A program made the translations under genes and the position numbers. Positions 1 to 64,000 of a stretch of 64,000 bases of DNA are shown here, in pieces. Location of the stretch: the NCBI GenBank assembly GCA_031421835.1, contig JANOPL010000038.1:1972-65971 (forward strand). The letters run 5' to 3'. Source of the stretch: Hyphomicrobiales bacterium (lineage in GTDB: Bacteria; Pseudomonadota; Alphaproteobacteria; Rhizobiales; Aestuariivirgaceae). The notes under the pieces were generated by a model. It was not told the DNA's origin. It worked only from the letters and a program-made list of their open reading frames with translations, and made no database searches. How positions within the stretch are numbered: the stretch's first letter is position 1; each line of letters starts with the position of its first letter.

Positions 1-197
1 CCATTGGGGTGAATGACAATGTTGATCTCACCATTCGTTCCTGTGGCAACACACTTGCTGAATTCCTGAGCGTTGACCGTCTGGAAATTTGAGGCTGGAT
101 AGGCAGTTGGCATATCCCACTTTTCAGCAGCATTTGCGGCTGGCACCATCGGTGTGATCATGAGAACTGCGGGGATAAGTGACTTCAAGCGTTTCAT
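1..197 (-). CDS. TRAP transporter substrate-binding protein (DctP family), N-terminal part only; runs off the window edge
   Basis: Manual translation from ATG at 197: MKRLKSLIPAVLMITPMVPAANAEKWDMPTAYPASNFQTVNAQEFSKCVATGTNGEINIVIHPN. This is a signal peptide followed by the typical DctP start KWDMPTAYP. Confidence 0.8.
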   Translation of the reverse strand, partial: MKRLKSLIPAVLMITPMVPAANAAEKWDMPTAYPASNFQTVNAQEFSKCVATGTNGEINIVIHPN

Positions 198-375
198 TTG
201 TTCCGGCCTATCTGCTTCAAACGTGTTCCACCCCCCATCGTCGGCGCAGCCGGCAATCGGGGACAAGTTCCAAATTTCCAACACACTAAGTCGAAACCTG
301 TTAAAATGAGGTTGGCATCTTCTGCGTGACGTGATGTTGACAACTAAATTTCTGAACTTTTAGAGTGACTGGTTA

Positions 376-1122
376 ATGAAACACTTCGATGAGTCAGTGC
401 GCAACAGCGCCTTGTCTGCATTCCACTCCGCTGTTTCATGGTCGCGCTCGCCGGCCTCGGGAATTTCAGTCGCCGCTATTACAGACAACTTTACGTTTGA
501 TGTTTCCGATCTGAGCACGGCCTTGTCTGTGGGTGAACGTAAGAAGGCCTCTGCGATCGCTGACCCAAATGAAAAACGTCACTATGTATTCAAGCGCTGC
601 TTTCAACGCATGTTCGTTAAAACGGTTTTGAATTGGATGGGGCCTCTTGATGGTCTTGAGATCGAACATCAGTTGGACCGACCACCCAATTGCCCACATG
701 CGCCAGACTTGCAGTTATCGTTTTCATCAAGCGGATTTTCGGCAGTCGCTTGCGCATCACGAACCCGTGCTGTTGGAATTGATGTTGAGCACCACCGCGC
801 TATTGAAAACGTGGGAGCATTGGCGCGCCGATTCTTCACACCGACTGAGGCAGAGATGATCACGGAATTACCCCCTGCCGACCAAAATCTTGCATTTCTG
901 AGGCTATGGACCGCAAAAGAGGCAGGGCTGAAAGCCATCGGCCGAGGTATCGTATCGGGATTGAACAGTCTTGTTCTGTCATCCGAAGGATATCGCTATA
1001 ATTTTGAAATTGTTGAAGAATTTAAGATGTCTACAGCGTGGAGCTGCATTCATTTGACTTTTATGCCGCACCACATCGTAACAGTTGTACACAGCCCCGA
1101 AAAATCGCTTCACATTCCTTGA
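376..1122 (+). CDS. 4'-phosphopantetheinyl transferase, Sfp/AcpT type
   Basis: VGIDVE and FLRLWTAKEAGLKAIGRG motifs. Confidence 0.9.
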   Translation: MKHFDESVRNSALSAFHSAVSWSRSPASGISVAAITDNFTFDVSDLSTALSVGERKKASAIADPNEKRHYVFKRCFQRMFVKTVLNWMGPLDGLEIEHQLDRPPNCPHAPDLQLSFSSSGFSAVACASRTRAVGIDVEHHRAIENVGALARRFFTPTEAEMITELPPADQNLAFLRLWTAKEAGLKAIGRGIVSGLNSLVLSSEGYRYNFEIVEEFKMSTAWSCIHLTFMPHHIVTVVHSPEKSLHIP

Positions 1123-1172
1123 ACCACCCTCTTCACTGCTTTACGAGGCGTTAACCAAATAGAGGTTTGTGG

Positions 1173-1865
1173 ATGCTCTGGCGTGGGTTGCTGTTGTTGG
1201 CTGTGTGTGGAGCTTGCGTCGTGTCTGTCGCGAGCGCTGCTGATCTGCCAGCATATCATCCAAAGCAAACCAAGGTTACAATTCAAAAAAAGCCAAAGCC
1301 TAAGATGACGTCTGCGGAAAAACCGGCTGTTGTGAAGACCAAGCCTGCGCGTGTGAAAACAGCTACCAAAGTTCCGCAGACTGACGTTCAATCGGGTAGC
1401 GAAGAAGTCAGTTTGACTTGGTACCTTGACCCTTTGGTTGCCAATTCTGATGGTGTCAAACGTGAAGACTCTGCCAGCGTTGAAACGAATTTGATTGTGC
1501 CGCAACCTGCCAGCATTTCAAACCCCACCATGATCATTGAACTGACGGGTCATGTTGTTAAAACGATAAAAACCACAGCAAGGCTTGATATTCGATTTGG
1601 TAAAACGTACCACACTGTCTCATGGACATCTGACGACATCAAAGCGGGGAAATTCAAGATTTCGCTGAGGGAGCCAATGCTGGTGGGCGCACTGCCAGAT
1701 TATTACCCGGTTTCCGCCTTGGCGTTCGTAACCAAGGATGGCACGGACGGAGCCGCCATGATATCGCTTGAGAAGGTCGTGGTCCGATTGGGCGCAGCAG
1801 ACGCTGCCCAAGCGCAAAAAGACCCGGCCACCTCAGAGGTTACCGGGTCAATATCCGAAGATTAA
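1173..1865 (+). CDS. Hypothetical secreted protein with a Lys/Pro-rich linker
   Basis: ATG at 1173 follows an AGAGG RBS; hydrophobic signal peptide ending VASA-A; no family recognised. Confidence 0.65.
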   Translation: MLWRGLLLLAVCGACVVSVASAADLPAYHPKQTKVTIQKKPKPKMTSAEKPAVVKTKPARVKTATKVPQTDVQSGSEEVSLTWYLDPLVANSDGVKREDSASVETNLIVPQPASISNPTMIIELTGHVVKTIKTTARLDIRFGKTYHTVSWTSDDIKAGKFKISLREPMLVGALPDYYPVSALAFVTKDGTDGAAMISLEKVVVRLGAADAAQAQKDPATSEVTGSISED

Positions 1866-1875
1866 ATATTCAGGA

Positions 1876-2331
1876 TCAGGTCAGTGGCTTGAATGACTGG
1901 CGTACAAACAAGCGCCAGCGGCCGTCTTCTTTCTTCCAGGTTTGAACAATACTCAACAGGAAGTTCTGATCTTTGCCTTGGAAGAACACGTCAGCATCAA
2001 ATGTATGTCGCGCAATGGCCAAATCACCGGATACCCGAATGCTGTGGTCATAAAGCTTAATGGCGTGGAACACTTCCACCTTGTCCACCACGGTTTTCAC
2101 AAATTCCACTTTTGTCTGCACAACGCCGTTGGCATGTCCAAACGACATATCGTCAGCAGACATTTCCAGCAACCGGGCGCCGTTGCCGTCTACCATGGCT
2201 TTGCGATATTCTTCAATTGCTGCAAGCACATCACCGGTGCTGTCGGCCAAGGCCGGAGTGCTTCCAGCTGATGCAACAATCCCAGCGAGCATGGCCAATG
2301 AACCGCGCCAAGCCAAATCACGTCTATTCAT
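1876..2331 (-). CDS. NTF2-like/DUF4440 family protein with a Tat-like signal
   Basis: Start reassigned to ATG 2331 (MNRRDLAW...ALA). DMSFGHANG...QTKVEF and WKKEDGRWRL are typical of DUF4440. Confidence 0.75.
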   Translation of the reverse strand: MNRRDLAWRGSLAMLAGIVASAGSTPALADSTGDVLAAIEEYRKAMVDGNGARLLEMSADDMSFGHANGVVQTKVEFVKTVVDKVEVFHAIKLYDHSIRVSGDLAIARHTFDADVFFQGKDQNFLLSIVQTWKKEDGRWRLFVRQSFKPLT

Positions 2332-2512
2332 CGTTTCCAGTCCTTCCAACTCAGTTGGATGAAGAAATAGCGAGGACCAGTTAAGGTCTGGTAAATCTGC
2401 GGCTCGCGTAGCGCACTGTTTGCGCGTGCGTCTCATCCACGGGGCTGTATTCCTCCCGCAATTCCTGCCAATGACTCTTGGGAGCCACAACTGAAACGGA
2501 AAAAACAACAGT

Positions 2513-3604
2513 ATGTCCACCAATCTGCCCATGGTGCGCTTTGACAGAGTTCAAAAAAGCTATGATGGCGAAACACTCGTCGTTAAAAATCTCAATCTCG
2601 AGATTTCCAAAGGTGAGTTTTTGACGATGTTGGGGCCTTCTGGGTCTGGCAAAACAACAACTCTCATGATGTTGGCCGGATTTGAAACGGCAACCCATGG
2701 CGAAATCAGCCTGGCTGGAAAGCCCATCAACCTCGTTGCTCCACACAAGCGGGGCATTGGCATGGTCTTTCAAAACTACGCACTCTTTCCACACATGACC
2801 GTCGGCGAGAATTTGGCCTTTCCGCTGGAAGTGCGAGGAATGAACAGGGCCGACCGCGAGGCTAAAATCAAACGCGCTTTGGATATGGTGCAGATGGACA
2901 GTTTTGCCAGCCGGCGCACCACCCAACTATCAGGCGGTCAACAACAACGCATTGCGCTGGCTCGCGCACTCGTGTTCGATCCTCAACTGGTCTTGATGGA
3001 CGAACCCTTGGGTGCCCTCGACAAGCAACTGCGAGAACACATGCAATTTGAAATCAAACACTTGCATGATCGTTTGGGAGTTACAGTTGTTTATGTAACT
3101 CATGATCAAGGAGAAGCTCTTACCATGTCAGACCGGATTGCAGTGTTCAACGATGGCATCATCCAGCAGTTGGCCACCCCGGCTGATCTTTATGAGCGCC
3201 CTGAAAACAGCTTTGTTGCCGGCTTCATTGGTGAGAATAATAAACTGCCGGGTGTGGTTGAAGACATTTCGGCCGGGCGTTGCCTGGTGAAATTGGCCAC
3301 AGGCGAAGTGATTGATGCAACGCCGGTCAACGTAAGTCAAAAAGGCCAGAAAACGCTCGTATCCATCAGGCCTGAACGGGTTGAACATCAAAGTATCAAT
3401 GCACCAAGGTCCGCCCACGTGATAGATGCAGAGGTTTTGGAGTTCATTTACATGGGTGATGTTTTTCGCACGCGATTGCGCGTTGCAGGTTCAAATGACT
3501 TCGTAATGAAAAACAAAAATGCCCAGGGCGAAGCGCCACTTCGCCCGGGTCAGAAGATCAAGGTTGGCTGGCACCCTTCGGATGCGCGCGCACTCGACCC
3601 TTGA
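2513..3604 (+). CDS. potA: Polyamine-family ABC transporter ATP-binding protein
   Basis: Walker A GPSGSGKT, LSGGQQQR signature, Walker B LMDEP, C-terminal TOBE domain. Confidence 0.9.
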   Translation: MSTNLPMVRFDRVQKSYDGETLVVKNLNLEISKGEFLTMLGPSGSGKTTTLMMLAGFETATHGEISLAGKPINLVAPHKRGIGMVFQNYALFPHMTVGENLAFPLEVRGMNRADREAKIKRALDMVQMDSFASRRTTQLSGGQQQRIALARALVFDPQLVLMDEPLGALDKQLREHMQFEIKHLHDRLGVTVVYVTHDQGEALTMSDRIAVFNDGIIQQLATPADLYERPENSFVAGFIGENNKLPGVVEDISAGRCLVKLATGEVIDATPVNVSQKGQKTLVSIRPERVEHQSINAPRSAHVIDAEVLEFIYMGDVFRTRLRVAGSNDFVMKNKNAQGEAPLRPGQKIKVGWHPSDARALDP

Positions 3605-3676
3605 AAGCAGCATCTGGCATTTTGGCCGGGAGCCAGAGAAATAAGACAATTGGAATGAAAACATAGGGAGATAAAA

Positions 3677-4756
3677 ATGAAGAAACTACTGATACTTTCA
3701 ACGGCACTGGCAGGCTTTGCTGTGCAAGCCCATGCCGCTGAATTGACTGTCATGTCATGGGGCGGAGCCTATGGAGCAGCCCAAACTGAGGCCCACGTGA
3801 AGCCTTGGGCCGCCAAGAGTGGCTTTGCCGCCAAGATGGTAGACAATGATAACCCTGCTCAACCCATCAAAGCGCAGGTTGAAGCGGGCAACGTCACGGT
3901 GGACGTGGCTTCGGTCGAATATGCAGATGCTATTCGTCTCTGCGATGAAGGTGTTCTGGAGAAGATCGACATGGCTTTGTTGCCCGCAGGCAATGACGGA
4001 ATTGCAGCAAAGGACGACTTCCTTCCCGGTGCTGTGACCGAATGCGGCGTATCGACAGATATTTGGGCTAATGTTTATGGCTATGACTCAACAAAGCTGA
4101 GCGGAGACAAAGCGCCCAAAACAGCCGCTGATTTTTACGACCTCGGCAAATTTCCCGGAAAGCGGGGATTGCGCAAAGGCGCAAAGGGTAATCTTGAGTT
4201 CGCATTGATTGCCGATGGCGTGCCAGCTGCTGACGTCTACAAGACTTTATCGACGCCGGAAGGCGTTGACCGTGCATTCAAGAAAATGGACACCATTAAA
4301 AAAGACGTGGTGTGGTGGGAAGCTGGCGCCCAGCCTCCGCAGCTGCTCGCCGACGGCGAAGTGGTGTTGACTACAGCTTACAATGGCCGCCTTTTTAATG
4401 CTGCAATCGGTGAAGGCAAGCCATTCCAAATCGTTTGGGATGGTCAAGTCTATGAAAACGAAATGTATGTCATCCCAAAGGGCGCTCCGAACATGGAGAA
4501 AGCCAAGGAGTTCATCGCCTATGCAACATCAACGGATGGTCTGAGGGCGCAAGCGCAGCACATTTCATACGGCCCGGCCCGCAAGTCGTCCATGAAAGAC
4601 AAACTGATGTTCAAGGACGGCAAGACTGAAATGGCGTCTCACCTTCCAACGGCTGAAGCCAATTTGACGAATGCGCTCTTGTCGGATTTCCAGTTCTGGG
4701 TTGATCGTGACGCTGAGCTGAACGAACGCTTCAATGCTTGGTTGGCTTCAAACTAA
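3677..4756 (+). CDS. potD: Polyamine-family ABC transporter substrate-binding protein
   Basis: Signal peptide, SWGGAYG motif, WWEAGAQPPQLLADGEV, position in the operon. Confidence 0.8.
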   Translation: MKKLLILSTALAGFAVQAHAAELTVMSWGGAYGAAQTEAHVKPWAAKSGFAAKMVDNDNPAQPIKAQVEAGNVTVDVASVEYADAIRLCDEGVLEKIDMALLPAGNDGIAAKDDFLPGAVTECGVSTDIWANVYGYDSTKLSGDKAPKTAADFYDLGKFPGKRGLRKGAKGNLEFALIADGVPAADVYKTLSTPEGVDRAFKKMDTIKKDVVWWEAGAQPPQLLADGEVVLTTAYNGRLFNAAIGEGKPFQIVWDGQVYENEMYVIPKGAPNMEKAKEFIAYATSTDGLRAQAQHISYGPARKSSMKDKLMFKDGKTEMASHLPTAEANLTNALLSDFQFWVDRDAELNERFNAWLASN

Positions 4757-4802
4757 CACATTCATGCCGGGTGCCTGGTTATTTTCATTCTAGGGTTGAT
4801 CA

Positions 4803-6044
4803 GTGACAACACAACCGCTCCAAACAGCTGACGGTACGCCGCTTAAAGTGGCATTGGCCCGGGCTCAACGCCGCGCCAAGCTGCGCGCGTTCTTGCTTGT
4901 GTTTCCACTGCTAGCCTTTGTGGTGCTGAGTTTCATCGTTCCAATTTTTCAAATGTTGGAACGGTCGGCTTACAACACAATGTTTTCCAAGAATGCGCCA
5001 ACCCTTGCACAATGGTTCAGCGAACATCCGCAAGGGTCTGAGATTGACGAGTCGGCCTATGTCGCGCTGGTCTCTGATCTTGCCGCCATGCAGAAGGCCA
5101 AAACCTCAGGCGAGGCAGGGCTACGCATCAATTTCACTTTTCCAGGCACCGTGTCGCTGTTCAAGGCTGGTGGGCGTGAAGCAGAGAAACTGCAACCGCC
5201 TTTCAAAGACAAGATGGTGGCTCTCAATCCCCTTTGGGGTGAGGCACGGTTGTGGGCTTCACTCCGCACCGCCTCATCATCCTGGTCCACAGACTTTTAC
5301 ATGGCGTCGAGTGACAGAAGACGCGCAGCTGATGGAGATATTGAACGCGTTGTGCCTGAACAACGCATCTACGTTTATCTCTTCATCAAGACGTTCATCC
5401 TCTCAGGTTTGATCACGTTCATTTGTCTGCTGTTGGCCTTTCCAATTTCGCACTTGCTGGCCACCTTGCCCACGGCAAGAGCAAACCTGCTGATGATCCT
5501 TGTACTGCTGCCCTTCTGGTCATCACTCCTGGTGCGCACAACGTCCTGGATGGCCTTGCTTCAACAACAAGGTGTTGTGAACGATGCGCTTGTGGCAATC
5601 GGGTTGCTTGCGGATGAAAGCCGCATCCCAATGATCTACAACCAGACTGGCACAATCATCGTGATGACGCATATTCTGCTGCCTTTCATGGTTTTGCCGC
5701 TGTACTCTATCATGCGCGTGATCCCGCCAAGCTATGCCCGTGCGGCCCGTTCGCTGGGTGCTTCAAGCTGGACGACATTCCGCCGCATCTACTTGCCCCA
5801 AACCTTGCCGGGCATTGCGGCAGGCTCGCTTCTCGTTTTCATTCTGGCGGTAGGTTACTACATCACACCAGCCTTGGTCGGTGGGGCGGACGGTCAGCTA
5901 ATCTCGAATTTGATTGCGTTCCACATGAGTAAATCGAATTGGTCGATGGCTGCGGCCCTTGCAGCGATTTTGCTGGCTGCTGTTCTGATACTCTATTGGC
6001 TCTATGACAGACTGATCGGTATCGATCGTCTGAAATTCGGATGA
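4803..6044 (+). CDS. potB: Polyamine-family ABC permease
   Basis: LLPFWSSLLVRT and EAA-like RAARSLGA motifs; multiple TM segments. Confidence 0.85.
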   Translation: MTTQPLQTADGTPLKVALARAQRRAKLRAFLLVFPLLAFVVLSFIVPIFQMLERSAYNTMFSKNAPTLAQWFSEHPQGSEIDESAYVALVSDLAAMQKAKTSGEAGLRINFTFPGTVSLFKAGGREAEKLQPPFKDKMVALNPLWGEARLWASLRTASSSWSTDFYMASSDRRRAADGDIERVVPEQRIYVYLFIKTFILSGLITFICLLLAFPISHLLATLPTARANLLMILVLLPFWSSLLVRTTSWMALLQQQGVVNDALVAIGLLADESRIPMIYNQTGTIIVMTHILLPFMVLPLYSIMRVIPPSYARAARSLGASSWTTFRRIYLPQTLPGIAAGSLLVFILAVGYYITPALVGGADGQLISNLIAFHMSKSNWSMAAALAAILLAAVLILYWLYDRLIGIDRLKFG

Positions 6045-6048
6045 CCTG

Positions 6049-7023
6049 ATGGCCCTTCCAGCCTACACCACACCCCTCGAGCGCATCTGGCATTACGTCT
6101 ACAAGGCTATTTGCGTGGCCGTCTTCATCTTCTTGATCGCACCGATCCTGATTGTTGTTCCACTGTCTTTCAATGTTGAACCCTATTTCAGCTTTACCAA
6201 AGCCATGCTGGAGTTTGACCCCGCCGGTTATTCTCTGCGCTGGTACGATACTCTGTTGACCTTCGGGCTAAATGCGCCGGAAGATGCGGTGCGTGATGGT
6301 TCGTGGTGGGGCCAAGTCTGGCGCGAAGCCACTTGGGTCCGTGCGGCCAAAAATTCAATCTGGATCGGATTCTGGGCAACGCTGCTTGCCACGGTACTTG
6401 GCACTGTTGCCGCCTTGGGATTATCGCGACCTGAAATGCCCTATCGACGCTTGATCATGGCACTGCTGATTTCGCCAATGATTGTTCCAGTCATCATCAT
6501 CGCCACAGGTCTGTTCTTTGCTTATTCAGCCGCCTGCATTCCAAACGACAATGCACTGGGTGCACTGCTGGCCCCCTTCCTGTCGCCCAAGGGTTGCCTT
6601 GCCAATACTTATCTCGGCGTCATTCTCGCCCATGCCATGCTGGGCATTCCGTTTGTCATTATTACCGTCACAGCAACGCTTACAGGATTTGATCAATCCT
6701 TGATCAGGGCGGCGGCGTCACTTGGCGCAACTCCTTCGCAAACATTCTTTAAGGTGATCATGCCACTAATTTTGCCAGGCATTATTTCGGGTGCATTGTT
6801 TGCCTTCGTCACATCTTTTGATGAGGTGGTTGCGGTGTTGTACATTGCTGGACCTGACCAACAAACCATTCCCCGCCAAATGTGGAACGGGATTCGCGAG
6901 GCCATCAGCCCCGCCATTCTCTCGGTCGCGACGATACTTGTCGTTGTTTCAATATGCTTACTGTCGACGGTTGAATTGTTGCGACGACGCACTGAGAAAC
7001 TGCGTGGCGTCAAACCGATCTAG
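6049..7023 (+). CDS. potC: Polyamine-family ABC permease
   Basis: RAAASLGA, FVTSFDEVV, QTIPRQMW motifs. Confidence 0.85.
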   Translation: MALPAYTTPLERIWHYVYKAICVAVFIFLIAPILIVVPLSFNVEPYFSFTKAMLEFDPAGYSLRWYDTLLTFGLNAPEDAVRDGSWWGQVWREATWVRAAKNSIWIGFWATLLATVLGTVAALGLSRPEMPYRRLIMALLISPMIVPVIIIATGLFFAYSAACIPNDNALGALLAPFLSPKGCLANTYLGVILAHAMLGIPFVIITVTATLTGFDQSLIRAAASLGATPSQTFFKVIMPLILPGIISGALFAFVTSFDEVVAVLYIAGPDQQTIPRQMWNGIREAISPAILSVATILVVVSICLLSTVELLRRRTEKLRGVKPI

Positions 7024-7026
7024 GCT

Positions 7027-7476
7027 TTAGTCTTCTGCAATATCCTCGGCCCAAAGCTCTGGTTTTTCCTTGATGAAGCGCGTCATCAGGGCAATGCATT
7101 CCGGGTCGTTGGCCACAATCACTTCCACACCACGAGACCGCAGAAAATCTTCGTTGCCGCCAAATGTCGTGTTCTCGCCGATAACAACACGGGGGATGCT
7201 GAATTGTATGATCGTGCCCGTGCACATCATGCAAGGACTCAGCGACGTATAAAGTGTTGTGTCGCGATAGGTTTTCTGGCGTCCCGCTTTACGAAGTGCG
7301 TCCATCTCACCATGTGCAATCGGATCACCACCTTGAACCCGTTGATTGCGGCCTTTTGAAACCAATTGCTCGCCACGCGCCAACACTGATCCGATGGGGC
7401 AACCGCCTTCATCGAAACCCGCTTTCGCCTCATCATAGGCTTCACGTAAAAAACGCTTGTCGGTGGCGGTGAGCAT
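7027..7476 (-). CDS. Zn-dependent nucleoside/cytosine deaminase (yeast FCY1-like fold)
   Basis: HGE and SPCMMC zinc-binding motifs. Confidence 0.85.
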   Translation of the reverse strand: MLTATDKRFLREAYDEAKAGFDEGGCPIGSVLARGEQLVSKGRNQRVQGGDPIAHGEMDALRKAGRQKTYRDTTLYTSLSPCMMCTGTIIQFSIPRVVIGENTTFGGNEDFLRSRGVEVIVANDPECIALMTRFIKEKPELWAEDIAED

Positions 7477-7523
7477 ATTTCAACTCCAGTAGAAGTGTCT
7501 AAAAACCCAGCATTGTCAGACGA

Positions 7524-9227
7524 CTAATCGAGGATTGCATTTGCCACAATAGATGCCCCTCGGATTGTGGCTTGTGCGGCGGCCAGCGCTGTTGGCAATT
7601 CGACTACGATGTAGTGTCGCGCATCAGTTTCGGCTTCAGATTGCAGCTCGCCGCCTCGTGCAAACTCTGAGGCTTTTGCCAAGTAAGCTGCAGCAATGAA
7701 TGCAGCGAGGGCGCGCGTATAAAACGTTGCAGCGGAAAGTGCGTTTGCATTGTCGAGTTGCTTGAGCTGCATCGTCAATGATTGCATCTCGGCAGTCAGA
7801 CGAGCGGCGACACTGTCCCCCGCAATCATGGCCAGCGATGGTTGGCAAGCCAAAAGCATTTCTGCGAGCGCATGACCATTATCCAAGTTCAGCTTCCGGG
7901 TGACGAGGTCAATGGCTTGAATACCGTTGGTTCCCTCATAGATCGGCAAGATGCGCGCATCGCGGTAATATTGAGCGACCCCGGTTTCTTCAACAAAGCC
8001 CATGCCGCCATGCACCTGAATGGCTGTTGAAGTGACTTCAACGGCAATGTCCGTGGCATAGGATTTCGCCAGAGGTGTAAGCAAAGATGCGCAAGACATC
8101 GCCTTCCTTCTTCCCTCCTCATCTTCGGCGCGGGAACTGGCGTCGATCGCGTTGGCAGTCGCCATGCACAGCATCCGGGCGGCGGCGGTTTTGGCCCGCA
8201 TCTCAATCAACATGCGTTTGACATCAGGGTGATGGATGATTGGGCTTGATCCTTCACTTCCTGGAAGACGCCCTTGTTTTCGTTCGGCAGCAAACAAAAA
8301 TGCCGCCTGCATTGCCCGTGATGCAAGAGCCACGCCCTGTACCGCCACAAGCGCGCGGGCATTGTTCATCATTGTGAACATGCAATTCAGACCGCGGTTT
8401 TCTTCGCCAACCAACCAGCCTTGGGCACCGCCATTGTCGCCATAGACCATGGTGCAGGTGGGTGAGGCGTGGATGCCCATTTTGTGTTCAAGCGAATGAC
8501 AGCGAAGATCATTTCGGGTTCCATCGGGCAAAAACTTCGGAACCAAAAATAACGAAATGCCTTTGGTGCCTGCCGGAGCATCCTCCAGTCGCGCCAGAAC
8601 CAGATGCACAATGTTTGACGTCAGTTCGTGGTCACCATAGGTAATGTAAATTTTGTTACCCGTGATGAAGTAGCTGCCGTCTTCAGAGCGCCTTGCCTTG
8701 CAGCGGAGATGTGACAGATCAGAGCCCGATTGAGGTTCTGTCAGGTTCATGGTGCCTGACCACTCTCCAGAAACCAGCTTGGGCAGATACCTCTGTTTCA
8801 ATTCTTCTGTGGCATGAGCAGAGATGGCTTCGATGGCGCCCGTCGTCAACAATGGACAAAGGGCAAATGACAAACACGCCGCATTCCAAATCTCAGTGCA
8901 GGCCGCTGATAGCACAAACGGCAAGCCTTGGCCGTCAAAGCGCAGCGGCCCCGTCAGGCTGTTCCAGCCGCCGGCGCACCAGTCCACATAAGTCTCACGC
9001 CAACCCGGCGGTGTGATGACTTTATCTTCAACAAGTCTTGCTGGAGCTTGATCACCTATCCAATTCAGTGGTGCCATACGCTCGGCAGCAAACCTGCCCG
9101 CTTCATCCAGAATGACTTGCGCATCAGAGGGGGACAGATCGCTGTAAATACTTTCGCCAAGATTACCTGCCGTTTGCATGGCAAGAAGAATGCGAGAAAC
9201 AGGGGGTTTGTAAGTCATCGAAATCAC
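7524..9227 (-). CDS. dmdC: Acyl-CoA dehydrogenase, DmdC-like (3-methylmercaptopropionyl-CoA dehydrogenase)
   Basis: GTMNLTEPQSGSDL, KMGIHASPT, QVHGGMGF and IYEGTNGIQA motifs; GTGA overlap with the upstream crotonase. The dmdC name relies on operon context. Confidence 0.75.
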   Translation of the reverse strand: MISMTYKPPVSRILLAMQTAGNLGESIYSDLSPSDAQVILDEAGRFAAERMAPLNWIGDQAPARLVEDKVITPPGWRETYVDWCAGGWNSLTGPLRFDGQGLPFVLSAACTEIWNAACLSFALCPLLTTGAIEAISAHATEELKQRYLPKLVSGEWSGTMNLTEPQSGSDLSHLRCKARRSEDGSYFITGNKIYITYGDHELTSNIVHLVLARLEDAPAGTKGISLFLVPKFLPDGTRNDLRCHSLEHKMGIHASPTCTMVYGDNGGAQGWLVGEENRGLNCMFTMMNNARALVAVQGVALASRAMQAAFLFAAERKQGRLPGSEGSSPIIHHPDVKRMLIEMRAKTAAARMLCMATANAIDASSRAEDEEGRRKAMSCASLLTPLAKSYATDIAVEVTSTAIQVHGGMGFVEETGVAQYYRDARILPIYEGTNGIQAIDLVTRKLNLDNGHALAEMLLACQPSLAMIAGDSVAARLTAEMQSLTMQLKQLDNANALSAATFYTRALAAFIAAAYLAKASEFARGGELQSEAETDARHYIVVELPTALAAAQATIRGASIVANAILD

Positions 9228-10015
9228 CCTGCTCCAGGCTCAAGGCGTTTGGTTTTCTTGGTGAAAAATGCCTCCAGTCTTTCCTTGATGTCCGGATTGG
9301 TATGCACGGCCATCGCCAGCAGACCTTCGGCAAATAGCCCGTCAGTTGTCGACATATCGTTGATACGGGCGATGCCGGTTGTAATGGCGAAATTTGTGGT
9401 TGGTGGATGTGTCGCCACTTGTGCCGCAAGCGCCTTGGCTTTGGCAAGCGCCTCGCCGGATCCGACGACCTCGTGACATAGTCCGATATCCAATCCGCGC
9501 TGCGCATCATAGGTGCGGGCTGATAACATCATGTCGACCATGCGCGCGGGCGTTATGATGCGGGCGACACGCACCGTAGCGCCGCCACCCGTAAAAATAC
9601 CGCGCTGTCCCTCGGGCAAAGCAAAAAATGTCGATGGGTCAGCAATGCGCACATGGGTTGCCGCTGCTAGTTCAAGACCACCTCCAACAACGGCTCCCTG
9701 TAGTGCTGCAATCACGGGAATGCCGCTGAATTGAATGATGTCGAAGGTCCGATGCCACGTTTGACACAAAGACAAGAATTCCAGTGGCGTGCGATCTTTG
9801 TCATAATGCTCGCGCAAATCGAGGCCGGCGCAAAAATGTGCACCCTTGGCCGCCAACACAAAACTGCGCGTGCCCGCAGGTGGCTTTTGGAACACATCTG
9901 CGATTTCCTGCAGCATGACTTCATTGATGGCATTGCGGACATTCTCGCGCGCCAGCGTGACGATGGTCACAGCACCTTCGGTTTCTACAGTGATATATTT
10001 TTGCGTCATGTTCAA
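9224..10015 (-). CDS. dmdD: Crotonase-family hydratase, DmdD-like (methylthioacryloyl-CoA hydratase)
   Basis: HFCAGLDLREH, AVVGGGLELA, FALPEGQRGIFTGGGAT and TNFAI closely match the Ruegeria pomeroyi DmdD sequence as I recall it. Confidence 0.8.
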   Translation of the reverse strand: MNMTQKYITVETEGAVTIVTLARENVRNAINEVMLQEIADVFQKPPAGTRSFVLAAKGAHFCAGLDLREHYDKDRTPLEFLSLCQTWHRTFDIIQFSGIPVIAALQGAVVGGGLELAAATHVRIADPSTFFALPEGQRGIFTGGGATVRVARIITPARMVDMMLSARTYDAQRGLDIGLCHEVVGSGEALAKAKALAAQVATHPPTTNFAITTGIARINDMSTTDGLFAEGLLAMAVHTNPDIKERLEAFFTKKTKRLEPGAG

Positions 10016-11610
10016 ATTGCCTTTGCGCGTTGGCGCAGCTTGTACTTTTCGATCTTGCCTGTCGATGTTTTTGGCAAGGTTTCAAAAACATAGTGTTTCG
10101 GCACTTTGAACCCTGCAAGATATTGGCGAACGAAGGCTTTCAGTTCATCCGCAGTTGCTGAAGCACCGGTTTTCAGTTCTACAAAAGCACAAGGGGTTTC
10201 TCCCCATTTGTAATCGGGCTTTGCCACCACGCCAACCGCACTGATTGCGGGGTGGCGATAAAGAGCCGCTTCAACCTCTATCGAAGATATGTTTTCGCCG
10301 CCCGAAATAATGATGTCTTTAAAGCGATCTTTTATCTCAATGAATCCGTCTGGATGTTGCACTGCCACATCACCGGAATGGAACAGGCCACCGGCAAAAG
10401 CCGCTTCCGTTGCTGCTTCGTCTTTATGATAACCTTTCATGATCGTGTTTCCCCGCAGCATGATTTCACCCATGGTCTTGCCATCCCTCGGCAAAATCTC
10501 ACCCGTTTGGGTGTCACGAATATCAGCCGTTTCCGCCATCGGAAAACGCACGCCCTGGCGCGCTTTGATCTTGGCACGTTCGGCAAAATCAACATTGTCC
10601 CAGTCGTCATGCCAAACCGATTGCACCACGTGGCCATAGGTTTCGGTGAGGCCATAGACTTGCATGACGTTAAAACCCAGCGCTTCAACTTTTTCAAGCA
10701 CGGCAGCAGGCGGTGGGGCACCTGCAGTCATGGCTTGCACGGTGCGGGGTACCTTCTCCGCTGCCTCAACCAACATCGACAGCACAATTGGCGCTCCCCC
10801 AAAATGCGTTACGCCGTGCTGACGGATTGCGTCATTGATGGCTTGGGCTGACACCTGCCTGCAACACACAATAGTGGCGGCAAGGGCGGTCATCGTCCAT
10901 GCATGTCCCCAACCGTTACAATGGAACATGGGCACGGTGTAGAGGTATGCGGGGTGACCTGAAAGCCCCCAGCCCGCAATGGTACCAAGTGCCATCAGAT
11001 AAGCGCCGCGGTGGTGGTAAAGAACGCCCTTTGGTTTGCCGCTGGTGCCTGATGTGTAGTTAAGGCACAGCGTTTGCCATTCATCGTCAGGTCTGAGAGG
11101 CACGAAATTCTGTGTGTCGGCATTTGTCAAATCCGCGTGGCGAACACTGTTTGAAAGTGCCGTACCCGGTCCGCCCAGATCGATGATTATTGGGGCCTTG
11201 TTTTCAATACACTTCAAAGCCGCTTCGGCCAGCGCAGCACATTGGCGATCCAACATCAGAACGCGCGTTTCAGCATGATCAAAAATGTAAGCCACAGTTT
11301 CGAAATCAAGCCTGATATTGATGGTGTTGAGAACAGCACCCGCCATGGCGACGGCAAAGTGCGCTTCAAACATTTCTGCTGTATTGGGTGCCAATACTGA
11401 CACGACGTCGCCCGGTTTCACACCCAGGCGGACGAGGCCTGCTGCCAAACCTAGACAGCGCTGGCGCACTTCAGACCACGTGAAGCGGCGCGCGTCGTCT
11501 ATCAGCGCCACACGATCAGGATAAACCTCTGCCGTGCGGTCGAGGAAAGACAATGGAGTCAACGGAACAAAGTTGGCGGCGCGGGGGCGGAGATAGGTTG
11601 CTTCGCTCAT
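10012..11610 (-). CDS. dmdB: Acyl-CoA synthetase, DmdB-like (MMPA-CoA ligase)
   Basis: ANFVPLTPLSFL N-terminus, YTSGTSGKPKG AMP-binding loop, YGLTET, TSTGKI. The dmdB name relies on operon context. Confidence 0.75.
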   Translation of the reverse strand: MSEATYLRPRAANFVPLTPLSFLDRTAEVYPDRVALIDDARRFTWSEVRQRCLGLAAGLVRLGVKPGDVVSVLAPNTAEMFEAHFAVAMAGAVLNTINIRLDFETVAYIFDHAETRVLMLDRQCAALAEAALKCIENKAPIIIDLGGPGTALSNSVRHADLTNADTQNFVPLRPDDEWQTLCLNYTSGTSGKPKGVLYHHRGAYLMALGTIAGWGLSGHPAYLYTVPMFHCNGWGHAWTMTALAATIVCCRQVSAQAINDAIRQHGVTHFGGAPIVLSMLVEAAEKVPRTVQAMTAGAPPPAAVLEKVEALGFNVMQVYGLTETYGHVVQSVWHDDWDNVDFAERAKIKARQGVRFPMAETADIRDTQTGEILPRDGKTMGEIMLRGNTIMKGYHKDEAATEAAFAGGLFHSGDVAVQHPDGFIEIKDRFKDIIISGGENISSIEVEAALYRHPAISAVGVVAKPDYKWGETPCAFVELKTGASATADELKAFVRQYLAGFKVPKHYVFETLPKTSTGKIEKYKLRQRAKAI

Positions 11611-12710
11611 AGGAAAGGCAACTCCACAAGTTTTGCTGCGTTAAGCCCCGAAGCCCGGTGAATGGCAATAGTTTCCCCCACCGATACGGCTGACGAAATC
11701 AAAGCAAAACCAATGTTGGCCTTCATGCGTGGTGACCAGACGCAGTTTGTCATCTTTCCAACACTGCTGCCCTTGTGGAAAATTTCTTCCAACCTGAACC
11801 CCAGAGGCGCTGGTTTATTGCCTTCCAGAATCACGCCCAATTGATGCCGCTTCACACCCTCGGCTTTGACTTTGCGCAGGGCCTGAATGCCGATCACATC
11901 ATCAGGGACATCCAGATCAACATACTTGCCCAATCGTACCTCGAACGGATTTGTGTTGTCGTCCGTATCACCTCCTACCGACACCAGACCACTTTCTACG
12001 CGTTCGGGTGTTGCGGGCGCACCAGGGCCAATGTCCCAAGGCTTTCCCGCTTCCTTGAAAATGTTCCAAAGCTTGGTGCCTTTGGTCCCGTCTTTCAGGT
12101 AGATTTCAAAGCCACCTTGCTTGGACCAACCCGAACGTTGAACAGCAACGGGAATGCCATCAATGACAGCGTCCTTGAACCAGAAATATTTGAGAGCTCG
12201 CACCCATTCTCCACAGACGTGGGCCACAACGTCTTCTGCCATCGGGCCTTGCAGCGCCATGGGTGAGACATCGGGCTCGCTGATCTCTACATTCAAGCCG
12301 CGTTCTGCTGCAATGGCACTGGCCCAGAACCAGATGTCACTATCTGCAATCGACAACCAATAAAGGTCTTCAGCATGCTTCAGCAAAATTGGATCGTTGA
12401 TGACAGTGCCCCGATGGTTGCAGAGCGGCACATATTTGCCCTGACCGAATTTGCAAGTTGAAAGATCACGAGGACTGAGAATTTGTGCGAGTTTGCCAGC
12501 GTCCGGACCTTTCAACTGGACCTGCCGTTCGACACCCACGTCCCATTGGGACACGCCATTGATCAGCCGCCAGTATTCGGCTTCCGGATTGCCATAGGAC
12601 GTTGGCATGATCATGCGGTTATAGACATTGGCGGCGACCATGCCTTCCGCTGCGGCTGCTTCAAAAAACGGGGAAGGACGAACGCGGGCAGTTGGGGAAA
12701 ACGAGAACAT
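11607..12710 (-). CDS. dmdA: GcvT-family demethylase, DmdA-like (DMSP demethylase)
   Basis: Start reassigned to ATG 12710 (AGAGG RBS). WDVGVERQV, NDPILLK, WLSIADSD and RSGWSKQGGFEIY match DmdA motifs. ATGA overlap with dmdB. Confidence 0.7.
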   Translation of the reverse strand: MFSFSPTARVRPSPFFEAAAAEGMVAANVYNRMIMPTSYGNPEAEYWRLINGVSQWDVGVERQVQLKGPDAGKLAQILSPRDLSTCKFGQGKYVPLCNHRGTVINDPILLKHAEDLYWLSIADSDIWFWASAIAAERGLNVEISEPDVSPMALQGPMAEDVVAHVCGEWVRALKYFWFKDAVIDGIPVAVQRSGWSKQGGFEIYLKDGTKGTKLWNIFKEAGKPWDIGPGAPATPERVESGLVSVGGDTDDNTNPFEVRLGKYVDLDVPDDVIGIQALRKVKAEGVKRHQLGVILEGNKPAPLGFRLEEIFHKGSSVGKMTNCVWSPRMKANIGFALISSAVSVGETIAIHRASGLNAAKLVELPFL

Positions 12711-12786
12711 CGGCGCCTCTTGGTGTGAATGTTTCAACGTGATTGTCAGTGAATGAGGGCTTGCGTCAAACAACCGTTTCAATGAT

Positions 12787-12807
12787 CATGACAGCGTTTT
12801 TGTTATG
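12787..12807. promoter_or_regulatory. Imperfect palindrome between the divergent dmdA and LysR genes; candidate LysR operator
   Basis: CATGAC-N9-GTTATG, one mismatch from a perfect inverted repeat. Confidence 0.35.
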
Positions 12808-12826
12808 CATAGGTTGGATATGTGAA

Positions 12827-13753
12827 ATGCAGCCCGAATTCCCACCTCTCATCTGGTTGCGTGCATTTGAAGCCGCAGCCAGACATTTGAGCTTTACGGA
12901 TGCTGCCCGTGAATTAAACCTGACGCAGGCAGCGGTTTCAAAACACATCAAATCGCTCGAATTGAACTTGCGTCACCAACTCTTCATCCGGCGGACACGC
13001 AGTCTGGAGCTCACCAAACTGGGCGAAGCCTATCTGCCGAAAGTCCACGATGCTTTCGAGCGCTTGGCAATTGGAACGCGCGAGGTGTTTGGTAGGCGTC
13101 GCTCCCAAGACTTGACGCTGCGGTGTGCGGTTTCATTCGCTGTCAACTGGTTGGCACCCCGACTGCCGCACTTTCTCGATCAACATCCCGGCAGAAACAT
13201 CAGACTTGTTTCAAGTGTCTGGACCGACGCATTTGACGCTGATGTCTATGATCTCGATATTCAATATGGAACAGGGGACTGGAATGGCGTTCAAAGCCAT
13301 CGACTGAGTTGGGAAACAATTACGCCTCTGTGTGCACCTGCAATGGTTGACCAGCTAAAGTCCCCGCACGATTTAGGATCACAGCGTCTATTGCATGTGT
13401 TGGGCTATCAGGAGGGTTGGGGCACCTGGCTTCGTGCCGCTGGAGCGATGGCTGTCAACCCCGGGCAAGGATTGCAGTTTGATACATCGCTCACAGCTTT
13501 TGAAGTGGCCGCGCAAGGCGGCGGCGTAGCGCTCGGTCGACATTCCCTTGCCACAAGGGACCGATCGGCTGGTCGTTTGGTTGCGCCGTTTGCGTTAGAA
13601 GTTCCTATCAACGAAGCGTTTTATGTACTGGAACCTGTGGGCCGAAAACTGCACCCCGATGCTGCTGCATTTGTCAGCTGGCTGATTCAAACTGCTGCGG
13701 TTGAACACTCGCTCACCGTTGCACCAGTCCATAGATTGCATCGCGCAGGATAA
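12827..13753 (+). CDS. LysR-family regulator (GcvA subfamily), divergent from dmdA
   Basis: PPLIWLRAFEAAARHLSFTDAARELNLTQAAVSKHIKSLE HTH; start reassigned to ATG 12827. Confidence 0.92.
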   Translation: MQPEFPPLIWLRAFEAAARHLSFTDAARELNLTQAAVSKHIKSLELNLRHQLFIRRTRSLELTKLGEAYLPKVHDAFERLAIGTREVFGRRRSQDLTLRCAVSFAVNWLAPRLPHFLDQHPGRNIRLVSSVWTDAFDADVYDLDIQYGTGDWNGVQSHRLSWETITPLCAPAMVDQLKSPHDLGSQRLLHVLGYQEGWGTWLRAAGAMAVNPGQGLQFDTSLTAFEVAAQGGGVALGRHSLATRDRSAGRLVAPFALEVPINEAFYVLEPVGRKLHPDAAAFVSWLIQTAAVEHSLTVAPVHRLHRAG

Positions 13754-14726
13754 CATTGCTGGTCACGGCATCTTGCGCCGCAATTGCAGTCTGAAGTCGA
13801 TTGTCATCACGCAACTTTCTCACAACCCCACGCATGGCTTCTAAGGTTGCAATATTGGCACTGCATTCCGCGACCGGATCCAAGCCTGTGGTATCCGGAA
13901 AGGTGTCAAAGTAAATCGGCCGATCATAGTTGATGTGTTCCAGCACATAAATCAATTCTATGGTCTGGACAGGATGTACAGTTCCTACCATCAGTCCATC
14001 ATCTCGCTTGGCATAGCCATCGTTCAAGTGCACACCGAAAAGTTTTTTCTTCCTTGCGGCCAAGGCCACAGCATAAGCTGGCATTTCATCCGCATAGAGC
14101 ACGTGGGCGAAATCAATGGTGACGCCGACATTTTTGCGGCCAATTTCCTGAATGGCCAAGAGTGTTGTGCCAATGTCCGGCATCAGCGCAAAGCTGCGGG
14201 GCTCATTGGGTTTGTACTCGATGCTGACCTCACACGTCGGCACGTGGTCGGCCACTTCAGAAATCGCCTCCAGAGTTTGATCCCACAGGCGCGCATAGTC
14301 GGCCTGAAACGAATAATCAAAACCATCCTGTCCCATCCACAAGGTCATAAGGGAACCGCCGAGTTCCAGCATTTCGTCAAGGCCGCGTTTGGTCTGGTCA
14401 ATTGCGAGGCGGCGCAGTTTTGCGTCGGGGTTGGTGAATGCGCCGATCTTGAAACCCGGATCGCTGTAGTAGCGCATGGCAAACCCGTTGACGGATAAGC
14501 CCAGCCCGTCAAGATGACGCTTCATTTCTTTCAATTCAACACCTTCAAGGTGGTCCGGAAAATTCAGATCAACAGCGTTCAAACCCGGCACTGTTGCGGC
14601 ACGCGACAGCAAACCGAATACACCGGGCTGGTCGCTGCTGCCAGCATGCGCCTTTGACCCGCCGATTTTGAAAGAGTTTAATCTTGCGGCGTATTTATAG
14701 GGTTTTAAGAGGGGTTGGCTGGTCAT
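13713..14726 (-). CDS. Xylose-isomerase-like TIM-barrel sugar isomerase
   Basis: EYKPNEPR, GVTIDFAH, HLNDG...DDGL and YFDTFP metal ligands. Confidence 0.8.
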   Translation of the reverse strand: MTSQPLLKPYKYAARLNSFKIGGSKAHAGSSDQPGVFGLLSRAATVPGLNAVDLNFPDHLEGVELKEMKRHLDGLGLSVNGFAMRYYSDPGFKIGAFTNPDAKLRRLAIDQTKRGLDEMLELGGSLMTLWMGQDGFDYSFQADYARLWDQTLEAISEVADHVPTCEVSIEYKPNEPRSFALMPDIGTTLLAIQEIGRKNVGVTIDFAHVLYADEMPAYAVALAARKKKLFGVHLNDGYAKRDDGLMVGTVHPVQTIELIYVLEHINYDRPIYFDTFPDTTGLDPVAECSANIATLEAMRGVVRKLRDDNRLQTAIAAQDAVTSNVILRDAIYGLVQR

Positions 14727-14773
14727 AAGATGCACTTCTCACGCGATGCAGTTGTTGTAAAGAATGTATCACC

Positions 14774-15220
14774 TCAAAGTGCAATAACACCTTTGCGCAA
14801 GATGAAGCAGCCGTAGGGACCGGGATCCGATGTGCGGACGATGGCGAAGGAATTCTTCGCGGCTTGGTAAAAGTCAAAACGATCATATGCACCCATGATG
14901 ACCTTGCGTTGTTCGCACCCATCAATCGTCGTCTGCATTCTGCTAAAAATTGGTACAGTTCCGTCAGGGTCGCCCACCACGCGCATGCGCATGACAGGTT
15001 GCTCCACAAATCGATCGAGCGGCATCAACGACAGTATCGCCTCTGTCGCCTTGGGAATGCTACAGCCTGGCAGGTCAATCAATTTTCCATGTGTGGTGTG
15101 TTTGGCAATCGTCACAGCGGGATGATTGACATCGCACAGGACGATGTCATCTCCGTGCCCCATCAACATCAGTACATATAAGAGCTCGGCTGAAATGACA
15201 GGGTCAATGTGGCGTAACAT
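14774..15220 (-). CDS. RbsD/FucU family sugar mutarotase/pyranase
   Basis: MGHGDDIVLCDVNHP and RFDFY...YGCFILRKGV motifs. Confidence 0.88.
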   Translation of the reverse strand: MLRHIDPVISAELLYVLMLMGHGDDIVLCDVNHPAVTIAKHTTHGKLIDLPGCSIPKATEAILSLMPLDRFVEQPVMRMRVVGDPDGTVPIFSRMQTTIDGCEQRKVIMGAYDRFDFYQAAKNSFAIVRTSDPGPYGCFILRKGVIAL

Positions 15221-15231
15221 CAGCAGTCTCC

Positions 15232-16110
15232 TTAACTGTTACCGCTTACGAACGTAGCGGCATATCTGTTAGCAGATGCGCAAGCGTCAACGAGGGCAAC
15301 GCCTAGGGCCAGCTCGGCAGCGAGTTTGCCAACAAAACAATCGCCTGCCCCATGAGTAGACACAACGTCTACGGGATGAGCGGCAATTTCCGTTGTTTCA
15401 ATTTTTGGACCTGCAACCACTAACCCGTCGCCACCAAGTGTAACGATGATGGCATAGTGGAGTGAAATTTGTGCGGCCAAAACCGCCCGGGCTGACTTTC
15501 GGTCTGTGACGGACTGACCAAAAATCGCCTCCGCTTCGATGCGATTGACGATGAGAACATCAAGGTTTTGAAGCAGGTCCGCATGGAGCTTTCGCGCAGG
15601 CGCGGCATTCAGCACCACTTGAGAGCCATGCTTTTTGGCCGCTCGTGCAGCGGCAATATTTGCGTCTTCTGGAATTTCATTCTGCAAAACGAGAACTTTT
15701 GCCCCTCCCAGCTTCGTCATCTCAGACTCAATGGTTGCCGCGTCGATGGCAAGGTTTGCCCCAGACACAATCACGGCACCATAGTCGCCATTGTCCTGCA
15801 CGATGGCAACGCTCATGCCTGAACCGAGCAGCGGGTCCCTCGCCACGCATGTTTGGTCGACTTGGGCATCAGCCAGATTTGCCAAGAGACTTTCACCAAA
15901 AGCATCATTGCCGACGCAACCTATCATGGCGGTACGTACGCCTGAACGTGATGCGTGAACCGCCTGATTGCCACCCTTGCCCCCGCATACCTGGGACCAT
16001 GCACTTCCCACCATGGTTTCGTCGATGCGGGGAATGGTCAGTGCTTTGACAACAATATCCAAATGCAGACTGCCGCAGACCAGAACGTCGAATTTTGTGG
16101 CACTCGTCAT
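15232..16110 (-). CDS. PfkB/ribokinase-family sugar kinase
   Basis: GGKGGNQA, LQNEIP, VLNAAPA and STHGAGDCF motifs. Confidence 0.88.
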   Translation of the reverse strand: MTSATKFDVLVCGSLHLDIVVKALTIPRIDETMVGSAWSQVCGGKGGNQAVHASRSGVRTAMIGCVGNDAFGESLLANLADAQVDQTCVARDPLLGSGMSVAIVQDNGDYGAVIVSGANLAIDAATIESEMTKLGGAKVLVLQNEIPEDANIAAARAAKKHGSQVVLNAAPARKLHADLLQNLDVLIVNRIEAEAIFGQSVTDRKSARAVLAAQISLHYAIIVTLGGDGLVVAGPKIETTEIAAHPVDVVSTHGAGDCFVGKLAAELALGVALVDACASANRYAATFVSGNS

Positions 16111-16179
16111 CCATACTCCGAGCCAAATGGACTTGTTTCTGACGTTGTCAAAGCTCTGGCTGACTCCGGAGTCAATACC

Positions 16180-17784
16180 TCACAGCAGGCTGATGGCCTT
16201 GTCGGCCAGTGCCATGGTTGGGGCATTGGTATTACCAGAAGGGACAAAAGGCATCGCTGATGCATCGATAACACGTAAGCCCCTTATGCCGCGCACCCGA
16301 AGTTTTGTGTCCAAAACCGCCATTTCATCACTATCGACACCCATGCGACAGGTGCCAACAGGGTGCCAATTTGTTTTGACGGTGCGTTTGCAATGTTCGG
16401 CGAGATCTGCGTCACTGGTGATTGCGGAACCTGGTAGCAGCTCAGCTGAAATGCGTTGTGCAAGTGGTTGTTGAGCCAGCATGCGCCGTGCAAACTTCAA
16501 TCCGGCAATTTCAATTTTGATATCTTCGGGATCGGCCAGGTAGTTGTTGTCGATCACAGGGCGGTCAAACACATCGGCAGACCGAAGTTGAACATTGCCG
16601 CGGGATTTGGGTCGGAGCAGACACGCATTGATGGTCACGCCATCCTGTGATGTTGCACCTTTGACATCGCCATCCAAATAGACCGACGGCACGCAGTACA
16701 TTTTCAGGGTTGGGCGGTCTCCACCCTCCGGGTCGATGTAGGCGCAAGCTTCCACGCCGTTGCTTGTCACAGGGCCGGTGCCGAACATTAAATATTGCAA
16801 TCCATTGCGAATGGCTTTCAGGCCTTTGTCTTCGCCGAAGTATCCGTAGTGACCATTGGTGGCTGCCACCACTGGCACCTCATGATGGTCTTGCAGGTTT
16901 TCCCCCACACCTTTCAGATCAACAACTGGTTCGATGCCGAAACTTTGAATGTGCCGGGCGGGCCCGATGCCTGACAGCATCAGAAGCTTGGGCGAGTTAT
17001 AGGCACCTGCGGCCATCAGCACTTCGCCATCGCAGCGGGCGGTTTTTGTTTGGCCCGCTTGAATGTAGCTGACGCCTACGCATTTCTTGCCCTCAAGAAT
17101 GAGTTTATGAACTGTGGCGCCCGTCTCAACGCTGAAATTGGGATTGGACTGAATGGGGTTCAAAAATGCCTGCACGCCATTCCAGCGTCGATTTTTGAAC
17201 GTTGTGTATTGCATGGTGCCAACGCCCGCTTGCTGCGCACCATTGAAGTCAGGGTTATGGGAAATGCCGAGGCCTTGCGCAGCCAGAATATAATCTTCCG
17301 TCAACTGGCAGCGGCGACCAACACCTGACACATGCAAGGGACCGCCCACACCGTGCCAGTGGTCATTGAAGTCATGGTTATATTCCATGCCGCGAAAATG
17401 TGGGAGCATGTCAGCATAAGACCAGCCGCTTTTCCCGCCCAAGAATTTGTCCCAGTGATCGTAGTCGCTTGATTGTCCGCGCGTGTAAACCATTGCGTTG
17501 ACCGATGTACCGCCACCCAGAACCGCAGCTTGCCCCACGCCCGGTGCCCTGCCGTTTAAATGTTTCTGCGGCACGGGTTCGTGCATTTCAGTGACGGAAC
17601 CGCCCTTGACAACAATCATCCACGCTGCAGGCATTGGTAACAGGAAACGCGCAAGGCCAGGTGCTTTTGCAGGCCCCCGTTCCAGCATCAGGACTTTGGC
17701 GTTTTTGTCTTTGACCAGTCGCCAAGCTGCCACACAGGCGGCGGAGCCTCCACCCACGATGATGTAGTCAAACGTTGCCGTCAC
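16180..17784 (-). CDS. GMC-family FAD oxidoreductase
   Basis: [44 protein letters not shown] and GNTNAPT motifs. Confidence 0.9.
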
Positions 17785-18785
17785 GCGGTCATCACCAGTC
17801 CCTGGTCGTTGAAGCGGTGCATACGGTCGGCATGGGGCTTCAAATTGATGCTATCGCCGGGTTTTCCAGCAAACTCACCGGGTGCGCGAACGACCAAACG
17901 GCCAATATCACCTGCGTCCACATGCAGGAATGAGTCGGATCCCAAATGTTCAGTGAGCAGAATTTTGCCAGCCCAACCTGCTTTGCCGGCTACAATATCA
18001 ATGTGTTCCGGGCGAATGCCGACGGTGGTGGCCTTCAGTTTGCCAGCTTCTGCGCCCGTCACAAAATTCATTTTCGGCGAACCGATGAAGCCCGCCACGA
18101 ACAAGGACGTTGGACGATTGTACAAGTCAAGCGGCGAACCCACCTGTTCGATGTGGCCTTTGTTCAACACCACAATGCGATCCGCCATGGTCATGGCTTC
18201 AACCTGGTCGTGGGTCACATAGATGCTGGTTGAGCCTAAATCTTTGTGCAACTGCATGATGAAAATACGCATGTTGACGCGGAGTGCTGCATCAAGGTTT
18301 GATAGCGGTTCATCAAAGAGAAAAGCCTTGGGGTTGCGTACAATGGCACGACCAATGGCAACACGCTGGCGCTGACCGCCGGACAGTTGACCGGGCTTGC
18401 GGTCAAGATAGTCGGTCAAGTTCAGTGTGGCAGCTGCTTTTGAAACCTTTGCATCGATCTCGCTTTGCGGCATCTTCGCCATTTGCAACGGAAAGCCGAT
18501 GTTCTTTCGGACACTCATGTGAGGGTAAAGTGCGTAGGATTGAAACACCATTGCCAAGCCACGTTCGGACGGGCCAACAGCCGCGTAGTCTTTGCCTTCG
18601 ATAACAATTTCGCCCGAAGTTGTGTCTTCAAGGCCCGCTATCATGCGGAGCAATGTGGATTTGCCACAGCCTGATGGGCCTACAAAAACCACAAACTCCC
18701 CTTTGTTGATATCAAGATCTGCCCCCGGAATGATTACGGCATCGCCGAACACCTTGCGAACTTTTCTGAGAGAAATATGCGACAT
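17781..18785 (-). CDS. smoK: Polyol ABC transporter ATP-binding protein (SmoK/MtlK type)
   Basis: [16 protein letters not shown] and [10 protein letters not shown] motifs; operon context. Confidence 0.82.
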
Positions 18786-19834
18786 TATTTCACTGCTCCG
18801 AATGTAAGACCACGTACCAGCTGTCGTTGCGAGAACCAGCCGATGACAAGAATAGGAGTAATGGCCATGATTGATGCAGCAGAAAGTTTTGCCCAGAACT
18901 GGCCTTGCGGGTTGGTGTATTCCGAAATCAGAAAGCTCAGCGGCGCGGCACTCTTTGTGGTGAGACTCAGTGTCCAGAAGGCTTCATTCCATGACAAGAT
19001 GAGACTTAAAAGGCAGGTTGAAACAATGCCTGGAATGGCCATGGGCGTGAGTATGCGAACCAGTTCACTCCACAAGCCCGCACCATCCATGCGGGATGCC
19101 TCAAGAATCTCAACCGGAATTTCCTTGAAGTAAGTGTAGAGCATCCAGATCATGATGGGCAGGTTGAACAGCATCATCAACGGCACCATGCCCCAATGGC
19201 TGTCAAAGATTGTGTACTCACGCAGGTCGAGGCCATGGCCCCAGTCCTTGAAGATCAGACCGTTGCGGTTGAAAATCAGGAAGATGGGCACCAGTGCGCC
19301 TGCTGGCGGCATCATCTTGGTGGAGAGAATCCACAGCAGTGAGTCTTGCGTGCGCCTTGTCCAGACCCAGATGGTGGGCGGGATGATCACCATGAACAAC
19401 AGGAAAAAACCAAGCCAGGCGTTGGTGACGACCCAACCTTGGGCATAGAGAACGAGGCAGGCCACTGCTGCCGTGCCCAGCACAATACCAAGCCACGTAA
19501 TGCCGGTGAGTTTGCTCGCATGCTCGGCCCGTGGCGCAAACGCCATTGACCATGCGGCAGGTACAGCGAAAATGAGACCGAGGAGCGTAGACAGTCCGGC
19601 GATAATAATCGTGTTGATGAGGTAGCCGACATAATCGGAACGGCGTTGCACCTCGGCAAAATTTTCCATGGTCCAAGGCGACACAAACAAGGTTTGCGGC
19701 AGGGAATAAGCGTCAGACTCGGACTTGAAGGCTGCAATGGCAGTCCACAAGATCGGGAAAAACATGAGGAGGCCAATTGTCCATGCGAGAAGACCGATAA
19801 GCCGTGTCCGGGTGGGAGAGGTTTTCATGGCCAT
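18785..19834 (-). CDS. smoG: Polyol ABC permease (SmoG/MtlG type) with an internal hydrophobic insertion
   Basis: C-terminal [24 protein letters not shown] and WNEAFW motifs. Confidence 0.8.
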
Positions 19835-19837
19835 GAT

Positions 19838-20704
19838 CTAGTTTTCCAGATTTTTGCCGACAAGGCGCACGAGGAAAATTGAAACGATATTGGCCAGCAC
19901 CACCGCGATAAGGCCACCTGCTGCGGCTGCGCCTACATCATTGGCGTTATTCAATTGTGAATACACGAGATACGTCAGGTTGCCGGCTAATCCGCCGGTG
20001 CTGGTCACTTTAATTTCCGCGAACGTATTCATCAAAAAAATGGTCTGGATCAAAATGACAACCGTGATCGGACGGGAGAGATGGGGCAACACGATATGAC
20101 GGAAGTACGCCCAGGACTTTGCTCCATCCATCGAAGCAGCATCTTTTTGCTCGGAATCGAGGGATTGCAAAGATGTCAACAGGATGAGAGCCGAATATGG
20201 CAGCCATTGCCAAGCGACAATCATGCCAACAGAAAACAGCGGGATCGAACCGAACCAATCAAACGGCTGCGTCACGCCGAACCAGCGTTGAATCTCGGCG
20301 AACAATCCGAACACCGGATGCATGATCAAGTTCTTCCAGACCATGGACGACACCGTCGGCATGATGAAGAAGGGAGAAATCATCAGCACACGGACAATAC
20401 CGCGCCCCCAGAATGGTTGATCAAGCAAAATGGCAAGACCTACGCCACCCACCACCGTGGTTACGATGACGCCGCCAACAAGAAGGAACGTGTTGATGAG
20501 ATTCTTGAGGAAAAACGGATCCTTCATGAAGTAGTAGAAATTGTTCCAACCAAAAAAGCGCACAGCGTCTGGGTCCTGCAAGTTGTAGCGCAGGAAGGCG
20601 AAGTAGAAAACCAATGCCAGGGGAATGAAGGCAAACCCCGAAAGAATGCCAACAGAAGGTGCGAGAGCCCATTTGGCAACGGCTTGAGATTGTCTTGTCG
20701 CCAT
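19838..20704 (-). CDS. smoF: Polyol ABC permease (SmoF/MtlF type)
   Basis: MATRQSQ N-terminus, WQWLPYS and DAASMDGA motifs. Confidence 0.8.
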   Translation of the reverse strand: MATRQSQAVAKWALAPSVGILSGFAFIPLALVFYFAFLRYNLQDPDAVRFFGWNNFYYFMKDPFFLKNLINTFLLVGGVIVTTVVGGVGLAILLDQPFWGRGIVRVLMISPFFIMPTVSSMVWKNLIMHPVFGLFAEIQRWFGVTQPFDWFGSIPLFSVGMIVAWQWLPYSALILLTSLQSLDSEQKDAASMDGAKSWAYFRHIVLPHLSRPITVVILIQTIFLMNTFAEIKVTSTGGLAGNLTYLVYSQLNNANDVGAAAAGGLIAVVLANIVSIFLVRLVGKNLEN

Positions 20705-20790
20705 ATCAATTGTTCCAAATCGATGAAGTTGTCAGCCTAGGGGAAGTGGAAGTAGAAGTCCGAGATATTTCCATTTCTGCGCGGCAGACG

Positions 20791-20826
20791 AAAAAGGCCC
20801 TCCCCACGATCATAGCGGAGAGGGCC
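20791..20826 (-). terminator. Stem-loop with U-tract directly after smoE (attenuator or mRNA-stabilising hairpin)
   Basis: GGCCCTCCCC-N11-GGAGAGGGCC (one mismatch), followed by TTTTT on the minus strand. Confidence 0.6.
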
Positions 20827-20839
20827 CTCGGGAGGAAGA

Positions 20840-22147
20840 TTACTTGATGTAACCAGCCTTAGTCATCTCGTCAGTTGTGTAGGTCTGGGCCTGTGCGAGT
20901 GCATCGTCTGCAGTCATTTGGCCAGCCAGAGCTGCCGAGAAAAGTTCGCCAACTTTCGTTGCAATACCTGCGAACTCAGGAATGGCCACGAACTGTATGC
21001 CAACGTAGGGCACGGGTTTTACCGATGGCTTTGTTGGGTCAGCAGCATTCATTGAGTCCAGTGTCATTTTTGCAAACGGCACTTCGAGGTATTTTGGATT
21101 GTTGTAGAGCGATGTGCGTGTTCCGGGAGGCACAGCAGCCCAGCCTTCTTTCGAAGCGACGAGATCGCCGTAACCTTTCGAAGTTGCCCACGAAACGAAC
21201 TTCTGTGCGGCATCGACTTTCTGCGAACCTGCAGGGATCGCGAGAGCCCAAGCCCAGAGCCAGTTGGCGCGCTTGCCGAGGCCCTTGTCTGGCGCGAGCG
21301 TGAAGCCAACTTCTGCGGCAACTGATGAAGCCTTCGGATCGATCACGAAGGAACCAGCAGCTGTTGCGTCAGACCACATGCCGCATTTGCCGGATTGGAA
21401 CAACGCAAGGTTTTCAGAGAAACCGTTGCCTGATGCACCTTCTGGACCTGCTTCTTTCATGATCGAAAGATAGGTGTTGAGCGTGTCTTTCCACTCTGGT
21501 GAATCAAACTGTGGCTTCCAGGATTCATCGAACCAACGGGCACCGAAGGAGTTGGACATGGCAGTGATAAAGGCCATGTTTTCACCCCAGCCTGCCTTAC
21601 CACGCAAGCAGATGCCGTTCACGCCGTTGGCGCGATCAGTCATTTTCTTGGCAGCATCAAGGATGAAGTCCCATGTCGGTGCGTCTGGCATTTCGAGGCC
21701 AGCCTTTTTCATCAGATCCTTGCGGTACATGACGAATGAGGATTCGCCATAGAAAGGAGCCGCATAAAGCTTGCCATCGGCAGACAGACCACCTGACACG
21801 GCTGGCAGAATATCTGCTGGATCATCAAGACCCTGCAGTTCTACGAGCCAGCCTTTTTTGCCCCAGATTGGGGTTTCGTACATGCCGATGGTCAACACAT
21901 CATATTGACCACCCTTGGTCGAAATGTCCGTCGTCACTTTTTGACGGAGGTCGTTTTCTTCCAGTGTTACCCAGTTCAACTTGATGCCGGGGTTCTTGGA
22001 CGTGAAATCGTCCGTCAGGCCTTGCATGCGGATCATGTCGCCGTTGTTCACAGTGGCAATGGTCAGTGTTACGTCTTCAGCCAAGGCACTGGTGGCCAAG
22101 GCAGCAAACGCGAAGGCGCCGAGTACGCCTTTTACGATTGTTTTCAT
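20840..22147 (-). CDS. smoE: Polyol (sorbitol/mannitol-type) ABC substrate-binding protein
   Basis: LTIATVNNGDMIRMQ, TLEENDLRQKVTTDI and YVGIQFVAIPEF motifs; GGAGG RBS before ATG 22147. Confidence 0.85.
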   Translation of the reverse strand: MKTIVKGVLGAFAFAALATSALAEDVTLTIATVNNGDMIRMQGLTDDFTSKNPGIKLNWVTLEENDLRQKVTTDISTKGGQYDVLTIGMYETPIWGKKGWLVELQGLDDPADILPAVSGGLSADGKLYAAPFYGESSFVMYRKDLMKKAGLEMPDAPTWDFILDAAKKMTDRANGVNGICLRGKAGWGENMAFITAMSNSFGARWFDESWKPQFDSPEWKDTLNTYLSIMKEAGPEGASGNGFSENLALFQSGKCGMWSDATAAGSFVIDPKASSVAAEVGFTLAPDKGLGKRANWLWAWALAIPAGSQKVDAAQKFVSWATSKGYGDLVASKEGWAAVPPGTRTSLYNNPKYLEVPFAKMTLDSMNAADPTKPSVKPVPYVGIQFVAIPEFAGIATKVGELFSAALAGQMTADDALAQAQTYTTDEMTKAGYIK

Positions 22148-22325
22148 TTCGTGTAGTCCTCCCAAGTGGTTGTCGAGGGCTTTTGCCCACGACCAGAGAA
22201 TAAGTCACAATTTTACGCCGCGAGAGTCAAGCGGAATTCGTTGCTGCAATGCACAACTTGTATTCAGAAAACACATATAAACTATTGTTTTTAAACAATT
22301 AAAGTCATATTTGGGCAAACGCTCA

Positions 22326-23279
22326 CTATTTGAGCAATTGTTCTGCCATTGCTTCGTTGGTGATCAGACCGTTGACCAGTTTGCCCGTTATGGCACCTTT
22401 GATGGCCTTGAATCGGCCAGCAGCCATGGCAACTCCGACGATTCTTCGTTTGGCCGGCATATCAACAGGAACACTGAGCACCCTGTCATTTACCAGGCCT
22501 TCAATCAGTTTGCCGGAGGCGTCAAAGCTCCAACCAGTGATCTCGCCCACCGCACCAGCCTTCACCATTGCACGCAGTTCATCGGGACGTACAAAGCCAT
22601 CCCGCAAGAGGGCTGCTGTTTCATCAACGGTCCCGATCCCCACAAACGTGACATCGGCTTGAGCCGCAAGATCCATCACATTGCGTAAGGATTTTTGCTG
22701 AACGAGAAGGTTTTTTTCATGCACTGTTGCGGCAATGACGGGAAACGGCATGGGATAGTGTGGCGCTCCCACCCGGTCTCCCACACGAGAAGAAACTTCG
22801 AACACTGTGGCGGAGCCATCGGGTGCGATGTTGCCAACGATAGAAACAATCTTGTGCTGGGGACACTCCATAGGGCTGATTTGCTCCGCAACTGCACGGA
22901 GGGCCCGACCCGTGCCCAGACCAACAATGACGGGATGGCGCGAGACGAGATAACGTTCCATCTCAGCTGCCGCCGCCTCAACAATCCCCAGTGTTTCAGA
23001 ATTGGATGTGGGATCGGCAGGAACGACCTCGCAGCTATCAAGGCCATAGGCTTCCTTGAGCCTGCCCGACAATTCCAGACAGCGCCCCAATGGATGATCA
23101 AACCGGACTTTGACCAAGCGCTCCGACACTGCAAGCGACACAAGGCGCTGGGCTGTTTGCCGTGATACGCCAAGTTTTTTTGCGATCTCGTCTTGGGTGT
23201 TTCCAGCGATATAATAGAGCCAACCTGCCCGACCTGCATGATCCAAGCGCTCTTTTTCAGGATCGGGTTTTCGGGCCAC
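22326..23279 (-). CDS. smoC: SorC/DeoR-family sugar-binding regulator
   Basis: AGWLYYIAGNTQDEIAKKLGVSRQTAQRL HTH, GLGTGRAL, sugar-binding domain. Confidence 0.85.
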   Translation of the reverse strand: MARKPDPEKERLDHAGRAGWLYYIAGNTQDEIAKKLGVSRQTAQRLVSLAVSERLVKVRFDHPLGRCLELSGRLKEAYGLDSCEVVPADPTSNSETLGIVEAAAAEMERYLVSRHPVIVGLGTGRALRAVAEQISPMECPQHKIVSIVGNIAPDGSATVFEVSSRVGDRVGAPHYPMPFPVIAATVHEKNLLVQQKSLRNVMDLAAQADVTFVGIGTVDETAALLRDGFVRPDELRAMVKAGAVGEITGWSFDASGKLIEGLVNDRVLSVPVDMPAKRRIVGVAMAAGRFKAIKGAITGKLVNGLITNEAMAEQLLK

Positions 23280-23300
23280 GGCTCTTGTCCTCTGTGCAAT

Positions 23301-24002
23301 CTATGGTGCTACACCGCCGTCATGGCAAAGGCCAGACTCTCGAAACAACTGCAAAACTTCGGCCATATCCTGAACAACGCGGTCTACAAGCAGCTCAGGC
23401 GGCAGAATTTGTCCGGCCTTCACGTGCGAGCCGCCAGCAAAATGCCACACCGTCATACCGGCAGCCCGTGCCGCACGCACCCCCATTTCGCTGTCTTCGA
23501 GAACAAGGCAGCGAGCAGGAGCAACGCGATGGGCCGAAGCTGCATACAAAAACAGATCGGGGGCCGGCTTTGCATTTTTGACAACAGCAGCGGAGTAAAC
23601 ATGCGCACCAAAATGCTTTTCAAGCCCGCAAACTTTCAAGGAAAAATCAAGCCGAGGCGGAATGGAACCTGATGCCACGCAGTTTTGCACCCTTAATGAT
23701 TGCAAGACCAACGCTACTCCAGCCATGGGTTTGAGGTCAGTCGCAAATAGCCTGTTCAAACTTATAAAATAGTCAGAGGCAAAATTGGCGGGCAGATCAC
23801 ACCCGGTTCGCGCTTTAAGTTGAGTGGCCGCAGATGCAAAACTTCGGCCCAGAAACTCGGCTCGGAACTGTTCAAGATTGAGATCGATACCCAAATCCGC
23901 CAGTTGCCGCATCAACACTTTGGCGCTTAACATTTCACTGTCGACCAAAACACCATCGCAATCAAAGATCACAAGGTCATAGTCTGGTGAAGTTTGAGGC
24001 AT
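23301..24002 (-). CDS. HAD-family hydrolase (beta-phosphoglucomutase-like)
   Basis: FDCDGVLVDSE, KPAPDLF and LEDS motifs. Confidence 0.9.
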   Translation of the reverse strand: MPQTSPDYDLVIFDCDGVLVDSEMLSAKVLMRQLADLGIDLNLEQFRAEFLGRSFASAATQLKARTGCDLPANFASDYFISLNRLFATDLKPMAGVALVLQSLRVQNCVASGSIPPRLDFSLKVCGLEKHFGAHVYSAAVVKNAKPAPDLFLYAASAHRVAPARCLVLEDSEMGVRAARAAGMTVWHFAGGSHVKAGQILPPELLVDRVVQDMAEVLQLFRESGLCHDGGVAP

Positions 24003-24008
24003 GGGAAT

Positions 24009-24635
24009 TCAGATGCCCAACTTCACCGTCGGTTTTGATTGCGCGAGCGTGAGCCTGCGCTGGGCATTGCGCATCCATGGCACGTCGGGTGCATCCCAGT
24101 TGGGGTCTTTGCCGCAGACCAGATCAAAGAAAGCCACCGCTGAGGCCGGACTTTCAATGGTGTTCTCCTTGAAGGAATCCCAGAAAGCCGGGTCATCCGC
24201 CAAGCCTTCGCCAGACAGTTCATCCTCGCCCATTTCCTTCAGGATCGCCGATGCGACAGAGAGGCAGAAGCTGGTGTAGGCATACCCTTCAGGCCAGCGG
24301 GCCAAAACATGGTCTTTGGGTACGGCAGGTGCTTCGGGTGTGGGCAAGGCTTGCAACGGCTTGGCGTCGACCAATTCCTTCAACATCAAACCTGCGGCAT
24401 AAATGACAAAATCATGGCGGTTGGCGTCGGCCAGGTGCTTGGTGGCATCGAAGCGTTCACGCCACCTGGCAAAGGCTTGCGCCAGTGCGGCATGATCAAC
24501 GTGCGGACTGAGGCCTGAGTCCTTGAACAGCAGATCCAAATTGCGTTCAAAGCTCTGTAAAATTGTACGAAATCGCCGCGCCTCATGGGTGAGATCAGTT
24601 TTTCCTGCCATTTCAGTTTTAAGGGGTGTGCGCAT
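24009..24635 (-). CDS. Hypothetical protein
   Basis: 208-aa ORF with normal composition, 6 nt upstream of the HAD gene on the same strand. Confidence 0.7.
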   Translation of the reverse strand: MRTPLKTEMAGKTDLTHEARRFRTILQSFERNLDLLFKDSGLSPHVDHAALAQAFARWRERFDATKHLADANRHDFVIYAAGLMLKELVDAKPLQALPTPEAPAVPKDHVLARWPEGYAYTSFCLSVASAILKEMGEDELSGEGLADDPAFWDSFKENTIESPASAVAFFDLVCGKDPNWDAPDVPWMRNAQRRLTLAQSKPTVKLGI

Positions 24636-24696
24636 GTTTGACCTGTGACGCTATCATCGCTTGACGAAGCTGCGGCTGCAAGGTTCAATTTGTCCC

Positions 24697-25470
24697 ATGA
24701 CAATTGCGATCCGATCCGCCGATTCATTCACAGCCCATGCCGTGTGCATGGCGGCGGGCGTGCGTGACAGTTTGCGGACTGCGCAGTTTTATATCCGCGA
24801 CCTCTCCCATGCCGACGGACAGGCTACCCAAGCCGCGACCTTTTTATCACGTTTCGTCGGGCGCAGTGCCAGGCTGATTGATGCCATGCTGTCGAAAGCT
24901 GCGGATATTTCCGTCCGTCTTTTGGTGCCGCAATGGCGGGATTTACCTTCACCCTTTGCACCGGGCATGCGCGGCGAAGTGCTGGAAGCAATCCGGCAGA
25001 ACCGTTTGGTGTTGACCTCTGCCTTCACTGTTTACTTTTTCCGCGCGGCCAAACACATTTTGCAGAATGGGACAGAAGGTCCGTTTCTGGTACTCGAGCA
25101 CCGGATCGATGCCGCTCGCCGCGTGATGGCTGAAACGCCGTCGCAGGATGGTGAAGAGCCGACCACAGTGCTGGCACGGGCCATGATGCATTTGGTTGCA
25201 TCTGACCCGATTGCGCGGGCGGGCCGCCCAAAAGCCCAGTTCGGATTTCTGGCAAGTGCAGACAAAAACTTGGGCGTAATAGCGGCAGCTTGTGTTGCTT
25301 TGCTGATTGCCGAAGACGGAAAGCCCATTGAATCGCTTAATGAAAACGAGTTTTTCGCGATTGCAGGTGCCCTGCTGGCACCTCGCTTGCCCGATATGCA
25401 ACAGGCCGTCGAAAACCGGGATGTCGCAGGCTTGGCCAAGGCCTTAAAATCAGTGGGTGAACTCTACTGA
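24697..25470 (+). CDS. Hypothetical protein
   Basis: Long ORF filling the gap before E1 alpha; ATG 24697 preferred over TTG 24661; no family recognised. Confidence 0.65.
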   Translation: MTIAIRSADSFTAHAVCMAAGVRDSLRTAQFYIRDLSHADGQATQAATFLSRFVGRSARLIDAMLSKAADISVRLLVPQWRDLPSPFAPGMRGEVLEAIRQNRLVLTSAFTVYFFRAAKHILQNGTEGPFLVLEHRIDAARRVMAETPSQDGEEPTTVLARAMMHLVASDPIARAGRPKAQFGFLASADKNLGVIAAACVALLIAEDGKPIESLNENEFFAIAGALLAPRLPDMQQAVENRDVAGLAKALKSVGELY

Positions 25471-25557
25471 GCCACATCAGAATAGTGATACTTATTGACA
25501 TTGCGCTGCATAATGTTTCATTAGTCTGACCACTCAGCCATTCTGAAGAGACCCCCA

Positions 25558-26595
25558 TTGATGTCTGCTGCCCCTGTAACAAAATCCTCCAAAAAGGGCA
25601 GCAACGCCCGACCGTTTTATTCCAAACACACGAAGGAACAGTTGCGACAGGCGCTGAAACGCATGTGGCTGATCCGCCGTTTTGAAGAAATGGCAGAAGA
25701 CTCGTATATTCGCGGCCTGACCCATGGCACCATGCATTTATCGATCGGGCAGGAAGCATCCGCTGTGGGGATCTGCATGGATTTGACCGACAAGGACTAC
25801 ATCACTTCCACCCATCGCGGGCACGGCCACTGCATTGGCAAAGGTGCTGAAGTCAAATACATGTTCGCCGAATTTTTCGGCAAGGAAGAGGGTTATTGCC
25901 GGGGTCGGGGAGGCTCAATGCACATTGCTGACGTCGCCACTGGAAATTTGGGCGCCAACGGTATCGTTGGCGGTGGCTTGCCATTGGCGACGGGCGCTGC
26001 ACTCGCCATCAAGCAGCGCAAGGGCAAGGATGTTGCGGTGTGTTTCTTTGGCGATGGTGCCAACAATGAAGGTGCATTTCACGAATCCCTGAATATTGCC
26101 GCCGTCTGGAAACTGCCGGTGATTTATGTGTGTGAAAACAATCAATATGGCATGTCGGTTTCAACCGAACGCTCAACGGCTGTGAAGGATGTTGCCACCC
26201 GTGCGATTGCCTACAACATGCCAGGCGTGGTGGTTGATGGGAACAACATCGCTGAGGTCAATGAGGCTATGATGGTGGCGATGGAACGGGCGCAACGGGG
26301 CGAAGGCCCATCACTGATCGAATGTAAAACCTATCGCACACGCGGGCATTCACGCTCTGACCGCAACAAGTACCGCACCAAGGAAGAGATTGAGGAATGG
26401 AAGCTCAAAGACCCCATTCCAATGTTTGAGACGGAATTGCAGGGCCATGGTGTGCTCAATGAAGAAGAAGTGCAGGCCGTGCGCGATGAAGTTGAAAAGG
26501 ACGTGGCCGACGGCTTTGCTTTTGCGCAGGCCGGAACCGATCCTACGTTGGACTCGGTTTTGCGTGACGTTTACACTGTTGGAGGCGCGGCATGA
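25558..26595 (+). CDS. TPP-dependent dehydrogenase E1 alpha (acetoin/pyruvate dehydrogenase family)
   Basis: [20 protein letters not shown]-x-NEG...ENNQY TPP motif, RGHSRSD. Confidence 0.92.
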
Positions 26596-27584
26596 GTGCG
26601 CGTGAACTCAGTTTCGCCCAAGCCATCAACGAGGGCTTGGCGCAGGCCATGGAAGCTGATGAGCGGGTCTTCATCATGGGGGAAGACATTGGGGTTTACG
26701 GTGGTGCTTTCGGTGTGACGGGTGACCTTGTGCATCGCTTTGGCGAAGACCGCGTGCGCGATACGCCCATTGCAGAGCTGGGTGGTGCTGGTGTGGCCGT
26801 TGGAGCTGCCGTTGCCGGTGCACGGCCGGTTTATGAATTTCAATTCTCAGACTTTGCCACACTTGCCATGGAGCAAATCGTCAATCAGGCTGCCAAGATG
26901 CGCTATATGCTGGGCGGCAAGGCTTCGGTGCCCGTGGTGTTTCGCATGCCGTGTGGCTCGGGCACGGGGGCTGCGGCACAGCACTCGCAATCCCTCGAAG
27001 CATGGTTTGGCCATGTGCCTGGTTTGAAGGTGTTGCAACCCTCAACGCCTGAGGATGCAAAGGGCATGCTGCTGGCAGCAATAGATGACCCGGACCCTGT
27101 GCTGATTTTTGAACACAAGCTGCTCTATAAAATCAAAGGTCATGTGCCTGAGGAAATGTATCTTACGCCCATCGGCAAGGCTGTTGTCAGACGCGAAGGG
27201 GCGGATGCAACAGTAGTGGCAGGGGCCATCATGTTGCACAAAGCACTGGAGGCAGCAGAGATTTTGGCTGGCGAAGGCATCAATCTGGAAGTGATCGATC
27301 TGCGTTCCATCCGCCCCATCGATGGAGCCACCATTATCGACAGCGTCAAGAAGACCACGCGTCTGGCTATTGTTTACGAAGGCGTCAAAAGTTTTGGTGT
27401 CGGCGCTGAAATCTCCGCGCTCATCGCTGAAAGCGAGGCCTTTGATTATCTCGATGCACCCATTTTGCGCATGGGTGGTTCCGAGTCACCCATCCCCTAT
27501 AACCCCAACCTGGAAAAGGCTGCTGTGCCGCAGGTCGATGGTATCGTCGAGGGCTTGCGCAAATTGGTCAAGGGCGGGTTCTGA
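26592..27584 (+). CDS. TPP-dependent dehydrogenase E1 beta
   Basis: MGEDIG, RDTPIAE, EFQFSDF and AQHSQSLE motifs; ATGA overlap with E1 alpha. Confidence 0.92.
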
Positions 27585-27587
27585 ACC

Positions 27588-28853
27588 ATGGCTGTCGAGG
27601 TGATCTTTCCAAAAGTTGATATGGACATGGACCAGGGTTCCATTTCCAAATGGCATGTGAAAGACGGCGACACCGTCAAAAAAGGGCAAGCGGTTTTTGA
27701 AATTGAAACCGACAAGTCCGCCATGGAAATCGAAGCGCCGGGTGATGGCGTGATCAAATTGTCAGGCATAACAGAAGGCTCATCGGTGAACATCGGCACT
27801 ATAGTGGCGATGATTTTTGGTGAAGGGGAAGCGGTAAAAAACTTCTCCAACTCTTCCGTCACCCCGGCGAAAGCCGGGGCGGGGCTTGTTGCAATTGCCT
27901 CCGAAGCAAAGCCCGATCCCGGCCTTCGCCGGGATGACGAGGTGAAGGGGACCGGTGTGAGGGCCACACCACTGGCGCGCCGTTTGGCCAAACATGCGGG
28001 CATTGCGCTTACGTCTCTCGTTGGTTCTGGACCGCGTGGCCGCGTTACGGCTGTTGATGTGAAAGTTGTAAAAACTCAAAAACCTGAAATTGCCGCCACA
28101 TTGGCATCAGGCATGGACACAGCTGCGGTCAAGGCACTCTATCAAGATGGGACCTACGATGTGAAGCCGTTGGACGGCATGCGCCGGACCATTGCCCAGC
28201 GGCTTGTGCAGTCGAAACAGACCGTGCCACATTTTTATCTGTCAGCCACCTGCACCATCGACACCTTGATGGCAACACGTGAACGCTTGAATGTAGCTGC
28301 TCCGAAATCTGCCGATAAGTCGCCGCTTTACAAATTGTCGATCAATGACTTCATCATCAAGGCCATGGCTGCTGCGCTACAAAAGGTTGCAGCCGCCAAC
28401 GTCACATTCACCGACGACGGCATTCTTCAACACCGCAGCAGTGACATTGGCGTGGCTGTGTCCGTTGAAGGCGGCTTGTTCACACCCATCATTCGAAGTG
28501 CTGAAACCAAATCACTCTCAACCATCTCATCTGAAATGAAAGCGCTTGCCGCCAAGGCCCGCGGGCGCAAATTACAGGCCCATGAATACCAAGGTGGAAC
28601 TTCGGCGATTTCCAACCTGGGCATGTTTGGCGTTGAACAATTCACTGCCATCATCAGCCCGCCCCACGCCACCATTCTCGCTGTGGGAACGGCAGTTGAA
28701 CGGTTCATCCCCGTCGATAAGAAACCAGTTTTGGCCACACAAATGACAGTCACCCTGTCCTGCGATCATCGTGCCGTTGACGGTGCAGTCGGAGCTGAAT
28801 TGTTGGCGGCATTCAAAGCGCTGATCGAAGAACCCGCCTTGATGTTGGTTTAA
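27588..28853 (+). CDS. Dihydrolipoamide acyltransferase E2
   Basis: Lipoyl domain ETDKSAMEI, E3-binding ATPLARRLA, catalytic DHRAVDG. Confidence 0.92.
   Translation: MAVEVIFPKVDMDMDQGSISKWHVKDGDTVKKGQAVFEIETDKSAMEIEAPGDGVIKLSGITEGSSVNIGTIVAMIFGEGEAVKNFSNSSVTPAKAGAGLVAIASEAKPDPGLRRDDEVKGTGVRATPLARRLAKHAGIALTSLVGSGPRGRVTAVDVKVVKTQKPEIAATLASGMDTAAVKALYQDGTYDVKPLDGMRRTIAQRLVQSKQTVPHFYLSATCTIDTLMATRERLNVAAPKSADKSPLYKLSINDFIIKAMAAALQKVAAANVTFTDDGILQHRSSDIGVAVSVEGGLFTPIIRSAETKSLSTISSEMKALAAKARGRKLQAHEYQGGTSAISNLGMFGVEQFTAIISPPHATILAVGTAVERFIPVDKKPVLATQMTVTLSCDHRAVDGAVGAELLAAFKALIEEPALMLV
27857..27939. repeat. REP/RPE-like palindromic element lying in frame inside the E2 linker
   Basis: Left arm CGTCACCCCGGCGAAAGCCGGG and the reverse complement of the right arm CGTCATCCCGGCGAAGGCCGGG match at 20 of 22 nt. 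Each arm is itself a hairpin. Translates as VTPAKAG...DPGLRRDD. Confidence 0.8.
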
Positions 28854-29494
28854 TCAACCACTTCGCCGGGATAGACACCCCAGAGTTCTGTCTGCAAGGC
28901 ATAACCTTCATAATCATCCGTGGTGACATAGCACCATTGACCCGAGCAGCTTTCAATTTGCGCGATGGCACCGGGGGAAAGTTTTGCAATAGTACCACTG
29001 CGCGCAGTTTCACCGTTGTGAAGATCGACTGATTTTTCCTTGTTCCAGTCTGGTGCCATGGCAAAGCGGCGGCCGGACAGCATTTGTTGGAGGATCCAGC
29101 CTTCTTCACCTTGGCTGTCGCGTATTTTGCGCCAGTTTTCAAATTCGGCCGTGACTTCAACCGGCATACCCTTGCGTTGAAACACCCAAGCCACCTCATG
29201 GCTGCTGGAGGGGCCTTTGCGGACATTGACCTTGTTGGCCTTCAACGTCAGAAAACGGGGGATCGGAAAGCCCGAGGGTCCCAATTGCACTGGGGCTTGA
29301 TCGAGGGAAGCCGTCACGTCACCGGCCCCACCCCTGATGACTTCGCCGCCGCGCAAGCCCTGTACCATCCAGAAACTGGCCGCCGTACCCAGCAACAAAA
29401 CGGCGACCGCCCCATGCACGGGCCGCAAACGGCACTTCATGGCGACCCATATGCGATCAATTTGGCGGGCTGTTGAAATCAGGGCGAAGGACAT
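28850..29494 (-). CDS. SH3 domain-containing secreted protein (two SH3_4-type domains); start uncertain (29494 or 29440)
   Basis: PIPRFLTLKANKVNVRKGP, ENWRKIRDSQGEEGWI and LWGVYPGE motifs. Confidence 0.85.
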   Translation of the reverse strand: MSFALISTARQIDRIWVAMKCRLRPVHGAVAVLLLGTAASFWMVQGLRGGEVIRGGAGDVTASLDQAPVQLGPSGFPIPRFLTLKANKVNVRKGPSSSHEVAWVFQRKGMPVEVTAEFENWRKIRDSQGEEGWILQQMLSGRRFAMAPDWNKEKSVDLHNGETARSGTIAKLSPGAIAQIESCSGQWCYVTTDDYEGYALQTELWGVYPGEVVD

Positions 29495-29641
29495 CAGACT
29501 TGCTTTTGGGGTTGCAGCGAGGGCTGGCCAGCGACTAGACAGAGGCGTGCAATAGCGCGACCCTTGCCCTGTTTCCGGCCACCTGCATTGGTGCCTGTTC
29601 AAGGTTAAGATTGCGTTGATTTCGATGAATTGAGAGCTGAC

Positions 29642-30634
29642 TTGACCAAAGCTGAGGCCAAACCACAGGTGGTGATTACACGGAAACTGCCGGATGTGGT
29701 TGAGACCCGCATGGGCCAACTTTTTACGTGTGAGGTCAACGCTTCCGACAAACCCTTCTCAAAGTCCGATCTGGTGGCTGCCGTACGCCGCGCTGATGTG
29801 TTGGTGCCCACCATTACCGACCGCATCGATGACTTTGTGATTTCCCAGGCAGGTCCGCAGTTGAAACTTATCGCCAACTTCGGAACAGGCCTTGACCACG
29901 TTGACGTCTCGGCTGCTCTGGCGCGTGGTATTACCGTGACCAATACGCCGGGCGTGTTGACAGAAGATACCGCCGACATGACGCTGGCCTTGATCATGGC
30001 TGTGTCACGGCGGATCATTCAAGGGGCTGACAGTTTGCGATACGGCCAATTTACCGGCTGGAGCCCCACATGGATGTTGGGATCAAGGCTGAAAGGCAAA
30101 AAGCTCGGCATTATCGGCATGGGACGCATCGGCACTGCAGTGGCAAGGCGGGCCAAAGCCTTTGGTCTTGAGATTTTTTATCATAACCGAACGCCAGCCC
30201 ATCCGAAGATTGTTGCTGAGGTTGGTGCGCAATATTGTGAAGGGCTCGATGCGCTGTTGGCCCGTGTCGATATTCTTTCAATCAACTGCCCGCATACGCC
30301 CGCGACTTTCCATCTGCTGTCGGCGCGGCGCTTGAAGTTGTTGAAGCCAACCGCAATCGTTGTGAACACGGCGCGGGGTGAAGTGATTGATGAGGCAGCA
30401 CTCATTCACATGCTTGAGGCGGGAGAATTGGCTGGCGCGGGATTGGACGTGTTTGAACATGAGCCTGCCGTTGACCCCCGTTTATTGGCATTGAAAAATG
30501 TCGTTCTGCTGCCGCATATGGGTTCAGCCACGCTGGAAGGCCGCGTTGATATGGGCGAAAAAGTCATCATCAATATCAAGATGTGGGCGGATGGACACAA
30601 GCCGCCTGATCGCGTCTTGCCGGGCATGCTTTAG
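29642..30634 (+). CDS. D-isomer 2-hydroxyacid dehydrogenase (glyoxylate reductase/D-glycerate dehydrogenase type)
   Basis: GIIGMGRIG, NTARG, GLDVFEHEP and PHMGSAT motifs; TTG start at 29642. Confidence 0.92.
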   Translation: MTKAEAKPQVVITRKLPDVVETRMGQLFTCEVNASDKPFSKSDLVAAVRRADVLVPTITDRIDDFVISQAGPQLKLIANFGTGLDHVDVSAALARGITVTNTPGVLTEDTADMTLALIMAVSRRIIQGADSLRYGQFTGWSPTWMLGSRLKGKKLGIIGMGRIGTAVARRAKAFGLEIFYHNRTPAHPKIVAEVGAQYCEGLDALLARVDILSINCPHTPATFHLLSARRLKLLKPTAIVVNTARGEVIDEAALIHMLEAGELAGAGLDVFEHEPAVDPRLLALKNVVLLPHMGSATLEGRVDMGEKVIINIKMWADGHKPPDRVLPGML

Positions 30635-30730
30635 CGCTGTTCACAATTATCTGATACAGCCCAGCCAAAGCGTGATCGCAATTCGCACGGGATTTGCGTA
30701 AGACAAACCAAATATTCTGGAGAACATTTC

Positions 30731-31930
30731 ATGATCACGCGCCGCCGGTTGCTCGCCACCTCACTTGCCACAACAGGGTTGCCGTTGTGGTCGCGCAGTG
30801 TCGTGGCCGCTGATTTTTCGGCCGTTGAAGCAGAGGCCAAAGGCCAGACAGTCTATTTTAATGCCTGGGCGGGGTCTGACACCATCAACGCGTATATCGT
30901 CTGGGCTGGCGAACACATGAAGACTCGCTATGGCGTGACGGTCGAACATGTCAAAATCACTGATACTGCTGAGGTGGTCAAACGTGTCCGTGATGAAGTG
31001 GCAGCAGGCAAAACAGATGGTTCCGTTGACCTGGTCTGGATCAACGGTGAGAATTTTCGCGCTCTGAAAACAGACAAGCTTCTGTTTGGTCCATGGTCAG
31101 AGAGCTTGCCGAATTATGCGTTGGTAGATGTGGAAGGCAAGCCCACGACGCGTCAGGATTTCAGCGAGGCTGTTGAAGGTTTGGAAGCGCCGTGGGGCAT
31201 GGCGCAGCTTACTTTTTTTGCTGATGGCGCAAAAGTTTCGACACCCCCACTCAGCATCATTGAGTTGATTGCTTATGCCACACAAAATCCTGGACGTGTG
31301 AGCTACCCCGCACCACCTGACTTTCATGGCACGACTTTTCTGAAGCAAGTGCTATTAGAATCTGCTCAGGACCCCGGTGTTTTTGCTAAGCCCGGCGACG
31401 AAATTGAATTCAAAAAATATGAAGATCTGTGGGCGGCTTCGTTGGATGAGTTGCACAAGGTGAGTTGGCGCGAGGGAAAACAGTTTCCGAAGGCACAGGC
31501 AGACGTCACCAACATGGTCGCAGACGGCGAATTGAACATCGGTATTACTTTCAATCCCAATGAACCGGCAAACCTCGTGGCTGCAAGCCGCATGCCTGCT
31601 TCAACAGTAGCGTGGCAGCACCGCAACGGCACCATTGGCAATACGCATTTTGTTGCAATCCCCGCCAACGCAAAAGCCAAAGCTGCCGCACAGGTGTTCG
31701 CGAATTTCCTGTTGTCACCGGAAGCGCAGGCGAAGAAAAATGATCTGAAAGTCTGGGGTGACCCCACAGTGCTTGCGATTTCAAAACTGACAGCAACGGA
31801 TGCGCAAATGTTTACGGCTTCTGCCGCACCTGGCAGCGTGACGATTCCTGGCCCTGCTCTGCTGGAGCCGCATGCTTCCTGGGTCGGATTGCTCGAAAGC
31901 GCGTGGCTGAGACGTTACGGCAAGGGTTGA
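30731..31930 (+). CDS. ynjB: ABC substrate-binding protein, YnjB-like, with Tat signal
   Basis: TRRRLL Tat signal; GQTVYFNAWAG, VDLVWINGENF, YPAPPDFHGTTFLKQ and GNTHFVAIP motifs. Confidence 0.82.
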   Translation: MITRRRLLATSLATTGLPLWSRSVVAADFSAVEAEAKGQTVYFNAWAGSDTINAYIVWAGEHMKTRYGVTVEHVKITDTAEVVKRVRDEVAAGKTDGSVDLVWINGENFRALKTDKLLFGPWSESLPNYALVDVEGKPTTRQDFSEAVEGLEAPWGMAQLTFFADGAKVSTPPLSIIELIAYATQNPGRVSYPAPPDFHGTTFLKQVLLESAQDPGVFAKPGDEIEFKKYEDLWAASLDELHKVSWREGKQFPKAQADVTNMVADGELNIGITFNPNEPANLVAASRMPASTVAWQHRNGTIGNTHFVAIPANAKAKAAAQVFANFLLSPEAQAKKNDLKVWGDPTVLAISKLTATDAQMFTASAAPGSVTIPGPALLEPHASWVGLLESAWLRRYGKG

Positions 31931-33537
31931 TGCACAATCGCACTGCTCTTTGGGGTGCCACACCTCTGGCATTGTTGTTTGCAGTGCCGCTGGTTTTCAG
32001 TTTGCTCTTACTTGCGCCTCGGCTTTTGGATGCGAAGAGTTTTGACGCTCTGTTCCAACATCCACAATTCTGGGGCGGACTTTCTCTTACGCTGATTACA
32101 GGGTGTGTCAGCACGATTTTGGCACTGTTGTTTGCAGTGTTAATTGTGATGGGCGCCTTGTCAGCATTTCGCAGAAGCAACGCCCTGTTTTTAGCGATAC
32201 CGCATTTGGCTCTGGCTCTCGGCCTGGGATTTGTAGTTGCTCCGACAGGACTTTTGGCGCGCGCGTTTGTGGGCGGCAGTTCGCCGCCTGACTGGCAGAT
32301 GGCGCAGGACCCGGCAGGTGTGGGATTGATTGTGGCACTGGTGCTGAAAGAAGCCCCATTCCTGGTTTGGGCAATGAGCAGCGTTTTATACGGTAACGAG
32401 TTGCGCCAGCGCTTTGAACAGGAGGCGCTGGTTGCCCGAAGTCTGGGCCACGGACCGCGCTCGACGTTCTTCAAGATTATACTGCCACAAGTGCTGCCTC
32501 GTATCATTTGGCCGCTGGTGGCAGTGTTCAGCTATGGCATGACCGTGGTCGATATGGCGCTGGTCATCGGACCCGCTCAACCGCCAACACTGGCGCAGTT
32601 GATCTGGACTGACTTGAATGATGGTGAAGTCTTTGCCAACGCGCGTGGAGCAGCGGGAACAATTTTCCTGAGCGCCGTCTTGATGCTGCTTTTAACTGTG
32701 GCGTGGTTGACGTGGAGCATCCTGCGTCCATTAATAAGATCTGTAATGACGCGTCCCGCCGCAATTGAACGGAACACCGCCTTTATCAGTTCCCTCATCG
32801 CTGGCTTGTGGTTGGTCGTTTACGCGGCAATCGTATTTGCCCTGTTCTTGCAGTCAGTGTCTCAATACTGGCCTTATCCGCTGCTTGTTGCGAATGATTA
32901 TTCGCTCAAAGCCTGGAGCACCGCTTTGACCAATCCACAGCCACTTTTCACCAGTTTGGTGTTGGGTGTTGTGACTGCAGGCTTATCGCTTCTGGCAGTG
33001 GTGTCCTGGCTTGAAACCCAACCCTCTCAGCGCGACCGCTTGGTTTTGCCGCTCGTACTTGTCATGCTGTGTGTACCAGCACTGCTGGTTTCACTTGGAC
33101 AATATCGTTTGTTGTTACTGTTGGGTTTAACGGGCACGTGGAGTGGGCTTTTATTCGCACACCTGCTGCCGGTGATGGCTTATGTGTTTATTATTTTGCG
33201 CGGGTCTTATCGTGGATATGATCAGCGATGGCAGGCTGTGGGCTCTGGATTGGGGGTAGAACGGATCAAATTTTTGCGCCTCGTAAAATGGCCGATGTTG
33301 AAGGCTCCGTTGCTTTCGGCTCTGGCCGTTGGTTTTGCTGTGTCGGTTGCACAATTTGTGCCGGCGCAATTGGCGGCGGCGGGGCGGTTCTCAACGCTGC
33401 CCATGGAGGCTGTCACTTTGAGCAGTGGCGGTAACAGGGCTTTGATCTCCACTTATGGATTGTTGTTGATGCTTTTACCCCTCGTGGGCTTTGGCTTTGC
33501 AGCTTGGTTTTCAAGATCTCGGTGGGACAATGCTTGA
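31930..33537 (+). CDS. ynjC: ABC permease, YnjC-like (two fused permease units)
   Basis: ATG overlaps the ynjB stop; PHLALALG, KEAPFL and VAQFVP motifs; many TM segments. Confidence 0.8.
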   Translation: MHNRTALWGATPLALLFAVPLVFSLLLLAPRLLDAKSFDALFQHPQFWGGLSLTLITGCVSTILALLFAVLIVMGALSAFRRSNALFLAIPHLALALGLGFVVAPTGLLARAFVGGSSPPDWQMAQDPAGVGLIVALVLKEAPFLVWAMSSVLYGNELRQRFEQEALVARSLGHGPRSTFFKIILPQVLPRIIWPLVAVFSYGMTVVDMALVIGPAQPPTLAQLIWTDLNDGEVFANARGAAGTIFLSAVLMLLLTVAWLTWSILRPLIRSVMTRPAAIERNTAFISSLIAGLWLVVYAAIVFALFLQSVSQYWPYPLLVANDYSLKAWSTALTNPQPLFTSLVLGVVTAGLSLLAVVSWLETQPSQRDRLVLPLVLVMLCVPALLVSLGQYRLLLLLGLTGTWSGLLFAHLLPVMAYVFIILRGSYRGYDQRWQAVGSGLGVERIKFLRLVKWPMLKAPLLSALAVGFAVSVAQFVPAQLAAAGRFSTLPMEAVTLSSGGNRALISTYGLLLMLLPLVGFGFAAWFSRSRWDNA

Positions 33538-34174
33538 GCTGCGTGATTTCGCACTGTCCCTGAAAGGTCGCGTGCTGTTGCAAGCTTTCACCCTCACTGT
33601 CGAGGCAGGCGAAGTTGTTACACTGATGGGACACAGCGGCTCGGGCAAAACTTCGTTGTTGTCTTATATCGGCGGGGATTTAAGCACTGCATTTGAAGCG
33701 TCGGGGCATGTCATGCTCAACGGTGTTTCCGTGCAAAACTTAGCCGCGGAGGCAAGGGGGATTGCGCGCCTGTTTCAGGACGACCTGCTGTTTCCGCACA
33801 TGACTGTTGGTGAAAACCTGTTGTTCGCGGTTCCACGCATGCCGCAGACTGAGCGCCTTGCAATGATGCGCACAGCCCTGCAAAGGGCAGAGCTTGAAGG
33901 CTTTGAAAACCGTGCGCCACACACGTTGTCGGGCGGGCAGCGGCAACGCGTGGCGCTGATGCGGGCCCTGCTGGCAAAGCCCAAAGCCATTCTGCTGGAT
34001 GAACCTTTCAGCAAACTCGATCAATCTTTGAGGCAACAAATGCGTGCTTATGTTTACACTCACATTACAGCGCGAAACATTCCGGCCTTGCTCGTTACCC
34101 ATGACCGTGATGATGCGCCCAAAGGTGGACGTGTGTTTGAGATCTCAACGGTTGGGGAGCTGGACCGTGTTTGA
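33530..34174 (+). CDS. ynjD: ABC ATP-binding protein, YnjD-like
   Basis: [26 protein letters not shown] and LLDEPF motifs. Confidence 0.82.
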   Translation: MLELRDFALSLKGRVLLQAFTLTVEAGEVVTLMGHSGSGKTSLLSYIGGDLSTAFEASGHVMLNGVSVQNLAAEARGIARLFQDDLLFPHMTVGENLLFAVPRMPQTERLAMMRTALQRAELEGFENRAPHTLSGGQRQRVALMRALLAKPKAILLDEPFSKLDQSLRQQMRAYVYTHITARNIPALLVTHDRDDAPKGGRVFEISTVGELDRV

Positions 34175-34787
34175 CCGTCAATTGTTGGCACTCACCAAGC
34201 CCATGGTAAACCGCATTGCGAAAGCGTTGCACGACGTTGGCATCTCCGCCAATCAAGTGTCGCTTTCAGGATTTGTTTTTGGTGTGACGGCGGCTGCATT
34301 GATCGCCCATGGCAACATCTGGATCGCCATCATACCACTACTTCTCAACCGTCTGCTTGATGGACTGGACGGTGCAGTCGCGCGCCACTCGGCGCCGACG
34401 GATCGCGGTGCTTTTCTTGACATTACGTTGGACTTTCTATTCTACGCTGCGGTGCCGTTGGCCTTTGGTTTTAGCGATCCTGCCAACAACGCACTGGCGG
34501 CCGCTGCTCTGCTCGCAAGCTTTATCGGCACTGGCGTGTCCTTCCTTGCATACGCCATCATGGCGGAGAAGCGCGGAGAGAAAAGTACCGCCTATCCCTC
34601 AAAATCATTCTACTACCTGGGCGGCCTGACCGAGGGCTTCGAAACAGTGATGTGTTTTGTTGCCATGTGCCTGTGGCCGGAATACTTCAAAGTAATTGCT
34701 TATGCTTTTGCCGCCATGTGTTGTGTCACAACACTCACGCGGCTGCTTGCGGGCTGGCAGGCGTTCGGGGTGCAGCCACACCGCTAA
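34167..34787 (+). CDS. ynjF: CDP-alcohol phosphatidyltransferase family protein, YnjF-like
   Basis: DGLDGAVAR...GAFLDITLD signature and GLTEGFET; GTG start at 34167. Confidence 0.85.
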   Translation: MFDRQLLALTKPMVNRIAKALHDVGISANQVSLSGFVFGVTAAALIAHGNIWIAIIPLLLNRLLDGLDGAVARHSAPTDRGAFLDITLDFLFYAAVPLAFGFSDPANNALAAAALLASFIGTGVSFLAYAIMAEKRGEKSTAYPSKSFYYLGGLTEGFETVMCFVAMCLWPEYFKVIAYAFAAMCCVTTLTRLLAGWQAFGVQPHR

Positions 34788-35628
34788 ACACTTTTGGTTT
34801 GTGCACGAGATTGACCAGAACAAACGAAATGATCATCAGCAGATACCACGAACCAAATTTACCGATCGAAACCAGTTCCCAGCCGGATTTTTGATTGGGG
34901 TAGAGCCAGATTCGCGAAGCCGTTGCGATGTTTTCTGCAAACCAGATAAACAGTGACACCAAAAAGAATCCCAGAAGCATGTTCATGCGGTGGCGAAAGC
35001 GGAAGACCTGGTAGTGAACATTGCAACGCCAAAACAGCAGTGCAGTTGCCACAAACAACAGCCAACGCATGTCCCAGACATAATGGTGGGTGAAGAAGTT
35101 GGCGTAGATACCGATTGCCAACGCAATGGTGGCCCAGGTGGGCGGGTAGTTTGAAAAGTGAAAGTCAAAGATGCGGGTGACACGGGCGAGATAAGAGCCA
35201 ACTGCGGCATACATAAAACCTGAGAACAATGGCACGTCGCCCAAGCGGAAGAAGCTGTCTTCGGGATAAGTCCAGGACCCGGCCTTGGTTTTGAAAAGTT
35301 CCATGGCGGTGCCGACGACATGGAAAATAAAAATGACGACGGCCTCTGACGGCTTTTCCAGTTTGAATGCCAGCATGCCCACCTGAATGAGCACCGCACT
35401 CATGAACAGCGCATCGTAGCGGGAGATGGTTGATGAGTCAGGCCACACAAACGCTGATACCATGATGAGCGCCAGCAGCGCCCCGCCATACAGACAAGCC
35501 CAGGCTTGTTTCAAACCGAAGACCAGAAACTCCAGGGCAGCGCCAGCCAGTCCATGGCTGGGCAAGCGTTCCAGCACGGCGTGTGCGGCTGAATCAATCT
35601 TGGCTTCGAGAGCGGTGCGTTGTTTCAT
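34735..35628 (-). CDS. DUF817 family membrane protein
   Basis: FGLKQAWACLYGG, FHVVGTAMELFKT, VPLFSGFMYAAVGSY and WFAENI motifs. Confidence 0.82.
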   Translation of the reverse strand: MKQRTALEAKIDSAAHAVLERLPSHGLAGAALEFLVFGLKQAWACLYGGALLALIMVSAFVWPDSSTISRYDALFMSAVLIQVGMLAFKLEKPSEAVVIFIFHVVGTAMELFKTKAGSWTYPEDSFFRLGDVPLFSGFMYAAVGSYLARVTRIFDFHFSNYPPTWATIALAIGIYANFFTHHYVWDMRWLLFVATALLFWRCNVHYQVFRFRHRMNMLLGFFLVSLFIWFAENIATASRIWLYPNQKSGWELVSIGKFGSWYLLMIISFVLVNLVHKPKVFSGVAAPRTPASPQAAA

Positions 35629-35789
35629 GGTGCCGTTTCTGGTTTGAAACACACTCTTCACGGTGTGTGGTGAAAAGGTGGTGACGCAATTCCTTAACAC
35701 GCGTTAACAAAAAACTTTGTTTCTGCCCAAAATAATTCTTGAATATGACACACGAATCCATCATATGCGGCTCGTCCAAAGTCGCACGT

Positions 35790-36030
35790 GCAGCAAAGGC
35801 CAGCCTTCCAACAGAAGCACGGCCCTAAGCAACGACGGTGAGGGCTTCTCGTCTCGCTGGTTTCGTCCAAAGGCCAGCACACCAGAGGCAAACACAAGTC
35901 TGCTCGATGTGCGGTTGGCACCATCCCAATCAATCAGAAGCGAAAGTCAGTTAGGGGTTCTTATCCTTTGCGTCTCCATCGCGCTTGGGTTTTTACCACT
36001 GGCTGGTCCTGTCATCTCTTTTTTCGGGAA
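35790..36030 (+). promoter_or_regulatory. Structured 5' leader of ornithine decarboxylase; probably the alphaproteobacterial speF RNA motif
   Basis: Long UTR with CAAAGGCCAGC repeated (35794 and 35868), complementary tracts GCTGGTTT (35856) and GGCTGGTCCT (36001), and the hairpin GGCCCT/AGGGCT. Boundaries are approximate. Confidence 0.5.
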
Positions 36031-36038
36031 CTTTCATT

Positions 36039-37172
36039 ATGGCCACGGCAAAAATCATCGACTTCATCCGACGCGAACAGCCCGAAGGCCCTTGCCTCGT
36101 GCTCGACTTGGATGTTGTGCGCGACAACTACGAAGCTTTCGCCCGCACCATGCCGGGCACACGCATTTTCTATGCCGTGAAAGCCAACCCTGCTCCTGAA
36201 ATTCTCTCGCTGCTCGCTTCGCTTGGCTCGTGCTTCGACACGGCTTCGGTGGCTGAGATTGAAATGGCTCTTGCTGCCGGTGCCACGCCTGGGCGTATTT
36301 CCTTTGGCAACACCATCAAGAAAGAGCGCGACATTGCACGCGCCCATGCGCTCGGCATCAATCTCTATGCCGTCGACTCCGATGAGGAAGTCGAAAAAGT
36401 AGCGCGTGCTGCCCCTGGTGCCGCCGTATTCTGCCGCATCTTGGCTGATGGCGCCGGCGCTGAATGGCCTTTGTCGCGCAAGTTCGGTTGCGAGCCTTCG
36501 ATGGCCGAAGATGTGTTGTTGCATGCCCACAAGCTGGGCCTCAAAGCCTATGGCATTTCATTCCATGTGGGTTCGCAACAAACCCGTCTTGGCGCATGGG
36601 ACCAAGCTGTTGGCGAAGCCAAGGCGATTTTCGACCGCATGCTCGGCCATGGCATTACGCTTGAAATGGTGAACCTGGGTGGCGGCTTCCCAACCAAATA
36701 TTTGAAAGCTGTTCCGGGCCAAAACCAATACGCCAACGCCATTCACGATGCGCTTGCCAAGCACTTCGGCAATGCCATTCCAGAAACCATCATTGAGCCT
36801 GGCCGTGGCATGGTGGGCAATGCCGGCGTCATCAAATCAGAAGTGGTTTTGATCTCAAAGAAGCATGTGAATGACAATGTGCGCTGGGTGTACCTCGACA
36901 TTGGCAAGTTCGGCGGACTTGCCGAAACCATGGACGAAGCCATCCGCTATCCCTTGGTCACGGCGAAAGACGGAGACGCGATGGAACCTTGCGTGATTGC
37001 AGGTCCAACCTGTGACTCGGCTGACGTGCTCTACGAAAAGACGCCCTATCCTCTGCCGATCACGCTGTCAGTTGGCGATGAAGTGCTGATTGAAGCCTGT
37101 GGTGCCTACACCACGACCTATTCAGCCGTGGCCTTCAACGGCTTCCCGCCGCTCCGAAGCTTTGTGATTTAA
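36039..37172 (+). CDS. odc: Ornithine decarboxylase (fold-type III PLP enzyme)
   Basis: YAVKAN PLP lysine, FDTAS, SRKFG, SFHVGSQ, EPGR, GPTCDSAD and FNGF motifs. Confidence 0.9.
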   Translation: MATAKIIDFIRREQPEGPCLVLDLDVVRDNYEAFARTMPGTRIFYAVKANPAPEILSLLASLGSCFDTASVAEIEMALAAGATPGRISFGNTIKKERDIARAHALGINLYAVDSDEEVEKVARAAPGAAVFCRILADGAGAEWPLSRKFGCEPSMAEDVLLHAHKLGLKAYGISFHVGSQQTRLGAWDQAVGEAKAIFDRMLGHGITLEMVNLGGGFPTKYLKAVPGQNQYANAIHDALAKHFGNAIPETIIEPGRGMVGNAGVIKSEVVLISKKHVNDNVRWVYLDIGKFGGLAETMDEAIRYPLVTAKDGDAMEPCVIAGPTCDSADVLYEKTPYPLPITLSVGDEVLIEACGAYTTTYSAVAFNGFPPLRSFVI

Positions 37173-37192
37173 CGACAATCACCGCCCTCGCC

Positions 37193-37285
37193 CTTCGAGG
37201 CATCGCTGCGCGATGCACTTCAGGGTGAGGGACTTCCTCCATATTTCCTCATGCTGAGGTGCCCGCGCATGCGCGGGCCTCGAAG
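37193..37285. repeat. Inverted pair of REP-like units (REPIN-like)
   Basis: CTTCGAGG[hairpin]CACTTCAGGGTGAGG, a 16-nt spacer, then CCTCATGCTGAGGTG[hairpin]CCTCGAAG. Confidence 0.7.
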
Positions 37286-37320
37286 CACCTTGGCCACACT
37301 CATATTTTGGGAGACTTTCA

Positions 37321-37851
37321 ATGGTCACCATCCGCACCGAATTGCCCTCTGATGTTGTGTCTCGCGAACGCCTCTTGGACAAGGCTTTTGGCAAGACACG
37401 GGTCCGCAAGACGTCAGAGCGCCTGCGTGAAGGCCGTTTGCCAGCGGACGGCCTGGCCTTCACCGCTCTTGATGCGAAAGGTCGTGTCGTCGGCACCATT
37501 CGCTTGTGGTCGGTTATCGCAGGCTCGGCTGGTCCATCGCTGTTGCTCGGCCCCTTGGCGGTTGATTGCAAGAGCCAGGGTAAAGGCTTGGGCCGCGCGT
37601 TGATGGAGCATGCCATCAACAGCGCCTGCGTGTTGGGGCACGAGTCGATTTTGTTGGTGGGTGATGCGCCCTACTACAGCCGTTTTGGTTTTGATGTTGC
37701 GATGACCCGCAGCCTGCATTTGCCAGGCCCGGTTGATCGCAGCCGTTTTCTTGGTTTGGAATTGACCCCGGGGGCTTTGGACGGCGCCGAGGGTCTGGTC
37801 AGTGCAGCTGGCGTAGCGGCGCGTGGGGATGACCGCGCTCAAGCCGCCTGA
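37321..37851 (+). CDS. GNAT family N-acetyltransferase
   Basis: LLLGPLAVD...QGKGLG and LVGDAPYYSRFGF motifs; conserved neighbour of odc. Confidence 0.88.
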   Translation: MVTIRTELPSDVVSRERLLDKAFGKTRVRKTSERLREGRLPADGLAFTALDAKGRVVGTIRLWSVIAGSAGPSLLLGPLAVDCKSQGKGLGRALMEHAINSACVLGHESILLVGDAPYYSRFGFDVAMTRSLHLPGPVDRSRFLGLELTPGALDGAEGLVSAAGVAARGDDRAQAA

Positions 37852-37856
37852 CAGTG

Positions 37857-37899
37857 GCATGTCCCGAAAAAGTTGTGAACTTTTTCGATCGGGACTTGC
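37857..37899. repeat. Alphaproteobacterial intergenic palindrome (CIR/Box-like)
   Basis: GCATGTCCCGAAAAAGTT-GTG-AACTTTTTCG-ATC-GGGACTTGC, an interrupted inverted repeat. Confidence 0.6.
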
Positions 37900-37908
37900 G
37901 CAAAGAAG

Positions 37909-37939
37909 AAAGGGCGGTCGATGGATTGGCCGCCCTTTT
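37909..37939. terminator. Bidirectional intrinsic terminator between GNAT and the permease
   Basis: AAAGGGCGGTC-N-GGCCGCCCTTT stem between two convergent genes. Confidence 0.7.
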
Positions 37940-37956
37940 GCGTTTTATGCCTTCAC

Positions 37957-39528
37957 TCAGCTTTTGGCGAGAGCCGCTTCCTTTGCTGCAATCGCGGCCT
38001 GACGGCGCTTGATTTCTTCGCCCATCGGTGGGCCTTTGAAGCGCTTGTTTTCACTTGCAAACCAAAGCACTGCCAAAAAGACTGCAAAGCCCACTGAATA
38101 CCAGATCAGTCCCGGCACGAAGCTTGTGCCCGCTGCTGCATCTCCTGGTATTGATGGAACAAAGACATGGCCCGCAATCAGGATCAAAATAGTTCCGATC
38201 AATACAATCGCTGCAAACAGCTTCGACAACCCACCAAGGCGGAACTTGCCATAAGTGTTCCAAGTCTTGCCTTCCGCAAACAGGCCAGCAACCACTGGCA
38301 TACCGTACGAAAGATAAAGATACATGGCGCAACCTGTAGACAAAGCTGCAAAGGCATTCAGTGGCGTCGTGATGATGACAAGGATCGAGCAGGCTACAAA
38401 TGTTGCCCAAATGGCGGCGTTCGGTGTGCGATGTTGTTTGCTGACTGAGCCTAACAGGCTCGAGAACGGCAAACCGCCATCACGTGCGAAGGCGTAGACC
38501 ATACGCGAGGTCGACGTCATTGCAGCCAGCGCGCACAGGAAGTTAGCCAGAATAATGCCGACCAGCATCAATTTGCCAAGCCACGAACCGAGAATGACTT
38601 TGGTATAAAGATTGAAGAACGAGCCCCAACCCTCAGCGGCAGCGGCCTTCAAGTCGGGAATTGCCAGCACCATTACGAGGATCAACACAAATCCGAAAAT
38701 CAATGACCACAGCACCGACTGGATCATGCCCTTGTGAACAGTGTTTTGCGCATCGACGGTTTCTTCGGCGGTGTGAGCAGAAGCGTCAAAGCCTGTGATC
38801 GTAAACAACGGGTACAGCAGACCAATGATCATCGCCATGAGCCAACCCGACTCAGGTGCCACACCGCCACCGGCAGCACCCGTGTTGTTGGAGAATTCAA
38901 AAGCACGTCCGAGATTGAAATCAACAGCGTTCATGCCGAACATGACAATCAGGATCACGGTGACTGCAAGGATCATATAGCCAGCAAGGTCGGTGAGCTT
39001 GGTCGTGAGGCCGATGCCGAAATGGTTTAACGCGGCCTGCAATGCCGTCATGACAACAACAAATGAGATTTGGGTCCAGTTACCCCAGCCTGACACATCA
39101 GCACCAAGCCATCCTGCAAACAACAAATCCTTAACGAGGAAATAGAGGAACACGTTGACGGCAGGAATAACAAAGAGAAGACCTAGCAAATTGATATAGG
39201 CTGTGGCCCAACCCCAGAACCGTCCACCCAGTATGGAAGACCAGTGATAAAGACCGCCAGCTGTTGGATAGGCTGACGCAATTTGTCCCAAGGATGATGC
39301 AACAATCAATGCGAAAACACCACCGACGATCCAGCCTATAGTCAGCGAGAACGGTCCACCCGAAGAAAGTGCGATGGGGAATGACCCAAAACCACCAGAG
39401 ATAATACAAATAATCGCAAATGAAATTGCGAAGCTTTGAAATGGTCCCATGCGCCGCGATAGTTCTTGCGCGTAGCCCATGCCATGAAGGACCTTTTCGT
39501 CCTCGCTCATGTGTTTGTTATCGGCCAT
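37957..39528 (-). CDS. APC-family amino acid/amine permease (GABA-permease-like)
   Basis: GYAQELSR, YPTAGGLYHW, GFDASAHTAEET and RMVYAFARDGGLP motifs. Confidence 0.9.
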   Translation of the reverse strand: MADNKHMSEDEKVLHGMGYAQELSRRMGPFQSFAISFAIICIISGGFGSFPIALSSGGPFSLTIGWIVGGVFALIVASSLGQIASAYPTAGGLYHWSSILGGRFWGWATAYINLLGLLFVIPAVNVFLYFLVKDLLFAGWLGADVSGWGNWTQISFVVVMTALQAALNHFGIGLTTKLTDLAGYMILAVTVILIVMFGMNAVDFNLGRAFEFSNNTGAAGGGVAPESGWLMAMIIGLLYPLFTITGFDASAHTAEETVDAQNTVHKGMIQSVLWSLIFGFVLILVMVLAIPDLKAAAAEGWGSFFNLYTKVILGSWLGKLMLVGIILANFLCALAAMTSTSRMVYAFARDGGLPFSSLLGSVSKQHRTPNAAIWATFVACSILVIITTPLNAFAALSTGCAMYLYLSYGMPVVAGLFAEGKTWNTYGKFRLGGLSKLFAAIVLIGTILILIAGHVFVPSIPGDAAAGTSFVPGLIWYSVGFAVFLAVLWFASENKRFKGPPMGEEIKRRQAAIAAKEAALAKS

Positions 39529-39743
39529 AGTGGCTCTCCCTGCTGCTTCGGGGTGAAGCTGCTTTTGTTGATTGATTTATGTTGCCCCAGCACCGCCCCG
39601 CCTTGTTGCGGCAGGTGTGGCGTGAAAGTCCCCTCTGTGCATAGTGAGTGAAAGCAGGCGGCGCGTCAACACACCACTTGAAGCCTGTTAAGCCCTTTGG
39701 GTTGAGTATTCCTCACACGCGAAGGCTGTGCTAGGCAGCTGCA

Positions 39744-40640
39744 ATGGCACACAAGCACTACAACTTCCCCTCATTGAATGGTCTGGCGGCGTTTGAGGCT
39801 GCGGGCCGCTACATGAGTTTGACGCGCGCGGCGGCTGAACTCAATGTCACGCCAGGGGCAGTGTCCAAACATATCGCACTTCTGGAAATGGAGATCGGCG
39901 CAAAGTTGTTTATCAGGCTGCATCGTTCACTTGAGCTGACAGTTGAGGGAGCTGCCCTGCTGGAAGCGTTGAAAGGGGCTTTCGGCCAGATCGCGGAAAC
40001 GCTTGACGCTTTCCGCAAGGGCGGGCCGAAGCGGGCCGTGACCATTGGCACCACCAGTGCCTTTGCGCAGTTCTGGTTGATGCCGCGTTTGGGCGCATTC
40101 TGGCGGCAACACCAAGATATTGTGATTGATCATGTCATCTCGGACAAAACGCAGGAAAGCATGATTTCTCCCGTAGACTTGCGCGTACGCTACGGGTCCG
40201 GCCAGTTTCAGGATGAATATGCCAGCAAGCTCTTTGACGATCATATCATGGCCGTTGCGTCGCCTGAATTTCTGCGCGGCCGCTCAATCAGGGACATCGA
40301 AAACGTAGCCGCACTACCGTTGCTTTCTGTTGAAGGGGTGGACTGGACGTGGACGTCCTGGTCTGACTTTCTGCGCCATGCCGGAGCAAGTACAAAACAT
40401 CTGAATATACGTCGATTCAACAGCCACGTGATTGCCGTACAAGCTGCACTTGATGGTCAAGGCGTGGTGCTGGGCTGGAAAGGTTTCATGAAGCCGCTTA
40501 TCGCAGCTAAGAGATTGCAGAAAATTGGTCGCCACGAAATGCCGGCACCTCAAAGTTTCTATTTGACATGGACAATGAAACGCCCACTTTCAATCGAGGC
40601 TGTAATTTTGAAAGACTGGCTGTTGGCGAATTTGGATTGA
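39744..40640 (+). CDS. LysR-family regulator (GcvA subfamily)
   Basis: PSLNGLAAFEAAGRYMSLTRAAAELNVTPGAVSKHI HTH. Confidence 0.92.
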   Translation: MAHKHYNFPSLNGLAAFEAAGRYMSLTRAAAELNVTPGAVSKHIALLEMEIGAKLFIRLHRSLELTVEGAALLEALKGAFGQIAETLDAFRKGGPKRAVTIGTTSAFAQFWLMPRLGAFWRQHQDIVIDHVISDKTQESMISPVDLRVRYGSGQFQDEYASKLFDDHIMAVASPEFLRGRSIRDIENVAALPLLSVEGVDWTWTSWSDFLRHAGASTKHLNIRRFNSHVIAVQAALDGQGVVLGWKGFMKPLIAAKRLQKIGRHEMPAPQSFYLTWTMKRPLSIEAVILKDWLLANLD

Positions 40641-40722
40641 GTAAAATTCAAGCGAGTGATGCCGCTGAACTGGCTTGCCGAGGGTGGGGTGGCGGCACCA
40701 TAGTCATCCCGGGAGATGTGCC

Positions 40723-42264
40723 ATGACCGAAACAACAACCATTCCGACTCAACGCCGTGCCGGTGGACGCGATGGCAGGCGGGCTTTGCGGGGGGCACCC
40801 ATGCTGTCGTTCCCGACTTTGGTGCGCAACATTCCAACCTATGAATTGTTACCCGCGGAAGCAGTGGAACTGATCCACGACGAGTCGATGAAAATTCTTG
40901 AAGAAGTCGGCTGCGAATTCCGCGATGATCAAGCCCCTGCCATGTGGAAGGCCGCAGGAGCTGATGTGCAGGGCACACGGGTGCGGATTGATCGCGCCCT
41001 GTTGATGCAATTGATTTCCACCGTGCCACCGGAATTTACACTGCATGCGCGGAACCCCGAACGCACAGTGAAGGTTGGCGGCAAGAACCAGATTTTCGTG
41101 CCGATGTATGGCGCACCCTATGTGCGCGACCTTGATAACGTCAGACGTTATGGCTCGCTCGAAGATCTCAATAATTTCCACAAGCTGGCTTATATGCTGC
41201 CGGCGCTCCATTCCTCATCTTCGATCTGTTGTGAACCCATGGAAGTCGCAGTCCCCAAGCGCCACCTCCACATCATCAATTCCGCCCTTACCTATTCCGA
41301 CAAACCTTTCATGGGCATCGTCACATCGCAAGAACGTGCTGAAGATGTGATGAAAATGGCTGGCATTGTGTTCGGTGATGATTTTGTCAAAGACAATACG
41401 GTTGTGGTGTCGATTACCAATTGCAATTCGCCGCTGGTGTGGGACCAGACCATGCTGGACGCAATGCGGGTTTACGCGTCGCACAATCAGCCCATCATCG
41501 CGGCACCGTTTGCGTTATGTGGAGCATCGACGTCAGCATCTGCCATTGGCGCAGTCGCACAGGTGAATGCCGAAGCCTTGGCAGGCGTGGCCTTCACGCA
41601 ACTCATCCGCAAAGGCGCTCCCTGCATCTATGGGCAGTTCATGGTGACGGTGGATATGAAAACCGGTGCGCCTATGGGCGGTACGCCAGAAGCTGCACAG
41701 ATGATGTTTGTAATGGGACAGTTGGCGCGGAAGTATAATCTGCCCTGGCGCACGTCTGGTTTCCATGTGGGTTCAAAGCTCAATGATGCGCAGGCCGGTT
41801 ATGAATCCAATATGCTGATGCACGCAGCTATTCTCTCCGGTGCGAATTACATCTGGCATGTGGCGGGCTGGCTGGAGGCTGGCCTGGCCTGCGGTTATTC
41901 CAAATTCGTCACGGATGCCGAGCAGCTTGTGGGATGGTATAAGTACGCAGGTGGCTTAACGTTCGACGATTTCAAAGACGCGATGGCGGCAGTCCGCGAA
42001 GTGGGCCCGCAAGGACATTTCCTGGGCACCGCCCACACACTGGAACATTTCGAAAAAGCCTTCTTCATGCCGAGCTTGATGGACTTCAACTCGTTTGAGC
42101 AATGGAATGCCGAAGGGGCCAAAGACCACGACACGCGCGGACGTGACAAGGCACGCTCCATGCTGGCGCAATATGAGCCCCCAAAGATGGATGAGGGCAT
42201 AGCTGAGGGTTTGCGCGACTTTATTGCGCGGCGTGAAAGCGAGTTGCCGAATACCGTAAATTGA
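40723..42264 (+). CDS. mttB: Trimethylamine methyltransferase family protein (MttB superfamily, non-pyrrolysine)
   Basis: RRAGGRDGRR N-terminus, NCNSPLVWD, DMKTGAPMGGTPE, DAQAGYES and HFLGTAHT motifs; no in-frame amber codon. Confidence 0.88.
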   Translation: MTETTTIPTQRRAGGRDGRRALRGAPMLSFPTLVRNIPTYELLPAEAVELIHDESMKILEEVGCEFRDDQAPAMWKAAGADVQGTRVRIDRALLMQLISTVPPEFTLHARNPERTVKVGGKNQIFVPMYGAPYVRDLDNVRRYGSLEDLNNFHKLAYMLPALHSSSSICCEPMEVAVPKRHLHIINSALTYSDKPFMGIVTSQERAEDVMKMAGIVFGDDFVKDNTVVVSITNCNSPLVWDQTMLDAMRVYASHNQPIIAAPFALCGASTSASAIGAVAQVNAEALAGVAFTQLIRKGAPCIYGQFMVTVDMKTGAPMGGTPEAAQMMFVMGQLARKYNLPWRTSGFHVGSKLNDAQAGYESNMLMHAAILSGANYIWHVAGWLEAGLACGYSKFVTDAEQLVGWYKYAGGLTFDDFKDAMAAVREVGPQGHFLGTAHTLEHFEKAFFMPSLMDFNSFEQWNAEGAKDHDTRGRDKARSMLAQYEPPKMDEGIAEGLRDFIARRESELPNTVN

Positions 42265-42408
42265 TCCTGATCGGTGTCAGAGTGTTCACTGGCCGTCTTC
42301 CAAATGAGTTTAGTTCCTGATCGGGAGCTAAACTATACTACGAAATTCCCGATAGGGATCAAATGATCTTGACAAATGGTGATTATTTAGTAATGATCCC
42401 GATCAGGA
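42265..42408. promoter_or_regulatory. hipBA promoter with four TCCYGATCRGGA-like operator palindromes
   Basis: Copies at 42265 (degenerate), 42315, 42347 and 42397; TTGACA at 42369; the last copy overlaps the AGGAG RBS. Confidence 0.7.
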
Positions 42409-42415
42409 GCGCCAA

Positions 42416-42844
42416 ATGACAGATTCAAAAACAAAAACGATCTCGCCGATTGCTCTTTCACCAGAAGTAAAAACCAGTTTCACTGAACTAGGTAAAACGT
42501 TCGGGGAGTTATCCAAGACATTGAGCGGAGCTTTTGCAGGGCTGAATCAGCCCACCAGCTTGCTCCGCCCATCTGAAGGAATAACAATGGGGGGGCCTTT
42601 AATACCGAAGCCAACAACAAAACCAACAAACATTGCAACTATAACAAACCCAAATCAACTCGGTGAATTAATCAGATCATCGCGCAAATCAAAAAAGCTG
42701 ACCCAACAAAAGCTCGCCGACCTTGCTGGTGTAGGTCGCCGTTTCATTGTAGAATGTGAAGCGGGGAAGCCTCGTTTGGAATTTGCTAAAGTGCTGCAAG
42801 TGACCGCCGCAACAGGTATTGATATTCTTGCGATCAAACGATGA
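42416..42844 (+). CDS. hipB: HipB-like XRE/HTH antitoxin with a long N-terminal extension
   Basis: LGELIRSSRKSKKLTQQKLADLAGVGRRFIVECEAGKP HTH; ATGA overlap with hipA. Confidence 0.82.
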   Translation: MTDSKTKTISPIALSPEVKTSFTELGKTFGELSKTLSGAFAGLNQPTSLLRPSEGITMGGPLIPKPTTKPTNIATITNPNQLGELIRSSRKSKKLTQQKLADLAGVGRRFIVECEAGKPRLEFAKVLQVTAATGIDILAIKR

Positions 42845-44193
42845 CTGCACTTACACTTGATGTGCGGCTGGATGGATATGCGGCACCTATTGGCAAGCTC
42901 GTGCGCGCTGAATCGGGCAATGTCGGATTCACCTACAGCAAAAAACACTTGGCAATCGCAAACGCCTTACCGTTGTCGCTATCTTTCCCATTGAAGGACG
43001 AACCTTACGGTGATGTGACAACGCGTTCCTTCTTTTCCAACCTGTTACAGGAGCGCGACCAGCCACTGCGAGAGGTCATGGAAAAATATGGAATCGAATC
43101 TGCTGATTTCGTTGGATTACTTTTTTACATGGGTGCCGATTGTGCTGGTGCGGTTTCCATTTTGCCCGAGGGAGCGCCACCGACGAAAGTCCCTGGGAAT
43201 CTCGAAACAGACTATGACGTATTGTCATCTGAAAACCTCGAATTAATCGTCCGGGCACTTCATGACCGCCGTCCCTTGCCCAACGATTTACGCGATCCTT
43301 CGCCGCTGGCCGGTGTTCAGAGCAAGTTATCCATTTTGCTTTTGGCGAATGAACAGTTTGCACTCCCTAAACCTGGAACAGGCGCACCGACAACCCATGT
43401 CATGAAAGTACCTGATCGTGATCACAAAGCGGATTCACAGCGTGAAAGTCTGTCTCTGCAGCTTTCAGACCAATGCGGCATCACCACTGTCCCGTCGGCT
43501 CAACTGGATGTCGCAGATATTCCTGTTCTCCTTACCACTCGTTTTGACCGCGGACGCAATGCCCTTGGGCAGATTATTCGACTCCACCAAGAAGATTTTG
43601 CCCAAGCGCTCTCACTTCCACCCAGCCTCAAATATGAAAGGCGTGGAATTGAAGGACGCAGCTTCAATGCCCGCGCAATTGGCGGGTTGCTGAATGAGAC
43701 TGCAAACCCGGACATTGGACGTAATACAATTTTGAAACTGACGCTGTTCGATATGTTGGTGGGCAACGTAGACGGCCACGCAAAAAATCATGCTTTGCTC
43801 TACGGGCAAGGCACACGGCCCAATCTGTCGCCACGGTATGATATTCTTCCAACAAGACTGGATGATAGTTTCACCGAGGAGATGTCCTATTCTGTAGGAA
43901 CAGCCAAAGTTCTGGATGAAGTTGATCAGTCACAGTTTTCAAAGTTCTTGAGCGATATTGGAATTCCCCGACCCGCTGCACAAAAGCGCTTGGTCACATC
44001 TGCGTTGGACCAAATTGTGACTGTACTTACTAAGCAGTTAGACGGGTTGAACCGCATCAACCAAAAATCGTACGCCGACCTCATCGCAGCAAACATGCGG
44101 CAACTTTTGCCCAAACTTGGCTACCCCGTTCCTAAAGAAGCACAAGAGCGCGATGCCCATGTCGTGCGCGGCGGTGGTTGGTTGACCAGTTGA
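42841..44193 (+). CDS. hipA: HipA-family Ser/Thr kinase toxin
   Basis: LSLSFP N-terminal domain, SPLAGVQSK loop, HQEDFAQAL, GNVDGHAKN and LSPRYDI motifs. Confidence 0.92.
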   Translation: MTALTLDVRLDGYAAPIGKLVRAESGNVGFTYSKKHLAIANALPLSLSFPLKDEPYGDVTTRSFFSNLLQERDQPLREVMEKYGIESADFVGLLFYMGADCAGAVSILPEGAPPTKVPGNLETDYDVLSSENLELIVRALHDRRPLPNDLRDPSPLAGVQSKLSILLLANEQFALPKPGTGAPTTHVMKVPDRDHKADSQRESLSLQLSDQCGITTVPSAQLDVADIPVLLTTRFDRGRNALGQIIRLHQEDFAQALSLPPSLKYERRGIEGRSFNARAIGGLLNETANPDIGRNTILKLTLFDMLVGNVDGHAKNHALLYGQGTRPNLSPRYDILPTRLDDSFTEEMSYSVGTAKVLDEVDQSQFSKFLSDIGIPRPAAQKRLVTSALDQIVTVLTKQLDGLNRINQKSYADLIAANMRQLLPKLGYPVPKEAQERDAHVVRGGGWLTS

Positions 44194-44224
44194 GTTACGC
44201 TTTAAACTAAGCCACAGTCCAACA

Positions 44225-44851
44225 ATGCAAGATTACATCACATCGGCACTTGCCACGTTGCTTGTCATCGTTGACCCGATTTTCCTCAGCGCCATGTTTC
44301 TGGGTCTCACCAATGATCTCAACAAGGAACAGCGCAGAGAGGTTGCCTTGCGCGGATCAGTCATTGCCTTCTGCATTTTGTTGGGTGCCGGGCTGGGTGG
44401 TGCGAAACTACTTTCCCTCCTCGGTATTTCACTCTCCGCGTTCCGCATCGCCGGAGGGCTGCTTTTGCTTTCCGCTGCCGCCGAGATGGTGTTTGACCGC
44501 CGCAGCCAGCGTCAGCAGGACACGGTCACCAAAGCTATCAGCATTGATCATGTAAAAAACATTGCAGCCTTTCCATTGGCCATACCTCTGATGGCCGGGC
44601 CCGGCGCTATCACCGCAATGATCCTTTTGGCTGGTCGCGCTGAGGGCGATTGGAGCAAGCTCACGGCACTTTATGTGGTGACTGCGGTCGTCATGCTGTC
44701 GTGTTTTCTCTGTTTTTTGGCGGCCGACCGTATTTCCAAAACAATGGGCATTACCGGCAGGGCCGTGATCTCGCGATTGCTGGGAATTATCCTGGCAGCG
44801 CTGGCTGTTCAATTCATTATCGACGGCATTCAGGTTCTGCTGAGGCAGTGA
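44225..44851 (+). CDS. marC: MarC family membrane protein
   Basis: SAFRIAGGLLL, FPLAIPLMAGPGAIT and RLLGIILAALAVQF motifs. Confidence 0.9.
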   Translation: MQDYITSALATLLVIVDPIFLSAMFLGLTNDLNKEQRREVALRGSVIAFCILLGAGLGGAKLLSLLGISLSAFRIAGGLLLLSAAAEMVFDRRSQRQQDTVTKAISIDHVKNIAAFPLAIPLMAGPGAITAMILLAGRAEGDWSKLTALYVVTAVVMLSCFLCFLAADRISKTMGITGRAVISRLLGIILAALAVQFIIDGIQVLLRQ

Positions 44852-44861
44852 TGTTCACGTA

Positions 44862-45170
44862 TCATTGAGGCGCTCCGATGCTTTGACCGAGCTTGGAAAG
44901 GCCCGGCAACAACCGCGAACCTGCAAAACCCAACAGCAATGCGAAAGCCACGCCCAATCCCCAAATGCCGATCACAAGCCATTCGGCTGCATCTGTTCCG
45001 AACATCGTGAGCCAGGACAGCCACTCCACCGCTTCAGGACTTGGGGTGAGGACGTCCACATTGCGATTGGCCACAGAGCCACCCCAGCCTATCAGGCTGT
45101 GCAGAAACCAAGCCAATCCACTCCAAACAACCAGTCCAATGCCGATAACGCCCCACAACACTTTCTTCAT
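44862..45170 (-). CDS. Small hypothetical membrane protein
   Basis: MKKVLWG start with a GGGAG RBS; two hydrophobic segments. Confidence 0.7.
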   Translation of the reverse strand: MKKVLWGVIGIGLVVWSGLAWFLHSLIGWGGSVANRNVDVLTPSPEAVEWLSWLTMFGTDAAEWLVIGIWGLGVAFALLLGFAGSRLLPGLSKLGQSIGAPQ

Positions 45171-45308
45171 ACCCAAAACTCCCAAAGCATGCCGTTCTAA
45201 TACTTGATATGGTGGGCGGCCTTGCAAGCGCAATCCATTGTTGGCGCTGTGTCGCATTAAATCTCTGCAAGCTCAAAGTGATCAACGCAGCTTATCGCCA
45301 AGCGTTAC

Positions 45309-45350
45309 AAAAAAGGGGGATGAAGTGGAGGCCCGCTCCACTTCATCCCC
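45309..45350 (-). terminator. Strong intrinsic terminator
   Basis: Perfect 15-bp stem GGGGATGAAGTGGAG/CTCCACTTCATCCCC followed by CTTTTTT on the minus strand. Confidence 0.85.
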
Positions 45351-45423
45351 AAGTTCAGCCTTTGAGGGCCGATCGCGAAACAAACTGCTTCAGAAATGGG
45401 AGGATCCAAACAGGAATGCGATG
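45309..45423 (-). ncRNA. Candidate ~115-nt small RNA
   Basis: Bounded by a sigma54-like promoter and an intrinsic terminator; no ATG before the terminator hairpin; contains the anti-SD-like UCCUCCC. Confidence 0.45.
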
Positions 45424-45433
45424 TTTACTGGTT

Positions 45434-45449
45434 CGCAAGCTGCGTGCCA
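45434..45449 (-). promoter_or_regulatory. Sigma54 (-24/-12) promoter-like site
   Basis: TGGCACGCAGCTTGCG on the minus strand matches TGGCAC-N5-TTGC. Confidence 0.6.
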
Positions 45450-45586
45450 GTTTTGGTGCGCGGCACAAAAATCTCTTATATTATTGAATATAAAGCACTA
45501 AAATGCATTTGGACTGTTTTGCCGGATCGGCGCCAGAAAAGCCAAAGCTGCAACTTTGTGCAACGCAATATCTAAAAAGGCAGCAC

Positions 45587-46774
45587 TTAAATGATGCGCC
45601 CAATTTTTAACCAGTTGGTAAAACGATCGATGCCTTCGCGCAGGGTGTCTTCATTCTTCAAGTAACACATGCGCAGGAAGCCTTCACCGCCCGGTCCAAA
45701 GGTGCCACCAGGGGCAAAACCCACACCCGCCTCATCGATGATGCGCAAGCATGTCGCGAGTGAATCGGTCATGCCATCGATTGAGAAGAACAAATAGAAC
45801 GCGCCATCTGGCACCTGGAAACGCAAGCGATCATTCTGACGGAAAGAGTTTACAACGATATCGCGGTTTTTGCGCGCCGTCGCCACTTGGGCGTCGACAA
45901 AGGCATCGCCGTTTTCAACAGCATAGGCGCAGCCTTTTTGCAGGAATACTGGCGAGCCCGAAGTGTTGTATTGGATAAAGCGTTCGGCAACCGGTGCAAG
46001 TTCCAGCGGATATTGCATCCAGCCCTGCCGCCAACCCGTCATCGCCCAGTTTTTCGAGAAGGTGTTGCAAAGGATCAAGCGTTCATCAAGGTCGCACACG
46101 TCAAGGAATGAAGGTGCACGATTGACGCCCGCCTTGCCGAAATGAAACCGGCTGTAAACTTCATCTGCCAAAATCCAGATGCCGGATTTGCGCGCAAAGT
46201 CCCTGATCGCAATCAAGTCTTCCCGTGTTGCGGTCCAACCCAAGGGATTTGATGGCGAGTTGATGCAGATGGCTTTGGTGTGCAGTGTCAACGCCGCAAA
46301 CAAGCGGTCCAAATCCAGGGACCATGTGCCATTGGCAAACAGCATTGGCACTTCCACCGGCTTTGTTCCTTGCATGCGCAGGGGACCTGCGTAATTGGGC
46401 CAGGCGGGCGTGGGAATGATGACTTCATCACCATCAGCTGCAATCATTTGAATGGCGTTTTGGATGGCCTGCATGCCGCCGCCGGTGATGCCGAAATTGT
46501 CGATATGCAAATTCACGCCGTAATGTTTTGCGTGATAGCGCACAAGCGCCTCGCGCAATTCCGGAATGCCGCGCTGCCACGTATAAAATGTTTCGCCTGC
46601 GAGCAAGCTGTCAATCGCAGGACGGCAAAAGGCCTCAGGTGTTGGCAAATTTCCTTGCCCGGACCAGAACGCCATCACGTCAGGTTTGGCCATCCCATAC
46701 ATCGCCGCTGTAACAATGCCACTGTCAGGTTCAGTTTGTGCGGGTTGTGTGAGGCGGGAAATGAGGTCTTGCAT
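45587..46774 (-). CDS. Class I/II PLP-dependent aminotransferase (aspartate aminotransferase-like)
   Basis: NSPSNPLG, ADEVY and FSKNWAMTGWRQG motifs. Confidence 0.9.
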   Translation of the reverse strand: MQDLISRLTQPAQTEPDSGIVTAAMYGMAKPDVMAFWSGQGNLPTPEAFCRPAIDSLLAGETFYTWQRGIPELREALVRYHAKHYGVNLHIDNFGITGGGMQAIQNAIQMIAADGDEVIIPTPAWPNYAGPLRMQGTKPVEVPMLFANGTWSLDLDRLFAALTLHTKAICINSPSNPLGWTATREDLIAIRDFARKSGIWILADEVYSRFHFGKAGVNRAPSFLDVCDLDERLILCNTFSKNWAMTGWRQGWMQYPLELAPVAERFIQYNTSGSPVFLQKGCAYAVENGDAFVDAQVATARKNRDIVVNSFRQNDRLRFQVPDGAFYLFFSIDGMTDSLATCLRIIDEAGVGFAPGGTFGPGGEGFLRMCYLKNEDTLREGIDRFTNWLKIGRII

Positions 46775-46795
46775 TCACACCATAGAGCAAAAACA

Positions 46796-46822
46796 AAACC
46801 CGCGGGCAAGGCCCACGGGTTT
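46796..46822 (-). terminator. mscL intrinsic terminator
   Basis: AAACCCGTGGGC-CTT-GCCCGCGGGTTT (one G-U pair) followed by TGTTTTTG on the minus strand. Confidence 0.7.
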
Positions 46823-46845
46823 CTTGGCAGATATGCGTTTGAAGT

Positions 46846-47283
46846 TTACTTCTTCTTGACGGCAACCGGTGCTCCGGTGCTGCGCAGAGAGTCGCGAATT
46901 TCAGCAAGCAACACATCGGTTGTTGATGCCGCTGGTGGTGGTGCGGGTGGTTCTGCCTTCTTCATGCGGTTTGACATTTTCACCAGTTGCAGCATAACGA
47001 ATGCCAAGATCAAGAAATTGATCAGGATGGTGATGAAGTTACCATAGGCAAATGTCGCGCCAGCTTCTTGCGCCTTGGCAAGAACGGTTGCACCAGGAGC
47101 GCCCGAAAGCTGCACGAACTTGTTTGAGAAGTCGATACCGCCAGTCAGAAAGCCGACGATTGGCATGATCAAGTCCTTGACCATCGAGTCAACGATCTTG
47201 CCGAAGGCACCACCCATGATCACGCCGATAGCGAGATCGAATGCGTTGCCCTTGAACGCAAATTCTTTGAATTCATTCCACAT
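46846..47283 (-). CDS. mscL: Large-conductance mechanosensitive channel
   Basis: [33 protein letters not shown] and LLAEIRD motifs. Confidence 0.95.
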
Positions 47284-47440
47284 ATTTGATATCCCCCTCG
47301 GATACTGGTTTGACAGATAAGACGCCAAGGTTCCCCCAAGGCTGCGGCCCTGTTAATCTATTGGCAAGATTTATCCAAGCTTCTTTTCCAGCTTGCCCCT
47401 GACAGTCGCTGTGAGCTTAAACAAACCCTTGGGAGCGGTG

Positions 47441-50400
47441 ATGGCCATTCAAGGTTGGACAGTTTTGCTGGTGGGCCTGGTTTATGTGGGCCTGCTTTTT
47501 GCTGTGGCTACTTGGGGCGATGCAAAGTCAACCGTTCATGCCAAACACCGCCGCCCAAAGCCCCTGGTCTATGCACTCTCTCTGGCGGTTTATTGTACGT
47601 CTTGGACTTACTTCGGCAGCGTGGGGGCGGCGTCACGTACAGGGTTTGATTTTATCCCGGTTTATCTCGGTCCAATTTTGATGTTTGCGCTGGGTGCACC
47701 TTTGATTGCCCGCGTGGTGATGCTGGCCAAGCGTCAGAATATTGCGTCGATCGCGGACTTTATTGCAGCACGTTACGGCAAGAACGAAGGCTTGGGCGCG
47801 CTGGTTGCCATCATCGCCATGATTGGCATTGTTCCCTATATTTCGATCCAGTTGAAAGCCCTGTCTTTTTCCCTGCAAGCCATGATGGCGGCCAGTGGCT
47901 GGACGCAAGCCGCGTGGCTGCCCGCGTCCATGGGCGGTGATTTGGCATTGTTTGTGACCATCGCCTTGGCCGTCTTTGCCATGTTGTTTGGCACCCGGCA
48001 CATTGATGCAACAGAACACCAAGACGGATTGATGTTGGCCATCGCGGTCGAAAGCGTGGTGAAGCTCGCCGCATTTCTAACTGTTGGCTTGTTTGTGGTG
48101 TTTAGTTTGGCTGGCGGGCCAACAGCGCTGCTGGAGATTGCACAATCCAATCCCACCATTACGAACGTGTTCACCCAAGCGCCTGATGGTGCGCGCTGGT
48201 TGACTGTAACATTCCTGTCGGCCTGCGCCATGATGTTGCTGCCTCGGCAGTTTCATGTTGCTGTCGTTGAGAACGCCCATGGCAACGACGTGCGCCGTGC
48301 GGCTTGGTTGTTTCCACTCTATTTGATCGCCATCAATATTTTTGTGGCACCTATCGCCATTATGGGTTTGGCGCAATTGCCCGGCATTGATGCTGACACT
48401 TATGTATTGGCGCTGCCCGTTGCAGCTGAAGCCCATTGGATTGCATTTATTGCTTTCATCGGCGGCGTCTCTGCGGCCACCGCCATGGTCATCGTTGAAA
48501 CCATTGCCCTGTCGATCATGATCTCGAACAACGTCATCGTGCCGCTGGTGCTGTTGCGCCAAGGCGAACACAACATGTTCCAACACTCACCCAATGGTGA
48601 CAAGAGTTCGGCCTTGATCATTATCCGGCGTGTCACCATCGGGCTGATATTGCTGCTGGCCTATGTGTATTTCTGGTCAGCCGGTAATTCGGCGGCACTG
48701 GCGCAAACGGGTTTGATTTCATTCGCAGCTGTGGCGCAGTTTGCACCCGCCTTCTTCGGTGGCTTGGTCTGGCCACGCGCCACCGCCAGGGGTGCGGTTG
48801 CGGGCATTGTCATAGGCTTTGGTGTTTGGGCCTACACGCTGCTAGTTCCATCCTTCGTCGATTCAGGCTGGATTGCTGATGGCATTCTGAAAGATGGGCC
48901 ATTCGGGATAGCGGCATTGAAACCGCGCCAATTGCTGGGTCTGGAGTTTGAACCTTTGACCCATGGTGTGTTGTGGTCACTCACCTGTAATCTGGCAGCC
49001 TACATCGGCTTTTCCTTGATGCGGGCACCGAGCCAGATTGAAGTGCTGCAGGCCAGCATTTTCACCGCACAGGATTTGCAAGGCAAAGCCAATCCGGGGT
49101 TTCGCTTGTGGCGGTCGAGTGTGACCACCGGCCAGCTTGAGGAAACAGTCGCACGGTATTTAGGGCGCGAGCATGCACGTCTGGCGTTTGCTGATCTGGC
49201 AGTGTCGCGCGACATCGACGATGATCCTGAAATTGAGGCTGATATTGTCAGCCTGCATCATGGTGAACATCTGGTGGCGTCAGCTGTCGGTCCCGCATCA
49301 GCGCGGCTGGTCATGGGTTTGTTGCTGGAACGCAACTCGAAAGGATCGCGCAAAGCCATTCAATTGCTGGATGATGCATCAAGTGCCATTCAAGCCAGCC
49401 GCACATTGCTGCAGTCGGCCATCGACAACATGCCACAGGGCATTGCGGTATTCGGGCAGACTGGCGAACTCATCATCTGGAACCCGCCCCTGCAACAGCT
49501 GTTGGCCTTGCCTGCCGATATGGCGCGCATGGGCACGTCGTTAACCAGCATCATGCAAATGGTCAAATCGCACACAGAAAGCAGCGGAGCAAATGCTGCC
49601 GCCTTGGCCGCGGCATTGCAAACAACTGAACTGGTTTACCGTGAGCGTTTCATCCGACCGCGGCGCGTGGTGGATATTCAAAGTGCCAAGCTGCCCGATG
49701 GTGGCATGGTTGTGACCTTCACCGATGTGACCGACAGTGTGAATGCCGCCGATGCCTTGACGCTTGCCAATGAAACACTGGAGCTTCGCGTGAAGCAGCG
49801 CACCGCTGAACTGACACAACTCAATGCAGAGTTGGTGAAAGCCAAAGCTGCCGCTGATACAGCAAACCTGAGCAAGACCCGCTTCTTCGCAGCAGCCAGC
49901 CATGACATTTTGCAGCCGTTGAATGCCGCTCGCCTGTTCACGTCAACATTGGTGGAAAACCGTGATGCCACCGAACAGCAGCAACTTGTGCGCAACGTCG
50001 ATCAGTCATTGGAAGCCGTAGAAGATATCCTGGCGACCGTGCTCGATATTTCCCGCTTCGACGCCGGCGGTGTAAAACCCGAACTATCGTCATTCCGCCT
50101 GCAAGATATCCTTACGCCACTCGAACAAGAATTCAGAGTTGAAGCAGAGCGCAAGGGTTTGGACTTGCGGATCATGACCTCGAAAGTTACCCTGCGCAGC
50201 GATCGCCGATTGTTGCGCCGCATCCTGCAAAACCTGATTTCCAACGCCATCAAATACACGCCGAAGGGCCGCGTTTTGGTAGGCTGCAAGCGCGCGGGAA
50301 CCAACATCAGAATCATTGTGGGAGACACCGGCTACGGTATTCCGGCGGAACAACAAAAATTAGTGTTTCAAGAGTTTGAGCGTTTGGGCCGGGACCAAGG

Positions 50401-50968
50401 TGCGGCAGCGGGTCTGGGTCTCGGGCTTTCGATTGTCGAGCGCATGTGTAGCGTTCTGAAGCACCCGCTGGAGCTGACGTCAAACACTGGCAAGGGCAGC
50501 ATATTTGCGCTAACGGTGCCTATCGGAAAAGATGTGCCGCAGCGCGTTGATGCAAGGACTTTGACACGGCATCCAAGTCTATCTGCGCTCCAGGGACTGC
50601 GCGTTTTGGCTGTCGACAATGAACCGACAATCGTTGAGGGATTGAAGGCTTTGTTGAATGGCTGGGGTGTTGAAGTGATCACCGCAACAACCTTCACAGA
50701 CGCTGTAAAGGCCGCCTGCGACAACCCGGATATTGCTGCAGTGCTGGTTGACTATCATATCAATCGCGAAGATGGCGTTGCGTTGGTCCACACGCTGCGC
50801 GAAACATTGAACCGGGACCTGGCAGCCGTTCTGATTACCGCTGACAGAAGCGTACATGTGCGTGATCTCGCGGCCGTGAATGCGATGACTTATCTGCAAA
50901 AACCCGTAAAGCCCGCAGCCTTGCGCGCAGCACTCTCGCAAGTGATGATCCGCAAGGCAGCGGAGTAG
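47441..50968 (+). CDS. crbS: SLC5-STAC-PAS hybrid histidine kinase/receiver (CrbS/CbrA family)
   Basis: YALSLAVYCTSWTYFGSVG SLC5 domain, LPRQFHV, ASHDILQPL H-box, NAIKYT, GLGLGLSIV, C-terminal REC domain. Confidence 0.85.
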   Translation: MAIQGWTVLLVGLVYVGLLFAVATWGDAKSTVHAKHRRPKPLVYALSLAVYCTSWTYFGSVGAASRTGFDFIPVYLGPILMFALGAPLIARVVMLAKRQNIASIADFIAARYGKNEGLGALVAIIAMIGIVPYISIQLKALSFSLQAMMAASGWTQAAWLPASMGGDLALFVTIALAVFAMLFGTRHIDATEHQDGLMLAIAVESVVKLAAFLTVGLFVVFSLAGGPTALLEIAQSNPTITNVFTQAPDGARWLTVTFLSACAMMLLPRQFHVAVVENAHGNDVRRAAWLFPLYLIAINIFVAPIAIMGLAQLPGIDADTYVLALPVAAEAHWIAFIAFIGGVSAATAMVIVETIALSIMISNNVIVPLVLLRQGEHNMFQHSPNGDKSSALIIIRRVTIGLILLLAYVYFWSAGNSAALAQTGLISFAAVAQFAPAFFGGLVWPRATARGAVAGIVIGFGVWAYTLLVPSFVDSGWIADGILKDGPFGIAALKPRQLLGLEFEPLTHGVLWSLTCNLAAYIGFSLMRAPSQIEVLQASIFTAQDLQGKANPGFRLWRSSVTTGQLEETVARYLGREHARLAFADLAVSRDIDDDPEIEADIVSLHHGEHLVASAVGPASARLVMGLLLERNSKGSRKAIQLLDDASSAIQASRTLLQSAIDNMPQGIAVFGQTGELIIWNPPLQQLLALPADMARMGTSLTSIMQMVKSHTESSGANAAALAAALQTTELVYRERFIRPRRVVDIQSAKLPDGGMVVTFTDVTDSVNAADALTLANETLELRVKQRTAELTQLNAELVKAKAAADTANLSKTRFFAAASHDILQPLNAARLFTSTLVENRDATEQQQLVRNVDQSLEAVEDILATVLDISRFDAGGVKPELSSFRLQDILTPLEQEFRVEAERKGLDLRIMTSKVTLRSDRRLLRRILQNLISNAIKYTPKGRVLVGCKRAGTNIRIIVGDTGYGIPAEQQKLVFQEFERLGRDQGAAAGLGLGLSIVERMCSVLKHPLELTSNTGKGSIFALTVPIGKDVPQRVDARTLTRHPSLSALQGLRVLAVDNEPTIVEGLKALLNGWGVEVITATTFTDAVKAACDNPDIAAVLVDYHINREDGVALVHTLRETLNRDLAAVLITADRSVHVRDLAAVNAMTYLQKPVKPAALRAALSQVMIRKAAE

Positions 50969-51087
50969 CAATCCATGGCGTGAGCATGATCAATGGAATT
51001 GATACTCCAGTTCACAAAAAACGCTTTTTATTGCAGGAATGTTTCAGCTAAACCGCAACGACTTGTTTTTGATGGGAGTTGCTGTTG

Positions 51088-53166
51088 ATGGCCAAAACAC
51101 GTGCACGCTTGGGTGTCGACATTGGAGGAACCTTCACTGACGTGGTCATGGAACTAGGAGGTCAACAGTTTTCAGCGAAAGTCTTGACGACTTATGCCGC
51201 ACCTGAAGACGCCATCATCGACGGGATGCACCAGGTCTGCGCCAAAGCGGGCGTTTCAGCGGCGGTCATCGACCAGATCATTCATGGTACCACACTTGCC
51301 ACCAATGCGCTGATTGAAAGGCGCGGGGCAAAAACGGCATTGGTGACGACAAAAGGATTCCGGGATGTCATCGAGATGCGCACTGAGTCGCGCTTTGAGC
51401 AATACGACCTTAACCTCGTTTTGCCAGAACCGCTGCTGCCCCGCCAGTGTCGCTACGTATTGAATGAACGTATCGGGGCCAGCGGAGATGTGCTCATCCC
51501 TCTGGATCGCGCTGACGTTGAACTGCTTGCAGATGAGCTCGCGCAGGCGCGCTATCAAAGCGTGGCAGTGGGTCTTATTCATTCCTATGTCAACGCTTCC
51601 CACGAAAAAATGGTACGTGATGTGCTTGCAGCAAAATTGCCGAAAGTGATGATCTCACTGTCATCGGAAGTTTCACCGCAGATGCGGGAGTATGAGCGCT
51701 TCAATACCGTTGTAGCCAATGCCTATATCAAGCCATTGATGAAGTCTTACCTCGGACGCTTGGCCGGACGATTGAAAGCTGAAGGGGCCGACTGCCCAAT
51801 CTTCTTGATGCATTCGGGCGGCGGCATTATATCGCTTGAAAACGCTGCGGATTTCCCGGTCCGCCTTGTTGAGTCCGGCCCTGCCGGTGGCGCAGTATTT
51901 GCCGCCAACATAGCGGCGCGCCATGGCCTCGACAAAGTCTTGTCCTTCGATATGGGCGGCACAACAGCCAAGATTTGCCTGATCAAAAACCAAACCCCGA
52001 AAACCAGTCGCGTGTTTGAAGTTGCCAGAACCTATCGTTTCAAAAAAGGCTCAGGCATGCCAATTTCAATTCCCGTGATTGACATGGTGGAAATCGGAGC
52101 AGGTGGCGGCTCATTGGCATCCGTGGATGCCATGCAGCAAATTCGTGTGGGTCCGCATTCCGCAGGTTCGGAACCAGGGCCCGCCTGCTACGGCCGAGGG
52201 GGTGAACGCCCTGCGGTGACGGACGCCGATCTGGTGTTGGGGAAGCTCGATCCTGATCATTTCGCAGGTGGTTCAATCAAACTCAACAGCGATGCATCCC
52301 GTGCTGCACTTTCAAACCACGTCGGCAAAAACCTGAAACTCGATGACATGACAGCGGCCTTCGGCGTGGCCGAAGTTGTCGATGAAAACATGGCGAATGC
52401 AGCACGGGTCCACGCTGTCGAAAACGGTGAAGACTTGTCAGACTACACCATGATCGCCTTTGGTGGAGCCGCACCTTTGCATGCTGGCCGATTGTGCGAG
52501 AAGCTTGGGGTCAAACGCTGTCTGGTGCCCCCCGGTGCTGGTGTGGGTTCGGCCATCGGTTTTCTCCGGGCACCTTTCAGCTTTGAAGCCAACCGGTCGG
52601 TTTATATGCGGCTTTCAGATTTTGCGCCAAAGACGATCAAAACACTGCTCACGGATTTGCAGCGCGAGGCCACGGGCTTTGTGCGCACCTGTGATGCCAA
52701 GGCAAGGATCATCGCCGAATATAAAGTCTACATGCGCTATTCCGGACAAGGCTGGGAAATTCCAATTGCGCTGACAAAGGCGCAGGCAATGAAGCCTGAT
52801 GTTGCGACCTTCCAGAAGCTCTTTGAACGTGATTACGAAAAATTATTCGGCCGTGTCGTGGCCGGTATGGATGTTGAAATCACCGTGTGGGCTGTGAACG
52901 CCACCACGCCCCCTGTGAAAGTAGAGAAAATCAAAGCGCGCAAACTGTCGAAAACTATTGAAGCCCAATCCAAACGCAAGATTTTTGATCCTGCAAAAGC
53001 CACGTCCGTCACTTCCAAAATTGTTGAACGTCGATTGTTCAAACCGGGGTACGGCATTCAGGGCCCCGCCGCCATAACAGAAGATGAAACCACCATTATC
53101 GTGCCGTCCAGCCGCATCGCAGTGGCGCAGGCTGATGGGTGTATTGACATGACTGTGAAAGGCTAA
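51088..53166 (+). CDS. hyuA: Hydantoinase/oxoprolinase A subunit (ATP-dependent)
   Basis: GVDIGGTFTD, HGTTLATNA, ESGPAGG, DMGGTT and AFGGAAPLHA motifs. Confidence 0.88.
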   Translation: MAKTRARLGVDIGGTFTDVVMELGGQQFSAKVLTTYAAPEDAIIDGMHQVCAKAGVSAAVIDQIIHGTTLATNALIERRGAKTALVTTKGFRDVIEMRTESRFEQYDLNLVLPEPLLPRQCRYVLNERIGASGDVLIPLDRADVELLADELAQARYQSVAVGLIHSYVNASHEKMVRDVLAAKLPKVMISLSSEVSPQMREYERFNTVVANAYIKPLMKSYLGRLAGRLKAEGADCPIFLMHSGGGIISLENAADFPVRLVESGPAGGAVFAANIAARHGLDKVLSFDMGGTTAKICLIKNQTPKTSRVFEVARTYRFKKGSGMPISIPVIDMVEIGAGGGSLASVDAMQQIRVGPHSAGSEPGPACYGRGGERPAVTDADLVLGKLDPDHFAGGSIKLNSDASRAALSNHVGKNLKLDDMTAAFGVAEVVDENMANAARVHAVENGEDLSDYTMIAFGGAAPLHAGRLCEKLGVKRCLVPPGAGVGSAIGFLRAPFSFEANRSVYMRLSDFAPKTIKTLLTDLQREATGFVRTCDAKARIIAEYKVYMRYSGQGWEIPIALTKAQAMKPDVATFQKLFERDYEKLFGRVVAGMDVEITVWAVNATTPPVKVEKIKARKLSKTIEAQSKRKIFDPAKATSVTSKIVERRLFKPGYGIQGPAAITEDETTIIVPSSRIAVAQADGCIDMTVKG

Positions 53167-53170
53167 GGCA

Positions 53171-54877
53171 ATGGCAAAACAATCAACCGTTCAATCACAA
53201 GTCATGTGGAACCGCTTGATCTCGGTTGTGGAGGAGCAAGCACAGGCCCTCATTCGCACGGCATTCTCAACATCTGTCCGGGAGGCGGGTGATCTTTCTG
53301 CTGGTGTCTATGACATCAGGGGCCGCATGCTGGCGCAAGCCGTCACGGGCACGCCGGGTCACGTCAATGCCATGGCAGAGTCGGTCGGGCATTTCATGCG
53401 CCGCATTGGCATGAAGAACATGTTCGAAGGCGATGTCTACATCACCAATGACCCATGGGAGGGTACTGGCCACTTGCACGATATCACGGTCGTTACGCCA
53501 TCTTTTCACAAGGGCAAGCACGTGGGTTTCTTTGCCTGTACGGCGCATATTGTTGACATTGGCGGGCGCGGCTTTGGCGCTGATGCGAATTCGGTTTACG
53601 AGGAAGGACTTTACATCCCCATCATGAAGTTTGCCGCGCGCGGCAAGGTGGATATGACCTTGGTCAATATCATCCGCGGAAATGTGCGCGAGCCGGATCA
53701 GTTGGTGGGTGACGTCTATGCGCTTGCGACCTGCAATGAAGTGGGCCACCGCCGCCTGATTGACATGATGAAAGAGTTCAACCTCAAAGACCTTGAGGCG
53801 ATATCAAGTTTCATACTGGAAAATTCCCGCCGTGCCACACTCGCCCGCATCGCCGCATTGCCGCGCAGCAGCGCTGAAGGCTCGATGACAATTGACGGCT
53901 ACGACACGCCGATTGATTTGAAAGTCAAAGTCACAATACACAAGGACCGCATCGTCAGTGATTTCACCGGCACGTCCGGCCTCGACAAAAAAGGTATCAA
54001 CGTGCCGTTGGTCTACACCAAGGCTTATGTGTGTTACGCCTTGAAATGTGCCATTGCGCCTGAAATACCAAACACCGCCGCATCCCTGACACCCTTTGAA
54101 ACGGAAGCGCCGGTGAATTCCATCGTCAATGCCGTACACCCCGCACCCGTCGCACTCCGGCACGTGATCGGACATTTCATTCCAGACACCGTGTACAACG
54201 CTGTTGATAAAATCTTGCCCAATCTTGTGCCCGTCGAGGGCGCAGGCGCACTCTGCAATTTCCAGGTCTCGATGCGCCCCCGCATGGATGCTCCTGCTCC
54301 TGCGACAGCACGGCGATCAGAAGTTTTAACGTTCAATTCCGGAGGTTCTGGTGCACGGCCAACCTCTGATGGTCTCAACGCCACGGCATTTCCGTCCGGC
54401 GTCATGACCATGCCGATTGAAGCTACGGAAAATGCGGGGCCCGTCATCATCTGGCGGAAAGAGCTCCGGCCGGATTCGGGAGGTGCTGGCAAATATCGCG
54501 GCGGCCTTGGCCAGTTCATGGAAGTGGGTGCGGTTGAGGGCCATGAGTTTGACATTCAAGCCATGTTCGACCGCGTCAATCACCCGGCCCGGGGCCGCCA
54601 GGGTGGTGCCGATGGTGCAGCAACAACCATTGCCCGTAGCGACGGTGAAACGATGAAGGGCAAGGGCAAGCAATTTGTGCCCCATGGCAAGCGGGTGCTC
54701 ATGGCGTTTCCCGGTGGTGCTGGCTTTGGGGATCGCAGTCAAAGGGACAAAACCTTGGTAAAGCGCGACTTGGCGCGCGGCTATATCAGTGCTGACAGTG
54801 CCGCGCGAGATTATGGTTTGAGTGCAGGTGAAGTTGAAACGGTGCTGGCGGCAGTTCGCGATGGAGAGGCGTTGTGA
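53171..54877 (+). CDS. hyuB: Hydantoinase/oxoprolinase B subunit
   Basis: SVREAGDLS, NDPWEGTGHLHD, HIVDIGG and DSGGAGKYRGG motifs. Confidence 0.88.
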   Translation: MAKQSTVQSQVMWNRLISVVEEQAQALIRTAFSTSVREAGDLSAGVYDIRGRMLAQAVTGTPGHVNAMAESVGHFMRRIGMKNMFEGDVYITNDPWEGTGHLHDITVVTPSFHKGKHVGFFACTAHIVDIGGRGFGADANSVYEEGLYIPIMKFAARGKVDMTLVNIIRGNVREPDQLVGDVYALATCNEVGHRRLIDMMKEFNLKDLEAISSFILENSRRATLARIAALPRSSAEGSMTIDGYDTPIDLKVKVTIHKDRIVSDFTGTSGLDKKGINVPLVYTKAYVCYALKCAIAPEIPNTAASLTPFETEAPVNSIVNAVHPAPVALRHVIGHFIPDTVYNAVDKILPNLVPVEGAGALCNFQVSMRPRMDAPAPATARRSEVLTFNSGGSGARPTSDGLNATAFPSGVMTMPIEATENAGPVIIWRKELRPDSGGAGKYRGGLGQFMEVGAVEGHEFDIQAMFDRVNHPARGRQGGADGAATTIARSDGETMKGKGKQFVPHGKRVLMAFPGGAGFGDRSQRDKTLVKRDLARGYISADSAARDYGLSAGEVETVLAAVRDGEAL

Positions 54878-56094
54878 CACCCGCAAACTATAAAGCGCCG
54901 CTCAAAAAAAACTACGATGTCGTGATCATCGGCGGTGCCATCATGGGTTCATCCACCGCATGGTTTCTGAAAGACAACCCGGATTTTAAAGGCAGCATTC
55001 TCGTTGTCGAGCGGGATCCCAGTTATGAAAAATGCGGCACCAATTTTTCAAACTCCTGCATCCGCCTGCAATTCTCTGAACCGCTCAACGTGCGCATCTC
55101 GCAGTTCGGTGCTGACTTCGTGAAGAATATTCGCCGGTACATGGGCGGAGATGAACGCGTTCCCGATCTGCGCATTCAGAATTTTGGCTACCTCTATTTG
55201 GCCAACACAGACGCGGGAGCCGATGTGTTGCGCGAATGTCGCGATGTGCAAGTCGCACTTGGTGCGGGCACGCGCATCCTGTCTGCTTCAGAGATCAAGA
55301 GTGAGTATCCTTTTTATGAAGTCGACGATCTTGTCGCGGGCAGCATCAACACGGTTGATGAAGGTTATTGGGAAGGCATTACGGTTTTTGACTGGTTCAA
55401 AAAAGTTGCACGGGAACGGGGTGCAGAATATGTGCCCAACGCGGTTGTGGGCCTCAACAAAAACACCAATGGCGACCGTATTGAAAGCGTGACCCTGGCC
55501 ACAGGTGAAATCATTGTATGCGGATTTGTCGTCAACGCCTCAGGCACGCGCGGTTCCATCACGGCGAAAATGGCTGGTATAGATATACCTGTTGAACCCC
55601 GTAAGCGCATGTCCTACGTCTTTTCAGCGGAAACGCCGCTCAGTCAGGTTCTGCCGCTCACCATTGATCCTTCAGGTGTCCATTTCAGACAGGACGGCAA
55701 GACCAACTATATCGTGGGTGGCCATGCGGAACATGACCCCGTGCCTGATCACGATGACTTTTCAAGTGATCCCTCGCTGTGGGAAGATTTCATCTGGCCC
55801 ACCATGGCCGCACGCATTCCACAATTTGAGGCTGTCAGAGTCATCCGGGAGTGGGCAGGGCATTATGATTACAATGTGCTGGATCAAAATGCGATTATCG
55901 GTCCCCACACAGAAATCAGAAATTTTCTGTTCATGAACGGCTTCTCCGGTCATGGGCTGCAACAGTCCCCCGCGATGGGGCGCGCCACGGCTGAGTGGAT
56001 CATCTATGGCGAATATCGAACGCTGGATATGACCCCGTTCAGCTTCCAGCGCATTGTTGAAAATCGTCCATTCCTCGAAAAAGCAATTATCTGA
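54874..56094 (+). CDS. FAD-dependent amine oxidoreductase (DAO/sarcosine oxidase beta-like)
   Basis: IIGGAIMGSS, WAGHYDYN and GFSGHGLQQSPAMG motifs; GTGA overlap with hyuB. Confidence 0.88.
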   Translation: MTPANYKAPLKKNYDVVIIGGAIMGSSTAWFLKDNPDFKGSILVVERDPSYEKCGTNFSNSCIRLQFSEPLNVRISQFGADFVKNIRRYMGGDERVPDLRIQNFGYLYLANTDAGADVLRECRDVQVALGAGTRILSASEIKSEYPFYEVDDLVAGSINTVDEGYWEGITVFDWFKKVARERGAEYVPNAVVGLNKNTNGDRIESVTLATGEIIVCGFVVNASGTRGSITAKMAGIDIPVEPRKRMSYVFSAETPLSQVLPLTIDPSGVHFRQDGKTNYIVGGHAEHDPVPDHDDFSSDPSLWEDFIWPTMAARIPQFEAVRVIREWAGHYDYNVLDQNAIIGPHTEIRNFLFMNGFSGHGLQQSPAMGRATAEWIIYGEYRTLDMTPFSFQRIVENRPFLEKAII

Positions 56095-56107
56095 TCACGG
56101 GCAAAGC

Positions 56108-56944
56108 ATGAAAAAACTGGTACTGACAGGTGCTGCGGGCCGCCTTGGTTCTTATCTGCGCGAACCTTTAAGCAAGCTCGCTGATGAACTGGTCTCAACC
56201 GACATCGTTGACGACTTGGGAACACTTTACGAGAGCGAACGCTACGTCAAAGCAAATCTTGAAAGCCTTGAAGCGATCACAGATGTGCTCAGGGGCGCTG
56301 ACATGGTCGTGCATTTTGGTGCCATTGGTGATGAGGCCCCGTTTGATAAAATTCTGGGCCCCAACATCATCGGTGCATACAATCTGTGGGAAGCCGCCCA
56401 CATCCATGGAGTGAAGCGCGTTGTTTATGCCAGTTCCATCCACGCAGTTGGCATGTATCCGAAGACTGAGTTTATCGGCACAGACGTCGCCCATCGTCCT
56501 GACACATTCTACGGCCTTGCCAAATGTTTTGCTGAGGATTTGGGGCGCATGTATTGGGAGAAGCGAGGCGTTGAAAGCATTCACTTGCGGATCTTGTCTT
56601 GTGCCAAAGTCACCAATCCGCGCGCCTTGGGCTCGTGGCTGTCCTATGACGATCTTATTCAACTGGTAACACGCTGCATTGAAACGCCCGTCGTCGGATT
56701 TGCCATCATCTATGGTGTTTCGAACAACGATCGCACACCCGTGGACAACGCAAAGGCCAGCTTCATCGGTTATCGGCCCAAAGACAACGCGGAACAATTT
56801 GCATCAGATGTCTTTGCAAGTGCCTCACCCATGGACCCGCAAAACCCCAATCACATGTGCCACGGCGGCCCGTTTGCCGGCGTTGAATTGGGGAACAGTG
56901 GTGTTGCGACCATGGGCATCGTCAATGACAAGAAAGTTGTTTGA
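56108..56944 (+). CDS. NAD-dependent epimerase/dehydrogenase (uronate dehydrogenase-like)
   Basis: TGAAGRLG, ASSIHAVG and RPDTFYGLAK (YxxxK) motifs. Confidence 0.82.
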   Translation: MKKLVLTGAAGRLGSYLREPLSKLADELVSTDIVDDLGTLYESERYVKANLESLEAITDVLRGADMVVHFGAIGDEAPFDKILGPNIIGAYNLWEAAHIHGVKRVVYASSIHAVGMYPKTEFIGTDVAHRPDTFYGLAKCFAEDLGRMYWEKRGVESIHLRILSCAKVTNPRALGSWLSYDDLIQLVTRCIETPVVGFAIIYGVSNNDRTPVDNAKASFIGYRPKDNAEQFASDVFASASPMDPQNPNHMCHGGPFAGVELGNSGVATMGIVNDKKVV

Positions 56945-56953
56945 GCCGTATCG

Positions 56954-58735
56954 TTAAGGAATGCCCACAGCTCTCAGATCTCTGACAAACTGGACCAGTA
57001 ATTGCTTGTCCTGGAAAGGTCGCGACCTGGCCCATTCGTCAGCTGTAAATGCAGGGTCCAAAGTTAAAACCGTGTGTGCCGCCTCTTTGCCTTCGTTGCT
57101 CTTTCCTTGTCGGTTGAGTGTGACGGCCAAGCCGATCCAGGCGCGCAAATAATTCGGGTGATGTGTCAGCACTTCGCGATAGATGCGTTCAGCCTCTTCA
57201 ACATCCCCCACCGCCAGATAACTGAGACCAAGATTTGAAGGAATCCAGGCTGCCGTGTGTGCGCTCAAGGTCAATGCACGGGTGTAGGACCGAATGGCAG
57301 CAGCATATTCTCCCATCAGATCGTAAAGTGCGCCTTGATATCCGGCCATTTCAGGACTGTGCGGTGCCACATCAACAGCCTTTTGCATTTCCTTGGTTGC
57401 ATCCGCCCAGCGCTCTTGAAAATAGAAAAGGAAAGCCTGCAGTGAAGCAACATCAGGGTGATCGGCAGCGCCCGACTTTGCTGTTTCACAAATCTTTTCT
57501 GCCTCTGTGATTGATTTTTTGCTGCTCCGGCTCCAACCCAGACGCACTTCGTCCAAATGACAAAAGGCCAATGCCACCGAAGCACTGAGATAGGTCGGGT
57601 CAAGACCAAGGGCATCCTTATAAAGTTCTTTGGCTTTCTCGTGATCCTGTCTTGTAAATTTTCTTTCGATGTCGTGAGCGCGTTGAAAGAGTTCCCACGC
57701 CTTTCCGGAACTCGTGCCGCGTTGCCACAGCTTGACCTGCTCTCCTTCCGTCAAATGCAGTTGAAGAGCCGAAACAATTTCCTGAGAAATCTGATCCTGT
57801 ACATCGAACGATTGATTGAGGTCACATTCAAAACGTTCAGACCAAATCGTTTGACCATCCGTGCTGGAAATGAGCCGCGCGATGATGCGCAAATAGGGGC
57901 CGCGGCCTTGAATCGCCCCGGTCAAAACATAGTCGTGATGCACCGGGATCAACCCGTTGGGATCAGTCACCGTCATGGTGTTGCTCAGCCTCGAGAGGAT
58001 GAGATGGATTTCTTCGACCAAAGCCTCGCCAACGAGTTCACCCTTGTCGGTCTCATTGATGTTGCGAAAGGGCTCCAACCGGAGAACGGGCTTGCTTAGT
58101 CGTTTCAGCAACTTTGTTGGCGTGGAGAATTTTGACTTCGTGGCGCTCATGTAGTCGTCATAAGCGGTGAGAATTCCACGATGCACGGGAACAGGCTGAT
58201 CAATGTTCTTGAGTTTCTTCGATCCTAAATCTTCAATGATCATATTTTCGGGCGTCACCAAATCTTCAAACCCGTCGGCATAATATATTTCACCGGGTGC
58301 CGCCATGGCTTGCAAGCGGGCTGCAACGTTTATGGCATTGCCAAAGTAGTCATCGTCAATCGCGTAAACATCGCCGTAAGCGATGCCGATTTTCCAATGA
58401 CCGGCACTGGGTGGTGACGAAAGTTTATGATGTCTGAGGAGATTGTCTTGCCCGGTCGCGGCGGCACGCAGCGCATCCTCAAAATTCTCGAAGGTCGAGA
58501 GAATAAAATCTCCGGGCGTTTGCAATATCGCTCCACCACGCTGGCGAATGCAACCCGTCAGAATTGATCTGGTTTTCCGCAACACGGCAATACCATTGGA
58601 AATGTCGCGATGCATCAACTCGCTGTAGGCAACGAGGTCAGCTGTCAACACTGTGAGCTTGCGACCGATTCCGGACAGGTATTCTTTGGAAAGTTCCAAC
58701 GGCTCATCGTTAATACCTGAAACGCGCGCGGTCAT
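56954..58735 (-). CDS. Class III nucleotidyl cyclase with TolB-like domain and TPR repeats
   Basis: TADLVAYS and PGD metal ligands, KIGIAYGDV, GNAINVAARLQ; LEPFRNI TolB-like segment; C-terminal TPRs. Confidence 0.85.
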   Translation of the reverse strand: MTARVSGINDEPLELSKEYLSGIGRKLTVLTADLVAYSELMHRDISNGIAVLRKTRSILTGCIRQRGGAILQTPGDFILSTFENFEDALRAAATGQDNLLRHHKLSSPPSAGHWKIGIAYGDVYAIDDDYFGNAINVAARLQAMAAPGEIYYADGFEDLVTPENMIIEDLGSKKLKNIDQPVPVHRGILTAYDDYMSATKSKFSTPTKLLKRLSKPVLRLEPFRNINETDKGELVGEALVEEIHLILSRLSNTMTVTDPNGLIPVHHDYVLTGAIQGRGPYLRIIARLISSTDGQTIWSERFECDLNQSFDVQDQISQEIVSALQLHLTEGEQVKLWQRGTSSGKAWELFQRAHDIERKFTRQDHEKAKELYKDALGLDPTYLSASVALAFCHLDEVRLGWSRSSKKSITEAEKICETAKSGAADHPDVASLQAFLFYFQERWADATKEMQKAVDVAPHSPEMAGYQGALYDLMGEYAAAIRSYTRALTLSAHTAAWIPSNLGLSYLAVGDVEEAERIYREVLTHHPNYLRAWIGLAVTLNRQGKSNEGKEAAHTVLTLDPAFTADEWARSRPFQDKQLLVQFVRDLRAVGIP

Positions 58736-58809
58736 GAATGTCCTGACTTGTCAGCTGATCTGTCGTTCTATAGCATTCGATCTACAAAACGTCGATATTC
58801 GTTCATGGG

Positions 58810-60030
58810 GTGCGCAACGTGCATGCAGCGACAGGAGAACGGGATGATATCATCGAACGGTTGTATCGGCTGGATGTCGGGAATGACTGTCCAGTGCATG
58901 TTGCGGCTGCCACTGTTGTACCGGATGAATGGCATGTGAAGCGTGTGGTGAGCGGCAGAGGACTTCACGCAGAAGAAGCCAAAGACCGTTGTGTCAGCGA
59001 GGCCATTGAGCGCCAAAGTGCGGTTTACAAGTCTTCGATTGAGATCACACAGTCGTCATTCTCCGCCCTCGCCGATGCAGCACTTGATCCGCATAAGTTG
59101 TTGCATATTTCTCAGGCACAATACTCAAATCGAGCGGAATGGAATGTGCAAGTTGACGCCGCTCACCACATTCCACCCCGGTTTGATGAGGATCAAAACA
59201 TCGGCTGGGTGCGCGCGCGTTCACTTACGGCGTGCGCAACAAAATTCGTACCGGCGGCTCATGTTTTCCTGGGCTGTCCAACCGCCCATCAGGAAGGATT
59301 TCCAGTTCCAGATTCCAGTGGTCTGGCTGCCGGCGATACAGAGTCTGACGCTGTAGAACGAGGCCTCTTGGAGTTGATCGAGCGTGATGCTGTTTCAATC
59401 TGGTGGTACAATCGTTTGGCGGTGCCGCCCATGGCTTTTGACCGCACAGAACTTTCACTGTGGGAACCGTTCGCTGACTGGATCAAACGATGCGCACGCC
59501 AGTTTTGGTTGCTGGATTTGACCACTGATCTCGGGGTGCCTGTCGCTGCTGCAGTTTCATGTGATGAGCACGGCAGCGATTTTTCGTTCGGCTTTGGTGC
59601 GGGAAAGACACAGGCGGCGGCGGCGGAAAATGCCTTATGTGAAATGGTACAATTTGAAGTGACAAAGAAATATCACAAGCCGCAAGTGGCCGGACCATAC
59701 CCTCATTTTCTTTCGTGGTGTCGGTCGGCCAACATCAACGATCATGGCTTTGTTGTTGCCACTGACGCAAAGCGGAAAATTTTGGTCCGCCAGCCGCTTA
59801 CTGCAGACGTGATTGTGGATCGACTGGCGCGTAAGGGCCTGGAGGCATTTGCCTATGAGTTTCCCAGTGTGAGCCAGCACACAAAAGTTGTGCGCGCAAT
59901 TGTGCCGGGGCTTCGTCCGATTTGGCCGCGACTTGCCGCCGGGCGTCTTTATGACGTGCCTTACGAGTTGGGACGGGTTGAACGTTCAAAGCGGGAAGAA
60001 GAATTAAATCCAGTTCCTATTTTGTATTGA
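58810..60030 (+). CDS. ycaO: Stand-alone YcaO-family enzyme with a C-terminal PxP motif
   Basis: SGRG...SEAIER, SSGLAAG...ELIERDA...WWYN, RLAAGRLYDVP and ELNPVPILY motifs. Confidence 0.88.
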   Translation: MRNVHAATGERDDIIERLYRLDVGNDCPVHVAAATVVPDEWHVKRVVSGRGLHAEEAKDRCVSEAIERQSAVYKSSIEITQSSFSALADAALDPHKLLHISQAQYSNRAEWNVQVDAAHHIPPRFDEDQNIGWVRARSLTACATKFVPAAHVFLGCPTAHQEGFPVPDSSGLAAGDTESDAVERGLLELIERDAVSIWWYNRLAVPPMAFDRTELSLWEPFADWIKRCARQFWLLDLTTDLGVPVAAAVSCDEHGSDFSFGFGAGKTQAAAAENALCEMVQFEVTKKYHKPQVAGPYPHFLSWCRSANINDHGFVVATDAKRKILVRQPLTADVIVDRLARKGLEAFAYEFPSVSQHTKVVRAIVPGLRPIWPRLAAGRLYDVPYELGRVERSKREEELNPVPILY

Positions 60031-60033
60031 AGA

Positions 60034-64000: not shown

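Follow-up and report, generated by a model that had tools for sequence, protein, structure and literature searches.

The window analysed here, a stretch of 64,000 nucleotides from a Hyphomicrobiales bacterium, carries four intact minus-strand ORFs in head-to-tail order, with a LysR gene divergent from them. These features are as follows:

12710 to 11607, minus strand: gene A, 367 aa, GcvT-fold, DmdA-like methyltransferase belonging to a sister clade of canonical DmdA
11610 to 10012, minus strand: gene B, 532-aa AMP-forming acyl-CoA synthetase of PRK08162 type
10015 or 10009 to 9224, minus strand: gene D, DmdD-family crotonase of 261 aa (ATG 10009) or 263 aa (TTG 10015)
9227 or 9218 to 7524, minus strand: gene C, long acyl-CoA dehydrogenase (ACAD) of DmdC/FadE type, 564 or 567 aa
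12827 to 13753, plus strand: LysR regulator, GcvA-type, 308 aa counted from ATG 12827
12711 to 12826: divergent control region of 116 bp, with a conserved box and a promoter-like site

An earlier, sequence-only reading had described these four genes and the divergent GcvA-type LysR; all are real and intact, and position 12710, where it ended the locus, is the correct start of gene A. It had also described three 4-nt start/stop overlaps, of which one stands as such. The ATGA at 11607–11610 (A/B) is certainly a true overlap, since its ATG is the sole nearby start of gene B and GGAG lies 10–13 nt upstream. The TTGA at 10012–10015 (B/D) and the GTGA at 9224–9227 (D/C) are present, but they are overlaps only if the rare TTG and GTG starts are used, and in-frame ATGs close by, at 10009 and 9218, would leave spacers of 2 and 5 nt, respectively. 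These ATG starts of D and C, 6 and 9 nt downstream of the TTG and GTG, appear at least as likely; the database copy of the crotonase (P0127) has 261 aa, matching the ATG start of D. Whichever starts are used, the genes are separated by at most 5 nt. Because of this spacing, of the lack of any excess of terminator-like sites in the scanned region (10 observed versus 8.8 expected from shuffled sequence) and of a promoter-like TTGACG-16-GACAAT found ahead of A by a promoter scan (12769–12742), it is well supported that A-B-D-C form a single operon.

The regulator matches the Pfam domains HTH_1 and LysR_substrate and scores 275.8 bits against the NCBIfam GcvA subfamily, just short of the cut-off of 288. 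The ORF list places its start at TTG 12743, whereas homology favours ATG 12827. LysR orthologues (at least 50% identity) keep this divergent position relative to A in 40 of the 58 related loci. The conserved box at about 12760–12810, which reads ATGCATAAC...GAAAC.GT.GTTTGACGCAAG on the minus strand, is common to A-B-D-C loci and to loci with the order A-dmdE-dmdF-ligase-acuI-dmdD.

The product of gene A is a stand-alone protein of DmdA-like length that matches both PF01571 (GCV_T) and PF08669 (GCV_T_C). It is closer to DmdA than to GcvT: its best PDB match is the DmdA of P. ubique (3TFH; 252 bits, 36% identity), the best GcvT scoring 119 bits. Of 77 positions invariant among canonical DmdAs, it retains 62, against 11 in GcvT paralogues, and it is about 39–40% identical to high-scoring canonical DmdA loci (e.g. 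L088 and L091). However, it obtains 352.2 bits against the NCBIfam DmdA equivalog NF009133, under the curated cut-off of 410, and eight further scored members of its clade (Mesorhizobium L015, L040, L053 and L058, and others) obtain 326–370 bits. Databases name these proteins 'glycine cleavage system protein T' (NCBI) or 'aminomethyltransferase' (IMG).

The canonical DmdA clade, defined here by the sequences over the NCBIfam cut-off and including the structurally solved P. ubique DmdA, groups 20 sequences with a support of 100/100, and gene A lies outside it. The window clade (100/99) falls in a separate clade (98/90) with other paralogues under the cut-off; the DmdA placed by name in this tree is that of P. 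ubique. The reference sequences of this enzyme and of R. pomeroyi DmdD were copied from alignments and lack their termini. The nearest outgroups of the window clade are paralogues that co-exist with true DmdA, in unrelated contexts (MarR, Rieske oxygenase genes). Two of these loci, the marine HIMB11 L078 and Denitrobaculum L073, were considered as a clue to the substrate and set aside, their neighbours (MarR, Rieske oxygenase, SDR, HupE) having nothing in common with the module. The sequence-only reading had named a grouping with non-Dmd paralogues as one half of what would speak against it, and gene A does lie outside the canonical clade, in a sister clade that also contains paralogues found alongside true DmdA.

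The count of invariant residues was dropped as a discriminator within the sister clade, as the other groups retain 54–67 of the 77 positions, a range that includes the value of the window clade. At three canonical-invariant sites, this latter clade has other residues (N235A, Y247V and N249G, P. ubique numbering), which could alter substrate choice. A Trp said to be DMSP-specific and folate-binding Ser, Glu and Tyr have been described in DmdA (PMC7487153); W, E, Y and S align in gene A, the mapping of alignment columns to these residues being a guess. Canonical DmdA is absent from 24 of the 25 genomes that carry the window clade of A and present in all three genomes with marine paralogues (57–61%). 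The near-exclusive occurrence of the window clade and canonical DmdA fits replacement rather than a side function.

The assignment of gene B to DmdB did not hold. Indeed, B belongs to another ligase family, scoring 764 bits against NF006020 (PRK08162; cut-off 677) and only 280 bits against the DmdB model NF005426 (PRK07008; cut-off 822). A canonical DmdB-like gene, split over the ends of contigs C152 and C107 (248 and 606 bits), is found elsewhere in the genome, so that B is not the sole candidate MMPA-CoA ligase. Ligases of the family of B (57–58% identity) directly follow canonical dmdA in the dmdE-dmdF-dmdA-ligase loci L097 and L102, and B is predicted to activate MMPA and possibly acrylate too.

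Gene D scores 332 bits against PRK08150 (cut-off 232) and its best PDB match is the DmdD of R. pomeroyi (4IZB, 47% identity), with which both catalytic Glu (Glu121 and Glu141, a numbering that we take to be that of R. pomeroyi DmdD) are aligned. In a tree without outgroup, D forms a separate subfamily (support 99), sister to the true DmdD orthologues. The latter include the R. pomeroyi enzyme and the D2 type found in sister operons, which is 76–79% identical to it. The proposal that D is DmdD survives as membership of the DmdD family with the catalytic pair kept, D probably being a paralogue and not an orthologue. IMG labels its close homologues '(methylthio)acryloyl-CoA hydratase'.

The product of gene C matches 6IJC, an 'Acyl-CoA dehydrogenase family protein' (388 bits), and equally well unnamed 'probable acyl-CoA dehydrogenases' (8PNG and others; 402 bits). 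We take 6IJC to be the DmdC structure of PMC6850173. The translation of C contains a YEG motif; DmdC is a long FAD acyl-CoA dehydrogenase (about 560–600 aa) with a catalytic Tyr-Glu pair, its Glu being Glu435 in PMC6850173. Sequence cannot tell DmdC from general FadE-like enzymes for gene C, which is the genome's only long ACAD of DmdC/FadE type. Outside the operon, the genome has no DmdC-like or DmdD-like gene.

The operon does lie outside the roseobacters, as had been proposed; its nearest relatives occur in Hyphomicrobiales MAGs and Mesorhizobium, and the hosts of the A clade come from soil, freshwater and wastewater. Carriers that can be cultured include Mesorhizobium album VK24D, M. atlanticum CNPSo 3140, M. 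montanum MSK 1335 and Aliigemmobacter aestuarii CC-PW-75. The order A-B-D-C is found in 13 loci, with flanks that vary between relatives. Among the 48 related loci with at least 5 kb downstream, a DmdD-family crotonase is present in 33, the ligase in 26 and the long ACAD in 19; those 33 loci combine A with D or D2 in at least four gene orders. Reverse look-ups starting from D found gene A adjacent in two of three cases, and D-C pairs without a neighbouring A occur in L120 and L121. Freshwater Paracoccaceae have A-dmdE-dmdF-ligase-acuI-dmdD(-OpuAC) operons headed by the same A clade and LysR; the DmdF and AcuI of these operons share 72–76% identity with their counterparts beside canonical dmdA in L088 and L091.

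The window operon itself lacks acuI, the sole AcuI-like gene being located on contig C104, and an SBP56 methanethiol oxidase was not found in the genome. A deaminase-family gene (7027–7476) and a Pot-like ABC transporter (2513–7023) that flank the operon were rejected as parts of the system, as they do not adjoin the module in relatives. The flanks contain neither an integrase nor a transposase gene, and GC content is uniform, with no composition shift; a mobile-element reading was therefore dropped. In support of the transferable cassette suggested earlier, a patchy distribution and variable flanks remain.

Homology and gene context make it reasonably probable that the locus serves the catabolism of a DMSP-type sulfonium compound, DMSP being the most likely one, under the control of the LysR protein. 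As the sequence-only reading had claimed, the enzyme classes correspond to DmdA, DmdB, DmdD and DmdC in a chemically sensible order. There is no textbook Dmd orthologue among the four genes. In the proposed route, A would take one S-methyl group from the substrate and pass it to tetrahydrofolate, with 3-methylmercaptopropionate (MMPA) and 5-methyl-THF as products; B would convert MMPA to MMPA-CoA; C would oxidise the latter to methylthioacryloyl-CoA; and D would hydrate this intermediate, giving methanethiol, acetaldehyde, CO2 and CoA. The LysR protein probably turns the operon on upon substrate or a pathway intermediate, via the conserved box in the 116-bp region.

Several lines of evidence favour this DMSP-type reading: the proximity of A to P. 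ubique DmdA among solved structures and its share of invariant positions, the catalytic pair of D, the tight linkage of the A clade to D, ligase and ACAD genes across the 48 loci, also seen in the reverse look-ups from D, the association of this clade and its LysR with true DmdD, dmdE/dmdF and acuI in relatives, the position of B-type ligases after canonical dmdA, the absence of canonical DmdA from nearly all A-clade genomes, and the precedent of a divergent yet functional DmdA in SAR92 (PMC10746254). Others weaken it, namely the score of A under the NCBI cut-off and its position outside the canonical clade, its closest outgroups being paralogues found alongside true DmdA, the three substitutions, the separate DmdB-like gene and the missing methanethiol oxidase. 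In addition, the DmdA-like SPO1648 of R. pomeroyi has been reported as non-functional (PMC12992908). The 80 best genomic relatives do not include this protein. DMSP is scarce in soil, freshwater and wastewater, and the non-marine origin of the hosts also weighs against DMSP.

A different sulfonium or selenonium carboxylate could undergo the same chemistry, for example dimethylselenoniopropionate, a variant in chain length or with a hydroxy group, or a sulfonium of plant origin; B, C and D would then process the thioether acid. The substitutions in the sister-clade A, the mere 47% identity of D to DmdD, the non-marine hosts and the clearly non-DMSP role of other sister-clade paralogues, as true DmdA co-exists with them, all point in this direction. 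We nevertheless consider such a substrate rather unlikely, as many A genes of the same clade adjoin true DmdD (76–79%) and roseobacter-type dmdEF/acuI orthologues, and as this clade and canonical DmdA hardly ever share a genome. A bolder and likewise doubtful proposal is that the window clade constitutes a second, unrecognised family of sulfonium demethylases that, in Mesorhizobium and other non-marine Alphaproteobacteria, has taken the place of canonical DmdA, N235A, Y247V and N249G adapting the pocket to a non-DMSP substrate common in soil, rhizosphere or fresh water.

Alternatively, B, D and C could be a general module for MMPA (e.g. derived from methionine) or short-chain acyl-CoAs, A being a THF-dependent methyl/one-carbon enzyme with an unrelated donor that is merely co-regulated. 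DmdB- and DmdC-type enzymes accept a broad range of substrates and are frequent in terrestrial bacteria (PMC5395565), and both the equal matches of C to unnamed dehydrogenases and the D-C pairs devoid of an adjacent A would fit such a module. It is made improbable by the linkage of A to D or D2 in several gene orders and by the location of the genome's only DmdC-like and DmdD-like genes in this operon. It also speaks against an unrelated donor that, in the literature consulted, DMSP (DmdA) is the only case in which a GcvT-fold protein acting alone transfers a methyl group directly; aryl methyl ethers are another kind of activated donor for GcvT-fold proteins. An operon for acrylate or 3-hydroxypropionate-type C3 acids (ligase, dehydrogenase/reductase and hydratase), in which A would provide or detoxify a compound that has nothing to do with sulfur, seems very improbable. 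Sister operons do pair an AcuI-family acryloyl-CoA reductase with the same ligase family, and the best NCBIfam equivalog of C is a clostridial acryloyl-CoA reductase, but with 161 bits, far under the cut-off of 640. Furthermore, acuI is missing from the window operon, D is a DmdD-family member with both catalytic Glu, and the DmdA-like gene would be left unexplained.

Clusters related to the window operon are known in other bacteria. In 'Ca. Pelagibacter ubique' HTCC1062, dmdA was reportedly found by Reisch et al. in 2011 to be partly clustered with ligase and dehydrogenase genes (dmdA-dmdB-dmdC). The DmdA of this strain belongs to canonical clade D and, to our knowledge, the strain has no DmdD and no LysR divergon. 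The demethylation genes of R. pomeroyi are mostly dispersed. The pathway of R. pomeroyi DSS-3 (DmdA, DmdB, DmdC and DmdD; PMC5395565, PMC6850173) resembles that of the window in enzyme classes and predicted chemistry but differs in that the A of the window lies in a sister clade, B is of another ligase family and D is 47% identical to the R. pomeroyi DmdD. In the SAR92 clade (marine Gammaproteobacteria), a dmdA-acuH-dmdB-dmdC cluster encodes all four steps, and its DmdA, 35–40% identical to proven enzymes and peripheral to clades A–E, complements an R. pomeroyi dmdA mutant (PMC10746254). In both cases one cluster holds genes for the four steps, which are predicted ones in the window, and the DmdA is similarly divergent; SAR92 differs by its marine gammaproteobacterial host, a hydratase named AcuH, another gene order and no described divergent GcvA-type LysR. 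As a whole-pathway cluster is already known, four-gene clustering itself is not new. The roseobacter operon comprises dmdR and dmdE-dmdF-dinB-dmdA-acuI, DmdR being GntR-type (Fu et al., EMBO J 2026, PMC12992908). In the relatives L035, L044 and L011, genes of the same A clade stand together with dmdE, dmdF and acuI orthologues, whereas the window operon has a LysR instead of a GntR-type DmdR, lacks dmdE, dmdF, dinB and acuI, and has a ligase, a hydratase and a dehydrogenase. A literature search returned no paper treating the window A clade as a soil or freshwater DMSP demethylase, an absence that is not proof.

Surveys that trust NCBI or IMG names would miss proteins of the A clade as dmdA. 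Moreover, the operon suggests a third ligase family for the pathway as well as a LysR circuit distinct from the GntR-type DmdR. If gene A encodes a working DMSP demethylase, methanethiol-forming DMSP breakdown would extend beyond marine roseobacters, SAR11 and SAR92, as a compact pathway unit, to Alphaproteobacteria of soil, freshwater and wastewater, nodulating Mesorhizobium among them. If another sulfonium compound is the substrate, the operon would stand for a so far unrecognised branch of organosulfur cycling and, should the window clade be a second demethylase family, an organosulfur/organoselenium route to methanethiol-type volatiles would now be annotated as 'glycine cleavage T protein'.

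The minus strand of the window carries four intact ORFs in tandem (ORF listing), and a LysR gene diverges from them. The homology-backed start of the latter, ATG 12827, defines a 116-bp control region.

12710 to 11607, minus strand: gene A, 367 aa
11610 to 10012, minus strand: gene B, 532 aa
10015 or 10009 to 9224, minus strand: gene D, 263 or 261 aa
9227 or 9218 to 7524, minus strand: gene C, 567 or 564 aa

The tight spacing, terminator-like sites found only at chance level within the scanned region and a promoter-like site at 12769-12742 make a single A-B-D-C operon well supported, as proposed by the sequence-only reading. The three translationally coupled 4-nt overlaps that it also described are not well supported as a set. 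Indeed, the A/B junction is a genuine ATGA overlap with an upstream GGAG, but those of B/D and D/C require TTG and GTG starts, and alternative ATG starts 6 and 9 nt downstream would leave spacers of 2 and 5 nt. The database version of the window's own crotonase has 261 aa, the length obtained from the ATG.

The gene A product, the only one of its type in the 3.29-Mb genome, carries both GcvT domains. Its closest solved structure is the Pelagibacter ubique DmdA (3TFH, 252 bits, 36% identity), the best true GcvT reaching 119 bits, and its score on the NCBIfam DmdA equivalog model (352 bits) is below the cut-off of 410. Trees, one quick and one careful, were built from its best 80 genomic relatives, the canonical DmdAs over the cut-off (410-677 bits) out of 300 class-level genomes and, as outgroup, the GcvT paralogues of its own genome. 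In the careful tree, canonical DmdAs including the P. ubique enzyme form a clade (100/100 support), and the clade of gene A and its close relatives (100/99) groups with other sub-cut-off paralogues in a separate clade (98/90). Therefore, what had been called dmdA is DmdA-like but belongs to a sister clade, outside the proven DmdAs. Members of the window clade share 68-90% pairwise identity and are found in Hyphomicrobiales MAGs, Mesorhizobium, freshwater and wastewater Paracoccaceae and a few Sphingomonadales.

Gene B encodes a PRK08162-type acyl-CoA synthetase (764 bits) that is not of the DmdB family (280 bits versus a cut-off of 822). Gene D encodes a PRK08150 crotonase whose closest solved structure is the Ruegeria pomeroyi DmdD (4IZB, 47% identity), with both catalytic glutamates kept. 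Gene C encodes a long acyl-CoA dehydrogenase that scores about equally with 6IJC (388 bits; here taken as the PMC6850173 DmdC structure) and, at 402 bits, with 8PNG and other unnamed 'probable acyl-CoA dehydrogenases'. D and C are each the sole gene of their kind in the genome. A further ligase of the PRK08162 type and an AcuI-like protein are also encoded there, but no SBP56 methanethiol oxidase was found. A canonical DmdB-like (PRK07008) ligase gene, with neighbours unrelated to DMSP, is split over the ends of two other contigs of this genome (C152:1762-2388 and C107:1-1254); three residue differences in the overlapping stretch suggest an assembly break caused by strain heterogeneity.

Genomic context carries most of the weight of the case for a DMSP-type function. 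Among the 48 window-clade loci that extend 5 kb or more downstream of A, 33 have a DmdD-family crotonase, 26 a PRK08162 ligase, 19 the long dehydrogenase and 13 the exact A-B-D-C order. An orthologous, divergently oriented LysR gene accompanies A in 40 of 58 loci, and a conserved intergenic box is common to differing operon types. Reverse look-ups from D found A adjoining in two of three cases, the remaining one being a lone D-C pair. Freshwater Paracoccaceae such as Tabrizicola (locus L035) have another type of operon, with the order LysR | A-DUF2182-DUF1326-ligase-AcuI-crotonase-OpuAC. DUF2182 and DUF1326 correspond to DmdE and DmdF, which in Ruegeria lacuscaerulensis belong to a dmdE-dmdF-dinB-dmdA-acuI operon and were shown in 2026 to be needed there for demethylating DMSP (PMC12992908). 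In operons of this type, DmdF and AcuI share 72-76% identity with their counterparts beside canonical dmdA at loci L088 and L091, and the crotonase is 76-79% identical to R. pomeroyi DmdD. Furthermore, two loci (L097:1-3921 and L102:183-4069) carry a canonical, above-cut-off dmdA in the order dmdE-dmdF-dmdA-PRK08162 ligase, the ligase being 57-58% identical to the window's B. Window-clade A and canonical dmdA therefore hold interchangeable places among these common partners. Of the 25 genomes encoding window-clade A, 24 lack canonical DmdA; the sole exception (L059) has both, its window-clade A lying beside a crotonase of the type that includes R. pomeroyi DmdD. The marine '57-61%' paralogues, below the cut-off and outside the window clade, lie in contexts unrelated to the module, and all three of their genomes also have canonical DmdA. 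Both Tabrizicola (L035:4530-6664) and Mesorhizobium (L015:14368-16080) have class-III aminotransferase genes close to the module, the one in L035 forming a pair with a gene for a BKACE beta-keto-acid cleavage enzyme.

We consider that the operon probably, but by no means certainly, performs DMSP demethylation proper. Against this, DMSP is scarce where the window-clade hosts live, gene A fails both DmdA membership tests (curated cut-off and clade placement), and three residues invariant in canonical DmdAs, all within the CPN...SYGND block, are replaced in the window clade (N235A, Y247V, N249G, P. ubique numbering). The R. pomeroyi DmdA-like SPO1648, described as non-functional (PMC12992908), also counts against it. 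Conversely, the SAR92 DmdA is a direct precedent for a divergent functional DmdA: it shares only 35-40% identity with proven enzymes and lies at the periphery of clades A-E, yet complements an R. pomeroyi dmdA mutant (PMC10746254). The same chemistry acting on a related sulfonium or selenonium compound is rather unlikely, and looser couplings take the remaining share.

Transferability of the cassette, also proposed earlier, receives indirect support from a module conserved while its flanks vary and from A-clade branching that cuts across families, but neither mobility genes nor a composition shift were found around the operon in the window. A 149-aa cytidine/deoxycytidylate-deaminase-family gene (7027-7476, minus strand), 47 nt past the last operon stop, adjoins the module in no relative and is therefore probably outside it. 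A PotABCD-like ABC transporter (2513-7023, plus strand) is convergent with the operon, an adjacency that is not conserved; it comprises an ATPase, an SBP_bac_8 binding protein and two permeases of unusual length (413 and 324 aa). Beyond the LysR gene lies a sugar-catabolism block (13713-22165, minus strand) with a xylose-isomerase-like TIM-barrel protein, a fucose-mutarotase-like protein, a ribokinase, a sugar ABC transporter and a GMC oxidoreductase scoring under the choline dehydrogenase cut-off.

Partial clustering of demethylation genes is known in SAR11. A complete cluster, dmdA-acuH-dmdB-dmdC, has been published for SAR92 (PMC10746254), as has the dmdEF/acuI link (PMC12992908). What sets the present operon apart is the combination of five features: a sister-clade demethylase, named 'glycine cleavage system protein T' by NCBI and 'aminomethyltransferase' by IMG; a ligase from a third family; a DmdD paralogue as crotonase; a GcvA-type LysR with a conserved putative operator, whereas the published roseobacter regulator DmdR is GntR-type; and non-marine hosts, Mesorhizobium among them. 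The PRK08162 family may represent a third, undescribed type of MMPA-CoA (or acrylate-CoA) ligase of the DMSP pathway.

Follow-up and report, generated by a model that had tools for sequence, protein, structure and literature searches.

A candidate sigma-54-dependent small RNA gene with an invariant anti-Shine-Dalgarno loop in Aestuariivirga

The locus and its conservation as a unit

The window, by which we mean the whole 64-kb stretch of DNA that was analysed, corresponds to contig C38 of a 3.29-Mb assembly (185 contigs, 53.7% G+C) from the genus Aestuariivirga (Alphaproteobacteria, Hyphomicrobiales), and the genomes of its relatives are almost all MAGs. The part of the window considered here holds a candidate small RNA (sRNA) gene and the following neighbours.

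44225-44851, plus strand: marC-type NAAT transporter gene
45171-44862, minus strand: membrane ORF of 103 codons, no family match
45309-45423, minus strand: candidate sRNA gene of 115 nt, from the predicted +1 (45423/45422) to the end of the T-run
46774-45587, minus strand: PLP aminotransferase gene, stop codon at 45589-45587
Beyond the aminotransferase gene: mscL (minus strand), then a hybrid histidine kinase gene (plus strand)

Read on the minus strand, the sRNA region is ...AAAACTGGCACGCAGCTTGCGAACCAGTAAACATCGCATTCCTGTTTGGATCCTCCCATTTC...GGGGATGAAGTGGAGCGGGCCTCCACTTCATCCCCCTTTTTT. The element lies 240-280 nt downstream of the aminotransferase gene on the same strand, and the 103-codon ORF, again on this strand, begins 138 nt past its terminator. 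A preliminary description of this DNA had proposed a -24/-12 site on the minus strand with a start near 45423, followed about 115 nt later by a perfect 15-bp terminator with a U-tract. Both are present: the promoter element was found at 45450-45434, which places the predicted +1 at 45423/45422, and the terminator has its stems at 45350-45336 and 45330-45316 and a T6 run at 45314-45309. The statement that no start codon stands ahead of the hairpin is likewise borne out, there being no ATG and a single, unconserved TTG frame.

The unit was identified in at least 66 of the 156 Aestuariivirga genomes by the union of a pattern search and a search with R1, a covariance model built from class I sequences that gives the RNA of the window a score of 108.5 bits. 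The same class I-only model, run with the strict filters of Infernal, under which remote relatives could be missed, had no match in 128 other genera of the order. The pattern TGGCAY-N6-TGC-N(18-45)-ATCCTCCCATTT, which joins promoter and seed, occurs in exactly one copy in 40 of the 156 genomes of the genus, whereas the reversed control pattern occurs in none of the 156; thus, the promoter-seed arrangement is far beyond chance. The spacing from promoter to seed in the conserved arrangement is 27-30 nt. Across 185,579 species genomes the pattern gave 58 matches, about 40 of which belong to Aestuariivirga or to MAGs labelled 'Hyphomicrobiales'; the remaining matches are scattered, roughly at chance level (about 15 expected by a hand estimate). 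The units fall into three sequence classes and sometimes occur as tandem pairs. Class III, whose members carry the seed GGGUCCUCCCAUUC and were added by the covariance model, often forms such pairs, and each tandem copy has its own sigma-54 promoter element.

BLAST comparisons with relatives delimit a promoter-to-terminator stretch that is 85-86% identical and a separate conserved box just past the aminotransferase stop codon. In these relatives, the convergent marC gene is the next gene downstream of the sRNA, and the 103-codon ORF is absent. The module with promoter and terminator is also kept in five loci where the upstream gene is not an aminotransferase gene (L002, L015, L026, L027, and L031). 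Two decayed versions were found: one (G035) has the box and the promoter without the body, and the other (G029) has the body without promoter and seed. The unit is independent, as promoter, body, and terminator are kept together beside another upstream gene and a convergent downstream gene, in agreement with the sRNA reading of the preliminary description.

The position of the element behind a gene of the same strand invites a simpler reading, in which no RNA besides the aminotransferase mRNA is made, the hairpin serves as the terminator or 3' UTR of that mRNA, and the -24/-12 site matches by chance. We consider this very improbable, given the five loci with other upstream genes, the invariance of the promoter GG and GC in 60 of 60 loci, and a body whose conservation, with covariation, extends far upstream of the terminator. 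Moreover, a terminator scan, which also recovered the 15-pair stem of the sRNA, detected a weak terminator-like hairpin at 45564-45547, so that such a structure already follows the aminotransferase stop codon.

The element could also be related to what lies downstream, either as a cis-acting leader or attenuator of the 103-codon ORF or as a small-protein gene serving it, since this ORF follows the terminator on the same strand and a TTG-initiated frame of 33 codons runs through the body. We give this reading hardly any credence: the ORF belongs to no family and is missing in the relatives, where convergent marC takes its place, the terminator is very strong, and no Shine-Dalgarno (SD) sequence precedes any frame. 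The RNAs of the family range from 106 to 148 nt with length differences that are not multiples of three, which, together with the lack of a conserved frame, argues that the RNA is non-coding.

Predicted sigma-54 promoter, enhancer, and PhaR-type operators

The conserved elements upstream of the predicted +1 are listed below.

45434-45450, minus strand: predicted sigma-54 promoter CTGGCACGcagcTTGCg (CTGGCACGCAGCTTGCG), GG at 45448-45447 and GC at 45436-45435
45456-45468, minus strand: proximal dyad TTGTGCCGCGCAC of the form TGC-N3-GCA, whose end is 7 nt from the -24 element
45476-45486, minus strand: IHF-like core CAATAATATAA, between enhancer and promoter, imperfect here
45546-45562, minus strand: NtrC-type enhancer 17-mer TGCACAAAGTTGCAGCT, GC at positions 2-3 and 15-16
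45556-45568, minus strand: distal candidate PhaR/AniA-type operator TTGCGTTGCACAA, core YGCRNYGCR with AT-rich arms, in the right half of the box
45556-45585, minus strand: distal box TGCTGCCTTTTTAGATATTGCGTTGCACAA, directly past the aminotransferase stop codon

The promoter of the window has exactly the spacing TGGCAC-N5-TTGC expected of a sigma-54 element, and this exact string occurs only twice in the 64 kb. Over the 60 distinct loci, GG, GC, and their spacing are invariant, and substitutions are confined to tolerated positions (TGGCAT in the -24 element; A, C, or G before TGC in the -12 element). Between -12 and +1 the sequence varies over 11 nt; from the predicted +1 onwards it is conserved again, starting with CATCGC, 12 nt past the GC of the -12 element. 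A promoter scan did not find any sigma-70-like promoter near the sRNA. The genome encodes RpoN (676 bits in the profile search, above the cut-off). The invariant GG/GC, the renewed conservation at +1, and the presence of RpoN and NtrC strengthen the sigma-54-dependent reading of the promoter given in the preliminary description. As a side observation, a genome-wide scan for generic sigma-54 promoters returned mostly intragenic noise, with 155 of the 180 matches located in long ORFs.

Only three enhancer-binding proteins (EBPs) are encoded in the genome: NtrC (673 bits, above the cut-off), which has an intact GSFTGA sigma-54 contact loop; NtrX, which lacks the contact loop; and an orphan response-regulator EBP on contig C178, a protein of 489 aa with a GSFTGA loop and no NCBIfam equivalog. 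The genes for both IHF subunits (alpha and beta), Hfq, and PhaR (157 bits, above the cut-off) are also present. With regard to IHF, the preliminary description had suggested that the AT-rich tract upstream of the promoter would suit IHF-assisted activation. The core consensus CAAnnnnTTR was found in this tract in 39 of the 60 loci vs. about 6 expected, in agreement with the suggestion, and the footprint alignment shows it as the conserved columns cAa....tta; in the window itself the core is imperfect.

The conserved box begins directly behind the aminotransferase stop codon, lies 96-135 nt upstream of the T of the -24 element, and contains a dyad of 17 bp. A footprint alignment of 40 loci gave the 30-nt box consensus TGCTGC(C/T)TTTTTrGATnnTGCnnTGCACAA, and the box travels with the sRNA even beside a different upstream gene. 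A positional weight matrix of the whole 38-nt box, when searched against its own genome, recovered one site, namely the box itself, and the informative signal resides in the halves. Two other functions of the box were considered and rejected. As a plus-strand sigma-70 promoter resembling that of mmgR, it lacks both a conserved -35 element and a conserved downstream product. As an aminotransferase terminator formed by TGCTGCC-T5, it has weak and unconserved stem partners, and it persists with other upstream genes.

The 17-mer has the motif (T/C)GCACAA-N7-GC, which corresponds to NtrC geometry. It starts 113 nt upstream of the T of the -24 element, overlaps the PhaR-type operator, and is found at -113 +/- 2 in most sRNA loci. 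Of 50 loci with TGCACAA, 30 retain GC at positions 15-16 vs. about 7% expected from base composition; in the window the right half is weak, with GCT rather than GCA. The first copy of the tandem pairs carries a clean 17-mer, TGCCGAAG-N5-GGGCA, and no dyad. We scanned the genome for sigma-54-like promoters with a 17-mer located 40-190 nt upstream. The four best combinations belong to the sRNA (-113), urtA (-120; UrtA scores 555 bits), a gene for an NrtA/SsuA-family binding protein, hereafter nrtA-like (-110), and glnB (-98). The latter three are classical members of the NtrC regulon in Rhizobiales (PMC5343134). The literature searched contained no explicit NtrC motif for Hyphomicrobiales. The agreement of motif and distance with the glnB, urtA, and nrtA-like promoters favours NtrC as the activator, and the guess of NtrC in the preliminary description thereby gained support. 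Within the sigma-54 model we consider NtrC the probable activator, with a confidence somewhat above even.

The same sigma-54-dependent sRNA could instead be activated by the orphan EBP on C178. Apart from NtrC, it is the one sigma-54-competent EBP that the genome encodes, it is found in all 156 genomes of the genus (77-90% identity), and many loci have a 17-mer with a weak right half. Because the protein is universal in the genus, its presence/absence profile is uninformative with respect to the sRNA. The likeness of the enhancer, in both motif and distance, to those of the three classical NtrC targets makes the orphan EBP an unlikely activator. A 2018 study by Ceizel Borella reportedly found the heptamer TTGTGCA to be needed for the NtrC-dependent induction of mmgR, which we also count against the orphan EBP.

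The second candidate input at this promoter is PhaR. The distal operator fits the YGCRNYGCR consensus with AT arms of Sinorhizobium meliloti PhaR/AniA and is thus a candidate site by sequence; the S. meliloti sites verified by EMSA include those of phaZ (GTTTGTTGCGCTGCACAAGAA), exoL (TTTTGTTGCAGTGCACAAAGA), and mmgR (CAATTGTGCACCGCAGCATTA) (PMC12542648). The strict motif is found in the distal position in 48 of the 60 loci vs. a genome background of 0.055 per kb. The proximal dyad, whose location differs among classes, can be aligned with TTGTGCACCGCA, the PhaR site at the mmgR promoter. In the subgroup of the window (L019, L023, L056, L064, and L094) it is kept at -40 to -28, in class II an imperfect dyad, TTGCGTAGCACAA, lies at +1, and in class III TTGCAATGCACAA overlaps the -12 element. 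The motif TGCnnTGCACAA has 24 occurrences in the genome vs. about 6 expected. Neighbours of these sites include a PHB-depolymerase-like gene and several genes for binding proteins, and similar dyads of the TTGCAATGC type lie upstream of phaR itself. These data suggest that the sRNA promoter may be gated by PhaR. Neither the PhaR-type operators nor the relation to MmgR figured in the preliminary description.

The left half of the 17-mer coincides with the PhaR-type dyad, and the two sites are therefore not cleanly separable. TGCAC is common to the dyad and the NtrC half-site, and an identical composite (TTGCACTGCACAA-N7-GC) is present at the nrtA-like promoter, hence the alternative that the supposed operators belong to an NtrC site of extended or tandem form and that the promoter reads nitrogen status only. 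The first copy of the tandem pairs, which has the plain 17-mer and does without the dyad, is in line with this alternative. We nevertheless regard it as rather unlikely. The dyad matches the verified PhaR consensus base for base, including the AT arms (PMC12542648), and it is found again close to the promoter (-40, +1, or -12), in positions that would make no sense for an activator site. Its overrepresentation in the genome, at sites that include those near the PHB-depolymerase-like gene and upstream of phaR, points the same way.

RNA structure, seed, and predicted targets

The predicted RNA contains the following elements.

45372-45422, minus strand: stem-loop 1 (SL1), in which AUCGC (45422-45418) and GCGAU (45376-45372) enclose the seed hairpin
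45393-45407, minus strand: seed GGAUCCUCCCAUUUC, situated in the SL1 apical loop and containing the anti-SD sequence UCCUCCC (45404-45398)
45355-45372, minus strand: stem-loop 2 (SL2), UCGGCC/GGCUGA (helix 4)
45309-45350, minus strand: intrinsic terminator, a perfect 15-bp stem with a 5-nt loop, followed by C and T6

The 115-nt RNA folds with -47 kcal/mol (z = -4.4 vs. shuffles), and three stem-loops, namely SL1, SL2, and the terminator, emerge both from the folding of single sequences and from RNAalifold. The fold co-varies throughout the family. Helices 1-3 show AU/GC/CG exchanges, with an A-U to G-C exchange (16:16) in the seed hairpin, all four pairs of helix 4 have compensatory changes, and so do six of the eight scored pairs of helix 5, the terminator. 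In an alignment of 35 sequences to R1, which is model-fitted and thus biased towards the structure, 96.8% of the cells are paired and 18 of 22 pairs are compensatory. None of 500 shuffles reaches any of these measures, and sliding the pairing partners lowers pairing to 47-61%.

The seed is invariant in classes I and II and reads GGGUCCUCCCAUUC in class III. It is exposed: the mean probability of being unpaired is 0.93 for UCCUCCCA vs. 0.40 for the whole RNA over 52 distinct RNAs. The anti-SD-like UCCUCCC that had been pointed out in the body is therefore present as an invariant, single-stranded motif.

The complement of the seed, GGGAGGA(U), is a common SD variant. Target prediction with the UCCUCCC seed, as proposed in the preliminary description, was carried out as an SD-anchored scan of the genome, which yielded 28 candidate sites; the best matches at start codons belong to genes for solute-binding proteins. 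The eight long candidates that were checked all encode periplasmic solute-binding proteins of ABC or TRAP transporters, from the families SBP_bac_1, Peripla_BP_4, Peripla_BP_6, and DctP. One predicted target is a solute-binding-protein gene in the window itself, which starts at 22165 on the minus strand. The SD-anchored scan replaced a duplex-energy scan with the 28-nt seed region, which had ranked intragenic sites first. We infer that mRNAs for solute-binding proteins, the usual target class of alphaproteobacterial anti-SD sRNAs, are the predicted targets.

Proposed regulation and relation to known small RNAs

The observed elements can be joined into the following model, in which expression of the RNA, its dependence on sigma-54, NtrC, and PhaR, its use of Hfq, and its targets are predicted from sequence. 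Sigma-54 RNA polymerase would bind the -24/-12 element, and NtrC~P, the likeliest EBP, would bind the 17-bp dyad about 130 nt upstream of +1. A bend induced by IHF would bring the EBP to the promoter, so that the RNA would be made under nitrogen limitation. PhaR, a PHB-sensing repressor, may gate the promoter via its operators on the enhancer and next to or on the promoter; with the inputs of PhaR and NtrC combined, the output would follow the carbon/nitrogen balance, as described for S. meliloti mmgR. The U-tail of the terminator and the layout of three stem-loops would suit Hfq. The loop GGAUCCUCCCAUUU would pair with SD sequences of the GGGAGGA type and block translation; the mRNAs affected would mainly be those that encode periplasmic solute-binding proteins of ABC and TRAP transporters. 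Most likely, therefore, the sRNA silences nutrient-uptake mRNAs under nitrogen shortage. Taken as a whole, the model of an independent gene for a trans-acting sRNA of about 115 nt, driven by sigma-54 and most likely NtrC~P, possibly gated by PhaR, and acting by anti-SD silencing, appears likely to us.

More tentatively, we propose a two-input carbon/nitrogen gate as a possible refinement. PhaR might compete with NtrC at the enhancer (45568-45546) and also occlude the -24/-12 element, and the sRNA might be a second counterpart of MmgR that is wired to sigma-54 and works in the same cell. If this is true, the gate would be of a kind not yet described for sigma-54, and its proximal operators would have been re-created at three positions (-40, -12, and +1) in the three classes. 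Two anti-SD sRNAs would then jointly set the expression of transporters and of storage-polymer genes by the carbon/nitrogen ratio.

To our knowledge, few sigma-54-dependent sRNAs have been characterised, and none of them experimentally in Alphaproteobacteria. For S. meliloti, sigma-54-dependent sRNAs are represented only by predictions from promoter motifs (PMC7143759). The locus described here is a compact example, in which an enhancer, an IHF site, a -24/-12 promoter, a 115-nt RNA, and an invariant anti-SD loop occur together in a family spread over dozens of Aestuariivirga genomes from freshwater and glacier streams. Through it, the predicted NtrC regulon would come to include the post-transcriptional control of nutrient-uptake proteins and, if the PhaR operators are real, this control would be tied to carbon storage as well.

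We compared the window with known sRNA families by the Rfam/Infernal search that the preliminary description had recommended. No Rfam family reached its gathering score in the 64-kb window, and only chance-level matches at E <= 10 were obtained locally. In particular, alpha-r14, alpha-r15 (AbcR), and the other Rfam sRNA families had no covariance-model match in the window, and RF00519 (gathering threshold 41 bits) gave none in 45150-45650 even at E <= 10. The canonical mmgR of the same genome (C113:4330-4407), used as a positive control, scores 63.3 bits with RF00519. Since the family is missing from Rfam, it is unannotated in all genomes that carry it.

The nearest analogue is MmgR of the alpha-r8 family (RF00519 'suhB', which also covers Caulobacter SisA-D), an alphaproteobacterial sRNA of the Hfq type that carries the anti-SD motif CCUCCC and ends at a Rho-independent terminator; motif and terminator are also present in the Aestuariivirga sRNA. 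MmgR forms three stem-loops and has the anti-SD motif in the first loop (PMC7143759). Its gene is induced through NtrC, and AniA/PhaR represses it via a dyad of the form TGC-N3-GCA that overlaps TTGTGCA (PMC7143759, PMC12542648). The same dyad/heptamer composite lies upstream of the sRNA gene of the window, and the junction RACUUGGG before the terminator is shared as well. However, the two RNAs differ in several respects. The alpha-r8 family is defined by the 10-mer UUUCCUCCCU, which is single-stranded and follows a weak hairpin (PMC12559287), whereas the motif of the window, GAUCCUCCCA, matches this 10-mer at only 7 of 10 positions and is located in an apical loop near the 5' end. The RNAs of the present family measure 106-148 nt vs. 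about 77 nt for MmgR, and they have a clear sigma-54 promoter with a distant enhancer, whereas MmgR has a -35/-10 promoter. Thus, given the mismatch to RF00519, the partial agreement with the 10-mer in another structural context, and the other promoter type, the sRNA does not belong to the MmgR family.

A similar seed logic is found in AbcR1/2 (alpha-r15) and NfeR1 (alpha-r14), alphaproteobacterial 'cuckoo' CCUCCUCCC sRNAs that carry anti-SD motifs in hairpin loops and act mostly on mRNAs for binding proteins of ABC transporters (PMC7143759; PMC8844928). These RNAs have no sequence in common with the Aestuariivirga sRNA. AbcR and NfeR1 expose two or three anti-SD loops, whereas the Aestuariivirga sRNA has a single one, and their promoters are of the sigma-70/RpoH type under the control of LsrB and other regulators, in contrast to the sigma-54 promoter predicted here.

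The regulatory logic is the same as that of NrsZ of Pseudomonas aeruginosa and NfiS of P. stutzeri, which are base-pairing sRNAs that depend on NtrC and sigma-54 under nitrogen limitation. These two come from another bacterial class and, in the Rfam searches, showed no similarity to the Aestuariivirga sRNA in sequence or structure; their seeds and targets are different, and they have no PhaR-type operators. Other sRNA genes with a sigma-54 promoter, an upstream enhancer, and often an IHF site are qrr1-5 of Vibrio (Qrr1-5, activated by LuxO), those for GlmY and GlmZ (GlrR), and that for CrcZ (CbrB). Their sequences, activators, and signals are unrelated to those of the Aestuariivirga sRNA, and GlmY and CrcZ act by protein sequestration and not by an anti-SD seed. 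The sibling copies of Qrr (cited in PMC12559287) resemble the class III tandem pairs of Aestuariivirga. The sRNA described here is a new, genus-restricted family of a known kind of regulator, outside alpha-r8/MmgR.

Elements upstream of the small RNA and their variation

The conserved box upstream of the sRNA promoter (45556-45585, minus strand) contains, besides its PhaR/AniA-type dyad, a left third that consists of TGCTGCC followed by T5, whose class III counterpart is TTGCCGAAA. This left third is as conserved as the dyad and agrees with neither the consensus for PhaR nor the spacing of the NtrC-type 17-mer. In class III, one of the three sequence classes of the sRNA, the gene occurs as tandem sibling pairs separated by approximately 170 nt at six loci, L126, L127, L129, L131, L132, and L133 (genomes G131, G067, G178, G105, G146, and G002). 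Every copy in these pairs has a sigma-54 promoter of its own; copy 1 is preceded by the plain 17-mer TGCCGAAG-N5-GGGCA with no PhaR-type dyad, and copy 2 by a 17-mer and a dyad together. Decayed loci occur in two genomes. At L006 (G035) the distal box is still present along with the -24/-12 element, but the RNA body is deleted. At L003/L121 (G029) the second stem-loop and the terminator survive, but the promoter is gone and the seed reads UAUCCC in place of CCUCCC.

Other genes and sites in the window

The window also contains the following features:
22240-22256, plus strand: PhaR-type operator GTTGCTGCAATGCACAACTTG, intergenic, 5' of the SBP_bac_1 gene
start at 22165, minus strand: SBP_bac_1 binding-protein gene
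25376-25390, plus strand: exact TGGCAC-N5-TTGC, the sole exact match in the window besides the sRNA promoter
42416-44193, plus strand: HipB-like antitoxin (Y4mF family) and HipA N-terminal-domain kinase pair, adjoining the transporter gene marC
44862-45171, minus strand: predicted membrane ORF of 103 codons, between the sRNA terminator and marC

The SBP_bac_1 gene lies downstream of a PhaR-type operator, and the sRNA seed is also predicted to target its Shine-Dalgarno sequence, GGGAGGAC. The second -24/-12 match falls within the final 100 nt of ORF 24661-25470, approximately 170 nt upstream of the ORF that starts at 25558, and may be either an internal sigma-54 promoter or a chance occurrence. 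The 103-codon ORF, which had no match in an NCBIfam search, looks like a lineage-specific insertion, since relatives lack it at the corresponding place.

An orphan enhancer-binding protein and a separate MmgR gene

The same assembly encodes a third enhancer-binding protein:
C178:7043-8509, minus strand: receiver, AAA+ domain with GSFTGA, Fis HTH

This protein is present in all 156 Aestuariivirga genomes compared (77-90% identity), and no NCBIfam equivalog scored above its own cut-off. A perfect sigma-54 consensus, TGGCACGCAATTTGCT, at C93:10723 (minus strand), where the NtrC-type 17-mer is absent, may belong to its regulon. Outside the window, the genome also carries a canonical MmgR/alpha-r8 sRNA gene (C113:4330-4407, equivalent to L134:431-508, plus strand). 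Approximately 200 nt 5' of it lie the PhaR-like TGCTGCATTGCAACAA and the perfect palindrome ATGCAAATTTTGCAT. The gene contains UUUCCUCCCU and a terminator, and scores 63.3 bits against the Rfam family of MmgR, RF00519 (gathering score 41).
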